From an uncultured Lentisphaeraceae bacterium (GTDB lineage Bacteria > Verrucomicrobiota > Kiritimatiellia > RFP12 > UBA1067), in assembly GCA_964406095.1 (NCBI GenBank), contig CAYOQJ010000057.1, positions 1,342 through 65,341 of the forward strand: DNA of 64,000 nt, given 5' to 3'. The position numbers and the translations under genes were made by a program. The notes beneath the pieces were generated by a model that saw only the letters and a list, made by a program, of their open reading frames with translations, made no database searches and was not told the origin of the DNA. Shown piece after piece: positions 1 through 64,000 of the stretch (the stretch's first letter is position 1; every line of letters starts with the position of its first letter).

Positions 1-471
1 CTTTTCCTTGAGAATCTCAATTGCCGCACACAATTCACGTTCGAGTTTTTTACGGTGGCTAATATCATAAGATATCTTGAAGTAGTGACTGATTTCACCT
101 TTTTCGTTAAGGATTGGCGTTATTGAGGTCTGCTCCCAGAAACGTCCGCCATCTTTCCGGCATCCTTCACTTTCGCCGCTCCAGCTTTTACCGAGCAGGA
201 TATCCTGCCAGACAGATTCAATTGTGTTGTGACAGCACTCAGCGCACGTCAGTATGGAGACATTTTTTTCTTTCAACTCCGTCAATTCATAGCCGGTCAG
301 ATCGGTGAACTTCCGGTTGACATATTCGATCTGTCCGTCGGCGTTCAGCAGCATGACCGGCATGGGGCCGTCGATTATCGCACTGACGATCAAGCCTGCC
401 GAGGCCGCATCCATTTTCAAGAACCCCGGTATTTTATCTTTTATATCTGAAATGGTTTTGTTTTGTTTCAT
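1..471 (-). CDS. PAS-domain sensor protein, N-terminal part (the gene runs off the window edge; the output domain is not visible)
   Basis: Absent from the ORF track because it is truncated by the window edge. The reverse complement of 1-471 reads from ATG (469-471) as MKQNKTISDIKDKIPGFLKMDAASAGLIVSAIIDGPMPVMLLNADGQIEYVNRKFTDLTGYELTELKEKN...CRKDGGRFWEQTSITPILNEKGEISHYFKISYDISHRKKLERELCAAIEILKEK with no stop. This is a PAS-fold pattern followed by a coiled-coil linker. It starts 12 nt after the stop of the upstream TPR gene. Confidence 0.7.
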   Translation of the reverse strand, partial: MKQNKTISDIKDKIPGFLKMDAASAGLIVSAIIDGPMPVMLLNADGQIEYVNRKFTDLTGYELTELKEKNVSILTCAECCHNTIESVWQDILLGKSWSGESEGCRKDGGRFWEQTSITPILNEKGEISHYFKISYDISHRKKLERELCAAIEILKEK

Positions 472-483
472 TTCAACCTTGGT

Positions 484-3400
484 TTAAAACTTGCGGGTCA
501 CGCCGATCATACCCTGTAGCCGTTCATAGCTGGGGCTTTGAGCCCAGCGGAGTTCACTGAGCAGCTCGATATTACGGGTTAAAGTCAATGTTCCGCGTCC
601 GCGCGCGCTCCACACGAAATCCCAGCTGGTATCACGCTCCTTTGCATAACCGGCTTCGGCACTTACAAACCCTCTGAGACGCTGCCATTCGCCGCGCAGG
701 GTTGCATGCAACATGTGCTGCTGCAACTCTTCGGGGGCCCAGTATTCCGGAGGATCGCGATCGCTGTCGGCCACGCGAAAACGCCAGCCTACGCCGAGAT
801 AGGGCCACTCATTCACACGATACAGCAGACGTCCATCCAGCAGGGTTGTATCGTTGTCGTCATTGCGCATAATCTGCATTATGTCGGCGTACAGATCGAA
901 AATGTCGATCAGACGCGAGTATGTTGAAAGGCGGTATGTATCCGCATGGATATCACGACGCAGTGCTTCGACGGTTTCGATTTCATCGCGTGTGAAAGAG
1001 GGTATGATATAGCCGCTGAGCAGTGGATTCGGCAAGCGCAGCGCAACGGAACCTCCGATCAAATCATCGACATCATCCATATCCAGCAGCCACAATGACC
1101 CTGTGAACCAGGTCTGAGGCGCTAGATAGGCCAGAGTGCGCAATCCGTAGCGGGTGCCGTATTCACTGCCGATATCATCGGTGCTCCAGCGGTTGCGATC
1201 CGCCAGTATTCCGAGACGGATACGTTCGCTGACAAACATGTCGGCGTTACCGCCATATTTGAAGTAATCACGATCTTCATTATCCTGCCATCCTGTGAGA
1301 TAAAGGGTGATCTGTGATCGACGTTGCTCACGTACCCGTTCCAGTGCAGCGGGGATCATGGTGTTTTCCGGGTCCAGTTGCTGTGCGCTCAGCAGTTTTG
1401 CCCGTGCGGTTGGCAGGTCGCCCTGCATATAGGCATTCATGCCCCAGTTGAAGTTGACCTCAGTCGGATCGGCGCCATGTTTTTCAGCCTGCTGGAAAGC
1501 GGCATGGGCATCCTCGTGCTGTCCGTTCCAATAAAGCGCCCGTGCACGCTCCAGCCAGTTCAGAGCCAGGGGATGATGGTTTGTCAGATACTTGGCAAGC
1601 TGATCGGTGCTCCACTGCGGCGGCACGCTACGGGCTGGTATACGCAGAGGATTGTAGTGTTCTGATTTGATCAGAAAACCACAACTGTCAAAATAGACTG
1701 CATGTGTAAAACTATGTGCGACACTGCTGTGCAGCAGATTGAAGCTGTTCGTGTTCATATCAAGTGAAAGCTGACCGTAATCACCGCCGGGGTAAATCAG
1801 CACACGTTCGTCCCGGTTCTGCAGCATTTGGGATGCGCGTTTTAACTCTGCATCAATCCGGTTGCGGTACTCACTCTCTGTTTCGCTGTCCATCCCGGTA
1901 TGCAAAGGATGGGTTAAGGGGTTGCCCAGAATCGACTCTTTATGATCGACCCGTTGCCGTCGGCCGCCGGGTATGCCGCCGCAGGCTGGTTGCCAGCGTT
2001 TGCTTGAGAGGATAGCACGGGCGGCGGCACTCAGCGGTTTGCCTTCGAGTGTCAGCTCAGGCATGATTGTATTACCGGCATAGAGCACAGCGGCGTGGTG
2101 CTCGCGCAAAACGGGGTCGATGGCTTCTATCACCCGGGTAGAGGGATCGATCAGAACCATCATGACACGCAGTTGATCTTCTCCGGATGCGTCAATCTGT
2201 GTGAAGCGGTTGACAAAGGTGTAACCTTGTTCGGCGAGGTACTGTATGTGCTGATTGATTTGTTTCACGGAGTTACGTCCTGCATACGGTGTTCCATCGG
2301 GTGAGTTATAAACCAGGATCGGCGTAACACCCTGTTGCAGAGTATCATTTTCTTTACGCAGGATTTTGAGAGCCTGGCGGTATTTCTGTTGCTCGGCCAG
2401 TGAGTTGGCGTAGTGGCGCCATACTTCGGCGTTATGCAGTTGAATCAATGTTCTGCGGTGAGCGAGTTCAACAGCCTGCTCGACAGCCGCTGATTGTGTG
2501 GCCGCGATGCGCAGTGCCTTCAAGGATGGAACAAAGTACGGATTACGTGCGAGCAGCTCGCTGTGGAACTGAATGAGCTCATTGGTGGCAGCCATGTTCT
2601 CCAGCATCCGTCCGGCCAGCAGAGTCATCGGAACATGGCCCGGATCCTGAATCAGAAACTTACGTGCTGCAGTGAGAGTTGATTGAGCGTCAAGGCCAAT
2701 TTGTTCCCGGCTTTCGGCAAATACTCTGAGCAGAGTCCGGGATTCTTTCAGCTTGAGACCCTGATCGGCCCATTCGGCAGCCCGGCGATAATTTCCGCAA
2801 GCTGAAGCGGTTTCGGCAAGTGCTTCAAACAGTCGGTAATTCTGGATGCTTTCAGTTGCTTTCAGCAGAACTTCAATCGCCTGGTCGGGTTTGTCAAGTT
2901 TAACCAGAGTGCTTGCGGTACTGATGGTATAATAGGTTGATTCGGGATTTTCGCGTTGCAGTACTCTCCACTCTTGCAGTGCCAGGCGGTGATCACCCTG
3001 GGCGGTCAAAAGTTCAGCCAGGTAGGAGCGCAGAGTGGTTTCACCCGCCGTGACACGTTTGGCGAACCACTGTGTCTGCAGCTTTGCATCAGCGACTCTG
3101 TTTTGATTCAGGAGCGATATGAAGAGAAGCTTGCGCAGGGCAGGTTGATCAGGATTGAGAACAATGCTCTTCTGCATCAGATCAGTGGCTGCGGCGTGAT
3201 CACCATTGCGGTCGGCGCGGATGCCCTGGATGCCCTTGATGACCGATGGATCAGAGGCACGTTTTTCAAAGGAGTTTATCCATTTCAAAGGAGTTTTTTC
3301 TTCAACCTTCTCGGCCAGCAGCACCGCCCATATCCAGCAACTGTGGTCGGGGTCGCGTGCGAGCAGTTCACGATAGATGCGCAATGCCCGGGTATAATCT

Positions 3401-4773
3401 TCGCCGAGACGCAGTTTCGTTGCCGCGACTTCCAGAATCTCAGCGATCTGCCGGGTGTAGGGCTCGACGGAATTCAGTTTCACTTCAAGTTGTGCCAACA
3501 AATCCGGAGTATCTGTTTCGCTGGCATTCATTCGGAGTGTTTGCAATGCCAGCTCGGCATTTTCAGTTGAGCATTTATCCGGCGCAGAGAGCAGTGGTGA
3601 GAGATACTGGCGCAGTTCACCGAATTTTCCGTTTCGAGCGCGGACGTAAGCCAGGTTTACGCCGACAGAGGGTGTTCGGTTACCGTTTTGCCAGATGTAA
3701 TCAAGTATGGGCAGAGCAGCTTTGACCCTTTTGTGGCGAACCAGCGCGATCGCCAGTTCGGCCGGGGAGCTCTGCGGATCAGTTTTGCGCATGAATTTCA
3801 CAGCTTGTTCACTTTGATTCTCTTCTCCCAGTCGTGCGATAACCTGAAAGATCACCTTTTCGCGTTCATCCACACCGTCGTGTACAGCCTGCTTCAGGTG
3901 TTTCACGGCCGTTGCACGCTGCGAATCCTCCCACAACAACCAGCCCAGATCGCGTCGTACGGCGTGGTCATCCGGACGTTGTTTTAAAACATTACGGTAG
4001 GCCACGATCGCTTGTGCACCGTTACCGCCTTTCTGATAGAGCAGGCCCAGAGTACGCCAGGCCGCAGCATCCGCTGGCTGATCCGCCACAATACGACGCA
4101 GTGCTTCAATGGCATCTTCTTCCCGCCCCAGCCGCGTCAATGCGTCAGCTAATCCGCGCCACGAAGCTGTATCGGAGGCATCAATTGCGACTGCGCGTTG
4201 CAAAGAGACGACCGCGCTGTCAAAATTTCGCATGGATGATTGCAGTGCTCCGAGTTCACGCCAGACTGTGCGGTTTTTCGGTTTCAGTTGCACAATTTTT
4301 CTGTAGGCCTCTTCAGCTGCGACATACTTTTGTTCCTCCACCAGCCAGGTGGCCAGATCGCGCCAAGCTGAAGTCTCTTCCGGTTTGAGGTTGAGATAGT
4401 TCCGCAGTGCATCAACTGCCTGTTCGTGTTGACCGCACTGTCGGAGAGCAAGGGCAAGCCCACGCCAGGCGGTCTCATCCTTCGCGTTCATTTCGATCGT
4501 CCGTCTGAAGGCTTTGACCGACTCCTCCGCTTTGCCGCTGCGGTAGAGAGTTACGCCCAGCTGACACCAGGCGGGGGGATGCGCCGGATCCAGCTCAATC
4601 GCTTTTTCAGCGTGCTGCAGAGCTTGGCCGATTTTGTCGTCGGCTAGCGCGCTCTGCGAATTTCTGAGCAACTGAGCCACGCTGACTGCCTCCTGGCCGT
4701 TCGCAATCCCGGTGAACGATCCGATTGCGATTTTAAACAATAGAGTGCATATTAAAGTTTTATATATTTTCAT
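484..4773 (-). CDS. Giant secreted TPR-repeat / NodB-fold (CE4-like, degenerate) / C-terminal beta-barrel protein; putative exopolysaccharide export scaffold (PgaA/BcsC-like role)
   Basis: Taken from the 1486-aa ORF. I place the start at the internal ATG 4771-4773 (MKIYKTLICTLLFKIAIGSFTGIANG, a signal peptide), because the longer ORF overlaps the upstream gene. ORF residues about 85-870 are TPR-like repeats (AWxxLG, A.....AL..P patterns). Residues about 872-1110 resemble a polysaccharide deacetylase fold (VTPILVYN...YLAEQGYTF...RVLIYPGGDYG...HSFTHAVYFD). Residues about 1210-1486 alternate hydrophobic and polar positions and end in ...GVTRKF, a terminal Phe typical of outer-membrane barrels. 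Confidence 0.6.
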   Translation of the reverse strand: MKIYKTLICTLLFKIAIGSFTGIANGQEAVSVAQLLRNSQSALADDKIGQALQHAEKAIELDPAHPPAWCQLGVTLYRSGKAEESVKAFRRTIEMNAKDETAWRGLALALRQCGQHEQAVDALRNYLNLKPEETSAWRDLATWLVEEQKYVAAEEAYRKIVQLKPKNRTVWRELGALQSSMRNFDSAVVSLQRAVAIDASDTASWRGLADALTRLGREEDAIEALRRIVADQPADAAAWRTLGLLYQKGGNGAQAIVAYRNVLKQRPDDHAVRRDLGWLLWEDSQRATAVKHLKQAVHDGVDEREKVIFQVIARLGEENQSEQAVKFMRKTDPQSSPAELAIALVRHKRVKAALPILDYIWQNGNRTPSVGVNLAYVRARNGKFGELRQYLSPLLSAPDKCSTENAELALQTLRMNASETDTPDLLAQLEVKLNSVEPYTRQIAEILEVAATKLRLGEDYTRALRIYRELLARDPDHSCWIWAVLLAEKVEEKTPLKWINSFEKRASDPSVIKGIQGIRADRNGDHAAATDLMQKSIVLNPDQPALRKLLFISLLNQNRVADAKLQTQWFAKRVTAGETTLRSYLAELLTAQGDHRLALQEWRVLQRENPESTYYTISTASTLVKLDKPDQAIEVLLKATESIQNYRLFEALAETASACGNYRRAAEWADQGLKLKESRTLLRVFAESREQIGLDAQSTLTAARKFLIQDPGHVPMTLLAGRMLENMAATNELIQFHSELLARNPYFVPSLKALRIAATQSAAVEQAVELAHRRTLIQLHNAEVWRHYANSLAEQQKYRQALKILRKENDTLQQGVTPILVYNSPDGTPYAGRNSVKQINQHIQYLAEQGYTFVNRFTQIDASGEDQLRVMMVLIDPSTRVIEAIDPVLREHHAAVLYAGNTIMPELTLEGKPLSAAARAILSSKRWQPACGGIPGGRRQRVDHKESILGNPLTHPLHTGMDSETESEYRNRIDAELKRASQMLQNRDERVLIYPGGDYGQLSLDMNTNSFNLLHSSVAHSFTHAVYFDSCGFLIKSEHYNPLRIPARSVPPQWSTDQLAKYLTNHHPLALNWLERARALYWNGQHEDAHAAFQQAEKHGADPTEVNFNWGMNAYMQGDLPTARAKLLSAQQLDPENTMIPAALERVREQRRSQITLYLTGWQDNEDRDYFKYGGNADMFVSERIRLGILADRNRWSTDDIGSEYGTRYGLRTLAYLAPQTWFTGSLWLLDMDDVDDLIGGSVALRLPNPLLSGYIIPSFTRDEIETVEALRRDIHADTYRLSTYSRLIDIFDLYADIMQIMRNDDNDTTLLDGRLLYRVNEWPYLGVGWRFRVADSDRDPPEYWAPEELQQHMLHATLRGEWQRLRGFVSAEAGYAKERDTSWDFVWSARGRGTLTLTRNIELLSELRWAQSPSYERLQGMIGVTRKF

Positions 4774-4786
4774 TGTGTAAATCCTT

Positions 4787-6745
4787 TCATTTCGTGGAAA
4801 CCGAATCAATCCGTTGGATAGACCTTGGCGCTGATGAGCCTGAATTTTCAATAGATTCAATCTGAGCCAGCCGGTAGGCTGGCACCGTGCGCAACAGAGT
4901 GTTGAGCACAAATTCCGTTTTCCTGGTGTCACCATTGATAACAATTACTTCATCGCGATATTGATTAGCGGTCAAAGCACCCCACTCCATTGCCTGGGCA
5001 GGATTCAGCAGGTGAAAAACACGGTAGCCGCGGGTGCGCAGCTCGTCTGCGATTTCCGGTAATACTCCTTCGAGCATTACGGCAGGAAGCAGCATTTTCA
5101 GATCGCGTTGCTGGAGCATCTCATCAATTTCGGCAATCCACCGCACTCCAGCCGGGCTGCTTACATCGTTTCCACCGCTCAGCAGCGGATATGTATGGAT
5201 GCCTCTGACTGATGCATAGAGCAGGGTTTGTTCATCGACTCTGGAGAGTTCCGGTTTTTCGGCGGCTTTGAACCACTCCGGCACTATCGCCTGCAGTTCC
5301 TCTGGTCCGGCGGCTTTGATCTGATCCGGATGATCGGTAATCAACCAGCGTTCTGTGAGGGGTCGGGCACTGAAATCACCAGCTTCCACCACGCCTTGCT
5401 GAGCACCGATGCCCACTCGACCGCGCTGTGTGGCGGCAGAAAGCGGCAGGTTCGCAGCTATCTGATTTCCGTCCAGCCACAGCCAGGCACGATTGTTACG
5501 TATAAGCAAATGCAGTTGATACCCGCCAGATTGTTGATCTGATGGTGTGGCACGCTTACGATAGAGGGTGATCACACGATTGTCTGAACACTCCTGTACA
5601 GCTACTTCGTCATCTCTCAGAGTTACACGCAGCCAGGAGCGCGGCGACGAGGCGCGCGCGTAGAGGGATGCGATAGTTTTTTCAGTGCCCTGCATACGAA
5701 CAGTCACCTCGCAGTCGCGCCAGTTTTCAGTACCTCGTAACCAGGCGGACGCATCGCTGTTGAGATGCAACTTGTTCCGGAGTATTTCGGCGTCGCCCTC
5801 AAATCTCCACTCCGCTACGGAACCGATTGATTTCATGGCAGTAGTGCGTGGTCGGTTTGAACTCAATTCCAGCAGCAGCTGTTCGGGAGTCCAGTTGCCG
5901 GGAACACGCAGCCTGGTCAGTGTCCAGGGGTCGCTACCGGGAGCGTTGAACGCATTGGAACTTCCGATGAAAGCCAGATCAAAGTGACGTACTACAGCTT
6001 CACGATTTACCGCTTCGGCGAGTGTGTCCGCATGCACACTCTGTCCCGCATCGGCAAATGGATAGAGATAGAGCGCAACCGGGGCGGCGGATGCCTCCCT
6101 GAGCAGGCAGGCTGAGCGTTTATAGTCAGCATCGATCCGTTCGCGGAATGCCTGTGTGGTTTCAAGTTGTCCATCTGCGTACAGTATCCGCTGCGTCAGA
6201 AAGCTCCGCTTCTCCTCCGGTGCGATACTCTCCGTCGCTGTGATTGCCCGGTGTCCCATGCTGCCGATCCGCCACTGGGGCAGTTTGGTTATTCTGGCGA
6301 TATCTTTTTTGCGCATGTAAAAACTGCCCCATTTGCTCATGACAGAGGTCGGTACTGCCAGAACAGCGGTGAAACCGGTGCGCTGGAGAATCGGAGTAGC
6401 CCGGATGAAGGCCTCTTTGCGTCCGCCTTCAAATACAATCAGGAGTGCCTTCTCCGGTAGCGGGGAACGTTCATCCAGCCAGGCTCGTATATCTTCCGGA
6501 TGTACCGACTGGTAGCCGGCCTGGCGTAGGGCAGTCAACTGGAGTTCAAGTTGTTTTGCGGAGGGATAAACAGAATTACTCCTGCGTGTTATGCCGGGGT
6601 AGGATATCACAGTTACTCCATTCCAATTGCGCCAGTCAGCCGGATTGTAAGCCGGCTGGGGTGTCGGTCGTAAAATAATAAACAATACAAATGCGGCCAG
6701 AGTTGTCACAATCAACCATTGGACAACAAGCAGTAATTTTCTCAT
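4787..6745 (-). CDS. Membrane-anchored NodB-fold (polysaccharide deacetylase-like, motif-degenerate) protein with a central jelly-roll (DUF1080/LamG-like) domain
   Basis: 652 aa with an N-terminal TM helix (LLLVVQWLIVTTLAAFVLFII). A CE4-like pattern follows: VTVISYPGI...QLELQLTALRQAGYQSVHPEDI...LPEKALLIVFEGGRKEAFIRATPILQRTGFTAVLAV ... ALYLYPFADAG. The central region GYQLHLLIRNNRAWLWLDGNQIA...GRVGIGAQ looks like a jelly roll. Confidence 0.5.
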   Translation of the reverse strand: MRKLLLVVQWLIVTTLAAFVLFIILRPTPQPAYNPADWRNWNGVTVISYPGITRRSNSVYPSAKQLELQLTALRQAGYQSVHPEDIRAWLDERSPLPEKALLIVFEGGRKEAFIRATPILQRTGFTAVLAVPTSVMSKWGSFYMRKKDIARITKLPQWRIGSMGHRAITATESIAPEEKRSFLTQRILYADGQLETTQAFRERIDADYKRSACLLREASAAPVALYLYPFADAGQSVHADTLAEAVNREAVVRHFDLAFIGSSNAFNAPGSDPWTLTRLRVPGNWTPEQLLLELSSNRPRTTAMKSIGSVAEWRFEGDAEILRNKLHLNSDASAWLRGTENWRDCEVTVRMQGTEKTIASLYARASSPRSWLRVTLRDDEVAVQECSDNRVITLYRKRATPSDQQSGGYQLHLLIRNNRAWLWLDGNQIAANLPLSAATQRGRVGIGAQQGVVEAGDFSARPLTERWLITDHPDQIKAAGPEELQAIVPEWFKAAEKPELSRVDEQTLLYASVRGIHTYPLLSGGNDVSSPAGVRWIAEIDEMLQQRDLKMLLPAVMLEGVLPEIADELRTRGYRVFHLLNPAQAMEWGALTANQYRDEVIVINGDTRKTEFVLNTLLRTVPAYRLAQIESIENSGSSAPRSIQRIDSVSTK

Positions 6746-6756
6746 ATCAGGCCTCC

Positions 6757-8394
6757 TTATTTACGGGTTACCCATGCGTTATGCCAGCAGGTCAGAACAG
6801 CCCAGGGGGTTTGCCACACCAAAATGAACATGTAATAAAAGCAGAATAGCGTTCCGTAAAACCAAAGACGTGAGCGTCGGTAGAGCAGATATGTGCTGCT
6901 CATCAGGGCACTCATCAGGATTATGCCTACGATATACATCAGCGGTGAGGTGCGCTGCACTAGAGGTATGTATATCAGGGCGCGCACAACAATAGCTGGT
7001 CCCATCAACGGCAGAATGAATCCGAGATAGAATGAGAGTGCCATCAGCGGTTCTTTGCGCCACATGAAGGTTGATGCAATCAGGCTCTCTCGGAACCATG
7101 AACGCTTCCAGCGCATCTGCTGTTTGAGAAATTCGCCATGCTTTTCAGGCACCATGGTGGTGACGCGGGCTTTGGATTCATAAACCACCTTGCAGTTGCG
7201 TCGCAACAGACTGTTGGTCAGAGAGCGGTCATCACCGAAGGTGGCTGCCGTGCCCAGAAATCTTTGATTCAACCACTCCGGCAATATGGTCTGCAGCACC
7301 TCCGCGCGATAGGCTGAGATCGGACCGGAGAGACAGGTTACACTGTTGAAAATACTCTCAGCGGCCTTCATCACCCGGAAGGCGATGAAATAGCGAACCG
7401 CCTGCATGCGGGTTAGCCTGTTCGTCCATATGTTTTCAACATCACAGTGCCCGGTCACAGCCGCTACCGCCGGATCAGAGAAGCGGTTCACCAGATTGCG
7501 CAACGCCGCAGGTTCCACAAAACTGTCAGAATCAATAAAAACAACGATTTCTCCGGTGGCCAGCGCGACACCGGTAGCCAGCGCATGACGCTTGCCAGCG
7601 TTTTTATCCAGCCCCAGAATCACAAGCTCAGGGTAGATTTTCTGTGCAGCCTTCATTTTCATCAGGGTGTCGTCGGTGCTACAGTCGTCAACGGCAATAA
7701 CCTGCAGACGCTCTCGCGGATAGTCTGACTCCATCAACTGGCGCAGTGTGCGTTCGATTTGTTCCTCTTCATTGCGCACCGGCACTACAACCGAGAGGGA
7801 GGGTAGTTCGGGTAACGGTTTGGAGTTGCTGTAGAATGCCGCGAAAAGAAAGCGGCTGAGTAGGTAACTGCCGACCAGCAGACTGTAAAGAAAGACCGGT
7901 ACATCAAACCAGAAATAGTAGAAATTTTCGTATTTTATCAACAGAACAGCACTTGCGCTGGCGATCAGTACCAAGACCGCCAGAGAGCGTAGATAACTCC
8001 AGGAACTCCTTCTGTAACGCTCAGCCAAATCCTGTTCAAAGGCCACTCCGATCAGCGAAGAATCATCATTACGATGACGTACCTGCGCGTTGGTGGCGAC
8101 AACCCCCTGGATGAATTCCTCAGGCATTGCACCCTCAGGTATGCGGAATTTCACCTTTAGACGCTTTTCCTCAGGTGGCACATCCGGTGCTTCGATCAGC
8201 AGCCCACCACTGGAAATGTCGTGCACCGTGGCACCGTACTCACGTGCGTTTTTGCCTTCGCCAACAAATATGCGTATCGGAAAATCTGCCAGAAAACGCG
8301 GCGATTCGCGACGGTCGGAGTAGTTTTCGCGTGACCTCGAACGCAACCTTCTTTCGGGTACCGGTTCAGGGTATTTCTGAGTCTCTTTTTTCAT
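6757..8394 (-). CDS. PilZ-domain-fused processive family-2 glycosyltransferase (HasA / NodC / chitin-synthase-like)
   Basis: 545 aa. N-terminal PilZ motifs RRESPR (RxxxR) and DISSGG (DxSxxG). GT2 core: VVVPVRNEE...VIAVDDCSTDDT...VVFIDSDS...CLSGPISAYR...FGDDRSLTN...QQMRWKRSWFRES (a QxxRW motif with the KSxFRE extension seen in HasA/NodC). Multiple TM helices flank the catalytic domain. Confidence 0.8.
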   Translation of the reverse strand: MKKETQKYPEPVPERRLRSRSRENYSDRRESPRFLADFPIRIFVGEGKNAREYGATVHDISSGGLLIEAPDVPPEEKRLKVKFRIPEGAMPEEFIQGVVATNAQVRHRNDDSSLIGVAFEQDLAERYRRSSWSYLRSLAVLVLIASASAVLLIKYENFYYFWFDVPVFLYSLLVGSYLLSRFLFAAFYSNSKPLPELPSLSVVVPVRNEEEQIERTLRQLMESDYPRERLQVIAVDDCSTDDTLMKMKAAQKIYPELVILGLDKNAGKRHALATGVALATGEIVVFIDSDSFVEPAALRNLVNRFSDPAVAAVTGHCDVENIWTNRLTRMQAVRYFIAFRVMKAAESIFNSVTCLSGPISAYRAEVLQTILPEWLNQRFLGTAATFGDDRSLTNSLLRRNCKVVYESKARVTTMVPEKHGEFLKQQMRWKRSWFRESLIASTFMWRKEPLMALSFYLGFILPLMGPAIVVRALIYIPLVQRTSPLMYIVGIILMSALMSSTYLLYRRSRLWFYGTLFCFYYMFILVWQTPWAVLTCWHNAWVTRK

Positions 8395-8533
8395 GCTTAT
8401 CGTTCCTTTCAGAAAAACCGCATTGCCTAATCTAATTACAATGTTTTCTCATTTACACCCATTTTCGCCTATAAAGTAGGACTTTGTCAATAATGAAAAA
8501 TAGTTATTTATTTGCGGCATAAATCCTTGTAAT

Positions 8534-8550
8534 ATATCACCTTGTGATAT
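8534..8550. repeat. Perfect 7-3-7 inverted repeat ATATCAC-CTT-GTGATAT in a divergent promoter region (operator candidate)
   Basis: Read directly from the sequence. It lies in the AT-rich 272-bp gap between the divergently transcribed PilZ-GT2 gene and the first sulfatase gene. Confidence 0.25.
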
Positions 8551-8666
8551 GAATGTAGTTTTTCCAGCTGTTTTTAAAGGTAAAAAATTCAGCAAGTTCT
8601 TGTTTTATCGGTTTCAAACTGCAAAAATGTCCGTAATTGGAACCAAGGTTAAACAAAGGTGGATTG

Positions 8667-10703
8667 ATGATGAAACTTAGACATGTAACAGCTGGTTTAC
8701 TGATGTTATGCGGCAGCGCAGAAATTTTTGCGGATAATCGTCCCAACATTCTTTTTGTTTTCACTGATGATCAGCGCTACGACGCGATGTCGGTTGTTCA
8801 ACGTGAACAAGGCGAACGAGCGCGCTTTCCCTGGCTTGAAACGCCGAATATGGACAGACTGGCCGCTGAAGGTATCCGTTTTCGAAACGCCTTTGTTGTC
8901 AATTCTCTCTGTTCACCGAGTCGGGCGGTCAATCTGACTGGACGTTACAATCATCTGAATGGCATTGCATCGAACTTCCGTGACTTCCCGACTGACAATG
9001 TGACTTATGCCACGTTGTTACGTGATGCTGGTTACGCCACAGCTTACATCGGCAAGTGGCATATGGGCAGCCAGAAAGAGCGTCCCGGTTTTGATTATGC
9101 CGCTTCATTCATTGGACATTCACGATATTTCAATCCCGAGTTCATTGTCCAGGGCAAAAAGGTGCCTCACACCGGGTGGATCGATGACATCACCACCGAT
9201 TATGCGATTGACTATCTCGAGAGCCGCAAAGGTTCAAAACAGCCTTGGCTGATGACCGTTGGTTTCAAAACACCGCACGGCCCGTTTGAACCGCCGCCGC
9301 GCACTCAGCAGCACTATCAAAACGCTCGCGCGAGGGTCGTGCCCAATTTCAATGCTCCCGCACCCTACGCCAACGAGAAATTCAAGCAGAGTGTCGCTGG
9401 GCGTGAGTTGGGGGAAACAACCAGAACCAACCTGGGTTACTTCCGCTGTCTGACGGCGGCTGATCAATGTTTGGGGCGTTTGCTGGAGGCTGTTGATCAG
9501 AACGGGTTCCGTGACAACACGGTTGTGATCTACACCAGCGATAACGGTTTTTATTTAGGTGAACACGGATTGGGCGATAAGCGCAGCGATTATGAAGAGA
9601 GTCTGCGTGTACCCTTCATCGTACGTTACCCTCCCTTGGGCGACGCGGCCAGCGGACGCACCTGTGACCGTATGGTACTCAATCTCGATTTACTTCGCTC
9701 TCTGCTTGATTTTGCCGAGGTTGAACCGCCTAATCAGATTCAGGGTCGCAGCTGGAAGCCGCTACTTGTCGGTGATGTTGAGGATTTCCGCAAGTCCTGG
9801 TTTTTCGAATATTTTGCGGAGGCGCAGCGTGGCTCACGCATACCGGATATCTATGGAGTACGCACGGAGAATTCCAAACTGGTGGTCTATCCCGGTCATC
9901 CAGAGTGGACGGAGATGTTCGATTTAGCTAAGGACCCTTACGAAATCAATAATCTCTATAACAATGCTGAACACGCCGCCATGCGATCCGGTTTGGAAAA
10001 GGAGTTGGAGCGATTGCTCAGGGAGGTTGAATATGTGGTACCGGAATACACAGACCGCCCCTATTGGTGGGGTCTGCCTGGCGGAGCGGACTGGAAACCG
10101 GATGCCACACCGCATCTCAAACTAGAGATTTTACCAGCGGGACTGAACGGTAGGATGGTGACCAGTTCAGTCAACAGAGATGAGCGTGCCGAAGTCAAGA
10201 ACAGGGTCAAGGTGGTTGATACCGGAGATCGGCTCCAAGCCTTTGATTTCAGTGGCGGCGGCTTTATCGAGGTTGGCAAACCAGCTTCAATTGACCCATC
10301 GATGAAGGCTTTCACACTCGAGGTTGCGGCGAATATCGATGGTTCAGGCAAAGGTGTGCTGGTTGGCAGCGGTGGCGCCTCACTCGGTTACTGCCTTGCG
10401 GTCAAGCAGGGGCGTGTGCTTTTTGTTGTTAATGCAGGCAACAGACCTGTAGTTCTTAAAACCGCGAAGCCTCTGAAGGGCTGGATCAATATCAGTGCCA
10501 TTTTATGTGCCGATAAGTCGGTGGAACTGCTCGTAAACGGCAGGCGCGTTCAACGCAAACACGTAGCCGCCTTTATCACAAAGGTGCCGAATGACACCAT
10601 GCAGATCGGAGCGGACAAGGGTAGCCCCGTGTTGGAAGAACCTCTCGGTCAATTCAAGGGGCTGATCAGAAGCGTCAGGTTTTACAGTGGTGAAAAACGA
10701 TGA
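8667..10703 (+). CDS. Formylglycine-dependent sulfatase with a C-terminal LamG/concanavalin-like domain
   Basis: The ORF track starts at TTG 8637. I prefer ATG 8667 (MMKLRHVTAGLLMLCGSAEIFA, a signal peptide, with an aaaggtgg RBS upstream). Motifs: NILFVFTDDQRYD and the Cys-type active-site motif SLCSPSRAVNLTGR. The C-terminal part (FTLEVAANIDGSGKGVLVGSGG...LLVNGRRV...IRSVRFYSG) is Laminin_G_3-like. Confidence 0.85.
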   Translation: MMKLRHVTAGLLMLCGSAEIFADNRPNILFVFTDDQRYDAMSVVQREQGERARFPWLETPNMDRLAAEGIRFRNAFVVNSLCSPSRAVNLTGRYNHLNGIASNFRDFPTDNVTYATLLRDAGYATAYIGKWHMGSQKERPGFDYAASFIGHSRYFNPEFIVQGKKVPHTGWIDDITTDYAIDYLESRKGSKQPWLMTVGFKTPHGPFEPPPRTQQHYQNARARVVPNFNAPAPYANEKFKQSVAGRELGETTRTNLGYFRCLTAADQCLGRLLEAVDQNGFRDNTVVIYTSDNGFYLGEHGLGDKRSDYEESLRVPFIVRYPPLGDAASGRTCDRMVLNLDLLRSLLDFAEVEPPNQIQGRSWKPLLVGDVEDFRKSWFFEYFAEAQRGSRIPDIYGVRTENSKLVVYPGHPEWTEMFDLAKDPYEINNLYNNAEHAAMRSGLEKELERLLREVEYVVPEYTDRPYWWGLPGGADWKPDATPHLKLEILPAGLNGRMVTSSVNRDERAEVKNRVKVVDTGDRLQAFDFSGGGFIEVGKPASIDPSMKAFTLEVAANIDGSGKGVLVGSGGASLGYCLAVKQGRVLFVVNAGNRPVVLKTAKPLKGWINISAILCADKSVELLVNGRRVQRKHVAAFITKVPNDTMQIGADKGSPVLEEPLGQFKGLIRSVRFYSGEKR

Positions 10704-10718
10704 GTGGGGGTGATAGAG

Positions 10719-13571
10719 ATGAAGAGCCGGATTTTTGGTGTTGTAGTTGCGATTCTCTCTTTGAACATCAGGGCAGACAACGTGGGCTTTGTATCTCAGA
10801 GTGCGCGTGATATCCCGATAGAGACAGAAGTTGATGTTCTGGTTGTTGGCGGCTCGACTGCGGCTGTGGCCGCAGCTCAGGCTGCGGCCACAGCCGGAGC
10901 TTCGGTTTATTTGATTGCGCCGCGACTTTATCTTGGTGAAGAGATGTGTGCGACTCTGCGTCTCAAAGACACAGCCGACAAAAAAAACTCGCATCCTATG
11001 TTGAAAGAGATATATGGTCGGGGAGATCCCGCCAAACCAGTCGCGGTCAAAGCGGTATTGGTGCGCACTCTGCTTGATGCCGGTGTCAACTACATCTATG
11101 GCGCCTATGTCACTGATCCGCTGTTTGATCGGAGAGGCGATATCTGCGGCGTGATCATGGCCAACCGCGCCGGACGTCAGGCGGTTATCGCTAAAAGCGT
11201 GATTGATGCGACTGATTACGCTTGGCTCTGCCGCATGGCTGGTTGTGCCATTTCATCCTGGCCGGGCGGTAAGGTTACCTTCTCGCGTTCACTCTATTTT
11301 GCGGTAACGAAAGGCAAGCGAAGGTTTTCCGGACGTCGCAAAAAACTCACGATTGATATGCCGGATTTCTCTTTTGCATCACTCTCTCGGGCTGAAGACC
11401 TGGCGCGTGTTCAGACTACCACTCCCGATCTGTTGCGCGGGGCGGAACGTTTGTTCTGTGTGCCACCGTTGTTTGTCACCTGTCAGGGTAGTGCCGCGGA
11501 TGATTTGAAAAGTTTCATCCCGGCCGATCAGCGTCGCCTCTACGTACTGAGCGGAATGGCCGGTGTTTCACGTGATGAGATGGCGCGACTGTTGCACCCC
11601 GGCGCTCTCATCTCTGCTGGCGTGATGGTTGGTCGAGCGGCTGCGACAGCTGCTGCCCGGGAAATAAATTTGGCCGATATTCATCTTAGATCGCATAAAC
11701 AACCGGTTGAAACGGCTGGGAATGTCCACGAAATTTTAGAGGGCTCACGTCCGGTTGCCGTCGGTGAAACACGCAAATTGCGGATTGGTTCCACAGCAGT
11801 TCCGGTTATTGCGTCGGTTGATGTGGTTGTGGTGGGTGGGGGGACGTCGGGAGCCGCGGCGGCGATTGCCGCTGCCCGTCGTGGCGCCGCGACCATGGTG
11901 ATTGAGTACCAGGAGGAGTTCGGCGGAGTGGGTACGCTCGGCCAGATCACCAAGCCTTACCATGGACGTAAAATCGGATTTGCCGCTGAAGTGCCCTTTC
12001 CGCAAAGAGTTGAAGCTAAAATGCAATGGTATCGCGATGAAATGCGCAAAGCAGGTTGTCGAATGTTGCTCAGTACGCTTGGTTGTGGCGCCTTTGTCGA
12101 AGGCTCAACTGTAAAAGGGGCGGTCGTTTGTACACCCGAGGGACGCGGTGTGATTCTGGCCGACGTTGTGATTGATGCCACCGGCAATGCCGATGTGGCG
12201 GTAGCGGCCGGCGCCAACTATCGTTACGGCACCATTGAAGTGGGAGATATCGCCCTGCAAGGTACCGGGCTCTCAACCCGTACTCCCGGTAAAAATTTTA
12301 ACAACAGCGATTACCTGTTGGTTGATGAGAATGACATGACCGATGTAAGTCGCGCGCTCACTTCGGTATTTCTGGCCAACCAGCGCAATTTTGATGTCGG
12401 AACCCTGATCCTCACACGGGAACGTCGTCGTATAGTCGGCGATTTTACCATGCGTTATATCGATCAAATCGCGGGGCGCACCTACCCCGACTCAATTGTA
12501 TTTTCCGGCAGCAATTATGATTCGCATGGTTATCCCAGCTCACCGTTTTTCGCTCTGCTACCGCATGATAATAAATCACGAAAGAAGAATCATCCCGCCC
12601 CCGGCGGTACCTGCTACACACCCTATCGATCGTTGCTGCCTGCAGGATTGAACAACATTCTGGTCATTGGTCTGGCCATCAGCATGGATCGGGACGCTTC
12701 GGCAATGGTGCGGATGCAGCTCGATATGGCTAATCAGGGCTATGCCGCCGGAGTGGTGGCAGCTCTTTGCGCCGCTGAAAACAGCTCTCCGCGTGAGGTT
12801 GACCTTTCCAAAGTACGCACCCATCTGATTGAGATCGGAGCACTTGACAAGCAGGTGCTGAACCATCAGGACTCTTTTCCGCTCGCCGATTCGAAGATCG
12901 CCGACGCGGTTGCCGGTTATCTTAGTTCCACTAATCCGCAGCAGGCCGGACAGGCTCTGGCTGTGATACTGGCCCATCCCGAACGTGCTCTGCCGTTGTT
13001 GCGCCGGAGTTTCAAGCGAGCTGAAGGGCAGCCTGGCGTGCTCTGCTCACAGGTGCTTGGAGTGCTGGGCTGTAGAGATGGAGTCGATTATCTTGTGCGG
13101 ACAGCCCGCACGATCAAAGAGTGGGACGACAAAATTCTGCAGGGTTCCATGGCACCCTATGCTCATCTTCCGACACCTCAGGATTCGATCATCATTGCGC
13201 TGGGTTACGCAGGCGACCCTGCCGCTGTGCCGGCGCTGACCGAACTGACCGGACGTCTCGACGCCGAGGTCACACTTTCACATCATCGTGCTGTCGCTCT
13301 AGCCTGGGAGCGTTTAAAGAGTCCGCGTGGCGCCGAGGCACTCGCACGGTTGCTGGCAAAACCGAAAATGCGCGGGTATGCCATGACCGAAATCGTCCGT
13401 TCCGGCAAGGTCGAGGAACGCACCAATGCTCTGCGTGAAATCACGCTTGCCCGCGCTCTCTACCGCTGCGGTGATCACAATGGTCTTGGTGTAACCATTT
13501 TGAAGGAGTATCAGAACGATCTGCGCGGATTGTTTGCCCGCCATGCCAACGCTATTCTCGCGGGCGAGTAA
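10719..13571 (+). CDS. Secreted FAD-dependent oxidoreductase-family protein with two Rossmann FAD-binding modules and C-terminal HEAT/PBS-lyase-like repeats
   Basis: Start placed at ATG 10719 (MKSRIFGVVVAILSLNIRA, a signal peptide), 15 nt after the sulfatase stop. Two dinucleotide-binding motifs: DVLVVGGSTAAVAAAQAAATAG and DVVVVGGGTSGAAAAIAAARRGAATMVIE. C-terminal HEAT-like repeat: ALGYAGDPAAVPALTELTG...GAEALARLL. Confidence 0.7.
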   Translation: MKSRIFGVVVAILSLNIRADNVGFVSQSARDIPIETEVDVLVVGGSTAAVAAAQAAATAGASVYLIAPRLYLGEEMCATLRLKDTADKKNSHPMLKEIYGRGDPAKPVAVKAVLVRTLLDAGVNYIYGAYVTDPLFDRRGDICGVIMANRAGRQAVIAKSVIDATDYAWLCRMAGCAISSWPGGKVTFSRSLYFAVTKGKRRFSGRRKKLTIDMPDFSFASLSRAEDLARVQTTTPDLLRGAERLFCVPPLFVTCQGSAADDLKSFIPADQRRLYVLSGMAGVSRDEMARLLHPGALISAGVMVGRAAATAAAREINLADIHLRSHKQPVETAGNVHEILEGSRPVAVGETRKLRIGSTAVPVIASVDVVVVGGGTSGAAAAIAAARRGAATMVIEYQEEFGGVGTLGQITKPYHGRKIGFAAEVPFPQRVEAKMQWYRDEMRKAGCRMLLSTLGCGAFVEGSTVKGAVVCTPEGRGVILADVVIDATGNADVAVAAGANYRYGTIEVGDIALQGTGLSTRTPGKNFNNSDYLLVDENDMTDVSRALTSVFLANQRNFDVGTLILTRERRRIVGDFTMRYIDQIAGRTYPDSIVFSGSNYDSHGYPSSPFFALLPHDNKSRKKNHPAPGGTCYTPYRSLLPAGLNNILVIGLAISMDRDASAMVRMQLDMANQGYAAGVVAALCAAENSSPREVDLSKVRTHLIEIGALDKQVLNHQDSFPLADSKIADAVAGYLSSTNPQQAGQALAVILAHPERALPLLRRSFKRAEGQPGVLCSQVLGVLGCRDGVDYLVRTARTIKEWDDKILQGSMAPYAHLPTPQDSIIIALGYAGDPAAVPALTELTGRLDAEVTLSHHRAVALAWERLKSPRGAEALARLLAKPKMRGYAMTEIVRSGKVEERTNALREITLARALYRCGDHNGLGVTILKEYQNDLRGLFARHANAILAGE

Positions 13572-13586
13572 GGTTCTCGAACTTAT

Positions 13587-14981
13587 TTATTTTAAATGCG
13601 TCAGTGCGTCGCGGGCGGCATCGCGTAGTATTTCAGGCAGGGTCGGATGGATGAATATCAAATCCAGCATATCATTGAGTGTGGCTCTGTTTTTCAGTAG
13701 CGGAATCATCATATGCAGCAGTGTGGCGGCATCGTGGCCCATGATCTGACAACCCAGAATCAGGTGATCGGAGCGATTCACAAGAATCTTGGCGAAACCT
13801 TCACGATAACCGCGTGCGATACCGGCATTGCTCTCGGCGAAATCGGATCGCCCGATTGCGATTTCATCACGATATCCCGCGACATCCTGCTCGCGCAGGC
13901 CTACACCGGCAATCTCAGGGTGCGAGAAAATGGCATGCGGCACAGGACCGTAATCAAGCGCTCTAAACGGTTCACCACCGATAAGATGACGCACCAGATA
14001 GGCTACTTCATAGTTGGCTGTGTGACGAAACAGGTGATTGCCGACCACATCGCCGAGGGCGTAAACACCCGGCGCATCGCTTTGTAACGTCGAGTCAACT
14101 AGGATATGCCCTGCATCATCAACTTTGATATCGGTGTTTTCCAGCCCCAATTCCTGCGTTGCCGGTTTTATTCCGGTGCAGATTAGGATTGCATCACTTT
14201 GAATCGTTCTGCTCTCCGCGTTTTCAGAGTCGCATTTCAGGGTGAAGATGCGGCCGTCATATTCAACCGATCGTAGCTGTGTGCCCATGTGGCACTTGTG
14301 ACGTTGGGTGTAAATTCGGTTGAAGTGCTGTGAAATTTCATCATCCTCCTGCCGAAGGAAGCGGCTCCGCACAATATATTCAACCTTGCTGCCTGCCGCA
14401 CCGTAGGCGTAACCAAGCTCGACCGCGATGTAACCGGCACCGACCACCAGCAGACGATCTGGCAGAACCGGATTGCTGAGGGCCTCGGTGCTGGTCATAT
14501 AGGGGGTTCCGGCCAGTCCCGGAATCGATGGAATGGCTGGTTCGGCACCGGTCGCAACCACAATGCGCGGAGCACTCAGCCGCGCTTCACAAACCCGGAT
14601 AACGTGGTTGCTTTCAAATACCGCGCTGCCCTCGAAGCGTTCCAGTCCATCAAGGTCGGCAAGCGATTTCACGAGGCCCTCTCTGATCTCAGCGATCGTA
14701 GTGGCGATGCGTTGAACGAGATCGGAAAAGTTGATCTCTGGTTCTGAAACCTCAATGTTGATATTGGCGGCACGGCGGATTGCGTTGGCAAGCTCTCCAG
14801 GATATATGATCATTTTCGACGGTATACAGCCGCGGTTCAGACATGTGCCGCCCAACGGCCCCCGTTCGATGAGTGCCGTGTGCAACCCCTTTCGGGCTGC
14901 GGCAGTCGCAACCATCATGCCGCCGCCGGAACCGATGACGATCAGATCAAACTGTTTAATCTCTCTGTTCAAATTTACCAT
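13587..14981 (-). CDS. Class-I pyridine nucleotide-disulfide oxidoreductase (dihydrolipoyl dehydrogenase / glutathione-reductase family)
   Basis: 464 aa. Motifs: DLIVIGSGGGMMVATAAARKG, the redox-active disulfide GGTCLNRGCIPSK, a second Rossmann motif VVGAGYIAVELG, and a C-terminal dimerisation motif HPTLPE. Confidence 0.75.
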   Translation of the reverse strand: MVNLNREIKQFDLIVIGSGGGMMVATAAARKGLHTALIERGPLGGTCLNRGCIPSKMIIYPGELANAIRRAANINIEVSEPEINFSDLVQRIATTIAEIREGLVKSLADLDGLERFEGSAVFESNHVIRVCEARLSAPRIVVATGAEPAIPSIPGLAGTPYMTSTEALSNPVLPDRLLVVGAGYIAVELGYAYGAAGSKVEYIVRSRFLRQEDDEISQHFNRIYTQRHKCHMGTQLRSVEYDGRIFTLKCDSENAESRTIQSDAILICTGIKPATQELGLENTDIKVDDAGHILVDSTLQSDAPGVYALGDVVGNHLFRHTANYEVAYLVRHLIGGEPFRALDYGPVPHAIFSHPEIAGVGLREQDVAGYRDEIAIGRSDFAESNAGIARGYREGFAKILVNRSDHLILGCQIMGHDAATLLHMMIPLLKNRATLNDMLDLIFIHPTLPEILRDAARDALTHLK

Positions 14982-15063
14982 TTCCTCTCTCTCTTTCCAC
15001 TAAGCTGGACAGCTGAATTAGTTGGCCTTAGAGATAAAATAAAGCTTCATCATACTGTTAAGA

Positions 15064-15339
15064 TTGCCCGAATTAAAGTACAAAGGTTGGGTTTTTATCG
15101 CCAATGAACACCTTGGCGGTAGGGTATTAAAATGCAATGAGGAAACTCCGGAATACGCAATTGTGGCGACAGGGTCACTTCTGGAATTCGCGCTGGTGTC
15201 ACCTGAATTATCGCTGCCGATCGGGAGGATAGAGATATATCACTTCGGGCCGTTCTCCTTCGATGAGTTTCTGACGATAATTGGTGATATTGTATCTTGC
15301 AGAATAGCAGTAAATATGGCAGAGTGGCAGTATGAATAA
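15064..15339 (+). pseudogene. Probable remnant of an AAA-family ATPase gene (AAA_14/DUF4143-type)
   Basis: 91-aa ORF with a TTG start. The segment VATGSLLEFAL...LSLPIGRIEIYHFGPFSFDEFL resembles the central GSxLEFAL...FPVGRV...PLSFxEFL region of roughly 400-aa ATPases. The Walker A region and the C-terminal domain are absent. Confidence 0.35.
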
Positions 15340-16765
15340 AAGACGTGATTTTTTGAAGATGGTGGGCGGTGGCCTTTGTTGCGTTGCAGGTGGGTGTCTG
15401 CTGAATTCCAGTGCTCGTAGTGTGGCTCAACCGAATATCGTTCTTTGCATGGCGGATGATCAGGGCTGGGGTGATATGGCCTACAATGGACACCCCGTAA
15501 TTAAGACTCCGAATTTTGATGCGATGGCGGAATCAGGCCTACGTTTTGATCGCTTTTACGCCGCTGCGCCGGTTTGCTCGCCCACACGCGGCAGCGTCAT
15601 GACCGGACGCCATCCTAACCGCTTCGGATGTTTTTCATGGGGTCACACACTGCGTCCTCAGGAGGTTACCTTGGCGGAAGCTTTGCAAGAAGCGGGTTAT
15701 GTGACCGGACATTTCGGTAAGTGGCACTTAGGATCGGTACGTGTGGGTAGTCCGGTCAATCCGGGAGCCAGCGGTTTCGATGAGTGGTGCTCCGCTCCCA
15801 ATTTCTTCGACAATGATCCGTTGTTCAGTCGCGAAGGTAAGGCTGTACGGGTTGAAGGGGAGAGTTCAATGGTCACGGTTGATGCCGCACTTGATTTTGT
15901 CGAACGGCATTCAAAATCGGAACAACCCTTTTTGGCGGTGGTCTGGTTTGGATCACCGCACGCACCGCACCGTGCCGACCCAGAGTTCGGTTCGCTTTAC
16001 GAGTCGGAGAAACGCAAGGATTTCTATGGAGAGATCACCGGTATGGATGCTGCTTTTGGGAAACTGCGTAATGGCCTGCGGCGCTTGAACATACAGGATA
16101 ATACGATTCTCTGGTATTGTAGCGACAACGGGGGACTCATGAAAGAGAGTACTGGCGGCCGCGCCAGAAAGGGTTCGATCTATGAGGGCGGTCTGAGAGT
16201 GCCGAGTATTCTGGAGTGGCCGGCACGGCTGAAAAAAGCAAGAAACACCGCCATGCCATGCAATACCGCCGACATCTATCCGACCCTGCTGGAGATCACG
16301 GAGGTTGACATCAAAGATCAACCGCAGCTGGATGGCGTCAGTCTGCTGCCCCTGATTGAGGGAACCCTTGACAGACGTCCGGGAGGCATGGGTTTCTGGC
16401 AGTATCCTGAGAGAGGCATCTCAACACCCAGTGAGAAGTGGATGCAGGAACTGGCGGAAGCGCAGAACAGCGGGATCGAGCTGAATGAACCGGAGCGTTT
16501 GCGACTCGACGCGGGCGACCTTTCAAAACAGTATGATGTCAACAATATTTCCGGTCACGCTGCCTGGCTCAAGTGGCCCTGGAAACTGCATCGAATCGAA
16601 AAAAAAGCGGGTGCTGTTACGCTGGAATTTTACAATCTTGCGGAAGATTCCCGTGAAAGTGAGAACCTCGCACAGAGTCAGAGTGAACGCAGTCAACGGA
16701 TGCTGAAAGAGCTGGAAAAGTGGCAGAGATCGGTTCTGCACAGCCTGAATGGCGCGGATTACTGA
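15332..16765 (+). CDS. Tat-exported formylglycine-dependent sulfatase (arylsulfatase-A family)
   Basis: 477 aa. Twin-arginine leader MNKRRDFLKMVGGG. Motifs: NIVLCMADDQGWGD and active site APVCSPTRGSVMTGR. Confidence 0.85.
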   Translation: MNKRRDFLKMVGGGLCCVAGGCLLNSSARSVAQPNIVLCMADDQGWGDMAYNGHPVIKTPNFDAMAESGLRFDRFYAAAPVCSPTRGSVMTGRHPNRFGCFSWGHTLRPQEVTLAEALQEAGYVTGHFGKWHLGSVRVGSPVNPGASGFDEWCSAPNFFDNDPLFSREGKAVRVEGESSMVTVDAALDFVERHSKSEQPFLAVVWFGSPHAPHRADPEFGSLYESEKRKDFYGEITGMDAAFGKLRNGLRRLNIQDNTILWYCSDNGGLMKESTGGRARKGSIYEGGLRVPSILEWPARLKKARNTAMPCNTADIYPTLLEITEVDIKDQPQLDGVSLLPLIEGTLDRRPGGMGFWQYPERGISTPSEKWMQELAEAQNSGIELNEPERLRLDAGDLSKQYDVNNISGHAAWLKWPWKLHRIEKKAGAVTLEFYNLAEDSRESENLAQSQSERSQRMLKELEKWQRSVLHSLNGADY

Positions 16766-16903
16766 GATTTTGAATTTTTTAGTTGATTCCAGTCACGGTT
16801 TATGCAACCATCTATGTGGTTGATTTGACCATTGAATCGACATGTGACTTAAGTGTCAAGCTGGAGGGCGAAAAAAGAATCTCATCATCATCAGTCACTT
16901 AAA

Positions 16904-16937
16904 GAGTCGCGGTGTCATTCAGAGCCGCGGCTCTTTT
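16904..16937 (+). terminator. Rho-independent terminator candidate after the second sulfatase gene
   Basis: 9-bp stem GAGTCGCGG (16904-16912) paired with CCGCGGCTC (16925-16933), including one G-U pair. The loop is 12 nt and is followed by TTTT (16934-16937). Confidence 0.5.
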
Positions 16938-16995
16938 GTGTGAAGAAACACTTATCTGTCAGTGTGACAATTGTTTAACGTCTGTGAGGTTTAGG

Positions 16996-18402
16996 GTGCG
17001 GTTTAAATCTTTGATTTTTCTTGGTGGATTGTTTGTATGTGCGATGTGTGGTTCAGCTTTGAGTGCTGAGCGGCCGAATATCCTGTTTTTTATCACCGAT
17101 GATGAGAGCTGGCTGGAACGCAGTGCCTATGGCTGGTCCACATTGCCGACGCCGCACTTTGATCGTGTGGCGCGTGACGGGGTTCTTTTCACGCAGGCCT
17201 ATACATCGGCGCCCTCTTGCGCGCCCTCTCGGGCTGCAACGCTGACCGGACGCAATTTCTGGGAGTTGGATCAAGGGGCCTTCATTCAGGCCTGGGTGCC
17301 GGATAAATTCCCGGTCTTTCCCGATTTGCTTGCGCGGGCCGGTTACCATATCGGTCATACCGGTAAGGGATGGGGGCCGGGCGTTAGTCCGGAGGGAGCG
17401 CACAAATCACCTTCTGGACCGAGTTACAACAAAATTACAATTCCCAAAGAGCGGCGTATAAAACACATGTCGCCGATTGATTATGCCGCTAACTTCAAAG
17501 CATTCCTGGAAGTACGTGGAGAGGATCAGCCCTTTTATTTCTGGGTCGGCACACAGGAACCGCATGGTCCCTACGATCAGGAGAACTACAAGCGTCTCGA
17601 GCGAGAGTTCGGTTTCAAACTTGAGGATATCTCGATGCCGGCATTTATGGAGGATACACCGCAGACCCGCCGCGCACGCGCCAACTTCCTGTATGAAATC
17701 TGTTACGCTGATGCCCAGCTTGGCCGAATTCTCGCAACTCTGGCTGAAAGTGGTGAACTGGACAACACCCTGGTCTTTGTAACTTCGGATAACGGTACGG
17801 CCATCGGGAATTTTGCCAAGGCCTCGCCGTATGAGTGGAGCTGTCATGAACCGCTGGCGGTGATGTGGCCGCAACGGGTGCCCGGAGGACGCACTGTGAC
17901 CGATTTTGTTTCTTTCCGTGATTTCGCACCAACAATACTCACCGCCGCCGGAGTTGATCTGCCTGAGAGTATGTCCGGTGCCTCTTTGCTGCCGCTGCTC
18001 TGTTCCGGGAAGAGCGGACGAATCGAAGCGGATCGGAACTTTATTGTGCATGGGCTTGAGTGGCATGGCGAATTTGATCCTGCCAGTCGTTCCCACCGCA
18101 CTTATCGAAATGATCGCTACGCCTACATCGTGCGCTATTCCAACAAGCTGCCTGCTGAAAACGGGATAGCCGCCAATGCCGAGATAAGCTCCGAAGAACT
18201 TTATGATATACAGCAGGACCCCTGGCAGCGTGAAAATTTAATCGGCAATCCTGAGTACGCGGCGATTTTGAAAGAGCTGAAATCCGAGTTGAAAAAGTAT
18301 GCTCTGAAAACCGGTGACCCCAGATTTAACGGCAGAATGAAGGTTTTTCGGGAGACCCGCGCTTTTGTTCAGGAGCGTAAACGCGGAGGCTATAAACGCT
18401 AG
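16996..18402 (+). CDS. Formylglycine-dependent sulfatase
   Basis: The ORF track starts at GTG 16912, inside the terminator hairpin. I prefer GTG 16996, which is preceded by gagg and gives the leader VRFKSLIFLGGLFVCAMCGSALSA followed by ERPNILFFITDDE. Active site: SAPSCAPSRAATLTGR. Confidence 0.85.
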   Translation: MRFKSLIFLGGLFVCAMCGSALSAERPNILFFITDDESWLERSAYGWSTLPTPHFDRVARDGVLFTQAYTSAPSCAPSRAATLTGRNFWELDQGAFIQAWVPDKFPVFPDLLARAGYHIGHTGKGWGPGVSPEGAHKSPSGPSYNKITIPKERRIKHMSPIDYAANFKAFLEVRGEDQPFYFWVGTQEPHGPYDQENYKRLEREFGFKLEDISMPAFMEDTPQTRRARANFLYEICYADAQLGRILATLAESGELDNTLVFVTSDNGTAIGNFAKASPYEWSCHEPLAVMWPQRVPGGRTVTDFVSFRDFAPTILTAAGVDLPESMSGASLLPLLCSGKSGRIEADRNFIVHGLEWHGEFDPASRSHRTYRNDRYAYIVRYSNKLPAENGIAANAEISSEELYDIQQDPWQRENLIGNPEYAAILKELKSELKKYALKTGDPRFNGRMKVFRETRAFVQERKRGGYKR

Positions 18403-18461
18403 CATCCATTCTGCCGACATTTTGTTTATTAAAATTAAGTCTTTGCGTGAAGGAGAGTAAG

Positions 18462-20351
18462 ATGCGTGGATTATTGATTTTTGTGACGGTGCTTGTTTTA
18501 TTTAGCACCATGCTGGAAGCGCGGCAGGATCGTCCGAACATTGTCTGGCTGACAACCGAAGACAACTCGGCCTGCTGGTATCAGCTCTATAATCCTGAAC
18601 AGGGTGCATCTATGCCCGTTATCGAGCGTCTGGCACGTGATGGTATTGTGTTCAACAACGCCTACTCATGCGGTGCGGTTTGTTCAGTGGCCCGCAGCAC
18701 GATTATATCGGGCTGCTATGTGCCGCGTCTGGGTGCTCATTGGCACCGCCGCCAGGTGGCGGTGCGGATGCCGGAAAATCTCCACATGTTTCCCTATTAT
18801 CTGCGTCAGGCCGGATACTACACCGCAAACAACCGCAAAGAGGATTATAATTTCGACTCCGCCGACAAAGCCGGGGTCTGGGATGAATCCTCCGGCAGGG
18901 CTTCATATCGCAAGCGCAAAGCGGGACAGCCCTTTTTCTATGTTCAGAATTTTATGGAGACTCATGAGAGCAAGCTGTTCGCGGCTCTACCGAAAGGGGT
19001 TGCGCGCACTGTTGATCCTGAGCAGATTAAACTCTTTCCCTATCACCCCGACACACCCCTTTTCCGTGATAAATACGCCCAGTATCTCACCCTGCACAGC
19101 TATGTAGACCGTTTGATCGGCCGGGTTGTTGAGCAGTTGGAGGAGGATGGTCTGCTGAATGACACCTTTATCTTTCATTATGGCGATCATGGTGGTGTTC
19201 TGCCCGGCGGCAAGAGTTACGCCCGCAATGATGGACTGCAGGTGGCGATGGTGGTGTATGTGCCTGAGAACTGGCGACATCTGGCACCGGTGAAGCGTGG
19301 GTCGCGCGTGGATGGTATCGTTGAGTTTGTTGATCTCTCTGCCACGGTGCTACAGCTGGCCGGTGTTGCTATACCTCCTGAAATGGATGGCAGACCCTTT
19401 ATGGGAGCTGGAGTTACACTTGATGATCTCAACCGGCGTGACACCGCTTTCGGCCATGCCGACCGTTTTGACGAGAAGTATGATATGGTGCGCTTTCTGC
19501 GTAAGGGAAAATATACCTACTGGCGTAGCTACCAGCCATTCAACTTCGATGGCCTGTACAATTTTTACCGTTATAAACAACCGGCGTTTCGTGAGTGGCG
19601 TGATTTGGCTTTGAATGGCACACTCAATGACGCTCAGAGTGCTTTTTATCGGGCGCGTCTTCCCGAATCGCTTTTTGATATTGAAAAGGATCCGCATGAG
19701 ATCAACAACCTCGTTGCTGATCCGGCTTATCATGAAATTTTGATGGATATGCGTGAGTCAATGCGCGAACGTGTCAAGTCGTTGCCTGATCTGGGATTCT
19801 ATGCCGAGCCGGAGTTTCTGCGACAGAGCGACGGCAATGGAAAATCTTTTGGAGAAAGACATAAAGAGCAGATTGGCACTCTGGTCGATATAGCTGATTT
19901 GCAGTTGCATCCCTTTCCTGAAGCAAGTTCCAGGATCGCTCAGAGTCTTGGTTCGCCGAACGCGATGGAGCGTTACTGGGCCCTGATAGTCTGTTCGGCT
20001 TTCGGCAAACAGGCTGCTTGTTTTTACGATCAGGCGCGGGATTTGGCGCAATCCGATCCCAGCCGCCTTGTGCGTTGCCGTGCTGCGGAGTTCCTCGGTT
20101 TGACCGGTGTGTCTGATCCTATGCCGTTTCTTTTCGATGTGCTTGATCAGACAACCGATCCGATCGAGGCCAACTTGATCCTCAATACCGTTGTGTTGCT
20201 ACGTGACGCTTCAGGCTGGACGGTGAATCCGGATAAAGTCAGAGCTTCCCGCTGGGCGAAACTGGGTGGACTTGTCAAGCACCGGGTCGATTATCTCACG
20301 GGCGGCGACGGTGATCCTTCGACTTCCCGTAATAAAACTAAGAAAAAGTAG
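18462..20351 (+). CDS. Sulfatase-family protein with a non-canonical active-site motif (C-S-V-A-R) and C-terminal HEAT-like repeats
   Basis: Start at ATG 18462, preceded by aaggagag (MRGLLIFVTVLVLFSTMLEA). Motifs: RPNIVWLTTEDNS and active-site region YSCGAVCSVARSTIISG (codons 18681-18695). C-terminal repeat region: ERYWALIVCSAFG...RCRAAEFLGLTG...EANLILNTVVLL. Confidence 0.8.
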   Translation: MRGLLIFVTVLVLFSTMLEARQDRPNIVWLTTEDNSACWYQLYNPEQGASMPVIERLARDGIVFNNAYSCGAVCSVARSTIISGCYVPRLGAHWHRRQVAVRMPENLHMFPYYLRQAGYYTANNRKEDYNFDSADKAGVWDESSGRASYRKRKAGQPFFYVQNFMETHESKLFAALPKGVARTVDPEQIKLFPYHPDTPLFRDKYAQYLTLHSYVDRLIGRVVEQLEEDGLLNDTFIFHYGDHGGVLPGGKSYARNDGLQVAMVVYVPENWRHLAPVKRGSRVDGIVEFVDLSATVLQLAGVAIPPEMDGRPFMGAGVTLDDLNRRDTAFGHADRFDEKYDMVRFLRKGKYTYWRSYQPFNFDGLYNFYRYKQPAFREWRDLALNGTLNDAQSAFYRARLPESLFDIEKDPHEINNLVADPAYHEILMDMRESMRERVKSLPDLGFYAEPEFLRQSDGNGKSFGERHKEQIGTLVDIADLQLHPFPEASSRIAQSLGSPNAMERYWALIVCSAFGKQAACFYDQARDLAQSDPSRLVRCRAAEFLGLTGVSDPMPFLFDVLDQTTDPIEANLILNTVVLLRDASGWTVNPDKVRASRWAKLGGLVKHRVDYLTGGDGDPSTSRNKTKKK

Positions 20352-23300
20352 TGAAACGTTATTTTTATCTGTTCTGCGGTATCTTTTTCGCACTTTTAAG
20401 ACTCCCTGCCGATCCAGTTCCGCGTCCGAACATGATTTTCATCCTGATGGATGATTTCGGTTACAATGATCTTGGTGTGCAGAGCTATCCCGATCCGACA
20501 AACTGCTATCCCGATGCCGGACCATCCCCCAAACTGGATATTGCAACGATCGATCCCGATATACCATCACCAAATCAGGCCCGTCTGCTCACACCGGTGT
20601 TGGATCAAATGGCTGCGTCGGGTTTGCGTTTAACCTCATTCCACTCATCAAGCAGTTGCTCGCCTTCACGGGCCAGTCTGATGACCGGTCGCTATGACCG
20701 CCGTGTAAGCATCAACTCGGTTTTCTTTCCCGATAACTCCACCGGACTGAACACGCAGGAGGTCACCCTGCCTGAGTTGCTGCGCGAGTGCGGTTATAAC
20801 ACTGCGATGGTTGGCAAGTGGCATCTGGGGTACTGCGTCACAGCTGCCAATCCGATGCAGTACCTGCCGTGTCGACACGGGTTTCAGGAATTTTTCGGGG
20901 TGCCGCATAGCAATGATATGTCGGATTTTGCACTCATCGAGAACGAAAGAATCATCGATCCTGATTTCCGCAGCTCCGGCAAACAGACCCAGCTTATCTG
21001 GCGCTACACCGAGTGGGCCTTGGAATATATTCAACGTAAAACAGCCTCCCGAACCCCCTTTTTTCTCTATCTTGCCAATTCAATGCCGCACATCCCGACA
21101 TATCCATCAGACCGTGAGTTTCTCAATGCTGACGGTACCGAGTGGCCTAAGTTTCAAGGCAGTAGCGGCGTAAACTGGTACTACGATGTGATTAAAGAGG
21201 TTGATCACAGCGTCGGACGCATTCTTGCAAAACTTGCCGATCTTGATATTGAGAATAACACGATTGTCATCTTCACCTCCGATAATGGACCATGGGTGCG
21301 TTTCAGCAATATAAATTGTGAGCAGAACTCGGTTGGCTGTGCCTATCCGCTACGCAACAGCAAGGGCACTACTTGGGAGGGGGGCTGCCGTGTGCCGTTC
21401 CTTGTCAGATGGCCCGGTCATATCCCGTCTAATCGCGTTTCCGACGAGATTACTGGGTTGGTTGATATTCTGCCGACTTTAGTGGGGCTGGCGGGGGGCT
21501 CAGCGCCCGACGATCGTGTGATCGACGGTATTGATCTTTGGCCGCTGTGGTTCGATGAGCCGGGGTGGGTTTCGCCGCGCTCATCCTACGCACTTTTCAG
21601 TGGCAGCGGATTGGACGCGGTGATGAAAGGTGACTGGAAACTGCGTTATGGCAGACTCTACAATTTGATTGATGATATCCAGGAGCAAGTCGATTTGGCC
21701 GCCACTCATCCGGTTGTGCTGGCAGATCTGCTGGCGGAGAAAACTGCGGTTGAGAACTCAATCGCCGCCGACCGACAGGCCAGGGGAGTGTTTACCCCCT
21801 TCGAAGTGACGTTAAGCTCTGATGAAATCCACGTTGATGAAGGTGGCACAGGTGAAATCGGTGTGGCTCTTTCGCATGATCCCGGTATGGAGGTAACGGT
21901 GAATGTGGCATGGTTTTCCGGTGACCGTGATCTGTCAGTACTCAGTGGTGATACTCTTTTGTTCGACAGCAACAACTGGTCGGTTACGCAAGATGTCATC
22001 TTCGCTGCAACGGTTGATCCGGATAGTGAGTGCGGCGGAGCCGTATTTCGGCTGGGCTCATCGCAGATTGATGCGGTGCGTGAGCTCTTTGTATTTGAAA
22101 TGGATGCCGATGTTTTGCCGGAGCTGAACGCGCATCTGATCTGGCCCGCTGCCACCGAATTCACGCTGGATGAGGTTGATTTGAAGATTACGGCACAGGC
22201 TGCTACCACTATGGGCGTGCAAAGCAATTTGGCAGATGCAGTTTGCCGGTGGCTGTGTGTATCCGGAGCGGATGAGGTGCGGTTTACCGCTGACAAAGCC
22301 AAAGAAACCGGTATAGAGTTTTTAAGTGCTGGTACATACCATCTACGTTTTAGAGCCGAGCATCCCGCTGCAGCGGATTACGGTGTTACTGAATTCAGTG
22401 TTCATGTGGCTCCTGTCGTGACACCCGCGTCGCTGCTACGTTTTTCACCGCTACTGGCTTATGACGCCGCGCTGTTCTCAGGTGATGAGCACCTGTGGTG
22501 TAACATTATGCCTGCCGCAGGTTATGACTGGCTTCTGGCCGCTGACGTCGCTTTATCCGTGAGTGATCCGGCATCGGACAGTGATGTGATTGACGCGGCT
22601 TTCAGTTTTGATGGCGGATATCTGCCGACGGGAGGTGTCGCCCTGCATCTGGACGCTTACAGCACCGCCAACGCATCAATTGAATTATGGTTTAGACCTG
22701 CTGCTTTTCCGGTTGCAACGCATCAGGTGATCTGGGAGAGCGGGGGGGATATCGGCACCAGTTTTACAATCAGCAGCAATACACTGTTTTTCGCGGTTGA
22801 TGATGGTTCGGCAAATGCTCCCGAAGGTGATGTGGCTCAGGCTGTACTCAAACCATCAACGAATCACAATGGCTTTATTCACTGCGTGGGCGTAATCGAT
22901 CTGAGCGCGGATCAGATCAAGCTGTATGTGGATAGAGAGTTAAGCGACACCCGTCCCGTTCCATTGGTCGATGACTGGTGCGGCGGTAGCTTCTCGGGAT
23001 TGGCGACGATTGCCGACAGTGCCGGTTCCGAGAGTTCCAACCATGGCCACCTGGGCGGCAATGATCTGCTGCCAGCGGGATGCTCGCCCTTTGCCGGTCA
23101 GATCGCAATTCTGAGGTTGTATGATCAGGCACTCAGTTCAGAAGAGATAGAGCAACTGCTGACACCGGCTCAGCCGCCGGTTCTCAACCGCGCTCCCAGA
23201 ATCACCGCCGGAAGTGATCGGAGTGTGTCATATACCGAGAAGGTGACTCTGGCGGGTGCGGTTACGGATGAAACTCTGCCACAGGGTTCCGATTTGAATC

Positions 23301-23863
23301 TTCTCTGGCGTCAGATCAGCGGTCCGGGAGCGACCCTGTTTTCAGATGCATCCGCTACCAATTCAATCTGTTCCTGTACACTGCCCGGAGTTTATGCACT
23401 GCGGCTGGAGGCAGATGATTCAGAGGTGAAGGTTTATGATGAGTTTGAACTTACTGTAGCACCTTTCAGCTATGCTGAATGGGTGCGGGAATATGATATT
23501 CCGGCAGACGAAGATGGTACCGAGCAGAACCCCGACGGCGATCAGCTACTCAATATCTGGGAGTGGGCACTGGGATTTGATCCGCTGACAGCCGATAACG
23601 CCACGGGAGTCGGTAACCGAGCAGTCGCTTGGACGGCTGATGGAAAATTCGATTTCACCTTCAGTTTCGAGCTGCCGCGTAATCGTGCACCATTGGTGCG
23701 ACTGCAGGGCAGCAGCGATCTGCAGCACTGGAACCTGCTCCCTGAGATAGTGCCGCAGGTGACGATCCTGAATGCCTTTACAGCCCGTCACATCTTGACA
23801 CTGGAAAAAGATGTCGAGATCGAACCGCGCTACTTTGTACGTCCGACAGTAGAAGAGAGATAA
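20351..23863 (+). CDS. 1170-aa multidomain sulfatase: sulfatase domain, Ig-like/unknown region, LamG (Laminin_G_3-like) domain, and a C-terminal tail with a DGD..L.NIWEWALG motif
   Basis: The GTG start overlaps the previous stop by 1 nt (TAGTG). Motifs: NMIFILMDDFGYND and active site SSSCSPSRASLMTGR. LamG-like segment: ASIELWFRPAAFPVATHQVIWESGGDIGTSFTISSNTLFF...IKLYVDRE...GQIAILRLYDQALS. Tail: NPDGDQLLNIWEWALGFDPL. Confidence 0.8.
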   Translation: MKRYFYLFCGIFFALLRLPADPVPRPNMIFILMDDFGYNDLGVQSYPDPTNCYPDAGPSPKLDIATIDPDIPSPNQARLLTPVLDQMAASGLRLTSFHSSSSCSPSRASLMTGRYDRRVSINSVFFPDNSTGLNTQEVTLPELLRECGYNTAMVGKWHLGYCVTAANPMQYLPCRHGFQEFFGVPHSNDMSDFALIENERIIDPDFRSSGKQTQLIWRYTEWALEYIQRKTASRTPFFLYLANSMPHIPTYPSDREFLNADGTEWPKFQGSSGVNWYYDVIKEVDHSVGRILAKLADLDIENNTIVIFTSDNGPWVRFSNINCEQNSVGCAYPLRNSKGTTWEGGCRVPFLVRWPGHIPSNRVSDEITGLVDILPTLVGLAGGSAPDDRVIDGIDLWPLWFDEPGWVSPRSSYALFSGSGLDAVMKGDWKLRYGRLYNLIDDIQEQVDLAATHPVVLADLLAEKTAVENSIAADRQARGVFTPFEVTLSSDEIHVDEGGTGEIGVALSHDPGMEVTVNVAWFSGDRDLSVLSGDTLLFDSNNWSVTQDVIFAATVDPDSECGGAVFRLGSSQIDAVRELFVFEMDADVLPELNAHLIWPAATEFTLDEVDLKITAQAATTMGVQSNLADAVCRWLCVSGADEVRFTADKAKETGIEFLSAGTYHLRFRAEHPAAADYGVTEFSVHVAPVVTPASLLRFSPLLAYDAALFSGDEHLWCNIMPAAGYDWLLAADVALSVSDPASDSDVIDAAFSFDGGYLPTGGVALHLDAYSTANASIELWFRPAAFPVATHQVIWESGGDIGTSFTISSNTLFFAVDDGSANAPEGDVAQAVLKPSTNHNGFIHCVGVIDLSADQIKLYVDRELSDTRPVPLVDDWCGGSFSGLATIADSAGSESSNHGHLGGNDLLPAGCSPFAGQIAILRLYDQALSSEEIEQLLTPAQPPVLNRAPRITAGSDRSVSYTEKVTLAGAVTDETLPQGSDLNLLWRQISGPGATLFSDASATNSICSCTLPGVYALRLEADDSEVKVYDEFELTVAPFSYAEWVREYDIPADEDGTEQNPDGDQLLNIWEWALGFDPLTADNATGVGNRAVAWTADGKFDFTFSFELPRNRAPLVRLQGSSDLQHWNLLPEIVPQVTILNAFTARHILTLEKDVEIEPRYFVRPTVEER

Positions 23864-23990
23864 GCTTAGAGGGGTGACGGATAGATAGCTCCTTCACCGA
23901 AGGGCAAAACAACTATGTTGGTTATTAGCAACATGTTGACGCTATGGCGATTTTTCTTTTGCGGGCATCTTTTCCTCCCAGTATTTCTCT

Positions 23991-24018
23991 TTGATTAAAA
24001 ACATAAAAGAGGTACAAT
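23991..24018 (+). promoter_or_regulatory. Sigma-70-like promoter candidate for the radical-SAM gene pair
   Basis: TTGATT (23991-23996), a 16-nt spacer, then TACAAT (24013-24018). It sits in an AT-rich gap 67 nt upstream of ATG 24085. The promoter consensus for this lineage is unknown. Confidence 0.3.
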
Positions 24019-24084
24019 GCCGAACTCGTATTTAAGGGACGGTGCACTTAATAAAAATTTTGAAACTATTGAAAGAATAAAACA

Positions 24085-25266
24085 ATGATAGGGATATCTA
24101 AATTATACATGGGGCAGGTTGAAGTTTCTGATCCGTTGCGTTACGGTCGGCACTCCGGCAAGTTGCCAAGTCATCTTTTGCAGTTTTCAGCCGACAAAAA
24201 ACCGGTGGTGGTCTGGAATGTAACCTCGGCCTGCAATTTAAATTGCACACACTGCTATGCCGCGACGGAGGGTGTTCAGGATGAACTCAGCACCGATGAT
24301 GCCTTGGCTGTCATTGACGATCTGGCTGCTTTCGGTGTACCGGTGCTGCTGTTTTCAGGGGGTGAGCCGCTGGTGCGTCCGGATATTTTCACCCTTGCAG
24401 AACATGCGGCCAATCGTGGGCTGCGGGTGGTTTTTTCTACCAACGGAACTTTGATCGATTCCGCAACGGCTCGCAGAATAAAGGAGGTCGGCGCATCCTA
24501 TGCCGGCATCAGTATCGATGGTATGGAGGAGGTTCACGACCGGTTTCGAGCTTGTCCGGGAGCCTTTCAGAGGTCGTTAGAGGGAATCCGTTACTGTAGT
24601 GAGGTGGGAGTTAAAGTCGGTTTACGGGTTACCATGACGCATGACAATGTGGCTGAAATTCCTGCTGTTTTTGATTTGATGGAGGCTGAAAATATTCCGC
24701 GCATCTGTTTTTATCATCTGGTTTACTGCGGACGCGGAGCTGAGATTGCCGGACACGATCTGGATCATGATCTGCGACGCCGCACAATTGATCTGATTAT
24801 TGACCGTACCCGGGAACTGCATGGAAAGGGGAGGCCGATTGAGGTATTGACTGTTGATAATCATTGCGATGGACCATATCTCTACATGCGTATGCTGGCC
24901 GAGGGAAATCCGCGGGCGCAGGAGGTGATGGAGCTGCTCAAAATGAACGGCGGCAACAGCACCGGTCATGGATTAGCCTGCATCAGTTGGGATGGTACGG
25001 TCTATCCCGACCAGTTTTGGCGTAATAAACCGGTTGGTAATGTGCGTGAAAAAACCTTTAGTGAAATATGGGGTAATCCGGAACCCGATTCATTGTTGGG
25101 GCAGCTACGGAACAAAAAACAACATGTAACCGGCAAATGTGTTGACTGCCGCTTCCTGGATGTCTGCGGAGGCAATTTCCGAGCCCGTGCCGAGGCGACC
25201 ACCGGTGATATATGGGGGGTTGATCCTGCCTGCTACCTCACCGGTCAGGAGATTGCCGAATCATGA
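24085..25266 (+). CDS. Radical SAM / SPASM-domain protein, NirJ family (AhbD/NirJ2-like, alternative heme or heme d1 type)
   Basis: 393 aa. The N-terminus MIGISKLYMGQVEVSDPLRYGR...LPSHLLQFSADKKPVVVWNVTSACNLNCTHCYA contains the CxxxCxxC cluster. Also FSGGEPL, and a C-terminal Cys cluster CVDCRFLDVCGG...ACY. Assignment to NirJ2/AhbD rather than another SPASM enzyme is from memory of family N-termini. Confidence 0.6.
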   Translation: MIGISKLYMGQVEVSDPLRYGRHSGKLPSHLLQFSADKKPVVVWNVTSACNLNCTHCYAATEGVQDELSTDDALAVIDDLAAFGVPVLLFSGGEPLVRPDIFTLAEHAANRGLRVVFSTNGTLIDSATARRIKEVGASYAGISIDGMEEVHDRFRACPGAFQRSLEGIRYCSEVGVKVGLRVTMTHDNVAEIPAVFDLMEAENIPRICFYHLVYCGRGAEIAGHDLDHDLRRRTIDLIIDRTRELHGKGRPIEVLTVDNHCDGPYLYMRMLAEGNPRAQEVMELLKMNGGNSTGHGLACISWDGTVYPDQFWRNKPVGNVREKTFSEIWGNPEPDSLLGQLRNKKQHVTGKCVDCRFLDVCGGNFRARAEATTGDIWGVDPACYLTGQEIAES

Positions 25267-26330
25267 ATCCGGCAGAGCATGAGTCAGATAAATCGGTAAA
25301 TGCAGTATCATGTGATCCACGCATTGTGGCCTGGGAGATCACCAGGCGTTGCCCGCTGGCCTGCCGTCACTGCCGTGCCGGTGCCCGGGATCGGGAGTAC
25401 AGCGGCGAACTGTCAACCGCCGAATGCCGCAGGATTATCGAATCACTGGCCGGCTTTTCACGTCCGATGATAATATGGACCGGTGGCGAACCGATGTATC
25501 GTCCGGACATTATCGAACTGGTGGCATATGCGACCGATATGGGGTTGCGTTCGGTCATGGCACCCTGCGGCACAATGGTTGAGACTGACAAACTGATGGC
25601 CTTGAAGGAGGCCGGACTGATGGCATGCAGTTTCAGTGTGGATGGTGCCGATGCAGGTTCGCACGACTCTTTCCGGGGTGTGGATGGAGCCTTTAAAAAC
25701 ATCACGCGGGCCATGCGGATTGCCGTTGAAGTCGGAATGCCGTTTCAGGTGAATACGACGGTTTCAAAGCTGAATATGGATGAACTTTCCGCTGTGCGGG
25801 AACTGGCGATTGAATACGGCGCGGTATTGCACGATCTTTTTTTTCTGGTGCCGGTAGGACGTGGAAAGGGGGTCGGGCAACTAGCCCTAAGTGCCTCTGA
25901 AACAGAGAGTGTGTTGCGCTGGATGTTTAAAATGAATGCGCAGGGAGCGATTCCGATGCGTGAGACCTGTGCCCCGCAGGCGGTACGTCTCTGGTATACT
26001 CTGGGTAAACCGGGGAATAAACCCTCCGGCTGCATGGGTGGCAAGGGATTTGTTTTTATCTCGCATACGGGTGTGCTTCAGCCCTGCGGTTTTCTGGATG
26101 TGCCCAGCGGCGATTTGCGTACCTTTGATTTCGATTTCAGCAAAGCCTATACCTCATCCGAGGTGTTTAATAATTTAAAGCAGTGCGACAATCTGAGCGG
26201 CGGCTGCGGGGCGTGCGCCTACAGATGGGAGTGCAGCGGATGTCGGGCACGCGCGTATGCAGCCACCGGTGATTACATGGCCGCCGAGACAACCTGTCCG
26301 ATTGCCCGACAAAGTTTCGTGACACAGTAA
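25263..26330 (+). CDS. Radical SAM / SPASM-domain protein, NirJ family (AhbC/NirJ1-like)
   Basis: 355 aa. An ATGA overlap with the upstream gene suggests translational coupling. Motifs: VAWEITRRCPLACRHCRA, WTGGEPM, HDLFFLVPVGRGK, and a C-terminal cluster CGACAYRWECSGCRARA...CP. Confidence 0.6.
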   Translation: MNPAEHESDKSVNAVSCDPRIVAWEITRRCPLACRHCRAGARDREYSGELSTAECRRIIESLAGFSRPMIIWTGGEPMYRPDIIELVAYATDMGLRSVMAPCGTMVETDKLMALKEAGLMACSFSVDGADAGSHDSFRGVDGAFKNITRAMRIAVEVGMPFQVNTTVSKLNMDELSAVRELAIEYGAVLHDLFFLVPVGRGKGVGQLALSASETESVLRWMFKMNAQGAIPMRETCAPQAVRLWYTLGKPGNKPSGCMGGKGFVFISHTGVLQPCGFLDVPSGDLRTFDFDFSKAYTSSEVFNNLKQCDNLSGGCGACAYRWECSGCRARAYAATGDYMAAETTCPIARQSFVTQ

Positions 26331-26334
26331 TCTT

Positions 26335-26350
26335 TATATTGTGCAATATA
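26335..26350. repeat. Inverted repeat TATATTG-TG-CAATATA between the radical-SAM pair and the beta-helix gene
   Basis: Read directly from the sequence. The arms are 7 bp and AT-only, and the repeat is followed by ATGTTTTT. It could be a weak terminator or an operator. Confidence 0.2.
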
Positions 26351-26403
26351 ATGTTTTTAACCCTCTCTCGACAAAACGGTGCCATTTTTGTATATATAAA
26401 CCT

Positions 26404-29400
26404 ATGAATAAATTCAAAATTTCAGTTTTAACGTTGTTTTTTGCTTTTTCGTGTGATGCAGTTGAGCTTATGCAGACACATTTTGAAACCCCGGATGTAG
26501 TGTTGGCCGAAGAAGTTCTGAGTGCTCCCGATCGGCATGTACGGGATTTTTCCAAAGAAATTCAGAACGCGATTGACAGAGTTGCGGCGAGGGGTGGCGG
26601 AACATTATTTCTGCAAGCCGGTCACTATAATCTGGATCAGCCGATTATCGTTAAGGAGGGGGTCACACTGCGGGGTGACTATCCGGATAAGATCAGTGAG
26701 TGCGGACGCGGAACGGTGTTGTGTATCACTGATCGAAAGGGTGTGGACAGCACCGCTGCCACCATCACTGTGCAACGTGGCAGCGGAGTCAGAGGGCTGA
26801 CTTTCTGGTATCCCGAACAACGATGGGAGAGACCGCAGCCTTATCCCTGGACAATCTCAGCGGCTAAGATGGAGAAGAATGACAACCAAAGCATATTCGA
26901 CTGCATCATTGTGAATGGCTGGAACGGCATCCGAATCGGTCCGCAGAGTAATGAGTTGCACACTTTGCGCCGCCTGAAAATCTGTGCTTTAAACAATGCT
27001 CTTTTTATTGATAGCACCACCGATATAGGACGTCTTTCCGAACTTCTGATATCACCGCAGGTATGGCTGGAGAGTGGTTTGCCGAGGGTTCCTTCCGGTG
27101 ATGATGCGCAACGTTTTCGTGACTTGTTGCGCAATGGTTCAAGTGTGGGTGTGAATTTCGGGCGCAGTGACTGGGAGTACATCTGGCGTTTACGTGTAAA
27201 CGGTTATAATCGGGGAGTGGTTTTTCAAAAGGGCAAGCGCGGAAAAACCAATGCTGTGATGGGGGATTCTGATATTAGTGGTTGTTTCGTGGCACTTTGC
27301 ATTGATACCGTCAGCAAAGTTGGACTTTCCCTTTATAATTGCCGTCTGAATTCCAATGATGTTTCAGTGCTAGGCACCGGAAACTTTGACACTATTACCC
27401 AGTTTCACTCCTGTAGGCTGGATAACAGAGTTGAGAATCTGGGCAAAGGTGTGTTTTCATTTAAAAATTGCAGGCTGCACAATGTTATGATCGAAAGCGG
27501 CGAACTGTTGATGGCGGACTCTACTTTTAATGATCTCACGCTGGCCGAAGATGTGCAACGGGTGCGGGTTGTCGGGTTTGATCCGCGTTCCGGCAGATTA
27601 AACAATCGAACTAGGGGGGGAGACATCATGATTTCACCCGCCTCTTTAAATCAGCAGCCACAACAGGCGTTGATCGCGCCGGAGCCAGCACCCTTCCGTG
27701 CTCCCGGAACTACTCGTGTGATTGATGTGACCCATTTTGGGGCATCGTCAGAGCTTGATGATAACGCTGTAGCCTTTCAGCGAGCATTGGATGCGGCAGG
27801 TAAAGGTGAGGATGGTGCCACAGTATATGTGCCTGCCGGGTTTTATCGGTTTAAAGATGATATCAGGGTGCCTTCGGGGGTGGAATTGCGCGGATGTTTC
27901 GATGTTCCGCATCATACCATTTCAGATGGTTCGGTTTTGATGCCTTGTCATAACGCAGGAGATCAGGATGCGTCGGCATTTGTCAGACTGTCCGCCGGAT
28001 CGGGGCTACGCGGGCTGAGTTTCTGGTACCCGATGCAGTCGGTGCGTGATCCTCAACCCTATCCCTGGTGCGTGCAGTCGCTGGGCGCAGGGTGCTGGAT
28101 TATCGACACCAATATCGGCAATGCCTGGTGGGGAGTGGATTTTGCCACTCATCCTTCAGAGGGGCATGTTGTTCAATATCTTTCGGGTGCCATGTTTCAA
28201 CGCGGTCTTTTTGTGGGAAATGGAGCTGGATGGGTTGAGGATGTTCAGTTCAATCCTCATTATATGGGGCGTCATTCCAGCCGGGTGGCATTTGAGTTGT
28301 GGCCGGGCGAAAAATATAATCCGCAAGTTTTGATAGAGTATCAGCGACGCTATCTGAAGGGGATCATCTTTGAAAACTGTCTTGGTGAAAGAGTGCGGGG
28401 CAACTTCCTTTATGCTGGGCATGAGGGCATAACTTTCAAGGGTGAGTGTGTGGCGGAAGTTCTGATTCATGGCTCCGATACGGTCAGTCGCGCAGCCTAT
28501 CTGGATATGGACTCCGGCTCACAAGCACGCTTTGCTCTGGCGCAGCTTGTTTCGCTTGGCGATTATATGGAAGGCGCAATTGTTGCGTCCGACGCAAACA
28601 GAGGTGCGGCGGTTTTCATGAACTCACAGATATGGGCTGGTAACAGCACCGCGCTGCTAAATGGTTTCGGCAGGATAAAACTGGAGCAGTTCAATACCTG
28701 CTCGGGGGTGTTGAAAGCCAATTCCGGCGAAGTAATTGCGGAGTTGGGATTTTTCAGTAACGCTTTGGAACAGCAGATTATGTCCGACGATGCGGTGCGT
28801 TTGAGTGTGCTGGCCTGTATCAACAAATTCGGACTTCTCAGAGTACAAGGCGGTGGTCAGCTGAGCATGAGTGCCAATTCGATCACTTTGCGACATGATG
28901 TGGCCGATTTTGATTCTGCGGCATCTGTGCATTTCAAGAGTTCTTTTGAAGATAATAAGGTTACAGTACCGCTTCGTAAGATTGCTACGCCGGGTGGCGG
29001 TATAAGATCGGTCATCGAAAGTTGTACAGTGGTAGGGCATCATCCTGAGGCCCACAGAGGCAGGCGGGTTGTTCGTTTCAGTGGCGTCGCTGAAAGCAGA
29101 GAACACTCGTTTGTCTATCACGTGATTTACGATCAACCGATTCTGCTGCCGCCCGACGCAAGACTGGTTTACTGGAAAAAACCGTTGAACAAATTGGGTT
29201 GCGCCACAGCGGTAGATCTTTTTTTGCGCGGCGGTGAAGTTCTGCGGTCGTTGCCATGCGGACACGGTAATCATCCTGGAGCTCGTAAAGGAGACCCGCA
29301 AGAGTGGAAAAGAATTTCAATTCCGCTCGAGTCTCTGAGCGGGAAGGTAGTTGAAAAGATCATGATTGCTTTTGATACACGCGGTGTCGCCGGAAAATTT

Positions 29401-29703
29401 GATGTTTTGTTTGATGATATCGAAATTGGCTCACCGCTACCGTTGAGCGTCTGGAGTGTACGGGCTCGACCGGCTGGCGACGCCTTCGCGAGCGCGCCGT
29501 TGGTCACAATTGAGCATGCGCCGGAATTGAGAGTGCGATACACATTGAATGGCACTAATCCGACGATGGATGACAGAGTTTATCACAAGCCTTTTAAAAT
29601 TCCGTTGAAGACGACAACTGAACTGCGCTACTCCCCGTTTATCGAGGGAGCTCAGTGGGATGCTCCGGTTTTCGGTGAAATCTACAGAGCTCGAACTGAC
29701 TGA
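26404..29703 (+). CDS. Secreted protein with two tandem right-handed beta-helix (Pectate_lyase_3-type) modules and a C-terminal chitobiase/hexosaminidase-C-like domain (GH55-like architecture)
   Basis: Start at ATG 26404 (MNKFKISVLTLFFAFSCDA). First module: IQNAIDRVAARGGGTLFLQAGHYNLDQPIIVKEGVTLRGD. Second module: FQRALDAAGKGEDGATVYVPAGFYRFKDDIRVPSGVELRG. The motif FWYPxQ...PQPYPW occurs in both halves. Tail: LRVRYTLNGTNPTMDDRVYHKPFKIP. Confidence 0.6.
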   Translation: MNKFKISVLTLFFAFSCDAVELMQTHFETPDVVLAEEVLSAPDRHVRDFSKEIQNAIDRVAARGGGTLFLQAGHYNLDQPIIVKEGVTLRGDYPDKISECGRGTVLCITDRKGVDSTAATITVQRGSGVRGLTFWYPEQRWERPQPYPWTISAAKMEKNDNQSIFDCIIVNGWNGIRIGPQSNELHTLRRLKICALNNALFIDSTTDIGRLSELLISPQVWLESGLPRVPSGDDAQRFRDLLRNGSSVGVNFGRSDWEYIWRLRVNGYNRGVVFQKGKRGKTNAVMGDSDISGCFVALCIDTVSKVGLSLYNCRLNSNDVSVLGTGNFDTITQFHSCRLDNRVENLGKGVFSFKNCRLHNVMIESGELLMADSTFNDLTLAEDVQRVRVVGFDPRSGRLNNRTRGGDIMISPASLNQQPQQALIAPEPAPFRAPGTTRVIDVTHFGASSELDDNAVAFQRALDAAGKGEDGATVYVPAGFYRFKDDIRVPSGVELRGCFDVPHHTISDGSVLMPCHNAGDQDASAFVRLSAGSGLRGLSFWYPMQSVRDPQPYPWCVQSLGAGCWIIDTNIGNAWWGVDFATHPSEGHVVQYLSGAMFQRGLFVGNGAGWVEDVQFNPHYMGRHSSRVAFELWPGEKYNPQVLIEYQRRYLKGIIFENCLGERVRGNFLYAGHEGITFKGECVAEVLIHGSDTVSRAAYLDMDSGSQARFALAQLVSLGDYMEGAIVASDANRGAAVFMNSQIWAGNSTALLNGFGRIKLEQFNTCSGVLKANSGEVIAELGFFSNALEQQIMSDDAVRLSVLACINKFGLLRVQGGGQLSMSANSITLRHDVADFDSAASVHFKSSFEDNKVTVPLRKIATPGGGIRSVIESCTVVGHHPEAHRGRRVVRFSGVAESREHSFVYHVIYDQPILLPPDARLVYWKKPLNKLGCATAVDLFLRGGEVLRSLPCGHGNHPGARKGDPQEWKRISIPLESLSGKVVEKIMIAFDTRGVAGKFDVLFDDIEIGSPLPLSVWSVRARPAGDAFASAPLVTIEHAPELRVRYTLNGTNPTMDDRVYHKPFKIPLKTTTELRYSPFIEGAQWDAPVFGEIYRARTD

Positions 29704-29733
29704 GACTGGAAAGTATCTTTGAAGCTGCAACCG

Positions 29734-29761
29734 GTTGTTTGTTGAATCTCTGACAAACAAC
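29734..29761. terminator. Hairpin between convergent genes (bidirectional terminator candidate)
   Basis: GTTGTTTGT (29734-29742) pairs with ACAAACAAC (29753-29761) across a 10-nt loop. There is no clear T-tract on either side. Confidence 0.35.
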
Positions 29762-29771
29762 GCAACTTGCT

Positions 29772-30815
29772 TTAAAAACAGCGTTTTTTCTGTTTTTTCA
29801 GACAGACTCTGTCGCATTTGTAACATATCTCGTTTTTGAGGTAACCGTCGTCAAAGAACTCTCTGAGATTGGCCAGTGTGGTTTCCGCGATATTTTCAAG
29901 TGCCTCGCGGGTGAAAAAAGCCTGGTGTGATGTAACCAGGACATTGGGAAAAACAAGCAAACGGGCCAGAATGTCATCCATGATCATTTCCATCGATTTA
30001 TCTTCGAAGAAGTAGTTGCTCTCCTCTTCGTAGACATCCAGACCGGCGGAACCGACCTTACCCGATTTCAGGGCTTCAATCAGGTGCTGAGTGTTGATCA
30101 GTTTGCCACGTCCCGTGTTAATCAGCATCACGCCGTCTTTCATGCGGCTCAGCGAGTCGGCATTGATCATATACTCGGTTTGCGGTGTCAGGGGGCAATG
30201 CAGCGAGATAATGTCTGACTCGCTGTAAATATCTTCCAGCGGAACATATTCGATCTGTTCGGCAGCCGCGTAAGCTACATCCGGGTAAGGGTCGTAAGCG
30301 AGTACGCGCATGCCGTAACCCTTGAGAATCGAAATCAGGCAGCGTCCGATCTTGCCGGTACCGATTACTGCAGCAGTTTTACCGTGCATATCAAAACCCA
30401 GAAGACCGTTGAGGGAGAAGTTGCCGTCGCGGGTACGGGGATAAGCCTTGTAGATTTTACGGTTGAGCGAAATCATCAGGGCGGCGGCGTGCTCGGCAAC
30501 TGCGTAGGGAGAGTAGGCCGGAACCCGCACTACGTGAATTTTCTGATAGGCCGCGTTGAAATCGACATTGTTGTAACCGGCACACCGCAGTGCGATGATT
30601 TTAACACTCTGCTGATGGAGTTTAGCAATCACATCATTATCAACCAGATCGTTGACGAAAACACAGATGCCGTCGAAGTTTCCACCCAGCATGGCAGTAC
30701 GGCTGTTAAGCTTGGCTTCAAAGTAGGTGATGTCAAAATGGTAAGACTCATTCACCGCGTTGAAAAACTGCATATCATAAGGTTTGGTGTCGAAAAATGC
30801 GATTTTCTCATTCAT
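29772..30815 (-). CDS. ldhA: Fermentative D-lactate dehydrogenase (D-isomer 2-hydroxyacid dehydrogenase) with a Cys-rich basic C-terminal tail
   Basis: 347 aa. Motifs: MNEKIAFFDTKPYD...FEAKLN and the NAD-binding site VIGTGKIGR. The RVPAYSP and TSHQAFFT segments are typical of LdhA. Confidence 0.85.
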   Translation of the reverse strand: MNEKIAFFDTKPYDMQFFNAVNESYHFDITYFEAKLNSRTAMLGGNFDGICVFVNDLVDNDVIAKLHQQSVKIIALRCAGYNNVDFNAAYQKIHVVRVPAYSPYAVAEHAAALMISLNRKIYKAYPRTRDGNFSLNGLLGFDMHGKTAAVIGTGKIGRCLISILKGYGMRVLAYDPYPDVAYAAAEQIEYVPLEDIYSESDIISLHCPLTPQTEYMINADSLSRMKDGVMLINTGRGKLINTQHLIEALKSGKVGSAGLDVYEEESNYFFEDKSMEMIMDDILARLLVFPNVLVTSHQAFFTREALENIAETTLANLREFFDDGYLKNEICYKCDRVCLKKQKKRCF

Positions 30816-30855
30816 ATCAGTTGATCCCGCCGGTGTGGTGTGAAATTTTTCAGGA

Positions 30856-30943
30856 TGGTGCCAGAGGAGGGATTCGAACCCTCACGCGGGAAACCCCGCA
30901 ACGGATTTTAAGTCCGGAGTGTCTGCCATTCCACCACTCTGGC
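30856..30943 (-). tRNA. tRNA-Leu (anticodon UAA), class II with a long variable arm and an encoded CCA
   Basis: The reverse complement is GCCAGAGTGGTGGAATGGCAGACACTCCGGACTTAAAATCCGTTGCGGGGTTTCCCGCGTGAGGGTTCGAATCCCTCCTCTGGCACCA. It has a 7-bp acceptor stem GCCAGAG/CTCTGGC, anticodon loop CUUAAAA, and T-loop GGTTCGAATCC. Confidence 0.9.
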
Positions 30944-30959
30944 ACTGTGTTGAGTCGCT

Positions 30960-30988
30960 ATAATAGCTTTAACAGAGTTCAGACACAA
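30960..30988 (-). promoter_or_regulatory. Sigma-70-like promoter candidate for tRNA-Leu
   Basis: On the minus strand: TTGTGT (30983-30988), a 17-nt spacer, then TATTAT (30960-30965). The -10 element ends about 16 nt upstream of the tRNA 5' end. Confidence 0.3.
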
Positions 30989-30995
30989 GTCGATT

Positions 30996-33900
30996 TCACT
31001 CTGATTCAAATTGTTCCAGAGATTCAATCGTCTCGCCTACTCTGATACGCAGCCGCATCAGCTGATCGGGATTATACATATTTCGGCCTGAGTAGCGTCC
31101 TCCGGCATTGGGTATTTCACAGAAACTCAGAAATGCAGCAAGCAGATCATGTGCCGCTTTATTGTTGTGACGCTCGGCAAGCTCAGAGAGTTTCCGCAGG
31201 TACGACCAGTCTTCAACTCCGTCACGGGCTGCTTCGATACGGATTGATGTGACCGGTTCGGCGCCAGCTCCTGTTTCTGGTGTCGGGGGGTATATCAGGT
31301 AGCCGTCGCCATTGGGATAACGCACATGATAATACTCTCCGGGGGTGCTTGCCTGATTGATATAGGTGTGCCAGCCAAATTCCCAGGGATTATGGGTGTA
31401 CCAGCTTACCCCCCAGAATTCATAGACATCGACACCGTATTTAAAGGCGTAGTGCGGTAGCATACGTTCGGTTGCGAGCAGAGGGGTGTCGGTGCACATC
31501 TGGCCATCGGTTGTAAACCAGAGCTGATTGCCGATCTTCCGTTGACGTTGCATCTGTTCGACAGAAAAACAGCCGTAGTGACCGATACCCCAGACATCAA
31601 TCGCGTCGTCCCACTCGGGGCAGTGACGCCAGGTGCTGCTGTAGATGCGGATGGCGGGATCGACGGCATGAATCATATCGCAGCAGGCGCGCATTTGATC
31701 AACGATATGTTGATGTGAGAAGTGCGGTTCATCCGAGATATACAAAATGAAATTATCGGAACGGCCCCTGGCTTTAATATGGTTCCAATAAAGGCGCAAC
31801 GCCTCCTGATAAACCTGTTTATACTGTGGACGCAGTTGCGATCGGTCTACACTTTGGTATGGGTATTCTCCCTCGTATGGTTCTTCGCCGAGAAACTTAC
31901 GGGGTGGATGACCCCAGCCGAAGATATTGAAATTGTGTGGCATATACGAGACTCTAAATTTGAGTTCATCAAAGTAGAGTTGGCAAGCTTTGTCATATGC
32001 GGTGAAGTCGCAGGTCACTTTGCCATCCGTATCGCGTTTCAGCGGGATGTGGCTTTGAACTGTGTCGGGCGACAACTTTTTTGCTGCCAGAAAACGCAGA
32101 ATTTTTTCACGGGCTTGGGCTCGATTGCGCCAGTTGGTGAAATCAATATTGCGGAAACGTACATCATAGATAGCAGAAAATTCGGGATTTTCCGGCAGAT
32201 CAAAGTCCCAAACCGTGACTTTAAACGGGCGGTTCAGAATTGTCCGGGTTCCGGCCTTGATCCGTATTTCGCCCTGATACTCACCGGGGGCGGTGTCGGT
32301 GTTGCTGTTGAAGGTGATCCACAGCGGCTGCGTACGGTTGGCGGATAATCTGAATTCAGCTGTGCTGAAGATCGGGTCGGGCCACCATCCTGGCCATCCG
32401 TCGGAGCCGTTGCGCTGCTGCGGATATTTGAATTCCCACTCCGGTGTGCTGTGGTTGCTGTAGCAGGAGGTGGTGTCGATCGGCACAAAATCCACCCGTC
32501 CGATTGAAAAATTATTCAGCACCGACTCTGAATCGGTATGGTGTTGACTATCAGATTCGGTCAGACGCTTCCAGAGTTTGGCCAGCGTGGAACCGCTTTT
32601 TAGAGAGGGAGCGGAAATTTCTATTTTCAAATCCTGCAAATCCACACCGGAACGCAGAGCCAGTTGCAGTGGTTCACTCTCATTTCGGGCCAGGTGAATT
32701 TCAATCGGTCGGTCTTTAACAGGCGGAAGTGTCTCACGGAAGAGTTTGACAATCGGATTAACCTGCCAGAGTTTGATTTCTTTCTCCTGAGGTCTAGTTT
32801 CAGGTTCGCCAATGGTTGTGGTTAGACACTCCGCCATCAGGAAGCCGTCGTGACGCATCATGCCGCTGCAGTTGGCGGTGAGATGCAGCGAAAAGGAGTC
32901 ATAACGCCGAGGAATTGTGATGGCGCTGAACATTGGAGTCCATTCGGTGTTGCCTGAAATAGGCGTTCCGGCTGAAAGAAAGATTGGCTTGGCTTTACGA
33001 TCCTGGGTTGAGTTGAGGTGGACGTGCAGATGACCGGTCGCAGCGAAGTTTTCCGTTGCCATCCATCCACCGAACAGGTATGTCGAGGAAGGTTTGACAG
33101 ATATTGTCTGGCGCCATCCGTGCCAGCCTGTTTTGGCTGATTCGGAGATACGGCATTCCGCGCTGTATCTGTTGAAAAGGGCCTTAGAGCTTTTATTGTG
33201 CACAACACCCGGCACAGTGTCGGATTGTCCGGAAATATACCAGTCGTCGGGTTGCGCTTCTCCCTTTTCAAAGTCCGGATTTCTGATCAGGTTTAAATCA
33301 CTTGCCAACATTCGTTTGTATTCCGCCAGATCAATCTCGTTGTCGCGGAAAAGAGCCAGTTGATCAGAGGGGATGTCACTGCCCTCAATACTACCGCTCA
33401 GCGTCCTGTTTTTCGGCTTTGCACCGGAATCGGCTACATAGAGATAACAGCGTTGTACTTTCTGCCGGTTGACGGGCACTCTGAACAGCAGCAGGTTGGT
33501 TAATCGGCAGGTTTCAATTTCTTCACCGTTGAAGGTTACTCTGAAAATCGGCGTGTGAATGCCGCGTTTTAGCAGAGCGGTTTCGATAAATACCGGCATC
33601 TCGGTGCCTTCGACGGCATCTGCTGAGGGCAGGATATTGATGGGAAAACGCATGTTCCAGTTTTCAATCCCGGGCGGAGGGGCGATCCAGGCTGCCTCAG
33701 TGCCCTCGATCTGAATATCCAGATGTTCAACCGGCGTGGTGGTGATCTTCAGCTTCACGGCATTATGAACCGGTTTGTCGCTCTCAAATCGCAGATCATC
33801 AAACCAGGCAGTACCTGATCCGCGTAGCAGCGATCCGGTGCGTATTATGGTGGCATCGGGCGGAACTGTAAAGCTGATCATCAGTTCGTGCCACTCAGTT

Positions 33901-34664
33901 TCGGATTTTTTAATTGAGGCATGGCGGTTGAGCATCTGGCCATTGGTGCTGTTGCCGACATGTACAAACCAGCCAGCGTAACCTTTTAAATTTTCGGTAC
34001 GCACCCGTACCCGCAATTCACATTCGGCACCCGGCGCAACCTTGATATCCGTGCGGTATAAGCCCGACCAGGATTGGGAAAGAGCGGGATCGGCAATCTG
34101 CTTGAGGCAGAATCTGCCGCTGTATGGAGATTCATCTGTGCGGTTGAATCGATGAGGCGGTTTAATTTCGTTTTTAAACCAGCCTAGAGGTAAATCCGAG
34201 CCGAGTTCAAAATCGCCGTTGAGCGGCAGATCGTCCGGCAAAATATGCAGAAAATCCGCCAGCTTCCAGGCAGCAGGATTGTCAAAATAGAGTGTAAATG
34301 AGGTTTTTTCGGATGCGTCACAGACGAGCGGCAGTGTCAGAATTGCCCCGGCGGGAATTTCACCGTCAGTGATGGTGGATGAAAAATCCGGCTGCCATAT
34401 ATTGAAAAGTAGCTGGGTATTGCGATTATTAACGACACGTAGCGAAGAAGCTTCAACCCCGGTCAGAGGTGCCTCGTTGTGTTCATCCCCAACCTTGACC
34501 GATATTATTTTGCCCTCTATGGCCTGGTCACTCTGATTGGAGACTTCAACCGAGAAACGTGAACGCCAGAAACCGCCGTTTCCCAGCCAAAGCTTGTGAT
34601 TCCACAACTCCGCAGCGTTGAGCGAAAGTACGAGCAATATCACAAAACTGATAATTGATTTCAT
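30996..34664 (-). CDS. 1222-aa secreted glycan-active protein: two CBM4_9-like modules and a C-terminal DUF4091 (GH123-like) domain
   Basis: Signal peptide MKSIISFVILLVLSLNAAE. CBM-like segments: NGDFELGSDLPLGW...AWFDDLRFES and IRNPDFEKGEAQPDDW. C-terminal segments VTVWDFDLPENPEF..., AIDVWGIGHYG, RYPNGDGYLIYPP and VTSIRIEAARDGVEDWSYLRKL match my memory of DUF4091. Confidence 0.55.
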   Translation of the reverse strand: MKSIISFVILLVLSLNAAELWNHKLWLGNGGFWRSRFSVEVSNQSDQAIEGKIISVKVGDEHNEAPLTGVEASSLRVVNNRNTQLLFNIWQPDFSSTITDGEIPAGAILTLPLVCDASEKTSFTLYFDNPAAWKLADFLHILPDDLPLNGDFELGSDLPLGWFKNEIKPPHRFNRTDESPYSGRFCLKQIADPALSQSWSGLYRTDIKVAPGAECELRVRVRTENLKGYAGWFVHVGNSTNGQMLNRHASIKKSETEWHELMISFTVPPDATIIRTGSLLRGSGTAWFDDLRFESDKPVHNAVKLKITTTPVEHLDIQIEGTEAAWIAPPPGIENWNMRFPINILPSADAVEGTEMPVFIETALLKRGIHTPIFRVTFNGEEIETCRLTNLLLFRVPVNRQKVQRCYLYVADSGAKPKNRTLSGSIEGSDIPSDQLALFRDNEIDLAEYKRMLASDLNLIRNPDFEKGEAQPDDWYISGQSDTVPGVVHNKSSKALFNRYSAECRISESAKTGWHGWRQTISVKPSSTYLFGGWMATENFAATGHLHVHLNSTQDRKAKPIFLSAGTPISGNTEWTPMFSAITIPRRYDSFSLHLTANCSGMMRHDGFLMAECLTTTIGEPETRPQEKEIKLWQVNPIVKLFRETLPPVKDRPIEIHLARNESEPLQLALRSGVDLQDLKIEISAPSLKSGSTLAKLWKRLTESDSQHHTDSESVLNNFSIGRVDFVPIDTTSCYSNHSTPEWEFKYPQQRNGSDGWPGWWPDPIFSTAEFRLSANRTQPLWITFNSNTDTAPGEYQGEIRIKAGTRTILNRPFKVTVWDFDLPENPEFSAIYDVRFRNIDFTNWRNRAQAREKILRFLAAKKLSPDTVQSHIPLKRDTDGKVTCDFTAYDKACQLYFDELKFRVSYMPHNFNIFGWGHPPRKFLGEEPYEGEYPYQSVDRSQLRPQYKQVYQEALRLYWNHIKARGRSDNFILYISDEPHFSHQHIVDQMRACCDMIHAVDPAIRIYSSTWRHCPEWDDAIDVWGIGHYGCFSVEQMQRQRKIGNQLWFTTDGQMCTDTPLLATERMLPHYAFKYGVDVYEFWGVSWYTHNPWEFGWHTYINQASTPGEYYHVRYPNGDGYLIYPPTPETGAGAEPVTSIRIEAARDGVEDWSYLRKLSELAERHNNKAAHDLLAAFLSFCEIPNAGGRYSGRNMYNPDQLMRLRIRVGETIESLEQFESE

Positions 34665-34836
34665 TTTAACCCCGTTTGCTATTTCCCATGCTCATGGTAC
34701 TATATTCCGGGGCAGAATTCAAGTCAGTAGAAGCATCTGCGCTAAATGGCGCTGCGGGGTAGAGGTAGTGACCTTGCATCATCCGGAATAACGGAGTTTT
34801 GCTGCAGTTTCTGTGGGGCTAAGACGGGAATCTCAC

Positions 34837-34865
34837 TTGACAACCGGATGACTAAATTCTAATGT
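34837..34865 (+). promoter_or_regulatory. Sigma-70-like promoter candidate for the polyamine operon
   Basis: TTGACA (34837-34842), a 17-nt spacer, then TAATGT (34860-34865). This would give a leader of about 90 nt before the speA ATG at 34956. Confidence 0.4.
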
Positions 34866-34955
34866 TCGTGCCAACACCTTATTACCTCTGCGCGTTGTCA
34901 GGATTGATAAGAAACACGTGACTTTTGGTGAATTTTTGATTTGCAGGAATTACGC

Positions 34956-36878
34956 ATGAATAAAGTTGAACTGCTGGGTCGATGGACTAAAACTAAATCC
35001 GAGGAGATTTACGGCATAAAAAGCTGGGGAGGCGGATATTTCAGTATCTCCGACAAGGGGGAAGTTATGGTTGATCCCTTTTTCGGTGATCAACCGGGAG
35101 TGCCTGTCAGCTTGATGGACATAATATCGGGGGTACGTGAACGCGGATTAGATATGCCGGTGTTGCTACGTTTTGAAAATCTGCTTGATGCCCAGATATC
35201 ACTGCTCAACGACTCTTTTCGCAAGGCGATGCAGGAGCTGAACTATCGCGGCAGTTACCAGGGAGTATATCCGATCAAGGTCAATCAGCAACAGCAGGTA
35301 GTCCAGGAGGTCACACGTTTCGGCCAGCGTTATCATCACGGTCTCGAAGTTGGCAGTAAGCCGGAGCTGATAGCCGCTCTGTCCGAGATGAAGGATAAAC
35401 AGGCCTGTCTCATCTGCAACGGCTACAAGGATGAGGAATTCATTGATCTCGGATTGTATGCGCTTAAGATGGGGTTTCAATGCTTCTTTGTAGTTGAGTT
35501 TCCCGGAGAGGTTGATCTGATTCTTGACCGCGCTGAACGGCTGGGGGTTAAACCTAATATCGGTGTACGCATAAAACTCTCATCCAAGGCTGGCGGTCAC
35601 TGGACGGAGTCGGGTGGCGATCGCAGTATTTTTGGGCTTAATATGACCCAGGTTATCGAAATGGTTGACGCTCTGAAGGAGCGTAAAATGCTGGATTCAC
35701 TTAAATTAGTACACTATCACCTTGGTTCGCAGGTGCCGAATATCCGCGATATCCGGGCTGCGGTTCAGGAAGCCGCGCGGGTTTATGTTGAACTCGTCAA
35801 GGAGGGAGCTCCGATGGGGTGGCTCGATCTTGGCGGTGGTCTGGCTGTGGATTATGACGGATCCAAAACAAATTTTTCGAGCAGTCGCAACTACAGTATC
35901 CAGGAGTATTGCGCCGATGTGATCGAAGCCGTGATGACCGTCATTGATAACAGCAGTGTTGATCATCCCGTTATTATCACCGAATCCGGACGTGCACTGG
36001 TGGCATATTATTCCGTTCTGCTTTTCAACGTGCTTGATGTGGCTGAGTTTGAACGATACGAAATACCCGGTCAACTCGATCAATCGGTGCCGGAACAGAT
36101 TCGCAATCTGCATGAGGTGAATTCTCTGCTTACGCAGAAGAATTTACAGGAGTGCTACAATGATGCCCTCTATTATCGTGACAATATCAGAGATATGTTT
36201 AACCATGGACATATTTCGCTGCGTGAACGCTCGTTGGCCGAGAAGATATTTTGGAACACAATCCATAAAATTATAGAGTTGAAGGTTCGGTTGAAACGTA
36301 TTCCTGGTGACTTGGTCGATCTCGAAAATGCCATTGCCGACATCTACTATTGCAACTTCTCCGTTTTTCAGTCAATCCCTGATAGCTGGGCGATCGATCA
36401 GTTGTTTCCCGTGATGCCGGTTCACCGTCTGTTGGAGATGCCTGACCATAATGCGATCCTGGCGGATATCACCTGCGACTGCGATGGTAAAATAGATCGC
36501 TTTATTGATCCTCATGATGTTCGTCGGACTCTGCCGGTGCATGTGCTCAAAGATAATTCGGATTACTATCTGGGAGCCTTTCTGGTGGGAGCCTATCAGG
36601 AGACCCTGGGTGATTTGCACAATCTTTTTGGCGACACCAATGTGGTCAGCGTAAGAATAGAAACCGATGGAACCTTCGAGATAACCGGCGAAATCGAAGG
36701 GGACAGCGTCGAGGATGTGCTATCCTATGTCGAGTATGACCTCAGAGCCATGCGCAATGAGTTCAGACAGACTGCTGAAGAAGCGGTGCGCAGCGGGTTG
36801 ATCTCTCCCAGAGAGCGCAGAGAGGTGCTCAGTTCGATTGAGGATGGCCTTCGCGGCTATACCTATTACGAACGGTAG
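34956..36878 (+). CDS. speA: Biosynthetic arginine decarboxylase
   Basis: Start at ATG 34956 (the ORF track begins at TTG 34941). Motifs: MNKVELLGRWTKTKSEEIYGIKSWGGGYF, YPIKVNQQQ, LDLGGGLAVDY. The length of about 640 aa is typical of SpeA. Confidence 0.9.
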   Translation: MNKVELLGRWTKTKSEEIYGIKSWGGGYFSISDKGEVMVDPFFGDQPGVPVSLMDIISGVRERGLDMPVLLRFENLLDAQISLLNDSFRKAMQELNYRGSYQGVYPIKVNQQQQVVQEVTRFGQRYHHGLEVGSKPELIAALSEMKDKQACLICNGYKDEEFIDLGLYALKMGFQCFFVVEFPGEVDLILDRAERLGVKPNIGVRIKLSSKAGGHWTESGGDRSIFGLNMTQVIEMVDALKERKMLDSLKLVHYHLGSQVPNIRDIRAAVQEAARVYVELVKEGAPMGWLDLGGGLAVDYDGSKTNFSSSRNYSIQEYCADVIEAVMTVIDNSSVDHPVIITESGRALVAYYSVLLFNVLDVAEFERYEIPGQLDQSVPEQIRNLHEVNSLLTQKNLQECYNDALYYRDNIRDMFNHGHISLRERSLAEKIFWNTIHKIIELKVRLKRIPGDLVDLENAIADIYYCNFSVFQSIPDSWAIDQLFPVMPVHRLLEMPDHNAILADITCDCDGKIDRFIDPHDVRRTLPVHVLKDNSDYYLGAFLVGAYQETLGDLHNLFGDTNVVSVRIETDGTFEITGEIEGDSVEDVLSYVEYDLRAMRNEFRQTAEEAVRSGLISPRERREVLSSIEDGLRGYTYYER

Positions 36879-36929
36879 TCCCATTTTATCGGATTACTGA
36901 ATTCAGCGTTGAACGATGAGGATAAATTT

Positions 36930-37784
36930 ATGCTTAAAGAACAGACACCTTTAATTCATGAGGGTATCCGTAGCAGCTATGCTGATGCTGATCTGGTGGT
37001 TGTAGGGTATCCTTATGACGGCACCGTTTCCGGTAGGTCTGGAACCCGCATGGGCCCCCAGCATGTTCAAGCCGAACTTGATGCGCTGGAAACATGGAGT
37101 CCCTACCAGCAACGTGATCTTGTGGATTTTAAAATCTGCGATCTTGGCAGCATGGCGCTCACATACGGCAGTGTCGAGCGTGTGGTGGAAGCGGTTAAAG
37201 AGGAGTCCCTTGATATTATGGCCGACAGCAAGCTTATTCTTGGTGTCGGCGGTGAGCATCTGATAACGCTGGGGTTGATCCAGGCGGTCGCACAAAAGCA
37301 TCGCAACCTGCAGATTATTCACTTCGATGCCCATGCCGATCTGCGTGACGAATATCTGGGGGCAAAATTTTCGCACGCCACCGTCATGCGTCGCGTGCTG
37401 GAGACTCTCGGCTCGGGTGGACGACTCTGGCAATTCGGTATCCGTTCAGGTACACGGGATGAGTTTGAGTTTGCTGAACGTTATGCCCGAATGCGCTGTT
37501 TCGATCTGGCTGATATTGAACAGGCAGTGGCTGAAATCGGTGATGATCCGGTATATCTGACTATCGATCTGGATGTACTGGACCCAGCGATTCTTTCAGG
37601 CACCGGTACGCCGGAGCCGGGCGGTGTAACCTTCAAGGAACTGTTGGATGCTCTTTTGAAACTGCGGGAACTCAGGATAGTAGGCGCCGATATAATGGAG
37701 CTGGCACCGCTGCTGGATTCCAGCGGGGTGTCAACTGCGGCTGCCTGCAAAGTGCTGCGTGAAGTGGCATTGTTAATGGTTTGA
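36930..37784 (+). CDS. speB: Agmatinase (ureohydrolase family)
   Basis: Start at ATG 36930, preceded by gagga (the ORF track begins at TTG 36909). Mn-binding motifs: GGEHLIT, IHFDAHADLR, LTIDLDVLDPA. Confidence 0.85.
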   Translation: MLKEQTPLIHEGIRSSYADADLVVVGYPYDGTVSGRSGTRMGPQHVQAELDALETWSPYQQRDLVDFKICDLGSMALTYGSVERVVEAVKEESLDIMADSKLILGVGGEHLITLGLIQAVAQKHRNLQIIHFDAHADLRDEYLGAKFSHATVMRRVLETLGSGGRLWQFGIRSGTRDEFEFAERYARMRCFDLADIEQAVAEIGDDPVYLTIDLDVLDPAILSGTGTPEPGGVTFKELLDALLKLRELRIVGADIMELAPLLDSSGVSTAAACKVLREVALLMV

Positions 37785-37837
37785 GCAGTATCCGATAAAT
37801 CAGCAGAAAAATAGGTATAAGAAGTCAGGAGAAATAA

Positions 37838-39037
37838 ATGGGAAAAGCTTTAATAATCGGGGCTGGCGGAGTTGCCGGCGTGGTGATTCACAAATGCTGT
37901 CAGAATCCGGAGGTGTTCAGTGAGATCATGATCGCCAGTCGCACCAAATCGAAGTGCGACGCTTTCAAGGAGAAGCTGGACGGAGGTGCGACTGTAATTC
38001 ATACAGCCCAGGTGGATGCCGACAACTGTGCGGAGCTGATCGAGTTGATCAATGAGTTTAAACCGGAGATTGTGATCAATGTGGCTTTGCCCTATCAGGA
38101 TTTGACCATTATGGATGCTTGTCTGGCCACCGGTACGCATTATCTCGACACCGCTAACTATGAACCGCCGGACAATCCCAGATTCGAGTATAAATGGCAG
38201 TGGGCATATCGAGAAAAATTTGAGCAGGCCGGATTGTGCGCCATCCTTGGTTGCGGTTTTGATCCAGGCGTTACCGGTGTGTTCTGCGCTTACGCTCAGA
38301 AACATTATTTTGATGAGATTCACACCATCGACATTCTGGATGCCAATGGCGGTGATCACGGTTATCCCTTTGCAACAAATTTCAATCCGGAGATTAACAT
38401 CCGTGAAATCACTGCCAACGGACGCTTCTGGCGCGATGGTCAATGGATTGAAACCAAACCGCTTGAAATAAAACGCGTTTTTAATTTTGACGGTATCGGG
38501 TCGAAAGAGGCCTATCTGCTCTATCACGAAGAGTTGGAGTCGCTGGCAAAGAATATACGCGATTTGAAACAGATTCGGTTTTTCATGACCTTCTCGCAGA
38601 ATTACATCAATCACCTGACGGTTCTGCAGAATGTCGGCATGACCAGTATTGAACCTGTAGAGTTTGAAGGGTGTCAGATTCAACCGTTGCAGTTCCTCAA
38701 GGCGGTGCTGCCTGATCCGGCTAGTCTTGGCTCGCGTACCCGGGGCAAAACCAATATCGGCTGTATCTGTCGCGGTGTCAAGGACGGTAAGCCGGCAGCA
38801 TATTACGTTTATAATATCTGCGATCATCAGGAGTGTTATCGTGAGGTCGGTTCGCAGGCGATTTCTTATACAACCGGAGTGCCTGCGATGATCGGCGCAA
38901 AGTTGTTGTTGCGAGGAGTCTGGAAAAAGGCGGGTGTTTACAATGTGGAGGAGTTCGACCCTGACCCTTTCATGCAGGAACTTAACCAGCAGGGGTTGCC
39001 CTGGCAGGAGAATTTCAATCCGGATGTTCTCGATTAA
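37838..39037 (+). CDS. Carboxy(nor)spermidine dehydrogenase/synthase (saccharopine dehydrogenase family)
   Basis: 399 aa. N-terminus MGKALIIGAGGVAGVVIHKC. Further segments ASRTKSKCD, LDTANYEP and GCGFDPGV match this family. The gene sits between speB and nspC. Confidence 0.85.
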   Translation: MGKALIIGAGGVAGVVIHKCCQNPEVFSEIMIASRTKSKCDAFKEKLDGGATVIHTAQVDADNCAELIELINEFKPEIVINVALPYQDLTIMDACLATGTHYLDTANYEPPDNPRFEYKWQWAYREKFEQAGLCAILGCGFDPGVTGVFCAYAQKHYFDEIHTIDILDANGGDHGYPFATNFNPEINIREITANGRFWRDGQWIETKPLEIKRVFNFDGIGSKEAYLLYHEELESLAKNIRDLKQIRFFMTFSQNYINHLTVLQNVGMTSIEPVEFEGCQIQPLQFLKAVLPDPASLGSRTRGKTNIGCICRGVKDGKPAAYYVYNICDHQECYREVGSQAISYTTGVPAMIGAKLLLRGVWKKAGVYNVEEFDPDPFMQELNQQGLPWQENFNPDVLD

Positions 39038-39148
39038 AACCCCGCAGAAAAGAGAGAATTTGAAACCACGAAAAACACGATTTTTCACGAAAAGAGAGAG
39101 CTGCCGCCGTTAAACACCGTCAATAAGGTCAGCAAAAATCCGCTAAAT

Positions 39149-40306
39149 ATGCCTAAATCAGAAACAGATGTTTTACCTTCAGTCAAGACACCCGCTTATG
39201 TGGTTGACAAACGGTTGCTTCGAAAAAATCTCGAACTGCTCGATTCCGTGCAGCAACGCACTGGTTGTAAAATCCTGCTGGCACTCAAGGGGTTTTCGAT
39301 GCACGCCTTGTTTCCGATGATCGGCGAGTATCTGGCTGGCATCACCGCCAGTTCACTTTTTGAAGCACGGCTGGGATATGAGAAGATGGGCAAAGAGGTG
39401 CATATCTACGCGCCCGCGTTTCGTGACGATGAGTTTGATGAGATTCTGAAATACTGCAATCATATTGTTTTCAATTCAGCGGCTCAGCATCAACGTTTCA
39501 GAGGCCGGGTGGATGAGTTTAATCGTCAACATAACCGCGGTGTTCAGTGTGGGTTGCGGCTCAACCCGCAGTACTCGGAACAGCGCGTTGCAATATACGA
39601 TCCTTGTGCGTCCTGCTCCCGACTGGGGGCGGTTGCTTCGTCGATCACTCCGGAGGATATTGAAGGTCTCAGCGGTTTGCATTTCCACACAATGTGCGAA
39701 CAGAATTCGGATACGCTGGAGCGTACACTTGTCAGAGTGGAAGAGCGCTTCAGTCAATATTTCGAGGGTATAAAATGGATCAATTTCGGTGGCGGGCATC
39801 ATATAACGCGGGCTGATTATGATGTCGAGCGTTTAATCAGAGTTATCATAGATTTTCGTGAGAAATACCGATTGGATGTTTATCTTGAGCCGGGGGAGGC
39901 GATTGCGCTTAATACAGGATTTTTGGTGACCTCGGTGCTGGATATTGTGGATAACGGAATGCAGTTGGCTCTGGTTGACACCTCGGCTGCCTGTCACATG
40001 CCCGATGTGCTTGAGATGCCTTACCGTCCGCAGATTATCGGTGCGGGAGAGCCCGATGAAAAACGGTTCACCTATCGTCTGGGCGGCATGACCTGTCTGG
40101 CTGGCGATGTGATCGGCGACTACTCTTTTGATAAACCGCTGATACCGGGTGATAAGCTGATTTTCACCGATATGGCGCACTACACTATGGTTAAGAACAA
40201 CATGTTCAATGGTGTGAATCTACCGGCGATCGCCGTTATGGATGACAACGGGATTGAGATGATCCGTGAGTTTGATTTTCAGGATTACGCCGCGCGTCTC
40301 TCCTGA
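39149..40306 (+). CDS. nspC: Carboxy(nor)spermidine decarboxylase
   Basis: 385 aa. Segments TPAYVVDKRLLRKNLELL...KILLALKGFSM, FHTMCEQ, NFGGGHH and EPGEAI indicate a PLP-dependent group IV decarboxylase-like fold. Confidence 0.85.
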   Translation: MPKSETDVLPSVKTPAYVVDKRLLRKNLELLDSVQQRTGCKILLALKGFSMHALFPMIGEYLAGITASSLFEARLGYEKMGKEVHIYAPAFRDDEFDEILKYCNHIVFNSAAQHQRFRGRVDEFNRQHNRGVQCGLRLNPQYSEQRVAIYDPCASCSRLGAVASSITPEDIEGLSGLHFHTMCEQNSDTLERTLVRVEERFSQYFEGIKWINFGGGHHITRADYDVERLIRVIIDFREKYRLDVYLEPGEAIALNTGFLVTSVLDIVDNGMQLALVDTSAACHMPDVLEMPYRPQIIGAGEPDEKRFTYRLGGMTCLAGDVIGDYSFDKPLIPGDKLIFTDMAHYTMVKNNMFNGVNLPAIAVMDDNGIEMIREFDFQDYAARLS

Positions 40307-40661
40307 TCCGCAGTGTCGATTGAGGGAGAAGATTGAAGAGTGAAGCGACTATCGGTAGCGATTTTGTGAGAGAGGTAACTTAACACAGAGCTACAGAGAC
40401 CATAGAGAAGAATTTGTGGAAAATCCCCATCGCTGGCTATCCACATCCCCGATATGTCGGGCGTTGGGAGTGGAGTCGACCAACCCTCTCCATGTTGTGT
40501 CGATGAGAAACGGACTCGGCGTGCTGCCATTCTTGAAACTGTCGTCTTCATTTTGGCCGGATTGACCCCGAGGACGCAAATTTTAATATTAGCTCGGACA
40601 CCTGAAAAAGGGGAGCAAACATCAAGCATCGACTTGCTTCGGAAACTTCTCCCGTGAAAGG

Positions 40662-42119
40662 CTACGATTTTGTTATGGTGATGCGGAGAGCTGCAGCATC
40701 TTCTGAATCCAGTGTGTAGCCTCGGGCGATGCGATAGCCGGGAATCCAGATCACCTCGTCACCGCAGGCAATGACCGGCATTGTGTCGCGCAGATGGCGC
40801 GGAATTTTTGCATCGATCATGATATCTTTGATTTTGCGACTGCCCTGAAAGCCTGTTGGTGCAATGCGGTCGCCCGGTTTACGTGAGCGGACGATCAGCT
40901 TTCTGCCGGCAATTTTTGCTGCGTCGAGGGAACAGAGTGCGGGGTAGTTGCCGATGCCGTGCGTTATGAATTTTATGCCACGGGATGCAGAGGTTTCGAT
41001 CAGATAATCCGCCCATTGGATCGAGCCTCCGATAATCAGCTCGACAGAGGCTGCTCTTTTACGCTTAATTTCAGATTGAATAGAAAGCAGTTCTCCACGG
41101 GTGACAAGTCGGCGATTTTTGTCCAGCTGCATTGTATATGCGGTATCGGTGTTTCGGCAATGTGCGAGAATTGAGTCGACTGTTTTAAGACCGGCAGCGT
41201 GTGCCGAATTATTTCTAAAGAGCCACAGACGCAGAATGCGCCGCTGGATGGCGGGGGGGTGTTTGAGCAAGGCCGCGATCAGGAGTGCTTCGTTGTATTG
41301 TAGGGAGGCGAGCGCGCCTTCGGCAATTTCCTGCAGAAACGCCTCGTCATCGCGTAATGATTCAGCGGAACGGCAGAGGGATACATTGATATTCGGCGAA
41401 AGATTTTCGCGTAAAAATGGCATGACGCAGTGTCGTACATTGTTGCGCGGGATTTCACAGTTCTGATTACTGTGGTCTTCATGCCAGGTGAAACGGCGCT
41501 CGTTGAGCCAATCACGCAGGGCGGAGGAGCTTATCCGTAGCAGAGGACGATAGAAGGTGAGTTTTCTCTGATCGTGCTGCGAAGTGATGGTTGATATCGG
41601 TTTCAGTCCTGACAGTCCAGCAATACCTGAACCGCGAGTCATACGCAGCAGCACAGTTTCACAGAGATCGTCGGCATGGTGCCCGGTGGTGACGGCATCC
41701 AGTCGATTTGCGGAGGAAGCTTCAAAGTAGAACTTCAGACGTTCCTCCCGGGCGGCCATTTCGAGTGAGCAATTTTTGCGTGGGTGTTTCAGCAGTTCGG
41801 CGGCTCTGCTGTGGAACTTAAATTTCTGAGTGTCGGCAAGGTGACGGACAAAATCAGCTTCAGCGTCCGATTCGGGGCGGAGGCCATGGTTGAGATGCAG
41901 AACAACCGTTTCGATTCCGGCTGCTTGGCAGAGTGGCGTCAGCAGATGAAAGAGAGCAACTGAATCGGCACCACCTGAAACCGCCACTCCGATGCGTTGA
42001 ATGTTCGACGGAAGGATTTGAGTTTCAAAAAAATGTCTTACTACCGGTTCGATTTGCGACACTGATGTAAGATAAAGTGCTGTGGTGTAATGTTCCATGC
42101 GATGAGCGATTCTGTGCAT
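40662..42119 (-). CDS. tilS: tRNA(Ile)-lysidine synthetase
   Basis: 485 aa. PP-loop motif IGVAVSGGADSVAL, a TilS substrate-binding middle region, and a C-terminal domain (GSRKIKDIMIDAKIP). The start is uncertain (42119 or ATG 42101). Confidence 0.85.
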   Translation of the reverse strand: MHRIAHRMEHYTTALYLTSVSQIEPVVRHFFETQILPSNIQRIGVAVSGGADSVALFHLLTPLCQAAGIETVVLHLNHGLRPESDAEADFVRHLADTQKFKFHSRAAELLKHPRKNCSLEMAAREERLKFYFEASSANRLDAVTTGHHADDLCETVLLRMTRGSGIAGLSGLKPISTITSQHDQRKLTFYRPLLRISSSALRDWLNERRFTWHEDHSNQNCEIPRNNVRHCVMPFLRENLSPNINVSLCRSAESLRDDEAFLQEIAEGALASLQYNEALLIAALLKHPPAIQRRILRLWLFRNNSAHAAGLKTVDSILAHCRNTDTAYTMQLDKNRRLVTRGELLSIQSEIKRKRAASVELIIGGSIQWADYLIETSASRGIKFITHGIGNYPALCSLDAAKIAGRKLIVRSRKPGDRIAPTGFQGSRKIKDIMIDAKIPRHLRDTMPVIACGDEVIWIPGYRIARGYTLDSEDAAALRITITKS

Positions 42120-42139
42120 TCAGGTGCAATGGGAGTCTT

Positions 42140-43429
42140 TCAATCCACGCGCTCAATACGATAGAGGTGTTTTTCAGTTCTGACAAGCAGAGATTTGTCG
42201 TGAATAGCCGGCGAGGCCCAACAGCCGCTCTCGAGCGTATTGTTGCCGAGTGTCTGAAAGATATCAGATGCCTTAACCACGCTGCTGTCGCCGCTTTTAT
42301 TGAAGAGAAAAATATTCCCCTCGGCATACACAGGTGAAGCTTCATGTTGTCCACCGATTCGTTTATCCCAGATGATCTCGCCGGTGTCGGCTTTGCGGCA
42401 GGCCAATTTAGCGGAGGTCATTGTATAAAAACGGTTGTTGATCAGAAGAGGAGAAGGCATATTGGGTACCTGTCGGCTGCTCTGCCAGACAATTCTGTCT
42501 GAGTTTGTGATGTCACCGCGGGCTTCAAGGGGGTTGATGCAGAGCATAACCGGTTTGACTACCCCGGCACAGATATAGAGCAGCCCGTTACTGTAGAGTG
42601 GACGCGGTACAACCGACCATGCCCGATATCGTACACGCCATATTTCGCGTCCGTTGGTCAGATCATAGGCGGCAGCGTAGAGACCACCCGGGCAGATGAC
42701 CTGCTTTTGTCCGGCCACTGTTATGACATGGGGGGTGCATGAAGAGTGAACCATACCCTTGAGCTGCTCCTGGCTGTGAACGCGCTCAGTACGCCAGATA
42801 GTGGCGCCGGTTGTTTTGTCGAGAGCGGTTACAAAGCGCGCGCTTTTGTTGTCGCCGTCAAAGATCATGATCAGTTTGTCGTCGTGAATAATAGGAGAGC
42901 TGGCTGCGCCGACATCATGATAGGTGACATTGAAATCACGGCGTTGCCAGATTATTCTGCCGCTTTCCGCCGCCACGCAGGCGGTGCCGGCGGCTCCGAA
43001 ATTGACATAAACCCGGTTGTTTTCCAGTACAGGGGTGGGAGTGGCGAAGCTGTTGCTGCGATGACACAATTCCGGTTTTGCGACCGTGAACAGAGTTTTA
43101 TTGAGAGTTATGTCACCGCTCGCAAAATCAACGGCAATCAGATTGCGGGAACGCCCTTCGTCGGGAGAGGTTGTCAGCCAGATTTTGTCGGTGATGATTA
43201 CCGGTGATGAATAGCCTTTGCCGGGAATGGCAGTTTTCCAGCGGATATTTTCATTTTCATTCCAAACGGTGGGAAGACCGGTGGCGGTTGATGTTCCGTC
43301 TCCCTGAGCTCCGCGGAACTGTGGCCATGTTTGCGCTGCACGCACTGGCACTGTCGATATCGACAGGACGAATATAAACCTGATGGCGTGAAGCAGAGTG
43401 CGAGTGATAAATATTTTCATTTTTTCCAA
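42140..43429 (-). CDS. Secreted PQQ-like beta-propeller repeat protein
   Basis: 429 aa with a signal peptide. Repeated propeller blades: WPQFRGAQGDGTS, IRWKTAIPGKGYSSPVI, GRIIWQ, GATIWR, GREIWR, GEIIWD. Confidence 0.7.
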   Translation of the reverse strand: MEKMKIFITRTLLHAIRFIFVLSISTVPVRAAQTWPQFRGAQGDGTSTATGLPTVWNENENIRWKTAIPGKGYSSPVIITDKIWLTTSPDEGRSRNLIAVDFASGDITLNKTLFTVAKPELCHRSNSFATPTPVLENNRVYVNFGAAGTACVAAESGRIIWQRRDFNVTYHDVGAASSPIIHDDKLIMIFDGDNKSARFVTALDKTTGATIWRTERVHSQEQLKGMVHSSCTPHVITVAGQKQVICPGGLYAAAYDLTNGREIWRVRYRAWSVVPRPLYSNGLLYICAGVVKPVMLCINPLEARGDITNSDRIVWQSSRQVPNMPSPLLINNRFYTMTSAKLACRKADTGEIIWDKRIGGQHEASPVYAEGNIFLFNKSGDSSVVKASDIFQTLGNNTLESGCWASPAIHDKSLLVRTEKHLYRIERVD

Positions 43430-43455
43430 AACATTGATTGGCTTAGCCGACTTGA

Positions 43456-44322
43456 TCAGATCAAAGGAAGTTCGTTTATCTGATCAATCGGGACGGGAGG
43501 GATCGTCTTCCAGCGACACTCATCCTCGGTTGCTCCGTTTTCCTGTGTGAACATATGCTGCCAGCGTTTCTGAAAGAGCAGCCCATTGCGAATAACAACG
43601 GCTTGGTTGCGGATGGTGGGTGTTCCCTGGGTGGTCACGCTTTCAAAGTGATACATCTCGACATTTGGAGTGTAAATAGCTTTATAGCCTGCCTCACGCA
43701 AACGGTAGCAAAGGTCGAAATCTTCAAACTGAACCGGGTGGAAGGCTTCGTCGAAACCGCCGTATTTTTCCAGCAGTGCGGCGGGAATCATCAGGCAGGC
43801 ACTGATCAGACACTGCACGGCGCGGGGCTGATTGAAAGCAGGGGTGTTGATCGCCTCGCCGCGTCCTCTGAAACAGACATGTCCGCGTTTAGAGATGCCA
43901 ACCCCGGCGCACTGAATCGGATAGGGTTCCCAGGTATAGACCATTTTGGGGCCGACCATACCGATCTCCCGGTCGGAGTCTAGTACCGTACGCATTTTGG
44001 GCATCCATCTGACGGTGCGTGGCGCCACGTCATTATCGGTAAAAACGATATATTCGCCCTGTGCCGTGGCAATCGCCTGATTACGTGCGTATGAGCAGCC
44101 GATATTCAAGCTGTTGTGAATAACCGTAACCGGCACATCATGCTTTTTGCCAAGCTCTTTGAGCTCGTTGTCGCACCACTCCTTACTGCCGTCGGTTGAA
44201 CCGTTGTCAACCACTATCATCTCCCAATGCTGATCGCTGAACGAGTTTCGAATCAGCGCATTCAGGCAGCGCCGGGTGCATTCCAGTTTATTGTGAGAGA
44301 GAGTGATGAGTGAATAGGTCAT
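43456..44322 (-). CDS. Family-2 glycosyltransferase
   Basis: Start at ATG 44322; GTG 44334 is also possible. Motifs: MTYSLITLSHNKLECTRRCLNAL...MIVVDNGSTDGS and FTDNDV (DxD). Confidence 0.8.
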   Translation of the reverse strand: MTYSLITLSHNKLECTRRCLNALIRNSFSDQHWEMIVVDNGSTDGSKEWCDNELKELGKKHDVPVTVIHNSLNIGCSYARNQAIATAQGEYIVFTDNDVAPRTVRWMPKMRTVLDSDREIGMVGPKMVYTWEPYPIQCAGVGISKRGHVCFRGRGEAINTPAFNQPRAVQCLISACLMIPAALLEKYGGFDEAFHPVQFEDFDLCYRLREAGYKAIYTPNVEMYHFESVTTQGTPTIRNQAVVIRNGLLFQKRWQHMFTQENGATEDECRWKTIPPVPIDQINELPLI

Positions 44323-44337
44323 AGCAGACTTCACTTT

Positions 44338-45315
44338 TTATTCCGCCATGGCGAGATCAGCGGCGGCTTGGATTATTGACTCAAGAGAGGGCATGCAGGC
44401 ACTTTCAAGATTTTTAGCGGAGGGTACCGGCAGATCGGCGCCAGCGTGACGTTTAACGGGATAGTCGAGATACTCAAAGGCGGCTTCGTTGATGCGTGCC
44501 GCGATTTCAGCGGCGATTCCGCCGGTCAGCGGAGCCTCCTCCACAATCAGCACTCGTCCGGTTGCTTTGACGGATGTCAAAACGGTTTCGGTGTCGAGTG
44601 GTGCCAGTGTACGCAAATCCACTACTTCGACCTGGATATCCTCTTGCGCAAGTTGCTCGGCAGCGCGCAACGCCAGTACTGTCATGTAGGACCAGGCGAT
44701 GATCGTAATATCCTCGCCGCGGCGGGCAATTTTCGCTTTGCCGAGTTCAGAGGGTTCGGGCAGAGTGTCGCCTACCTGGAAACGCATCGGATAAAGCAAC
44801 TTATGTTCCAGAAAAATAACCGGGTTGTTGTCGCGGATGGCACCCTGCAGCAGGGCGGAGGCATCTTCAGCGTCGGAAGGCGCGACGATTTTGATGCCAG
44901 GCACGCCGAAAAAGATTCTTTCCAGGGATTGGGAGTGGGTGGCGCCATATCCGCGACCTGCACCGGGAGGAGTGCGCAGCACGAGGGGGCATGGTTGTCC
45001 GTAAATCGGATGTAGCTTGGCCGCCATATTGATCAGCTGATCGGCTGCCAGGGTGATAAAATCCATGAACATGATTTCGATGATCGGTCGCTGGCCGCTG
45101 ACAGCGGCTCCGATGGCAATTCCGGTGATGGCCTGCTCGGTGATCGGGGTGTCACGCACCCTCTCTTCGCCGAAAATTTCAATCAGACCGCGCGTTACAC
45201 CGAAGGCGCCGCCGTAAATTCCGATATCTTCCCCCATCAGTAATACGGTCTGGTCACGTTGCATTTCCGCTTCCAGTGTTTCACGAATTATTTGAGTAAA
45301 GGTTATGTTTCGCAT
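44338..45315 (-). CDS. Thiamine-diphosphate-dependent 2-oxoacid dehydrogenase E1 component, beta subunit (AcoB/PdhB-like)
   Basis: 325 aa. Segments MGEDIGIYGGAFGVTRGL, RDTPITEQAITGIAIGAA and IVEEAPLTGG indicate a transketolase-like pyrimidine-binding domain plus C-terminal domain. Confidence 0.85.
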   Translation of the reverse strand: MRNITFTQIIRETLEAEMQRDQTVLLMGEDIGIYGGAFGVTRGLIEIFGEERVRDTPITEQAITGIAIGAAVSGQRPIIEIMFMDFITLAADQLINMAAKLHPIYGQPCPLVLRTPPGAGRGYGATHSQSLERIFFGVPGIKIVAPSDAEDASALLQGAIRDNNPVIFLEHKLLYPMRFQVGDTLPEPSELGKAKIARRGEDITIIAWSYMTVLALRAAEQLAQEDIQVEVVDLRTLAPLDTETVLTSVKATGRVLIVEEAPLTGGIAAEIAARINEAAFEYLDYPVKRHAGADLPVPSAKNLESACMPSLESIIQAAADLAMAE

Positions 45316-45359
45316 AAACTGAGCGCCGTGTGTTTGTATATTTTTGCTTGTTTCGGGGA

Positions 45360-46307
45360 TTACTGAGCGAACAGGGAGTTTTGAAACTCATCCAGCGAGG
45401 CTTCAGCAGCCTGTTCACAACGTTGAACCGCCGCTTCAATCTGCTGAGCGGTCTGCTGTTGCATCAACTCAATTTCCGATTTGGAGACAATCTTCCGTTC
45501 AATCAGTGTTCTTTCAAAGGTTCTGACCGGATCTTTTTTCCAGGCATTCTCCTCCTCTTCACGACCACGATAAACACGCGGATCACCGCGTGAGTGACCG
45601 GAAAGACGGTAGGTCAGACACTCGATAACAGTCGGCCCTTTGCCTTGCCGCGCTCTGTCGGCATGATGCCGGACGCAATCGCGTACCTCTTCAAAGTTAT
45701 TGCCATCGATTCTGATGCCGGGGACTTTTAGAGCTGAGGCACGATCAGCTACACGGGGATTGGCAAGTCCACGAAAGGTGGCGGTTGACATTGCGTAGCC
45801 ATTATTTTCGATAACATATAGAACTGGCAAATTCCATAAGGCCGCTATGTTGAGGGATTCATGAAAAACACCCTGGTTTGATGCGCCGTCACCGAACATG
45901 CAGACTGCCACGCGTCCAGTTTTACGCACCTGCGCGTCCAAGGCAATACCGGTAGCGAAAGGAATGCTTCCACCGGTGATACCGTTGGCACCGTAGAAAC
46001 CGATCGACGGATCCATCATCATCTGACTGCCGCCTCGTCCTTTGGAATAGCCTATACTTTTGCCGAACAGCTCTGCCATGGCACGTGCCGGATCTGCCCC
46101 GCGGGCCAAAAAGTGTCCGTGTCCACGATGTGTGGTGGTCATTGCGTCACATGGTTGCAACGCCGCGGCCACGCCTACTGAGAGTGTCTCCTGACCGATG
46201 CAGGTGTGGGCGGTGCCCATCACACGACCTTCCAGAAAAAGTTTTTCAATTGTCTCTTCAAAATTACGAATCAGCAACATGCGCCGATAAGCTTCCTGTA
46301 AAAGCAT
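45360..46307 (-). CDS. Thiamine-diphosphate-dependent 2-oxoacid dehydrogenase E1 component, alpha subunit (AcoA/PdhA-like)
   Basis: 315 aa. Motifs: HRGHGHFLARG, the ThDP-binding motif GDGASNQGVFHESLNIAALWNLPVLYVIENNGYA, and YRLSGHS. Confidence 0.85.
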   Translation of the reverse strand: MLLQEAYRRMLLIRNFEETIEKLFLEGRVMGTAHTCIGQETLSVGVAAALQPCDAMTTTHRGHGHFLARGADPARAMAELFGKSIGYSKGRGGSQMMMDPSIGFYGANGITGGSIPFATGIALDAQVRKTGRVAVCMFGDGASNQGVFHESLNIAALWNLPVLYVIENNGYAMSTATFRGLANPRVADRASALKVPGIRIDGNNFEEVRDCVRHHADRARQGKGPTVIECLTYRLSGHSRGDPRVYRGREEEENAWKKDPVRTFERTLIERKIVSKSEIELMQQQTAQQIEAAVQRCEQAAEASLDEFQNSLFAQ

Positions 46308-46493
46308 TTTCCCCCCAATTTTTGAAGGCTATGTTATCAGACCCCGGCACTCCTTGCAAACCAAAGACGATTCCAGGATTTTTCGCTCTACCCCTTTCCT
46401 AAGGAAGTTAAACGCAATCTTTTTCCACAATTTAAAAGGAATGGGTTCGCATACTCACTCAAAGATCAGCGAAATAGAGCCCTCTCTTTGATT

Positions 46494-47504
46494 TCAGTTT
46501 TTAATGATGGGTGTGAGAACCATATTACGATAGTCCACATCGGTATGGTCGCCCTGCAGAAAGATGGGGCCGGGTTGAAACTCGTTGGATGTGATGGCTC
46601 CACCGGTACAGCCCATTGCCGGTTGATTGTCGATAATCTTCTGTCCATTTAGAATTACCGTGATATAGCGGTTGCACAGCGTTATATCGAGTGTCTGCCA
46701 TTCGCCGGCTTTTTTCTCAGCCGCAACCGTGGGAGTTATGCGCCCGTACAAAGCACCCATGTGATGGCAGTCCACCGGTTTTCCGTAGCTTTCCGCAATC
46801 TGAATCTCGTAAATGCCGCGCAGATAGATACCGCTGTTGCCATGTTCGGGAACCCTGACCTCGGTGGTGAGGCGAAAGTCGTTGAAGACTTTCTCAGTGC
46901 GGATGTTTGTGCCATGGCGTTTCTTGCCGTCCGTTCCCGTAACCCGGTTGCTCAGGACGCCGTCTTTAATGCTCCAGCAGTTGGGGGCCTTTTTATTCAT
47001 CACCCTCCATCCGCTGAGATCTTTGTCGTTGAGCAGCTTGATCGGTTCACCGTACTGCAGCGTACTCAGATCAGGTGGCGCTCCGTGCGGTGGAATCTTT
47101 TTGCCGTTGAAGCTGACCTCATTCTGGAGTTTGCCCTGCTGATCAATAATTCTGCGCTTGATTTTGATAAAATTGCCCTGCACATCCGCTTCATATAGCT
47201 CGGTATTCTGCTTGCCGCTTTTTTCTTTTTTGATGCGGGTCATCACCAGGGTATTGCCACGCGTTTTGGTTGTGTTCATACCGTATGGTGAACCGCCGCC
47301 CCAGAGCATTGAGCTGGTAAGCGAACCGTCGGGTATGCGTTCCACCCCGAGCCAGCCGGCGCCACCGTTAGGTATTATCAGAGCCCAGTTGCCGACGTAA
47401 GCAGCGGCGGCATCGGCCATGAGTGCAAGTGGAGTGCCCATGGCACACAACAGCGAGACGGCCAGCAGGCCCCCGGTTAAGTTATAGAATCTTTTATTTT
47501 TCAT
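46494..47504 (-). CDS. Secreted DUF1080 (3-keto-disaccharide hydrolase-like) jelly-roll protein
   Basis: Start at ATG 47504 (MKNKRFYNLTGGLLAVSLLCAMG). C-terminal segments FRLTTEVRVPEHGNSGIYLRGIYEIQIAESYG, GEWQTLDITL and IFLQGDHTDVDYRNMVLTPI form the DUF1080 pattern. Confidence 0.7.
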   Translation of the reverse strand: MKNKRFYNLTGGLLAVSLLCAMGTPLALMADAAAAYVGNWALIIPNGGAGWLGVERIPDGSLTSSMLWGGGSPYGMNTTKTRGNTLVMTRIKKEKSGKQNTELYEADVQGNFIKIKRRIIDQQGKLQNEVSFNGKKIPPHGAPPDLSTLQYGEPIKLLNDKDLSGWRVMNKKAPNCWSIKDGVLSNRVTGTDGKKRHGTNIRTEKVFNDFRLTTEVRVPEHGNSGIYLRGIYEIQIAESYGKPVDCHHMGALYGRITPTVAAEKKAGEWQTLDITLCNRYITVILNGQKIIDNQPAMGCTGGAITSNEFQPGPIFLQGDHTDVDYRNMVLTPIIKN

Positions 47505-47799
47505 AATGCGGTATTTTGGGGTAAAAACGTGCTGGTGACAAGTCAAAATACTGCAATCCGCTCTTCAATATCCTCTCTGAAGATGTTACTATATCAAAGT
47601 TTCCTTCGAGAACCTTTTCGAATGGCATCCGGCTATGTTCTCCGGAAATGCGGCAGAGAGTTGCTTGGAAAGTAAAAGAGCCGGTTAAGTTATTGTCGGC
47701 TGAACAAGGGGTTCATAAAACAATCAGAGATTTTTTTAAATGGTTGTATATGTCAAAGTTGTATGAAAAGGCATGAAAACGGTTAAAGAGGGGGAGAAG

Positions 47800-48990
47800 A
47801 TGATTGAACGTCGCAGTTTTTTAAGAGTTGCCGGAAGCGCGTTGAGTGGCAGTATGGTTGCTGGTTGTTCGGTCTGCCGCTTTGGCAGGAAAAGAAGTGT
47901 ACCGCCGCATCTGAAGGATTACGCGGTTCAGTATGCTGCTGATCCGCGTACGGCGGCACAGCAGTGGTTCAAAGAGGCCGGGTTCGGACTTTTTCTGCAT
48001 TACGGACTTTACTCGCTGCTTGAGGGTGAGTGGAACGGAGTGGAGTCAAAACCGGCGGAGTGGATCATGTTGCGAGCCAAAATACCGATCCGGGAGTATG
48101 AAAAACTGGCGGCTCGTTTCAATCCTGCTGAGTTCGATGCTGATTTCATTACCGATCTGGCACTTGCGGCGGGCATGAAGTACGTGAACCTCACCAGTAA
48201 GCATCATGACGGTTTCTGCCTTTTCGATCCGGGCAGGGGCAGCTGGAATTCGGTAGCCGCCAGTGGTCGTGATTTGTGTGGTGAATTGGCGGAACAGTGC
48301 CATAAAAAGGGGTTGGGTTGTTTCTTTTATTATTCATTGCTTGCGGATTGGCACCATCCATATTTTTATCCCCGCGTGTACAATCAGATCGCACGACCGG
48401 ATTATCTTGAAGAGCCAGAGCAGTATCTGTTTCGCAGTGATGAAGACTTTAAAAAATATCTGGCGGACGCGACTATGCACATTAGAGCACTGCTGACAAA
48501 CTACGGTGATGTGGCGGGCATCTGGATTGATCCGCTGATGGGATATTACGGCAGACCGGATCTCTTTCCGATGAATGAAATCTACGCGATGATCCGCGAC
48601 ATTCAGCCGCACTGTCTGATCAGTGCCAAACAGGGCATTACCGGTAGTGAGGATTTTGCGGCACCTGAGCGTAGCGGTAGCTCTCTGACAGAGCGGATTA
48701 CCAAACAGTACGGAGCTGAGGCTGGCAAAATAGCGGCCCATGCCTGGGAGCTCAATCGTCACAAACATAATGAGATTTGCGACACCCTGCAGCCTCACAG
48801 CTGGGGACATATGCGAAAAGATGACGGTAAACACAAAAAACCCTCTGAGGTGCTTGCAATGCTGAGCAAAGCCCGACAGGCGAATGCCAATCTGTTGCTA
48901 AACTCAGGACCATTGCCGAACGGAGCGATTCATCCCGAGGACGTGGCGACTCTGCGGAGGGTTGGTGAAATGCTGAACAAGAATCGGTAG
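47800..48990 (+). CDS. Alpha-L-fucosidase (GH29), Tat-type leader
   Basis: Start at ATG 47800, preceded by agaggggga (an alternative ATG lies at 47773). Leader MIERRSFLRVAGSAL. GH29 pattern: WFKEAGFGLFLHYGLYS...KYVNLTSKHHDGFCLFD. Confidence 0.8.
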   Translation: MIERRSFLRVAGSALSGSMVAGCSVCRFGRKRSVPPHLKDYAVQYAADPRTAAQQWFKEAGFGLFLHYGLYSLLEGEWNGVESKPAEWIMLRAKIPIREYEKLAARFNPAEFDADFITDLALAAGMKYVNLTSKHHDGFCLFDPGRGSWNSVAASGRDLCGELAEQCHKKGLGCFFYYSLLADWHHPYFYPRVYNQIARPDYLEEPEQYLFRSDEDFKKYLADATMHIRALLTNYGDVAGIWIDPLMGYYGRPDLFPMNEIYAMIRDIQPHCLISAKQGITGSEDFAAPERSGSSLTERITKQYGAEAGKIAAHAWELNRHKHNEICDTLQPHSWGHMRKDDGKHKKPSEVLAMLSKARQANANLLLNSGPLPNGAIHPEDVATLRRVGEMLNKNR

Positions 48991-49110
48991 TGTTCCACAA
49001 ATTTCAGAGGGGACAAAGGGATTTACGTCATTGCAAAGTGACGGTCGAGAATGTATTATTCATCCACGTGAAAGGTTGCCGTTACCAAACCGCAACATGG
49101 ATATTCTGTT

Positions 49111-50688
49111 ATGACATATTTAACATGGTATGATTTAAGTGATGCCACTGTCGGGCTGCTTTTCGGTATTGCCGGGGTGCTGGGTGGTTACGCTCTGCGC
49201 GGGCTGATTGGCCGCTGGCAGGCCGACGCCATCGAAAAACGCGCACGCATGGTACTTGAAGAGGCCGAGGGTGAGGTCAAGTCCAAGCTGAAGGAGGCCG
49301 ATATTCTGGCCCGCGCCGAGGTGGTCAAGGCGCGCGAAGAGTTTGAGAAGTCAACCAAGACACGCCGTCAGGAGCTGCAGGAGATCGCCGATCGTCTGGC
49401 CGGGCGTGAGGACCAGTTGGACAAGCGCTCTCTGTCGCTTGATACCAAGGAGCAGAGTCTTTCGGCAAAACTGGAGAACTATACCAATGCCAGTGAAAAG
49501 TTGCAGCAGGATCGCAAAAAAGTTGACCGGATGACAGATGAAGCCGATCGGCGTCTGCAGACGCTGGCTGGTTTCACGCATGAACAGGCGCGCAAAGAGC
49601 TTTATAGCAGAGCGGAAGACGAGGTGCGCAGTGAATCCGGCAATCTGATCAGACGGGTGCAGGAGGAGGCCAGGGAGATTGCTGACCGTGAAGCCTCCCG
49701 GATTGTCTCTCTGGCTGTGCAGCGTTTCGCCATTGCGCACTCATCGGATATTATGACTAGCTCAGTCTCCCTCGAGAGTGATGAAATTAAAGGACGCATC
49801 ATCGGGCGGGAGGGACGTAATATCCGCACATTGGAATCGCTGACCGGAGTTACTTTGCTGGTAGATGATACCCCCGAGATGGTGGTCATATCGGGGTTTG
49901 ATCCGATCCGGCGCGAGATAGCACGTCAGTCGCTGGAGCAGCTCGTCGCGGATGGGCGCATTCATCCGCAGCGTATCGAAGAGGTAGTGCAGAGTGTCAC
50001 TGAAAATATCAATAAAACAATCTACGAGGCGGCGGAAAGCGCGGCCTTCGATGCCCAGGTGCAGGGAATTCCATCCGAAATACTGAGAGTTATCGGTCGG
50101 TTGAGATTTCGTACCAGTTACACTCAGAATGTGCTGGCACATTCTGTGGAGGTGGCACATTTGATGGGCTTGATGGCGGCTGAATTGGGTTATGATTCCG
50201 CATTGGCCCGCCGTATCGGTTTTCTGCATGACATCGGCAAGGCGATGGATCACACGATTGATGGTCCGCATGCTATCATCGGCGCTGGATTTCTGCGCAA
50301 ACATGGCGAGAGTGATGAGGTTTGCAACGGAGTGGCCGCGCATCATGGCGAGGCGGACAGTAGCGGGATGTATGGGGTGCTCTGTTCTGCGGCGGACGCG
50401 ATTTCCAGTTCGCGTCCCGGTGCCAGAGCGGAGACCCTCGGAGTATATGTCCAGCGACTTGAGAAGCTTGAGTCTATCGCCAATAGCTATCCGGGAGTAA
50501 ACAAAAGTTTCGCGGTGCAGGCCGGACGAGAGGTCAGGGTTATTGTTGACCCTGACAAGGTCACTGATGATGAGGCCGCTGTTATGGCGCGAGAGATCAG
50601 CGGCGAGATTTCTTCTGCAATAAAGTTCCCCGGTCAGATCAGGGTTGTGGTTGTGCGTGAAACCCGATCGGTTGACTATGCACGTTAA
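49111..50688 (+). CDS. rny: Ribonuclease Y
   Basis: 525 aa. It has an N-terminal TM helix, a coiled coil, a KH domain (IIGREGRNIRTLESLTGV) and an HD domain (HSVEVAHLMG...LHDIGK). Confidence 0.9.
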   Translation: MTYLTWYDLSDATVGLLFGIAGVLGGYALRGLIGRWQADAIEKRARMVLEEAEGEVKSKLKEADILARAEVVKAREEFEKSTKTRRQELQEIADRLAGREDQLDKRSLSLDTKEQSLSAKLENYTNASEKLQQDRKKVDRMTDEADRRLQTLAGFTHEQARKELYSRAEDEVRSESGNLIRRVQEEAREIADREASRIVSLAVQRFAIAHSSDIMTSSVSLESDEIKGRIIGREGRNIRTLESLTGVTLLVDDTPEMVVISGFDPIRREIARQSLEQLVADGRIHPQRIEEVVQSVTENINKTIYEAAESAAFDAQVQGIPSEILRVIGRLRFRTSYTQNVLAHSVEVAHLMGLMAAELGYDSALARRIGFLHDIGKAMDHTIDGPHAIIGAGFLRKHGESDEVCNGVAAHHGEADSSGMYGVLCSAADAISSSRPGARAETLGVYVQRLEKLESIANSYPGVNKSFAVQAGREVRVIVDPDKVTDDEAAVMAREISGEISSAIKFPGQIRVVVVRETRSVDYAR

Positions 50689-50700
50689 GAGAATTTAGAA

Positions 50701-51504
50701 ATGAAAATTTTAATTGTAGGCGACATGGTCGGCAGTTCCGGCAGAAGAGTTTTTAAGAATGTAGTGGCGAAACTGCGTACTGCTGGTGATGTGCATCTGG
50801 TTATTGCTAATGCTGAGAATGTCGCTGCTGGCAATGGTATAACCCGGGCTTTGGCGGATGAGTTATTCAAAGCCGGTGCTGATGTGATCACAATGGGTGA
50901 TCATGTTTGGGGCCAGCGTGAGTTGGAGGGGTGCATCGATCAGATTGAAAATTTGGTACGTCCGTTGAATTTTCCTGATGGCACACCGGGAAAAGGATGT
51001 GTTGTCTTTCAGAGTTCTTTCGGTGCAATTGCGGTTGTGAATCTGCAGGGGCGGGTTTTTATGAACCCGATTGATTGTCCGTTTCGTGCCATCGACCGTC
51101 TGCTGGATACGCTTCCCAGAAACATACCTGTTATAGTTGATTTTCACGCCGAGGCCACCTCTGAGAAAATTGCCATGGGCTATCATTTGGATGGCCGAGT
51201 AACCGCGGTTGTTGGCACTCACACTCATGTTCAGACCAGCGACGCGCGTGTTCTGCCGGGTGGCACCGCCTATTTGACCGATCTCGGTATGACGGGAACG
51301 GTACGTTCGGTGCTTGGCAGAGACCCTGCGGCGGTTCTGAAAAAATTTAAAAGCGGCATGCCGGTGCGGCTTGATGTTGCCAAAGGAATTGCTGCCCTTG
51401 AGGGAGCTCTGCTTGAGATCGACCGGACAAGCGGTGCTGTCAGTTCATTCAAGAGCTGCCGCTACCAGGAAAAGGAGCCTGGCGGAGAGATTTTCACACT
51501 TTAA
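50701..51504 (+). CDS. ymdB: YmdB-family metallophosphoesterase (2',3'-cyclic-nucleotide phosphodiesterase-like)
   Basis: 267 aa. Motifs: MKILIVGDMVGSSGR, ANAENVAAGNGIT, GTHTHVQTSD. It follows rny, which is the conserved arrangement. Confidence 0.85.
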   Translation: MKILIVGDMVGSSGRRVFKNVVAKLRTAGDVHLVIANAENVAAGNGITRALADELFKAGADVITMGDHVWGQRELEGCIDQIENLVRPLNFPDGTPGKGCVVFQSSFGAIAVVNLQGRVFMNPIDCPFRAIDRLLDTLPRNIPVIVDFHAEATSEKIAMGYHLDGRVTAVVGTHTHVQTSDARVLPGGTAYLTDLGMTGTVRSVLGRDPAAVLKKFKSGMPVRLDVAKGIAALEGALLEIDRTSGAVSSFKSCRYQEKEPGGEIFTL

Positions 51505-51507
51505 TCC

Positions 51508-52884
51508 ATGATTGCAATGATGTTGAATCCGAATCCCAGAGTTTTATCCATTTCAGAGCTGACACACCGGATCAAGGGAATTTTGTCGGAGGAAATCGGC
51601 AGTGTAGTTGTGCAGGGTGAGATATCCAACATCAAGCGTTACAGTTCAGGTCACACCTATTTCGTGTTGAAGGATGAGCGGGCGCAGTTGAACGCGGTTC
51701 TTTTTGCGGGGGCGCGTGCGCAGTTGAACGTCGAGAGTTGCCTGAAAGACGGGCAATTGGTTAGAGCCGGAGGACAGATTTCAGTTTTTGAAGGGCGGGG
51801 CCAGTATCAGCTTATAGTGCGTAAAATTGAGGGTGCTGGTATCGGGCAACTGCTGGAACGTTATGAGCAGCTGAAAAAGAAGTTGTCGGAGGATGGTTTG
51901 TTTGATCAGGCGCACAAGCAGCCGCTTCCGCTGTTGCCCGGACGGATCGGCGTTGTCACTTCACCCTCCGGAGCGGTGATTCATGATATGCTGAATGTGC
52001 TACGACGCAGATTCCCGAATATGAATGTACTTTTGGCACCGGTCAAGGTTCAAGGTGAAGGTGCCGCTGAATCAATTGCCAGAGCGGTGCGGTGGTTGAA
52101 TGAATCCTGCGGAGAGGGAAGTTCGCGTCAGGTGGATGTGATTATTGTGGGACGCGGCGGTGGCAGTCTTGAGGATTTATGGGCTTTCAATGAAGAGATT
52201 GTCGCCCGCGCCATCTATGAATCGCGAATTCCTGTGATCTCGGCGGTTGGTCATGAGGTGGATTACGCGCTGAGTGATTTTGTCGCCGACTTACGCGCCC
52301 CGACACCCTCGGCAGCGGCTGAGCTGGTGGTGAGGTCCAGAGCTGAGTTTGAAAGTCTGCTGCAACAGCGCGCAGATCAGATGAAACGTCTGCTGTTGCA
52401 GCGATGCGATATACTGAGACATCGTCTGCGTCGATCAGCCTCATCACCGGTACTTAATCATCCGGATCAGGCAATGGCACGCTATGCACAGAGAGTTGAC
52501 CATCTGGATATGCGTCTCCGACATGCTGTACGGCGTGAGCTTCTACGTGTCAGAGGCCGCTATGATCGAAGTTGCGCCGGTTTCAACCACCTGCGCGAAA
52601 GAAAAATTGATGATTTGCGCACTAGACTTGGCGGTTATTGGGAGAACATGCGACGTTGTGTACAAACGCGCTGTCTGCGTTTGCGGGATAGCATGGAACA
52701 CCATGAACGTCAGTTGCTGTTGCTAAATCCCTTGAATATATTAGAACGCGGTTATTCACTGACACGGACGAAAGACGGCTTGTTGATAAGGAGTGTGGCC
52801 GATGTGAAGTCCGGGAGCGTTGTGCTCACAATGCTCAAGGATGGCAAGCTGATCTCGGAAGTCAGTACTGTATGTATCGATTGA
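51508..52884 (+). CDS. xseA: Exodeoxyribonuclease VII large subunit
   Basis: 458 aa. OB-fold N-terminus LSISELTHRIKGILSEEIGSVVVQGEISNIKRYSSGHTYFVLKD. Catalytic region IIVGRGGGSLEDLWAFNEE, followed by a coiled-coil tail. Confidence 0.85.
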   Translation: MIAMMLNPNPRVLSISELTHRIKGILSEEIGSVVVQGEISNIKRYSSGHTYFVLKDERAQLNAVLFAGARAQLNVESCLKDGQLVRAGGQISVFEGRGQYQLIVRKIEGAGIGQLLERYEQLKKKLSEDGLFDQAHKQPLPLLPGRIGVVTSPSGAVIHDMLNVLRRRFPNMNVLLAPVKVQGEGAAESIARAVRWLNESCGEGSSRQVDVIIVGRGGGSLEDLWAFNEEIVARAIYESRIPVISAVGHEVDYALSDFVADLRAPTPSAAAELVVRSRAEFESLLQQRADQMKRLLLQRCDILRHRLRRSASSPVLNHPDQAMARYAQRVDHLDMRLRHAVRRELLRVRGRYDRSCAGFNHLRERKIDDLRTRLGGYWENMRRCVQTRCLRLRDSMEHHERQLLLLNPLNILERGYSLTRTKDGLLIRSVADVKSGSVVLTMLKDGKLISEVSTVCID

Positions 52885-52968
52885 TTATAAATGTCGTTGC
52901 CTTATCGATACGATATGAAGGCAGAATATCGGAAGACGGGAACTGATTTAAGAAGAGAGGAAGGTGTG

Positions 52969-53205
52969 ATGAGCGAAAAAAAGAAGCTTAGCTTTGAGGA
53001 GTCGTTGACGCGTCTTGATAAGATTGTGGAGGAGATGGAGTCCGATAAAATGGAGTTGAACGCGATGATCAGCGCTTTTGAAGAGGGGCAGCGACTGGTC
53101 GGGGATTGTAACGCTATGTTGCGGGAGGTGGAGTGTAAAATTGAAAAGGTGATTAGAGACGGTCCTGATGGTGGCGAGACGGTTCCCTTCGAAGATGCGG
53201 AGTGA
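52969..53205 (+). CDS. xseB: Exodeoxyribonuclease VII small subunit
   Basis: Start at ATG 52969, preceded by agaggaagg (the ORF track begins at 52891). The sequence MSEKKKLSFEESLTRLDKIVEEMESDKMELNAMISAFEEGQRLV is the typical XseB pattern. Confidence 0.8.
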   Translation: MSEKKKLSFEESLTRLDKIVEEMESDKMELNAMISAFEEGQRLVGDCNAMLREVECKIEKVIRDGPDGGETVPFEDAE

Positions 53206-53248
53206 GTCCGGATTTTTGGTTTGACGGCTTATTTAAAAAGAGGAGTTT

Positions 53249-54085
53249 ATGTCTGTTAAAGTTAATCAAGTTGAGATAGAAGATTCGGCTGTACAGATCG
53301 AAATTGAGCGGCTTAGGGTTGACTATGAGCGTTATGTGCGGGAAAATGGCGGTGAGCCTGATGCACAGCAACTGCACGAATGGGCAGTTGAGAATCTGAT
53401 CGAGAAGGAGTTGTTAACCCAGGAGGCACTGCGTTCGCAGGCTGAACCGAATGCTGCACAGGTGGCATCTTATCTGAAAGACAACGCCGATTCGTTTGAT
53501 GCAGAGCTTTCCGATGAAGAAAAGCGTGAGTTGTGTGTTCGCGATATCAAAATCCGCGCACTTGTAAAGTCGGTTCGCAAGGGGGTTGAACCGCCCTCGG
53601 AGGAGGATTTGCTCAGGGAGTATCACGAGCATATAGAGCGTTTCACTGTTCCGGAATCACTGCGGGTTTCGCACATCAGCCGTCTGCCGCGCGCCGCAGA
53701 GAGTAGGTCGCAGGCTTATCTGGAGCTGCTGGATATTCGCCAGAAGATTGAAAATTTTGAGCTTACCTGGATGGAAGCATTGTCCCGGTCGGATACCTAC
53801 GCCGAAGACATGGGTGTTTTTGATACTGTCATCCGGGGTCTGTTTCCAAGTGAGGTGGAGGAGCAGCTGTTTGCTCTGAATCGCGGTCAGGTGAGTGATG
53901 TCATCGAACTTGAGCATACCAATTCATTGCATATTTTCAGAATACTGGTGAAAAGGGATGCGGAGGTGATACCGTTTGAGGATGTGCGTGAAGATATCCA
54001 TTCGATGCTCTTTAACGATGCCGCTGAAAATGCGCTCAATGACCTGGTAGACCAACTGAAACAGAGTGCCGATATCAAACGATGA
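53249..54085 (+). CDS. Parvulin-type peptidyl-prolyl isomerase (SurA/PrsA/PpiD-like)
   Basis: 278 aa. A SurA-N-like helical N-terminus is followed by a rotamase region: ESLRVSHI...GVFDTVIRGLFPSEVEEQLFALNRGQVSDVIELEHTNSLHIFRIL. Confidence 0.6.
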   Translation: MSVKVNQVEIEDSAVQIEIERLRVDYERYVRENGGEPDAQQLHEWAVENLIEKELLTQEALRSQAEPNAAQVASYLKDNADSFDAELSDEEKRELCVRDIKIRALVKSVRKGVEPPSEEDLLREYHEHIERFTVPESLRVSHISRLPRAAESRSQAYLELLDIRQKIENFELTWMEALSRSDTYAEDMGVFDTVIRGLFPSEVEEQLFALNRGQVSDVIELEHTNSLHIFRILVKRDAEVIPFEDVREDIHSMLFNDAAENALNDLVDQLKQSADIKR

Positions 54086-54196
54086 GACGCTCTGTTAAAC
54101 GCGATATAATTGCGAAATAAGTGTGTACGGCATGAAATATCGGGAAGCGGTGAGAGCGGTTTGCCCGCCGGATGAAAGCCGTTAATCACAATTGAC

Positions 54197-55444
54197 ATGG
54201 GGAAACAAATGAAATTTGTTTTTTACACAGGTGCTTTACTGATGCTCATGCTGGCCGCACAGTGTCGAGCAGCTGAGTTTTCAGTTACCGATTTCGGTGC
54301 GGTAGGTGATGGAAAAACAGATGCGAGTCGGTCTTTTATTAAAACTTTAAAAGCGGCGGTTGACCATCCGCACGCGATTGTGCGTATTCCGGCGGGCGAA
54401 TATCTGCTGAATCATTGCGTTCAGGTTGCCTTTCGCGGTGCGGTTGACAACGGTTTGGCAATCGAGGGTGACGGACAGGGAGTCACCGTGATCCGTTGTG
54501 CCAACACCAATGGAGCATTCAGCATTCGTAGCGAGTTGTGCCAGAGCATGGTTTCGATTCGTGATCTGACTCTGGTGGCTGATCTTGCCGGTGCCGGCAC
54601 TGCGATTGAGGTGACATCCTCGCTACGGGGGGTGCGCAATTACCGCACCTTGACTGTCGAGAATGTTGATATGCGCGGTTCCGGTCTGCCTACCCGCAAA
54701 TATTTCAATCGCGGTCTGAAAGCGTATGCACAGTGGCGTCCGCTTTTTCGTAATGTTATTTTCGGCGGGATGCTTGATCCGGAACTCAAAAGCAGATTGC
54801 ATGAAAACAACGTGCGGGAGATATATTTTGATCCGGAGTATGCTTTTTGTGCAGATTGGTGTTACGCGCCCTCTTTTCAGCATTGTTACGCCTGGTCCTG
54901 TCACACCGGTTATCAATTGGTTTCACACGGTCTCAAACCGGAAGGCCCTGAGGATAGCGCGTTTTATCGCTGTTTCGCCGTTGAGGTGGTGGTGGGAATC
55001 GATATCGATACACCTACCATAGAACCTCAGCTGGTTATCGATTCCTGCCACATAAACAGTCGGGAGGTTGGCCTGCGCATCAGTAATCGCAAATTCTTTC
55101 ACATTGTAAACTCGCTTTTTTACACTCTCAACGAGATTGAATATCCCTATGTGGATATCGATCTGCAAAATTGCTGGGCCGGTTTTGTCCATGGCAATAT
55201 GTTTCATTCGCCGCACCCTGACAATATGAAAATGCGTCCGCGCTCGCTGCGCACATGTATCGCGCTTGACAACCGTAGCAGAAGTATTATGATTTCAGGT
55301 AATACATTTAATGGTAAAGGCAAAGCTTTTGCGGTCGCAGACAAGGCCGTTGGTATAACCATCAATAACAACATGATTATTAACCGCCACGTTGAAAAAC
55401 AGGCAGGTCAGAAGAATCGAGGAAAAAATGAGCAGCATGAATAA
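54197..55444 (+). CDS. Secreted right-handed beta-helix protein (Pectate_lyase_3 / GH28-related fold)
   Basis: 415 aa with a signal peptide (MKFVFYTGALLMLMLAAQCRA). The N-terminal motif is FSVTDFGAVGDGKTDASRSFIKTLKAAV...VRIPAGEYLL. Confidence 0.6.
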   Translation: MGKQMKFVFYTGALLMLMLAAQCRAAEFSVTDFGAVGDGKTDASRSFIKTLKAAVDHPHAIVRIPAGEYLLNHCVQVAFRGAVDNGLAIEGDGQGVTVIRCANTNGAFSIRSELCQSMVSIRDLTLVADLAGAGTAIEVTSSLRGVRNYRTLTVENVDMRGSGLPTRKYFNRGLKAYAQWRPLFRNVIFGGMLDPELKSRLHENNVREIYFDPEYAFCADWCYAPSFQHCYAWSCHTGYQLVSHGLKPEGPEDSAFYRCFAVEVVVGIDIDTPTIEPQLVIDSCHINSREVGLRISNRKFFHIVNSLFYTLNEIEYPYVDIDLQNCWAGFVHGNMFHSPHPDNMKMRPRSLRTCIALDNRSRSIMISGNTFNGKGKAFAVADKAVGITINNNMIINRHVEKQAGQKNRGKNEQHE

Positions 55445-57374
55445 AAGTCGTTTCGTGGCACTGGCCGCAATTTCAGCTTTGTTTGCCATGACGAGCATGG
55501 CTCGCCAGCCGAATCTGGTGATCTTTCTGGTTGATGACATGGGCTGGATGGATTGTGGCGTATATGGATCAAAGTATTATGAAACTCCCAATATCGACAG
55601 GCTGGCTAAGCAGTCGATGCGCTTTACAGACGCTTACGCTGTGCCTCTCTGTTCGCCGACGCGTGCGTCGATTCTGACCGGACAATATTCGGCACGTCAC
55701 CGCATCACCAGTGCCACCGGTCATCGTCCGCCAGCCAAAGAGGGCGTATCGCCATATCCTTCCAAGGTGCGACCGACGCAAAAACTGATCTATGCCGACA
55801 GTAAAAACTATCTGGATTTGAGTTTCACTACACTGCCGGAAATCCTGAAAGCGGCTGGTTACCGAACCGGACACTTCGGTAAATGGCATCTGGGACTGAT
55901 GGCCGAGCATCGGCCGGACAGGCACGGCTTTGAAACCACCTGGGGCTGCGCACCCGATCCCGGCCCACCCAGCTATTTTTCGCCTTACAATGTTTCACCG
56001 AACGGAGTGCCGTCGGGTCAGCACCGTGTTGGCAATATCACCGACGGTCCTGAGGGAGAGCATATTGCCGACCGTTTGACCGATGAGGCGGTTAAATTTA
56101 TCAAGGCGCATAAAAACGAACCCTTCTATCTGAATCTGTGGCAGTATTCGGTGCATGGTCCCTGGCAGCATAAAGAGGAATATACCGCTGAATTCGCCCG
56201 CAAAAAAGATCCAACTGGACGGCAGGGCAACCCGGTGATGGCATCAATGCTGCGTAGTATGGATGAGAGCTTGGGACGCATTCTGCAAACACTCGATGAG
56301 CTGAAGCTGACCGATAATACCCTTTTTATTTTTATGTCCGACAATGGCGGTAATACCCATAGCTGGAAAGCTGATGATCGCAGAATCGCGAATATAAAAG
56401 AAGACCACAAGCTTTACGACACGGTTATGAGCTATCGTAAATGGGCCGGAGACCAGCCACCAACCTGCAACGCGCCTTTGCGCGAGGGCAAAGGGCGTAT
56501 CTATGAAGGCGGGCAACGCGTGCCTCTGATGGTGCGTTGGCCGGGACGTATCAAACCGCAGACAACCAGTGATGTCGTGGTGGGAGCTATTGATATTTAT
56601 CCGACGGTGCTTGAAGCCCTTGAACTTGAAAAACCTGCCGAGCATATTGTGGATGGCCTCTCTTTTCTTGCGGTGCTCGAAGGCAGGGGCACTCTCCAGC
56701 GTGAAGCATATTTCACCTGGTTCCCACACCTCATCCCTGCGGTCTCGGTGCGTGCCGGCGACTGGAAGCTGATTCGACGTTGGGAGTCACATCCTTCATA
56801 CCCTGAACTTTACGAACTCTACAACCTGAAAGATGATATCGGTGAGAGTGAAAATCTTGCTGCCGTAATGCCTGAGAAGGTGCAGGAGCTGAATGTTCTG
56901 ATTGAGAAGTTTATCAAGGATACCGGAGCACTGGCTCCTAAACCCAATCCAGTTTACAAAGGAGCGGTGCTGGATGCCGGGCTGGTACCTAAGTCATGTA
57001 CCGCCGAGGTTGTGCCCGGTGCCTATCGCGTGAAAGCCGATGGACAGGGGGAGCCTTTTATTGGCAATGCCCAGGTCAGATTCAGCGGAGCGATCAAATT
57101 CAATCTGCGGGCGCGCAGCGAACAGGGCGGCAAGATTGTTCTGCGCTGGATAAATATGAACGGCGAGGCCGGTTTTACAGATAATCCCTCCGTAACCCTG
57201 CAGCTGCCAGCCGGCAACCAGTGGCACGACCTGGAAGCTGAAATTCCGGTCGACGGAGTTTCGCGTATTATTCGGCTCTATCTGCCCGCCGACAAATCGC
57301 CGGTTGAGATCGAATCACTCCGTTTCAGCTCAGAGTCGGGAGAGGTCAAAGCCTGGTCGTTTAAAGAGTCGTGA
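55428..57374 (+). CDS. Formylglycine-dependent sulfatase with an extra C-terminal domain of about 130 aa
   Basis: Start at ATG 55428 (MSSMNKSRFVALAAISALFAMTSMA), overlapping the upstream gene by 17 nt. Motifs: NLVIFLVDDMGWMD and active site VPLCSPTRASILTGQ. Confidence 0.85.
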   Translation: MSSMNKSRFVALAAISALFAMTSMARQPNLVIFLVDDMGWMDCGVYGSKYYETPNIDRLAKQSMRFTDAYAVPLCSPTRASILTGQYSARHRITSATGHRPPAKEGVSPYPSKVRPTQKLIYADSKNYLDLSFTTLPEILKAAGYRTGHFGKWHLGLMAEHRPDRHGFETTWGCAPDPGPPSYFSPYNVSPNGVPSGQHRVGNITDGPEGEHIADRLTDEAVKFIKAHKNEPFYLNLWQYSVHGPWQHKEEYTAEFARKKDPTGRQGNPVMASMLRSMDESLGRILQTLDELKLTDNTLFIFMSDNGGNTHSWKADDRRIANIKEDHKLYDTVMSYRKWAGDQPPTCNAPLREGKGRIYEGGQRVPLMVRWPGRIKPQTTSDVVVGAIDIYPTVLEALELEKPAEHIVDGLSFLAVLEGRGTLQREAYFTWFPHLIPAVSVRAGDWKLIRRWESHPSYPELYELYNLKDDIGESENLAAVMPEKVQELNVLIEKFIKDTGALAPKPNPVYKGAVLDAGLVPKSCTAEVVPGAYRVKADGQGEPFIGNAQVRFSGAIKFNLRARSEQGGKIVLRWINMNGEAGFTDNPSVTLQLPAGNQWHDLEAEIPVDGVSRIIRLYLPADKSPVEIESLRFSSESGEVKAWSFKES

Positions 57375-58489
57375 GTATTTTTCAAAACAGATTGCTGCCG
57401 CAGGAGAAAGTTGTGCAAGTTTGTCGGAAAGATTTCAACAGGAAAAGCAGCCGGCCTGGCGAAGGGTTGCGGTTTTTCAGCCTGAGACTGATGCTGCTTT
57501 GCGCGGTTTTTCTAACCGTTGCGTTCTCGGCCGGGCAGAGACGCCCGTTGGTTGTGGCCGCCTGGAATGTCGAAAACCTTTTCGATACGCTTGATGATCC
57601 CGACTGCGAGGGAGATGATCCCTACTCTCCCGGCGGATGGGTACATTGGTCAGAGAACAGATACAACGGCAAAATCGAGCGGCTTGCCGATGTAATCGCC
57701 GGTATCAAACCGGATATCCTCTGTCTCTCCGAGGTTGAAAACAAGCGTGTTCTGCTTGACCTTACCACTCGGCTGCAAAAAAACCATAATCTTGATATCG
57801 GGCATATAGTTCATCGTGACGGCGAGGATTTTCGTGGTATCGATGTGGCAGTTATCGCCCGGTTTGAGCCGAAAAAGAAATGCTGGTTCAATGCTGTCAG
57901 CGGCCAGCGCGATATCCTGGCATGCACCTTTGAAATTGACAGTCGCGAGCTTACGGTTGTCGCGAATCACTGGAAATCCAAACTGGGCAACAGTGCACGC
58001 AGCGATGCGATCAGAGAGCGTCAGGCGCGTTCGGTGAGAGAGTATCTGAAGCGTGAACTGGCAGTTGATCCAGGGGCGGCCATTTTGGTCGCTGGTGATT
58101 TCAACTCCGACTTCAACTCAACTTGCCTTACCGAATCCGCCGGGTTTTTGACCAGCCTGGAGGAGTTGCGCAAACCATCCAATGCCTCCAAACTCTACAA
58201 TCTGGCTGCGGAACTCGCTAGTGATGAGAGAGGAACCTATTATTATGTAAGGGCCCGGCGGTGGAACTCCTTCGATTCTATCAGTGTAACCCGCGGCATG
58301 GTTGGGATAGATCTGCTCGCTCCATGGCGGGTACGTGATGGCTCATATACAGTTTACAAACCGGAGCAGATAACTTTCAGGGATGTTGGCACCCCATTGC
58401 CGTATCGTCGTATACGAAGTAAAAAGTATGGTGACCGTTTTGTTGAGGGCTATTCCGATCATTTCGCGGTTTTTGTAGTGCTGGAATAA
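57371..58489 (+). CDS. Endonuclease/exonuclease/phosphatase (EEP) family protein, probably secreted
   Basis: The GTG start overlaps the sulfatase stop (GTGA). The true start may be TTG 57467 or ATG 57491 (MLLCAVFLTVAFSAG). EEP pattern: VVAAWNVENLFD, ILCLSEVEN, ANHWKS, GDFNSD, SDHF. Confidence 0.7.
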   Translation: MSIFQNRLLPQEKVVQVCRKDFNRKSSRPGEGLRFFSLRLMLLCAVFLTVAFSAGQRRPLVVAAWNVENLFDTLDDPDCEGDDPYSPGGWVHWSENRYNGKIERLADVIAGIKPDILCLSEVENKRVLLDLTTRLQKNHNLDIGHIVHRDGEDFRGIDVAVIARFEPKKKCWFNAVSGQRDILACTFEIDSRELTVVANHWKSKLGNSARSDAIRERQARSVREYLKRELAVDPGAAILVAGDFNSDFNSTCLTESAGFLTSLEELRKPSNASKLYNLAAELASDERGTYYYVRARRWNSFDSISVTRGMVGIDLLAPWRVRDGSYTVYKPEQITFRDVGTPLPYRRIRSKKYGDRFVEGYSDHFAVFVVLE

Positions 58490-58589
58490 CTGAACTCGCC
58501 GATAAAATGCCATCGTGTAAGGCTTCGCGTTAATTCGGTTAGTCAGATGCAATGAATTTATAAATTAAGTTGGAAACAGGGAAACGGAT

Positions 58590-60431
58590 TTGAAAAAAGA
58601 TTTTTTAACAGCCATCATGGACAAACCTCTCGTTTTTGATGGTGCAATGGGTACCATGATCTACGCCAAAGGTGTTTTTATCAACACCTGTTACGAGCAT
58701 CTGTGTGTGAGCAATCCCGAATTGATATTCGAAATTCATTCGCAGTATGTCGATGCTGGCGCAGATGTTATCGAGACCAACTCTTACGGCGCCAACCGCC
58801 TGCAGTTAAAGGGTTACGGTCTGGGTGAGCAGGTGCGCGAGATAAATCTGACGGCTGTCGATCTGGCCCGCCGGGCAGCCGGCACCGATTGTTTTGTGGC
58901 CGGATCGGTTGGCCAGGTCGGAGCCGCTGTCGACCATTTTACAGTGCAACAGCTGGATGACCTGCGTGAAATATACCGTGAACAGATCAGGGCTCTGGTT
59001 GAAGGCGGTGTGGATCTGATTATGCTGGAAACCTTTCAGAATTCGGCGAATGGCATACTGGCGGCCGAGGTCGCCGCCGATTTCAATCTTCCTGTTGTGG
59101 CCTCATTTGCATTTGGTGCCGACAAATTGACGCCTGCTGCCGAGAGTGTCTCCCTTGTGTATGCCGAGCTCGAGCGGGTTGACTGTGTAGACATTGCCGG
59201 TATCAATTGCGGCGGAGGTGCGGCCACACTGCTTGCCAATTTCGAAGAGGCCCTCAAATACACCCGCAAGCCCTTTGTCGTCATGCCCAATGCCGGTCTG
59301 CCGCAGACGGTGCATGGACGTACGATCTACATGTCCAATCCCGAATATTTTACCGAATACTGCAAAAACTTCATAAAAATGGGGGCTCGCGGTGTGGGCG
59401 GTTGCTGTGGCACGACCCCTGAATATATCGCCACCATGGCGCGAGCGATCAAAGGTTTGAGCGAGGTTAAACACCACATTCACGTTGCTGCCGTGCAACC
59501 TGAAAAGGATGATTGCCCGGTTGAAATTACACCGCTGGCGGGAAAAAGCCGCATGGGTGCGAAACTGGCCGCAGGCGAGAGTGTCAGCAGCATTGAGATA
59601 ACACCACCCAGATCAATTGATTTAAGTGTGATGCTGAACAAGGCGCGTCAATGTCGCGATGCCGGAGTTGATGTGATCAATATACCCGACGGACCGCGCG
59701 CCAGTGCTCGAATATCACCGATGATTGCCGCCATTGAAATTGAACGCCAAGTCGGAATAGAAACCGTGTTGCACTATTGTTGCCGCGACCGTAATCTGAT
59801 CGGCATGCAGTCGGATCTTCTTGGTGGAGCAGGGGCCGGTCTGCGCAACTATCTGATTGTAACTGGAGATCCACCCAAGTTGGGTGATTATCCCGATGCG
59901 ACCGCAGTATTCGATGTGGATGCCGTCGGCCTTACACAGGTTGTGATGAATCTGAATCGCGGTCGTGATGTAGGCGGCAACCCGATTGACCCGCCTACCT
60001 CGATTCTCTGTGGTATCGGGGCCAATCCCAATGCGATTGACCTGGAGCATGAGATTGAGCACTATCACAATAAAATTCGGGCGGGAGCCGAGTTTGCCAT
60101 CACCCAGCCGGTCTTTGACGCGGATGCCTTTCTGCGCTTTGTGGATAGTGTTTCAAAATTTGAACGCACGATTCCGGTAATTGCCGGTGTCTGGCCGCTG
60201 GTTTCTTATCGCAACGCTGAGTTTATGCGTACGGAGGTGCCTGGGGTTTTTGTGCCCGACTGGGTGCTGGAGCGTATGGCACTGGCCGACACAAAAGAGG
60301 ATGCCCGCAGAATCGGCATTGAAATAGCTTACAAAATCTGTGCGGTTATTGAAGATGCCGTTGCCGGTTATCAGGTTAGTGCCCCTTTTGGCAATATCGA
60401 GCTGGCGTTGCAGGTGCTTGAACTGAATTGA
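58590..60431 (+). CDS. Bifunctional homocysteine S-methyltransferase / 5,10-methylenetetrahydrofolate reductase (YitJ-like fusion)
   Basis: 613 aa with a TTG start. Hcy-binding domain: VFDGAMGTMIY, ETNSYGAN, INCGGG, GGCCGTTPEYI. MTHFR domain: SIEITPPRS, INIPDGPRASARISP, TGDPPKLGDYP. Confidence 0.85.
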   Translation: MKKDFLTAIMDKPLVFDGAMGTMIYAKGVFINTCYEHLCVSNPELIFEIHSQYVDAGADVIETNSYGANRLQLKGYGLGEQVREINLTAVDLARRAAGTDCFVAGSVGQVGAAVDHFTVQQLDDLREIYREQIRALVEGGVDLIMLETFQNSANGILAAEVAADFNLPVVASFAFGADKLTPAAESVSLVYAELERVDCVDIAGINCGGGAATLLANFEEALKYTRKPFVVMPNAGLPQTVHGRTIYMSNPEYFTEYCKNFIKMGARGVGGCCGTTPEYIATMARAIKGLSEVKHHIHVAAVQPEKDDCPVEITPLAGKSRMGAKLAAGESVSSIEITPPRSIDLSVMLNKARQCRDAGVDVINIPDGPRASARISPMIAAIEIERQVGIETVLHYCCRDRNLIGMQSDLLGGAGAGLRNYLIVTGDPPKLGDYPDATAVFDVDAVGLTQVVMNLNRGRDVGGNPIDPPTSILCGIGANPNAIDLEHEIEHYHNKIRAGAEFAITQPVFDADAFLRFVDSVSKFERTIPVIAGVWPLVSYRNAEFMRTEVPGVFVPDWVLERMALADTKEDARRIGIEIAYKICAVIEDAVAGYQVSAPFGNIELALQVLELN

Positions 60432-60433
60432 CC

Positions 60434-62173
60434 TCAGAGGAAAGCACCGAAATCTGCTACAGCTATATCTTTCGCGCCAAGACGTCGTGCTTCCCGGCAA
60501 AGATCTTTGTCGTTGCTGACCAGCAAAACGGCAGCGTCGGCATCGACACTTTTCAGAAAGCGAATCTGATCGATCAGCACTTTGTCCGCACGATGTTCTC
60601 CTTCGCCGCCTGAGTAAATCACACGGACATTTGGGGAGGGGTTGCTGTCGCTGCGGGTGGCTCCGTCAAAAAGTGTTATCGCACGCATGGCTGGATTCGG
60701 GTGTGTTATCCGCACCACATCAGAAACCAGCTTCTCGCGTTTTTCTCTGTCGGGCACAGCCTTGCCGCGCGGCGGCATGTAACGTGCCTGAAGTCCGAAG
60801 AGCACATTGTGCCCATCCAGCAGCAGAACAGCTAGCATTTTTCCAGCCAGAGCACGACCCAGCAGGGCCAGTGCATCATGACGTTTTTCCATATCAGGAT
60901 CAACCGCTACCCCCAGAGCTTCAATTGCGCCGAAGCGCTTGCTCAGCTCTTGATTGAGTGTTTTCACAGCACTTCGATCCAGTAGCTGTAGTGAGTTAAG
61001 TTCCTTCAGCAATGTTTTCAGTCGGGGCAGAAGTTCCTCCGGAACCGAATGAATCTGGTTGAGCAGAATTCTTTCAAGCGGAGATAGTTCAGATTCAATG
61101 TTCAATTGCATCTGTAAATGGTGGATTTCGTCGTTGAGCTGCGCGAGTGCGAGTTTGAGTTCGGGTGCCTGACGAATGGCATTTTTCAAGGTGTTTTCAA
61201 CCTTTTGTCTGAGTGATGTAAGATTCTCCAGACGCTCCTCAAGTTTCAGTCGGTTGCCGCTGTGCCGATCGATCGCCGCCTGTATCTTCAAGGCTGCGCG
61301 TGCGCGTTTCGCCACATCTTGAGCATCAACCGGGCCAAGCGCTGTCGCTTCCAGTGATCGTGCTTCGGCTAGCCAACCGTGAAATTCTCGGGCCAGACGC
61401 AGATCGAGGGCCGCCTGCAGACGCTGTTCACGGCGGGTTGTTTCCCGTTGCAGTTCTTTTTTCACATCCTCCAGTTCTCTGTGGTAGCGGCGCAGTTCAC
61501 TCTGTTTTGATTTAAGTTTTGCTTCCAGCGATTTGATCTGTTCGGTGGCTTTTGTCAGCAGAGTTTCGCTGCGGCGTCGTTTGTCGTCAACCCCTTTAAG
61601 ACGCCGATTCTCCGTCTGCAGGGCTTTGATGCGCTGACCAAGTTTTTCACGCTGTTCCTCACGACTCTCTCTGGTCGGTGGGGGCGTTGCGCTTTTTTCG
61701 GCACCGAGCAATTCGAAGATATCGCTGAAGAGTTCAGTAAGTTCACTCAAAGCAGCTTGCGGAGCGGGTGTGGCAAAATGCGGAGTGCGTTCAAGCCACT
61801 TCTCAGCTTTGTCCCGTAACTCGGTCCGCGGATCCAGCAGTGCCGCCGTCAAAAAAGTTCCGTCACCCAGCAGTGCCGCCCAGGCCGACGCGGTGGCGGC
61901 AATGGTCTCGACAGACAGATGTGTCAGCAGAGTTGCAGAACGGGAATGAGCAGCCAGAACGTTTCTTGTTAAACCGGATATTTTTGATGACCCCAGCACA
62001 ATCTGTTCGAGTCGCTTGCGTAGTAGCTCCGGTTTGCGTGAGCGGAAGCCGCCCGTTTTGAAAGCCGGTTCTGTGGCCAGTAGTCTGGTTAATTCCTGTT
62101 GCGAGATACGTCCAATAATACGGAGCAGCTCATCGCGGCATGGCTGATTTAATTCTTTTGTGCAGATAGACAT
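60434..62173 (-). CDS. Coiled-coil protein with a C-terminal NYN/YacP-like (PIN-related) ribonuclease domain
   Basis: 579 aa. The last 150 aa or so (AVLLLDGHNVLFGL...ITLFDGATRS...VRVIYSGGEGEHRADKVLIDQI...LLVSNDKDLCREARRLGAKDIAVADFGAFL) match the YacP/NYN pattern. Residues about 170-400 are heptad-rich (E/K/R/L/Q). Confidence 0.6.
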   Translation of the reverse strand: MSICTKELNQPCRDELLRIIGRISQQELTRLLATEPAFKTGGFRSRKPELLRKRLEQIVLGSSKISGLTRNVLAAHSRSATLLTHLSVETIAATASAWAALLGDGTFLTAALLDPRTELRDKAEKWLERTPHFATPAPQAALSELTELFSDIFELLGAEKSATPPPTRESREEQREKLGQRIKALQTENRRLKGVDDKRRRSETLLTKATEQIKSLEAKLKSKQSELRRYHRELEDVKKELQRETTRREQRLQAALDLRLAREFHGWLAEARSLEATALGPVDAQDVAKRARAALKIQAAIDRHSGNRLKLEERLENLTSLRQKVENTLKNAIRQAPELKLALAQLNDEIHHLQMQLNIESELSPLERILLNQIHSVPEELLPRLKTLLKELNSLQLLDRSAVKTLNQELSKRFGAIEALGVAVDPDMEKRHDALALLGRALAGKMLAVLLLDGHNVLFGLQARYMPPRGKAVPDREKREKLVSDVVRITHPNPAMRAITLFDGATRSDSNPSPNVRVIYSGGEGEHRADKVLIDQIRFLKSVDADAAVLLVSNDKDLCREARRLGAKDIAVADFGAFL

Positions 62174-62231
62174 AATTTAAGTAAGCGTTTATATTTGTTG
62201 AGCGAAGGCATACTTGGGGTTATCAGTAGCT

Positions 62232-63383
62232 TTACTGATATTGTTGGCGGTATGCGCGTGGCGTAATTCCCTCGGTTTTCTTGAAAAGATTGCACAGATA
62301 CTGTGCATGGCACAAACCAGTGCATTCAGCAATCTCCCGCATGGTGAGTTCCGTCGTGGCAAGCAGTGATTTCACAGCATTCAGACGCGTTCTATGAAGC
62401 TCGCTGTAAACGGTGCGGTGGAAATTTTCCAAAAAAAGACGATCCAAAGTGCTGCGTGAAACTCCGGAGTGATCGGCAATTTCGTTGATGCCGATACTGC
62501 GCTCCAAATTCTGCTTGATGTAGGTGACGGCATTACGGACGGCAGGTATGTCAATCGCGGTGTAATCGGTACTGCGTCGCAGACTGATTCCTTTGGGTGG
62601 TATCAGTCGCGGTCTGACGGGTGCTCTGGCACCCTTTATCAGCTTGTCCAGCATGGCGGCCGCCTCGTAACCGACGCGTGTCAGATCATGAATTATGCTG
62701 GAAAGAGGAACCGGCTGATTGAGACAGATCAGCTCGTTATTGTCGACACCGAGAATGGCCACATGCTCCGGAACTTCAATATTGGAGTTGCGACAGACGT
62801 AAAGGATGTTGGAAGCATCATAATCATTGTAAGCGAAAACAGCCAGCGGTTGAGGGGCATTTTTCAGTTTTGACTCCAGCCAAACGCTTAGATCTTTCCA
62901 ACTGTCGAGATTGCTGTATGTCTGCTGTTCCCATACCCATTCAAATGGTGCGGGCAGACCGAGTTTTATGCAGCGTTCTTTGAAACCATCATAACGCATA
63001 CGTGCTATAGGGGTGTTGACTCTGGAGAACCAGGCGGTATGTCTGTAACCCCGTTCGGCAAAATGATCGGCTGCGATGTTGCCGATCATGCGGCTGTGTC
63101 CACAGACACGCGAAAGTTTTATTTCGGGGTGATAAAGGCCCATGTCAACTACAGGCATTGTCAGACCATTTATGTATTCAGCAAGATCGGCACGTTTGTT
63201 AAATACGGTAAGAACCCCGTCGCCCTGCCATCCACGTGGAATAGAAGCGCGTTCATCAATTGTAAGATGCCAATTGTGCTCAAGCGCGTAACGTCCGATA
63301 CCCTCTCTGATATGATGGTCGTACCATTCCATCAGAATGAGAATATTCGCCTGTAGAATTTTTTGTTTCTTTTTTACGGCCAT
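62232..63383 (-). CDS. XylR-like transcriptional regulator (periplasmic-binding-protein-type sugar sensor domain plus AraC-type HTH)
   Basis: Start at ATG 63383 (MAVKKKQKILQANILILMEWYDHH). The C-terminal AraC HTH is INEIADHSGVSRSTLDRLF...MREIAECTGLCHAQYLCNLFKKTEGITPRAYR. Confidence 0.8.
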   Translation of the reverse strand: MAVKKKQKILQANILILMEWYDHHIREGIGRYALEHNWHLTIDERASIPRGWQGDGVLTVFNKRADLAEYINGLTMPVVDMGLYHPEIKLSRVCGHSRMIGNIAADHFAERGYRHTAWFSRVNTPIARMRYDGFKERCIKLGLPAPFEWVWEQQTYSNLDSWKDLSVWLESKLKNAPQPLAVFAYNDYDASNILYVCRNSNIEVPEHVAILGVDNNELICLNQPVPLSSIIHDLTRVGYEAAAMLDKLIKGARAPVRPRLIPPKGISLRRSTDYTAIDIPAVRNAVTYIKQNLERSIGINEIADHSGVSRSTLDRLFLENFHRTVYSELHRTRLNAVKSLLATTELTMREIAECTGLCHAQYLCNLFKKTEGITPRAYRQQYQ

Positions 63384-63492
63384 GATGAAATTATGCACCA
63401 GAATTATGATAAATTGCAATTTCATTTTTTGTAAATCTGTTTTAAAATACCCGTGTTTTCAAATTAACCCCCTTACAATAGGAGAGCAAGCA

Positions 63493-64000
63493 ATGATTAC
63501 ACGTCGTCGATTTATGAACAGAACAATCGCTGCGGGCGGTGCCCTGGGTTTTCCAGCTATCATCCCATCATCGGTCTTAGGTGCAGATGCGCCCAGCAAC
63601 ACAATTCAGGTCGGGCAGATAGGGTTTGGACGGATTGCCAAAACCATGGATGTGCCCGGAATCATAAAGTGTAAAGGTGTGCGGATTGTGGCTGTCTCCG
63701 ATCTTGATCGCGGACGTCTGGAGGTGGGCAGAAAGGTTATCGATGAAAGTTATGCACGTAAAAAACAACCCGGCGACGTGCGAACCCATGCCGATTACCG
63801 CGAAATCATCGCGAGGGACGATATTGATGCTGTGGCAATTTCAACGCCGGATCATTGGCACAGTCAGCCCGCCGTCGAGGCGGCTTTCGCCAACAAGGAT
63901 GTCTACATGCAGAAGCCGGCATCATTGACAATCAGCGAAGGACGTTTTTTCAGTGATGCGATTACCCTTAACAAACGTATCTTTCTTCTGGGTTCTCAGC
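63493..64000 (+). CDS. Tat-exported Gfo/Idh/MocA-family oxidoreductase (5' part; runs off the window edge)
   Basis: Absent from the ORF track because it is truncated. From ATG 63493 it reads MITRRRFMNRTIAAGGALGFPAIIPSSVLGA (a twin-arginine leader), then IQVGQIGFGRIAKTM...VAVSDLD...DAVAISTPDHWH...DVYMQKP (Rossmann fold and the EKP-like motif). Confidence 0.75.
   Translation, partial: MITRRRFMNRTIAAGGALGFPAIIPSSVLGADAPSNTIQVGQIGFGRIAKTMDVPGIIKCKGVRIVAVSDLDRGRLEVGRKVIDESYARKKQPGDVRTHADYREIIARDDIDAVAISTPDHWHSQPAVEAAFANKDVYMQKPASLTISEGRFFSDAITLNKRIFLLGSQ

Follow-up and report, generated by a model that had tools for sequence, protein, structure and literature searches.

We found that the minus strand of the window, which is the whole 64,000-nucleotide stretch of DNA analyzed, carries a four-gene operon that probably encodes a synthase-dependent exopolysaccharide (EPS) pathway gated by c-di-GMP. 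By ORF reading, the genes of a synthase (6757..8394; 545 aa), a middle protein (4787..6745; 652 aa) and a scaffold or exporter (484..4773; 1429 aa from the ATG at 4773) are near-contiguous on the minus strand at 484-8394, with a gap of 11 nt (6746-6756) between the first two and of 13 nt (4774-4786) between the latter two, in agreement with the three tightly spaced genes described in an earlier note on this DNA. The mechanical ORF of the scaffold is longer and reaches the TTG at 4944, but 1429 aa is also the length in the JGI gene calls. The module continues past 484, the limit given in the earlier note: a fourth co-directional gene starts from an ATG at 471, 12 nt past the scaffold stop, and exits the window, the edge of which cuts the gene to its 5' part (1..471, minus strand; 157 codons, with a PAS domain). 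The full product, read from the source contig, is a PAS-GGDEF-HD-GYP protein of 565 aa (with matches to PAS, GGDEF and HD_5). Its GGDEV is preceded five residues earlier by an RxxD I-site, the HD and GYP motifs are present, and the protein is 91% identical to L001:19712-21409. GGDEF genes also adjoin the operon in 13 related loci, besides the window's own operon. Upstream of the synthase gene, in a region of 242 nt, the best sigma-70-like -35/-10 match (8461..8490, minus strand; TTGACA, 18 nt, GAAAAT) is weak evidence, promoter-like sites were no more numerous than in shuffled sequence, and an Rfam search of 8350-8700 found no riboswitch.

In the synthase, the PilZ domain is followed by two TM helices, the GT2 domain and, at the C-terminus, a membrane region that closes with W(G)TR. 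The Pfam scan placed the PilZ domain (PF07238; 43 bits against a cut-off of 22.5, E = 6e-11) at aa 27-130 (8005..8316, minus strand), with both canonical motifs intact, namely RRxxxR (R28, R29 and R33) and DxSxxG (D59, S61 and G64), which bears out the N-terminal position assigned earlier to the c-di-GMP receptor module. Among 68 synthases, R28, R29 and S61 are each kept in 66, R33 in 67, and D or N at 59 and G64 in all 68; with RRxxxR and (D/N)xSxxG present in at least 66 of the 68 members, the domain is a putative c-di-GMP receptor fused to the synthase. The GT2 catalytic domain (aa 198-431; 7102..7803, minus strand) contains DxD (D288-S-D290), CLSGP (354-358) and GDDR (387-390), the last within GDDRSLTN (aa 387-394), and QQMRWKRSWFRES is found at aa 425-437, with QQxRW beginning at aa 425; the residues of DxD, CLSGP, GDDR and QQxRW are each kept in 67 or more of the 68 family members. 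The signatures are HasA/NodC-like and not PgaC- or BcsA-type, as had been proposed, and the motifs quoted in the earlier note are present. Chitin_synth_2 also matched the synthase in the Pfam scan (73 bits). The best PDB match of the synthase family profile was a hyaluronan synthase (HAS; E = 6.5e-52), and the profile gave 180 bits to Xenopus HAS1 and 167 bits to Chlorella-virus HAS over aa 116-547, compared with 49.5 bits to BcsA and 39 or less to chitin synthases, indicating that, by sequence, the synthase is far nearer hyaluronan synthases than chitin synthases or BcsA among solved structures. The profile alignment to the HAS structures takes in the channel-forming TM helices, and B. cereus HasA is 32.8% identical to the synthase over aa 213-544. 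Having the GT2 motifs and membrane topology of class I HAS, the synthase is predicted to be an inner-membrane processive GT2 that would also form the translocation channel. In the JGI annotation, members of the synthase family are labeled hyaluronan synthase.

The middle protein, which is predicted to be membrane-anchored and periplasmic by an N-terminal TM anchor at aa 2-25, gave an AlphaFold2 model (pLDDT 91.3) with a degenerate PgaB-like NodB domain (aa 40-300; nt 5846-6628), a ConA/galectin-like beta-sandwich (aa 310-470; nt 5336-5818) and an alpha/beta domain (aa 471-652; nt 4790-5335), all encoded on the minus strand. Foldseek matched the first to PgaB-N (3vus), IcaB, BpsB and PplD with a target-normalized TM-score (TMt) of about 0.8 and the second to lectin/CBM66-like sandwiches; a structural match to the alpha/beta domain was looked for and none was identified. 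A profile alignment to PgaB indicated that H55 of PgaB is lost in the NodB domain, and that D114 is replaced by E (68/68 middle proteins), D115 by G (62/68) and H184 by G (68/68). At this dead site, E106 and R109 are invariant, and position 110 is K in 65 of the 68 proteins and otherwise R. In Aminicenantes variants, the middle protein has a peptidoglycan-binding SPOR domain.

The scaffold starts with a signal peptide at its N-terminus, followed by a TPR array at aa 30-800 (nt 2374-4686; Pfam TPR models above thresholds), a degenerate NodB-like domain at aa ~815-1055 (nt 1609-2331), TPR-like helices at aa 1056-1150 (nt 1324-1608; TPR models pass at about aa 1070-1140) and a 16-strand beta-barrel at aa 1154-1429 (nt 487-1314), all on the minus strand. 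The AlphaFold2 model of aa 790-1429 was built from 9 sequences, with pLDDT mostly at least 87 for the barrel and about 50-90 for the NodB-like part, which is thus modeled with modest confidence. By Foldseek, the barrel was best matched by BcsC 9b8a (E = 3e-12), with BcsC 6tzk, PelBC 9h80_M and PgaA 4y25 (TMt 0.74) also among the five best matches, all of which are EPS exporters (three BcsC entries, PelB and PgaA). The C-terminal residue is Phe, and F or W is found in 54 of 59 orthologues. These results sustain the description of the scaffold as one protein of TPR, NodB-like and barrel parts, including the C-terminal barrel, and the combination of TPR matches and a barrel of the BcsC, PelB and PgaA fold is a feature of the synthase-dependent EPS class. 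The NodB-like part matched PplD and PgaB-N in Foldseek, and hhalign aligned it with the NodB domain of the middle protein with a probability of 99.8% and E = 3e-30, so that the two domains are, on profile comparison, paralogous. Both have the NodB fold and are without the CE4 catalytic and metal-binding residues, as the earlier note had described. Its suggestion that PgaA-like and PgaB-like roles are merged in the scaffold stood with respect to the PgaB-like fold lying inside the exporter and failed with respect to deacetylase activity, because the catalytic residues are gone.

The order of synthase, middle and scaffold genes is kept in 59 of the 63 loci long enough to judge. At least eight phyla are represented among the operon loci, which come mostly from MAGs with approximate taxonomic labels; the carriers include Kiritimatiellia, Verrucomicrobiota, Lentisphaerae, Aminicenantes, Thermodesulfovibrionales, Acidobacteriota, Gemmatimonadales, Syntrophorhabdus and Solidesulfovibrio, and the module is not restricted to PVC bacteria. 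A megaplasmid of the Gram-positive Paenibacillus carries the PilZ-GT2, a middle-protein homologue and GH18 without the scaffold, as expected in the absence of an outer membrane, and the scaffold is also missing in one (L070) of two Clostridia-labeled MAG loci. At E <= 1e-30, 976 clusters (50% identity) were detected with the middle-protein profile, among them hits to the paralogous scaffold domain and to further architectures built on the NodB-plus-sandwich module. Candidate polymer-modifying enzymes recur beside the operon in relatives: an intact CE4 deacetylase adjoins it in 20 related loci, three of these with CBM2, and a GH18-like hydrolase with intact (D/E)xDxE does so in 11, plus Paenibacillus. 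At the window locus, where the NodB domains are degenerate, neither the 64 kb nor the 5.7 kb beyond the scaffold yielded an intact CE4 or GH18 gene, and the inference on the product therefore rests on the relatives.

Based on these findings, the pathway may operate as follows. Binding of c-di-GMP to the cytosolic N-terminal PilZ domain would, judging from the motifs, relieve inhibition of the adjoining GT2, with the co-transcribed PAS-GGDEF-HD-GYP protein being the probable source or sink of c-di-GMP. The synthase would polymerize a UDP-sugar and, by its homology to class I HAS, pass the chain through its own TM channel. The middle protein, anchored in the inner membrane, would take up the chain in the periplasm and likely bind or guide it without acting enzymatically, considering its dead PgaB-like groove, lectin-like sandwich and alpha/beta domain. 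The scaffold, as suggested by its modeled folds, could bridge the periplasm by its TPR stretch of about 800 aa, place the other dead NodB-like domain, a paralogue of the first, at the mouth of the barrel and export the polymer via this 16-strand BcsC/PelB/PgaA-type barrel.

The product most likely contains GlcNAc. The CE4, GH18-like and CBM2 neighbors in relatives favor a chitin/chitosan-like (beta-1,4-GlcNAc) polymer, and our judgment is evenly poised on whether it is a beta-1,4 chitin-like chain, partly deacetylated in lineages with an intact CE4 partner. Chitin is not what the nearest solved enzymes produce; their product, hyaluronan, is a heteropolymer. A heteropolymer, hyaluronan-like or of another GlcNAc-containing type, in place of a chitin-like homopolymer would be in line with hyaluronan synthases being the best solved and pairwise relatives (XlHAS1 and B. 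cereus HasA) and with the JGI label, and E106, R109 and K110 of the dead NodB site could, speculatively, bind an acidic polymer. We consider it unlikely, however, because GH18, CE4 and CBM2 partners suit chitin or chitosan better, substrate specificity is not readable from sequence, and neither a UDP-glucose 6-dehydrogenase nor any other nucleotide-sugar gene turned up among the annotated ORFs of the 64-kb window or in the annotated recurrent neighbor clusters, whereas bacterial has operons carry UDP-glucose dehydrogenase. Compared with class I HAS (Chlorella-virus HAS, vertebrate HAS1, and streptococcal and B. cereus HasA), the synthase is likewise a membrane-embedded processive GT2 with DxD, CxSGP, GDDR, QQxRW...FRE and WGTR in common and with an identical arrangement, in which two TM helices precede the GT domain and a TM bundle follows it at the C-terminus. 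However, HAS has neither PilZ, nor known c-di-GMP control, nor a TPR/barrel exporter or NodB-like partner, and it extends past W(G)TR, where the present family stops.

It is still less probable that the operon is a divergent pga-type system making beta-1,6 poly-N-acetylglucosamine (PNAG), with PilZ in place of PgaD as the c-di-GMP sensor, although both NodB-like domains are nearest the PNAG deacetylases PgaB, IcaB and BpsB and the barrel superposes well on PgaA. The likeness to Pga lies in the synthase-dependent logic, the GlcNAc-type GT2, the PgaB-like NodB fold, the exporter of TPR and 16-strand barrel and the c-di-GMP dependence, which is predicted here. The PgaC_IcaA model (TIGR03937) does match the synthase with 129.3 bits, but the cut-off is 422.3 and the NodC model gives more; moreover, GDDR and the C-terminal W(G)TR are as in HAS and NodC, and the alignment with HAS runs through the TM region. 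In Pga, c-di-GMP is sensed at the PgaC-PgaD interface, whereas the sensor here is the fused N-terminal PilZ and the gaps of 11, 13 and 12 nt are too small for a further gene such as that of PgaD. PgaB (TIGR03938; 49 bits against 322) is also rejected, as D115, H184 and H55 of its Asp-His-His metal site are gone from the operon and its GH153 C-domain is replaced in the middle protein by the beta-sandwich and a small alpha/beta fold, and PgaA (TIGR03939; 52.9 bits against 366.65) is resembled in fold alone, having no NodB-like domain inside the exporter. The recurring partners, GH18-like hydrolases and CBM2, have beta-1,4 chains as their substrate or ligand.

Comparisons with Bcs, Pel and NodC gave a similar picture. 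The operon shares with Bcs a PilZ fused to the synthase, an exporter of TPR and 16-strand barrel, for which BcsC is the top match in fold only (NF008520; 20.8 bits against 858), and a membrane-anchored periplasmic partner with a carbohydrate-binding-type beta-sandwich beside an alpha/beta domain, which may resemble the CBD-flavodoxin modules of BcsB. A model search for BcsB gave no match to the operon proteins. In contrast to the operon synthase, BcsA (CelA; TIGR03030, 37.9 bits against 699.1) has a TED motif instead of GDDR and a C-terminal PilZ. As in Pel, where the deacetylase/hydrolase PelA docks on the PelB TPR-barrel, a CE4-fold module goes together with a TPR-barrel exporter, the match to PelBC being among the top ones; however, the glycosyltransferase of Pel is a GT4 (PelF), its receptor is a degenerate GGDEF protein (PelD), and PelA is a separate, active enzyme, whereas the CE4-like fold here is exporter-fused and catalytically degenerate. 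NodC, which belongs to the same GT2 clade and transfers GlcNAc in beta-1,4 linkage, is the best NCBIfam match (TIGR04242; 179.4 bits over aa 187-545 against a cut-off of 550), but it makes capped oligomers and is without a PilZ domain or exporter. Scores far below the equivalog cut-offs speak against an ordinary pgaABCD or bcs locus, and the claim of a combination unlike the named systems was upheld, as the PgaC, PgaB, PgaA, BcsA (CelA), BcsC and NodC cut-offs were all missed. That the GT2 makes short, NodC-like chito-oligosaccharides or a periplasmic or cell-wall glycan, with an unrelated role for the TPR-barrel protein, is very improbable despite the NodC match and the SPOR domain of the Aminicenantes variants, because the three genes are near-contiguous with their order kept across phyla, the best barrel matches are specifically EPS exporters, the absence of the scaffold in Paenibacillus and L070 fits a role in export across the outer membrane, and the HAS alignment spans channel-forming TM helices.

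To our knowledge, the characterized synthase-dependent EPS systems are few, namely cellulose, PNAG, alginate, Pel and Nfr, and these frame most thinking on c-di-GMP-controlled biofilm matrices. The module described here has the same logic with other parts: a synthase of the HAS/NodC clade, an N-terminal PilZ and pseudo-deacetylase domains. A literature search for a published account of the operon found none, and we tentatively propose, with somewhat more doubt than confidence, that it may represent an unrecognized, widespread pathway in which a PilZ-fused HAS-like synthase secretes a chitin/chitosan-like EPS under c-di-GMP and paralogous pseudo-deacetylase domains handle the polymer. If this is true, a dedicated bacterial chitin-type secretion machine would stand beside Bcs, Pga, Alg, Pel and Nfr; a chitin- or chitosan-like product would also mean a further bacterial source of such polymers, and mechanistic studies would gain a hyaluronan synthase relative gated by c-di-GMP. 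The hypothesis is open to direct testing in the cultured carriers, which are Solidesulfovibrio magneticus, S. aerotolerans, S. alcoholivorans and Paenibacillus cellulositrophicus KACC 16577. Among anaerobic and environmental phyla that have been little studied, the module is common.

The operon on the minus strand begins with a synthase gene (6757..8394, 545 aa), followed by a middle gene (4787..6745, 652 aa) and a scaffold gene (484..4773, 1429 aa), and the intergenic gaps of 11 nt and 13 nt reported in the earlier note were borne out. The scaffold start was placed at the ATG at 4773, which is preceded by AAAGGA and agrees with the JGI gene call on the source contig, likewise of 1429 aa; the mechanical ORF is longer, extending up to a TTG at 4944. 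A fourth co-directional gene starts with an ATG at 471, 12 nt past the scaffold stop, and leaves the window at its edge. It is complete on the source contig (JGI Ga0643560_000041, 92.7 kb), and its 565-aa product is of PAS-GGDEF-HD-GYP architecture, with a GGDEV motif, an RxxD I-site five residues upstream of it, and the HD and GYP motifs. Because of this spacing and direction, the unit consists of four genes; the span of 484-8394 claimed earlier for a three-gene exopolysaccharide (EPS) module gated by c-di-GMP is indeed filled by three ORFs, but its left boundary was too tight and left the fourth gene outside. Upstream of the synthase, no c-di-GMP riboswitch or other Rfam RNA was detected at E <= 1, promoter and terminator scans gave site counts not above those of shuffled sequence, and the gap holds only one reasonable -35/-10 match.

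The synthase carries a PilZ domain at aa 27-130 (Pfam; 43 bits vs a cut-off of 22.5) and a GT2 domain at aa 198-431 (Pfam), and also matches Chitin_synth_2 with 73 bits (Pfam). In the comparison with NCBIfam, judged by equivalog cut-offs, it was under the cut-off for every model, with 179 bits for NodC (cut-off 550), 129 bits for PgaC/IcaA (cut-off 422), and 38 bits for CelA (cut-off 699). Hyaluronan synthases were the best solved-structure matches of the single sequence (1e-36), and a family profile of 15 sequences scored 180 bits against Xenopus HAS1 and 167 bits against Chlorella-virus HAS, compared with 49.5 bits against BcsA and 39 bits or less against chitin synthases. The alignment with HAS1 extends from the two N-terminal TM helices through the C-terminal WGT motif, and the pairwise identity with B. 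cereus HasA is 32.8% (aa 213-544). Among 68 family members, conservation of the PilZ residues was almost complete (R28 and R29, 66/68 each; R33, 67/68; D or N at 59, 68/68; S61, 66/68; G64, 68/68), and the GT residues D237, D288, D290, C354, D388, D389, R390, Q425, Q426, R428, and W429 were invariant. Judging from these residues, the c-di-GMP site looks canonical and the synthase is presumably active. Two further features lie outside the textbook PilZ signature, namely, a conserved Arg-rich stretch preceding the PilZ RRxxxR (P9, R15, R16, R18, S21, and R22; synthase aa 1-26, window 8316-8394) and an 'MPEE' motif within PilZ, of which G88, P91, and E92 are invariant.

The middle protein resembles PgaB weakly by sequence (TIGR03938, 49 bits vs 322; PDB 3vus, 2e-06). 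Its AlphaFold2 model, based on a 52-sequence alignment, was confident (pLDDT 91.3, pTM 0.89); in it, a TM helix at the N-terminus is followed by a barrel of the NodB type (aa 40-300), then by a beta-sandwich (aa 310-470) and an alpha/beta domain (aa 471 to about 650). In Foldseek searches, the NodB domain was similar to PgaB-N, IcaB, BpsB, and PplD (target-normalised TM-score about 0.8, rmsd about 3.2 Å), the sandwich resembled folds of the galectin, CBM66, and GH16 type, and the C-terminal alpha/beta domain had no significant match in Pfam or PDB sequences. When the active site of PgaB was mapped onto 68 orthologues of the middle protein by profile alignment and column counts, the catalytic acid H55 was found to correspond to A, G, or P and never to H, the catalytic base D114 to E (68/68), and the metal ligands D115 and H184 to G (62/68 and 68/68, respectively), the position of the metal ligand H189 being variable. 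With the ligands so replaced, the CE4 metal site is, on this alignment, gone throughout the family. A distinctive FEGGRK motif is nearly invariant in the family and points to a non-canonical role that has been conserved, which may be the binding of the polymer. Orthologues of about 925-950 aa occur in L015 and L030, both Aminicenantes loci, and in L024, a locus of a Clostridia-labelled MAG; in the one checked (L030, 6025-8802), a peptidoglycan-binding SPOR domain follows the beta-sandwich and precedes the C-terminal domain.

The scaffold gave TPR matches over threshold at aa 30-800 and again just ahead of the C-terminal domain, and its C-terminus matched TPR models only and no named Pfam barrel model. 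An AlphaFold2 model of aa 790-1429, built from a shallow alignment of 9 sequences (the homologue search with the C-terminal fragment gave 8 proteins), had a mean pLDDT of 79, with the barrel mostly at >= 87, and consists of an alpha/beta domain, five or six TPR-like helices, and 16 beta-strands. The top Foldseek PDB matches were BcsC (9b8a, 3e-12; 6tzk) and PelBC (9h80_M), with PgaA also among the best fold matches (4y25; target-normalised TM-score 0.74, rmsd 4.1 Å), and the alpha/beta part matched PplD, PgaB-N, and BpsB best. The NodB-like domains of the scaffold and the middle protein are paralogous, as their profiles aligned by hhalign with a probability of 99.8% and E = 3e-30 over 241 columns. 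In the scaffold domain, the DD motif is absent and no more than one His is semi-conserved. The merging of PgaA-like and PgaB-like roles suggested earlier holds for the architecture (TPR, NodB-like domain, and barrel) but not for catalysis. The possibility that the middle protein or the scaffold is an active deacetylase was rejected, because the metal and catalytic residues of PgaB are replaced in the family-wide alignments. The terminal residue of the scaffold orthologues was F in 46/59 and W in 8/59. In a contig from a sister sample (L075), 161 nt are missing within the barrel-coding region (window ~627-771; 15975-16120 in locus L074), resulting in a frameshift and a scaffold cut to 1346 aa; the end of a further contig (L077) falls at precisely this position, and the gap could be either a real population variant inactivating the exporter or an assembly breakpoint.

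An ordinary pgaABCD or bcs locus was ruled out, as all equivalog models were far under cut-off and the domain order is different. The logic of the operon is like that of Bcs, Pga, and Pel, yet it belongs to none of them, and in the full-text literature searches and the papers checked neither an N-terminal PilZ-GT2 synthase nor a synthase-middle-scaffold operon was described. The 'bacterial chitin synthases' reported in PMC5122149 are a different set, eukaryote-acquired and without PilZ. The names used in public annotations are 'glycosyltransferase', 'hyaluronan synthase', and 'hypothetical protein'.

With one genome scanned for each species, 73 loci were identified, labelled as Kiritimatiellia, Verrucomicrobiota, Lentisphaerae, Aminicenantes, Thermodesulfovibrionales, Acidobacteriota, Gemmatimonadales, Syntrophorhabdus, and Solidesulfovibrio, the nearest relative being a Kiritimatiellia locus (L001) that is 94% identical. 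Of the 63 loci whose downstream DNA was long enough to judge, 59 keep the synthase-middle-scaffold order (tblastn and ORF extraction). The operon is of good interest to researchers of EPS and c-di-GMP and can be tested in cultured carriers, among them Solidesulfovibrio magneticus, S. aerotolerans DSM 16695, and S. alcoholivorans DSM 5433. As exceptions, in two Kiritimatiellia/Verrucomicrobiota loci (L033, 13577-15166; L014) the middle gene is followed by one for a TPR-only protein of 529 aa, neither a NodB-like domain nor a barrel lies close by, and the exporter may be encoded elsewhere; the scaffold is also missing in one Clostridia-labelled MAG. The megaplasmid of Paenibacillus cellulositrophicus KACC 16577 carries a PilZ-GT2 (42% identity), a homologue of the middle protein, a GH18 gene, and an intact tandem CE4 upstream, and the lack of a scaffold gene at this locus is as expected because the organism is monoderm. 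A complete HMMER search using the profile of the middle protein yielded 976 clusters (50% identity) with E <= 1e-30, of which about 100 were full-length and the others included scaffolds and other architectures sharing the NodB-plus-sandwich module. Among the matched proteins P0302-P0341, many are of about 1250-1340 aa, with this module at the N-terminus followed by about 800 residues, and may be further variants of the system.

When all flanking ORFs of the related loci were clustered, certain accessory genes recurred beside the operon. An intact CE4 deacetylase is encoded in 20 loci of several phyla (3 of these with CBM2), a GH18-like hydrolase whose (D/E)xDxE signature is intact in 11, and a GHL10 protein in 7, and GGDEF-domain genes adjoin the operon in 13. 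GH18 enzymes act on beta-1,4-linked GlcNAc by substrate-assisted catalysis, CBM2 binds crystalline beta-1,4 glycans, and CE4 enzymes remove acetyl groups. In L001, an intact Polysacc_deac_1 and CBM_2 gene (17951-19660) lies between the scaffold gene and the PAS-GGDEF-HD-GYP gene, which are 12 nt apart in the window; this gene was found neither in the window by tblastn nor downstream on the source contig. The window contains none of the CE4, GH18-like, and GHL10 accessory genes and no nucleotide-sugar genes. A chitin-like chain, partly deacetylated in some lineages, is the favoured product, because of the GH18, CBM2, and CE4 partners in relatives, the HAS/NodC-clade synthase, and the PgaB-derived binding domains, and we give this assignment about an even chance of being correct.

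The domains, motifs, model folds, synteny, and co-occurrence were observed, and ligand binding and gating, the nature of the polymer, and the role of the dead NodB domains were deduced; the mechanism that we propose is as follows. The PAS-GGDEF-HD-GYP protein would set the local level of c-di-GMP, which would bind to PilZ, located immediately ahead of TM1 in the cytosol, and would free the adjacent GT domain much as in the gating of BcsA. The HAS-like synthase would then make the chain and translocate it to be taken up in the periplasm by the membrane-anchored middle protein, and the TPR superhelix and the NodB-like domain of the scaffold would guide it to the 16-strand barrel.

Directly upstream of the operon, on the opposite strand, the region 8637-29703 contains five Sulfatase/SGSH_C genes (two with Laminin_G_3 domains), two FAD oxidoreductases, a pectate-lyase-fold protein, and two radical-SAM genes that are candidates for anaerobic sulfatase maturases and of which one carries a SPASM domain. 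Sulfatase-rich regions are typical of sulfated-glycan-degrading Kiritimatiellia, and this one appears unrelated to the EPS operon. A 579-aa ORF at 60434-62173 had no Pfam match. A polyamine-type cluster at 34941-40306 encodes an arginine decarboxylase, an arginase-family (agmatinase-like) protein, and saccharopine-dehydrogenase-like and Orn/DAP/Arg-decarboxylase-like proteins, and genes for glycan degradation at 30996-34664, 46494-47546, and 47773-48990 encode a GH123 with CBM_4_9, a 3-keto-disaccharide-hydrolase-family (DUF1080) protein, and an alpha-L-fucosidase.
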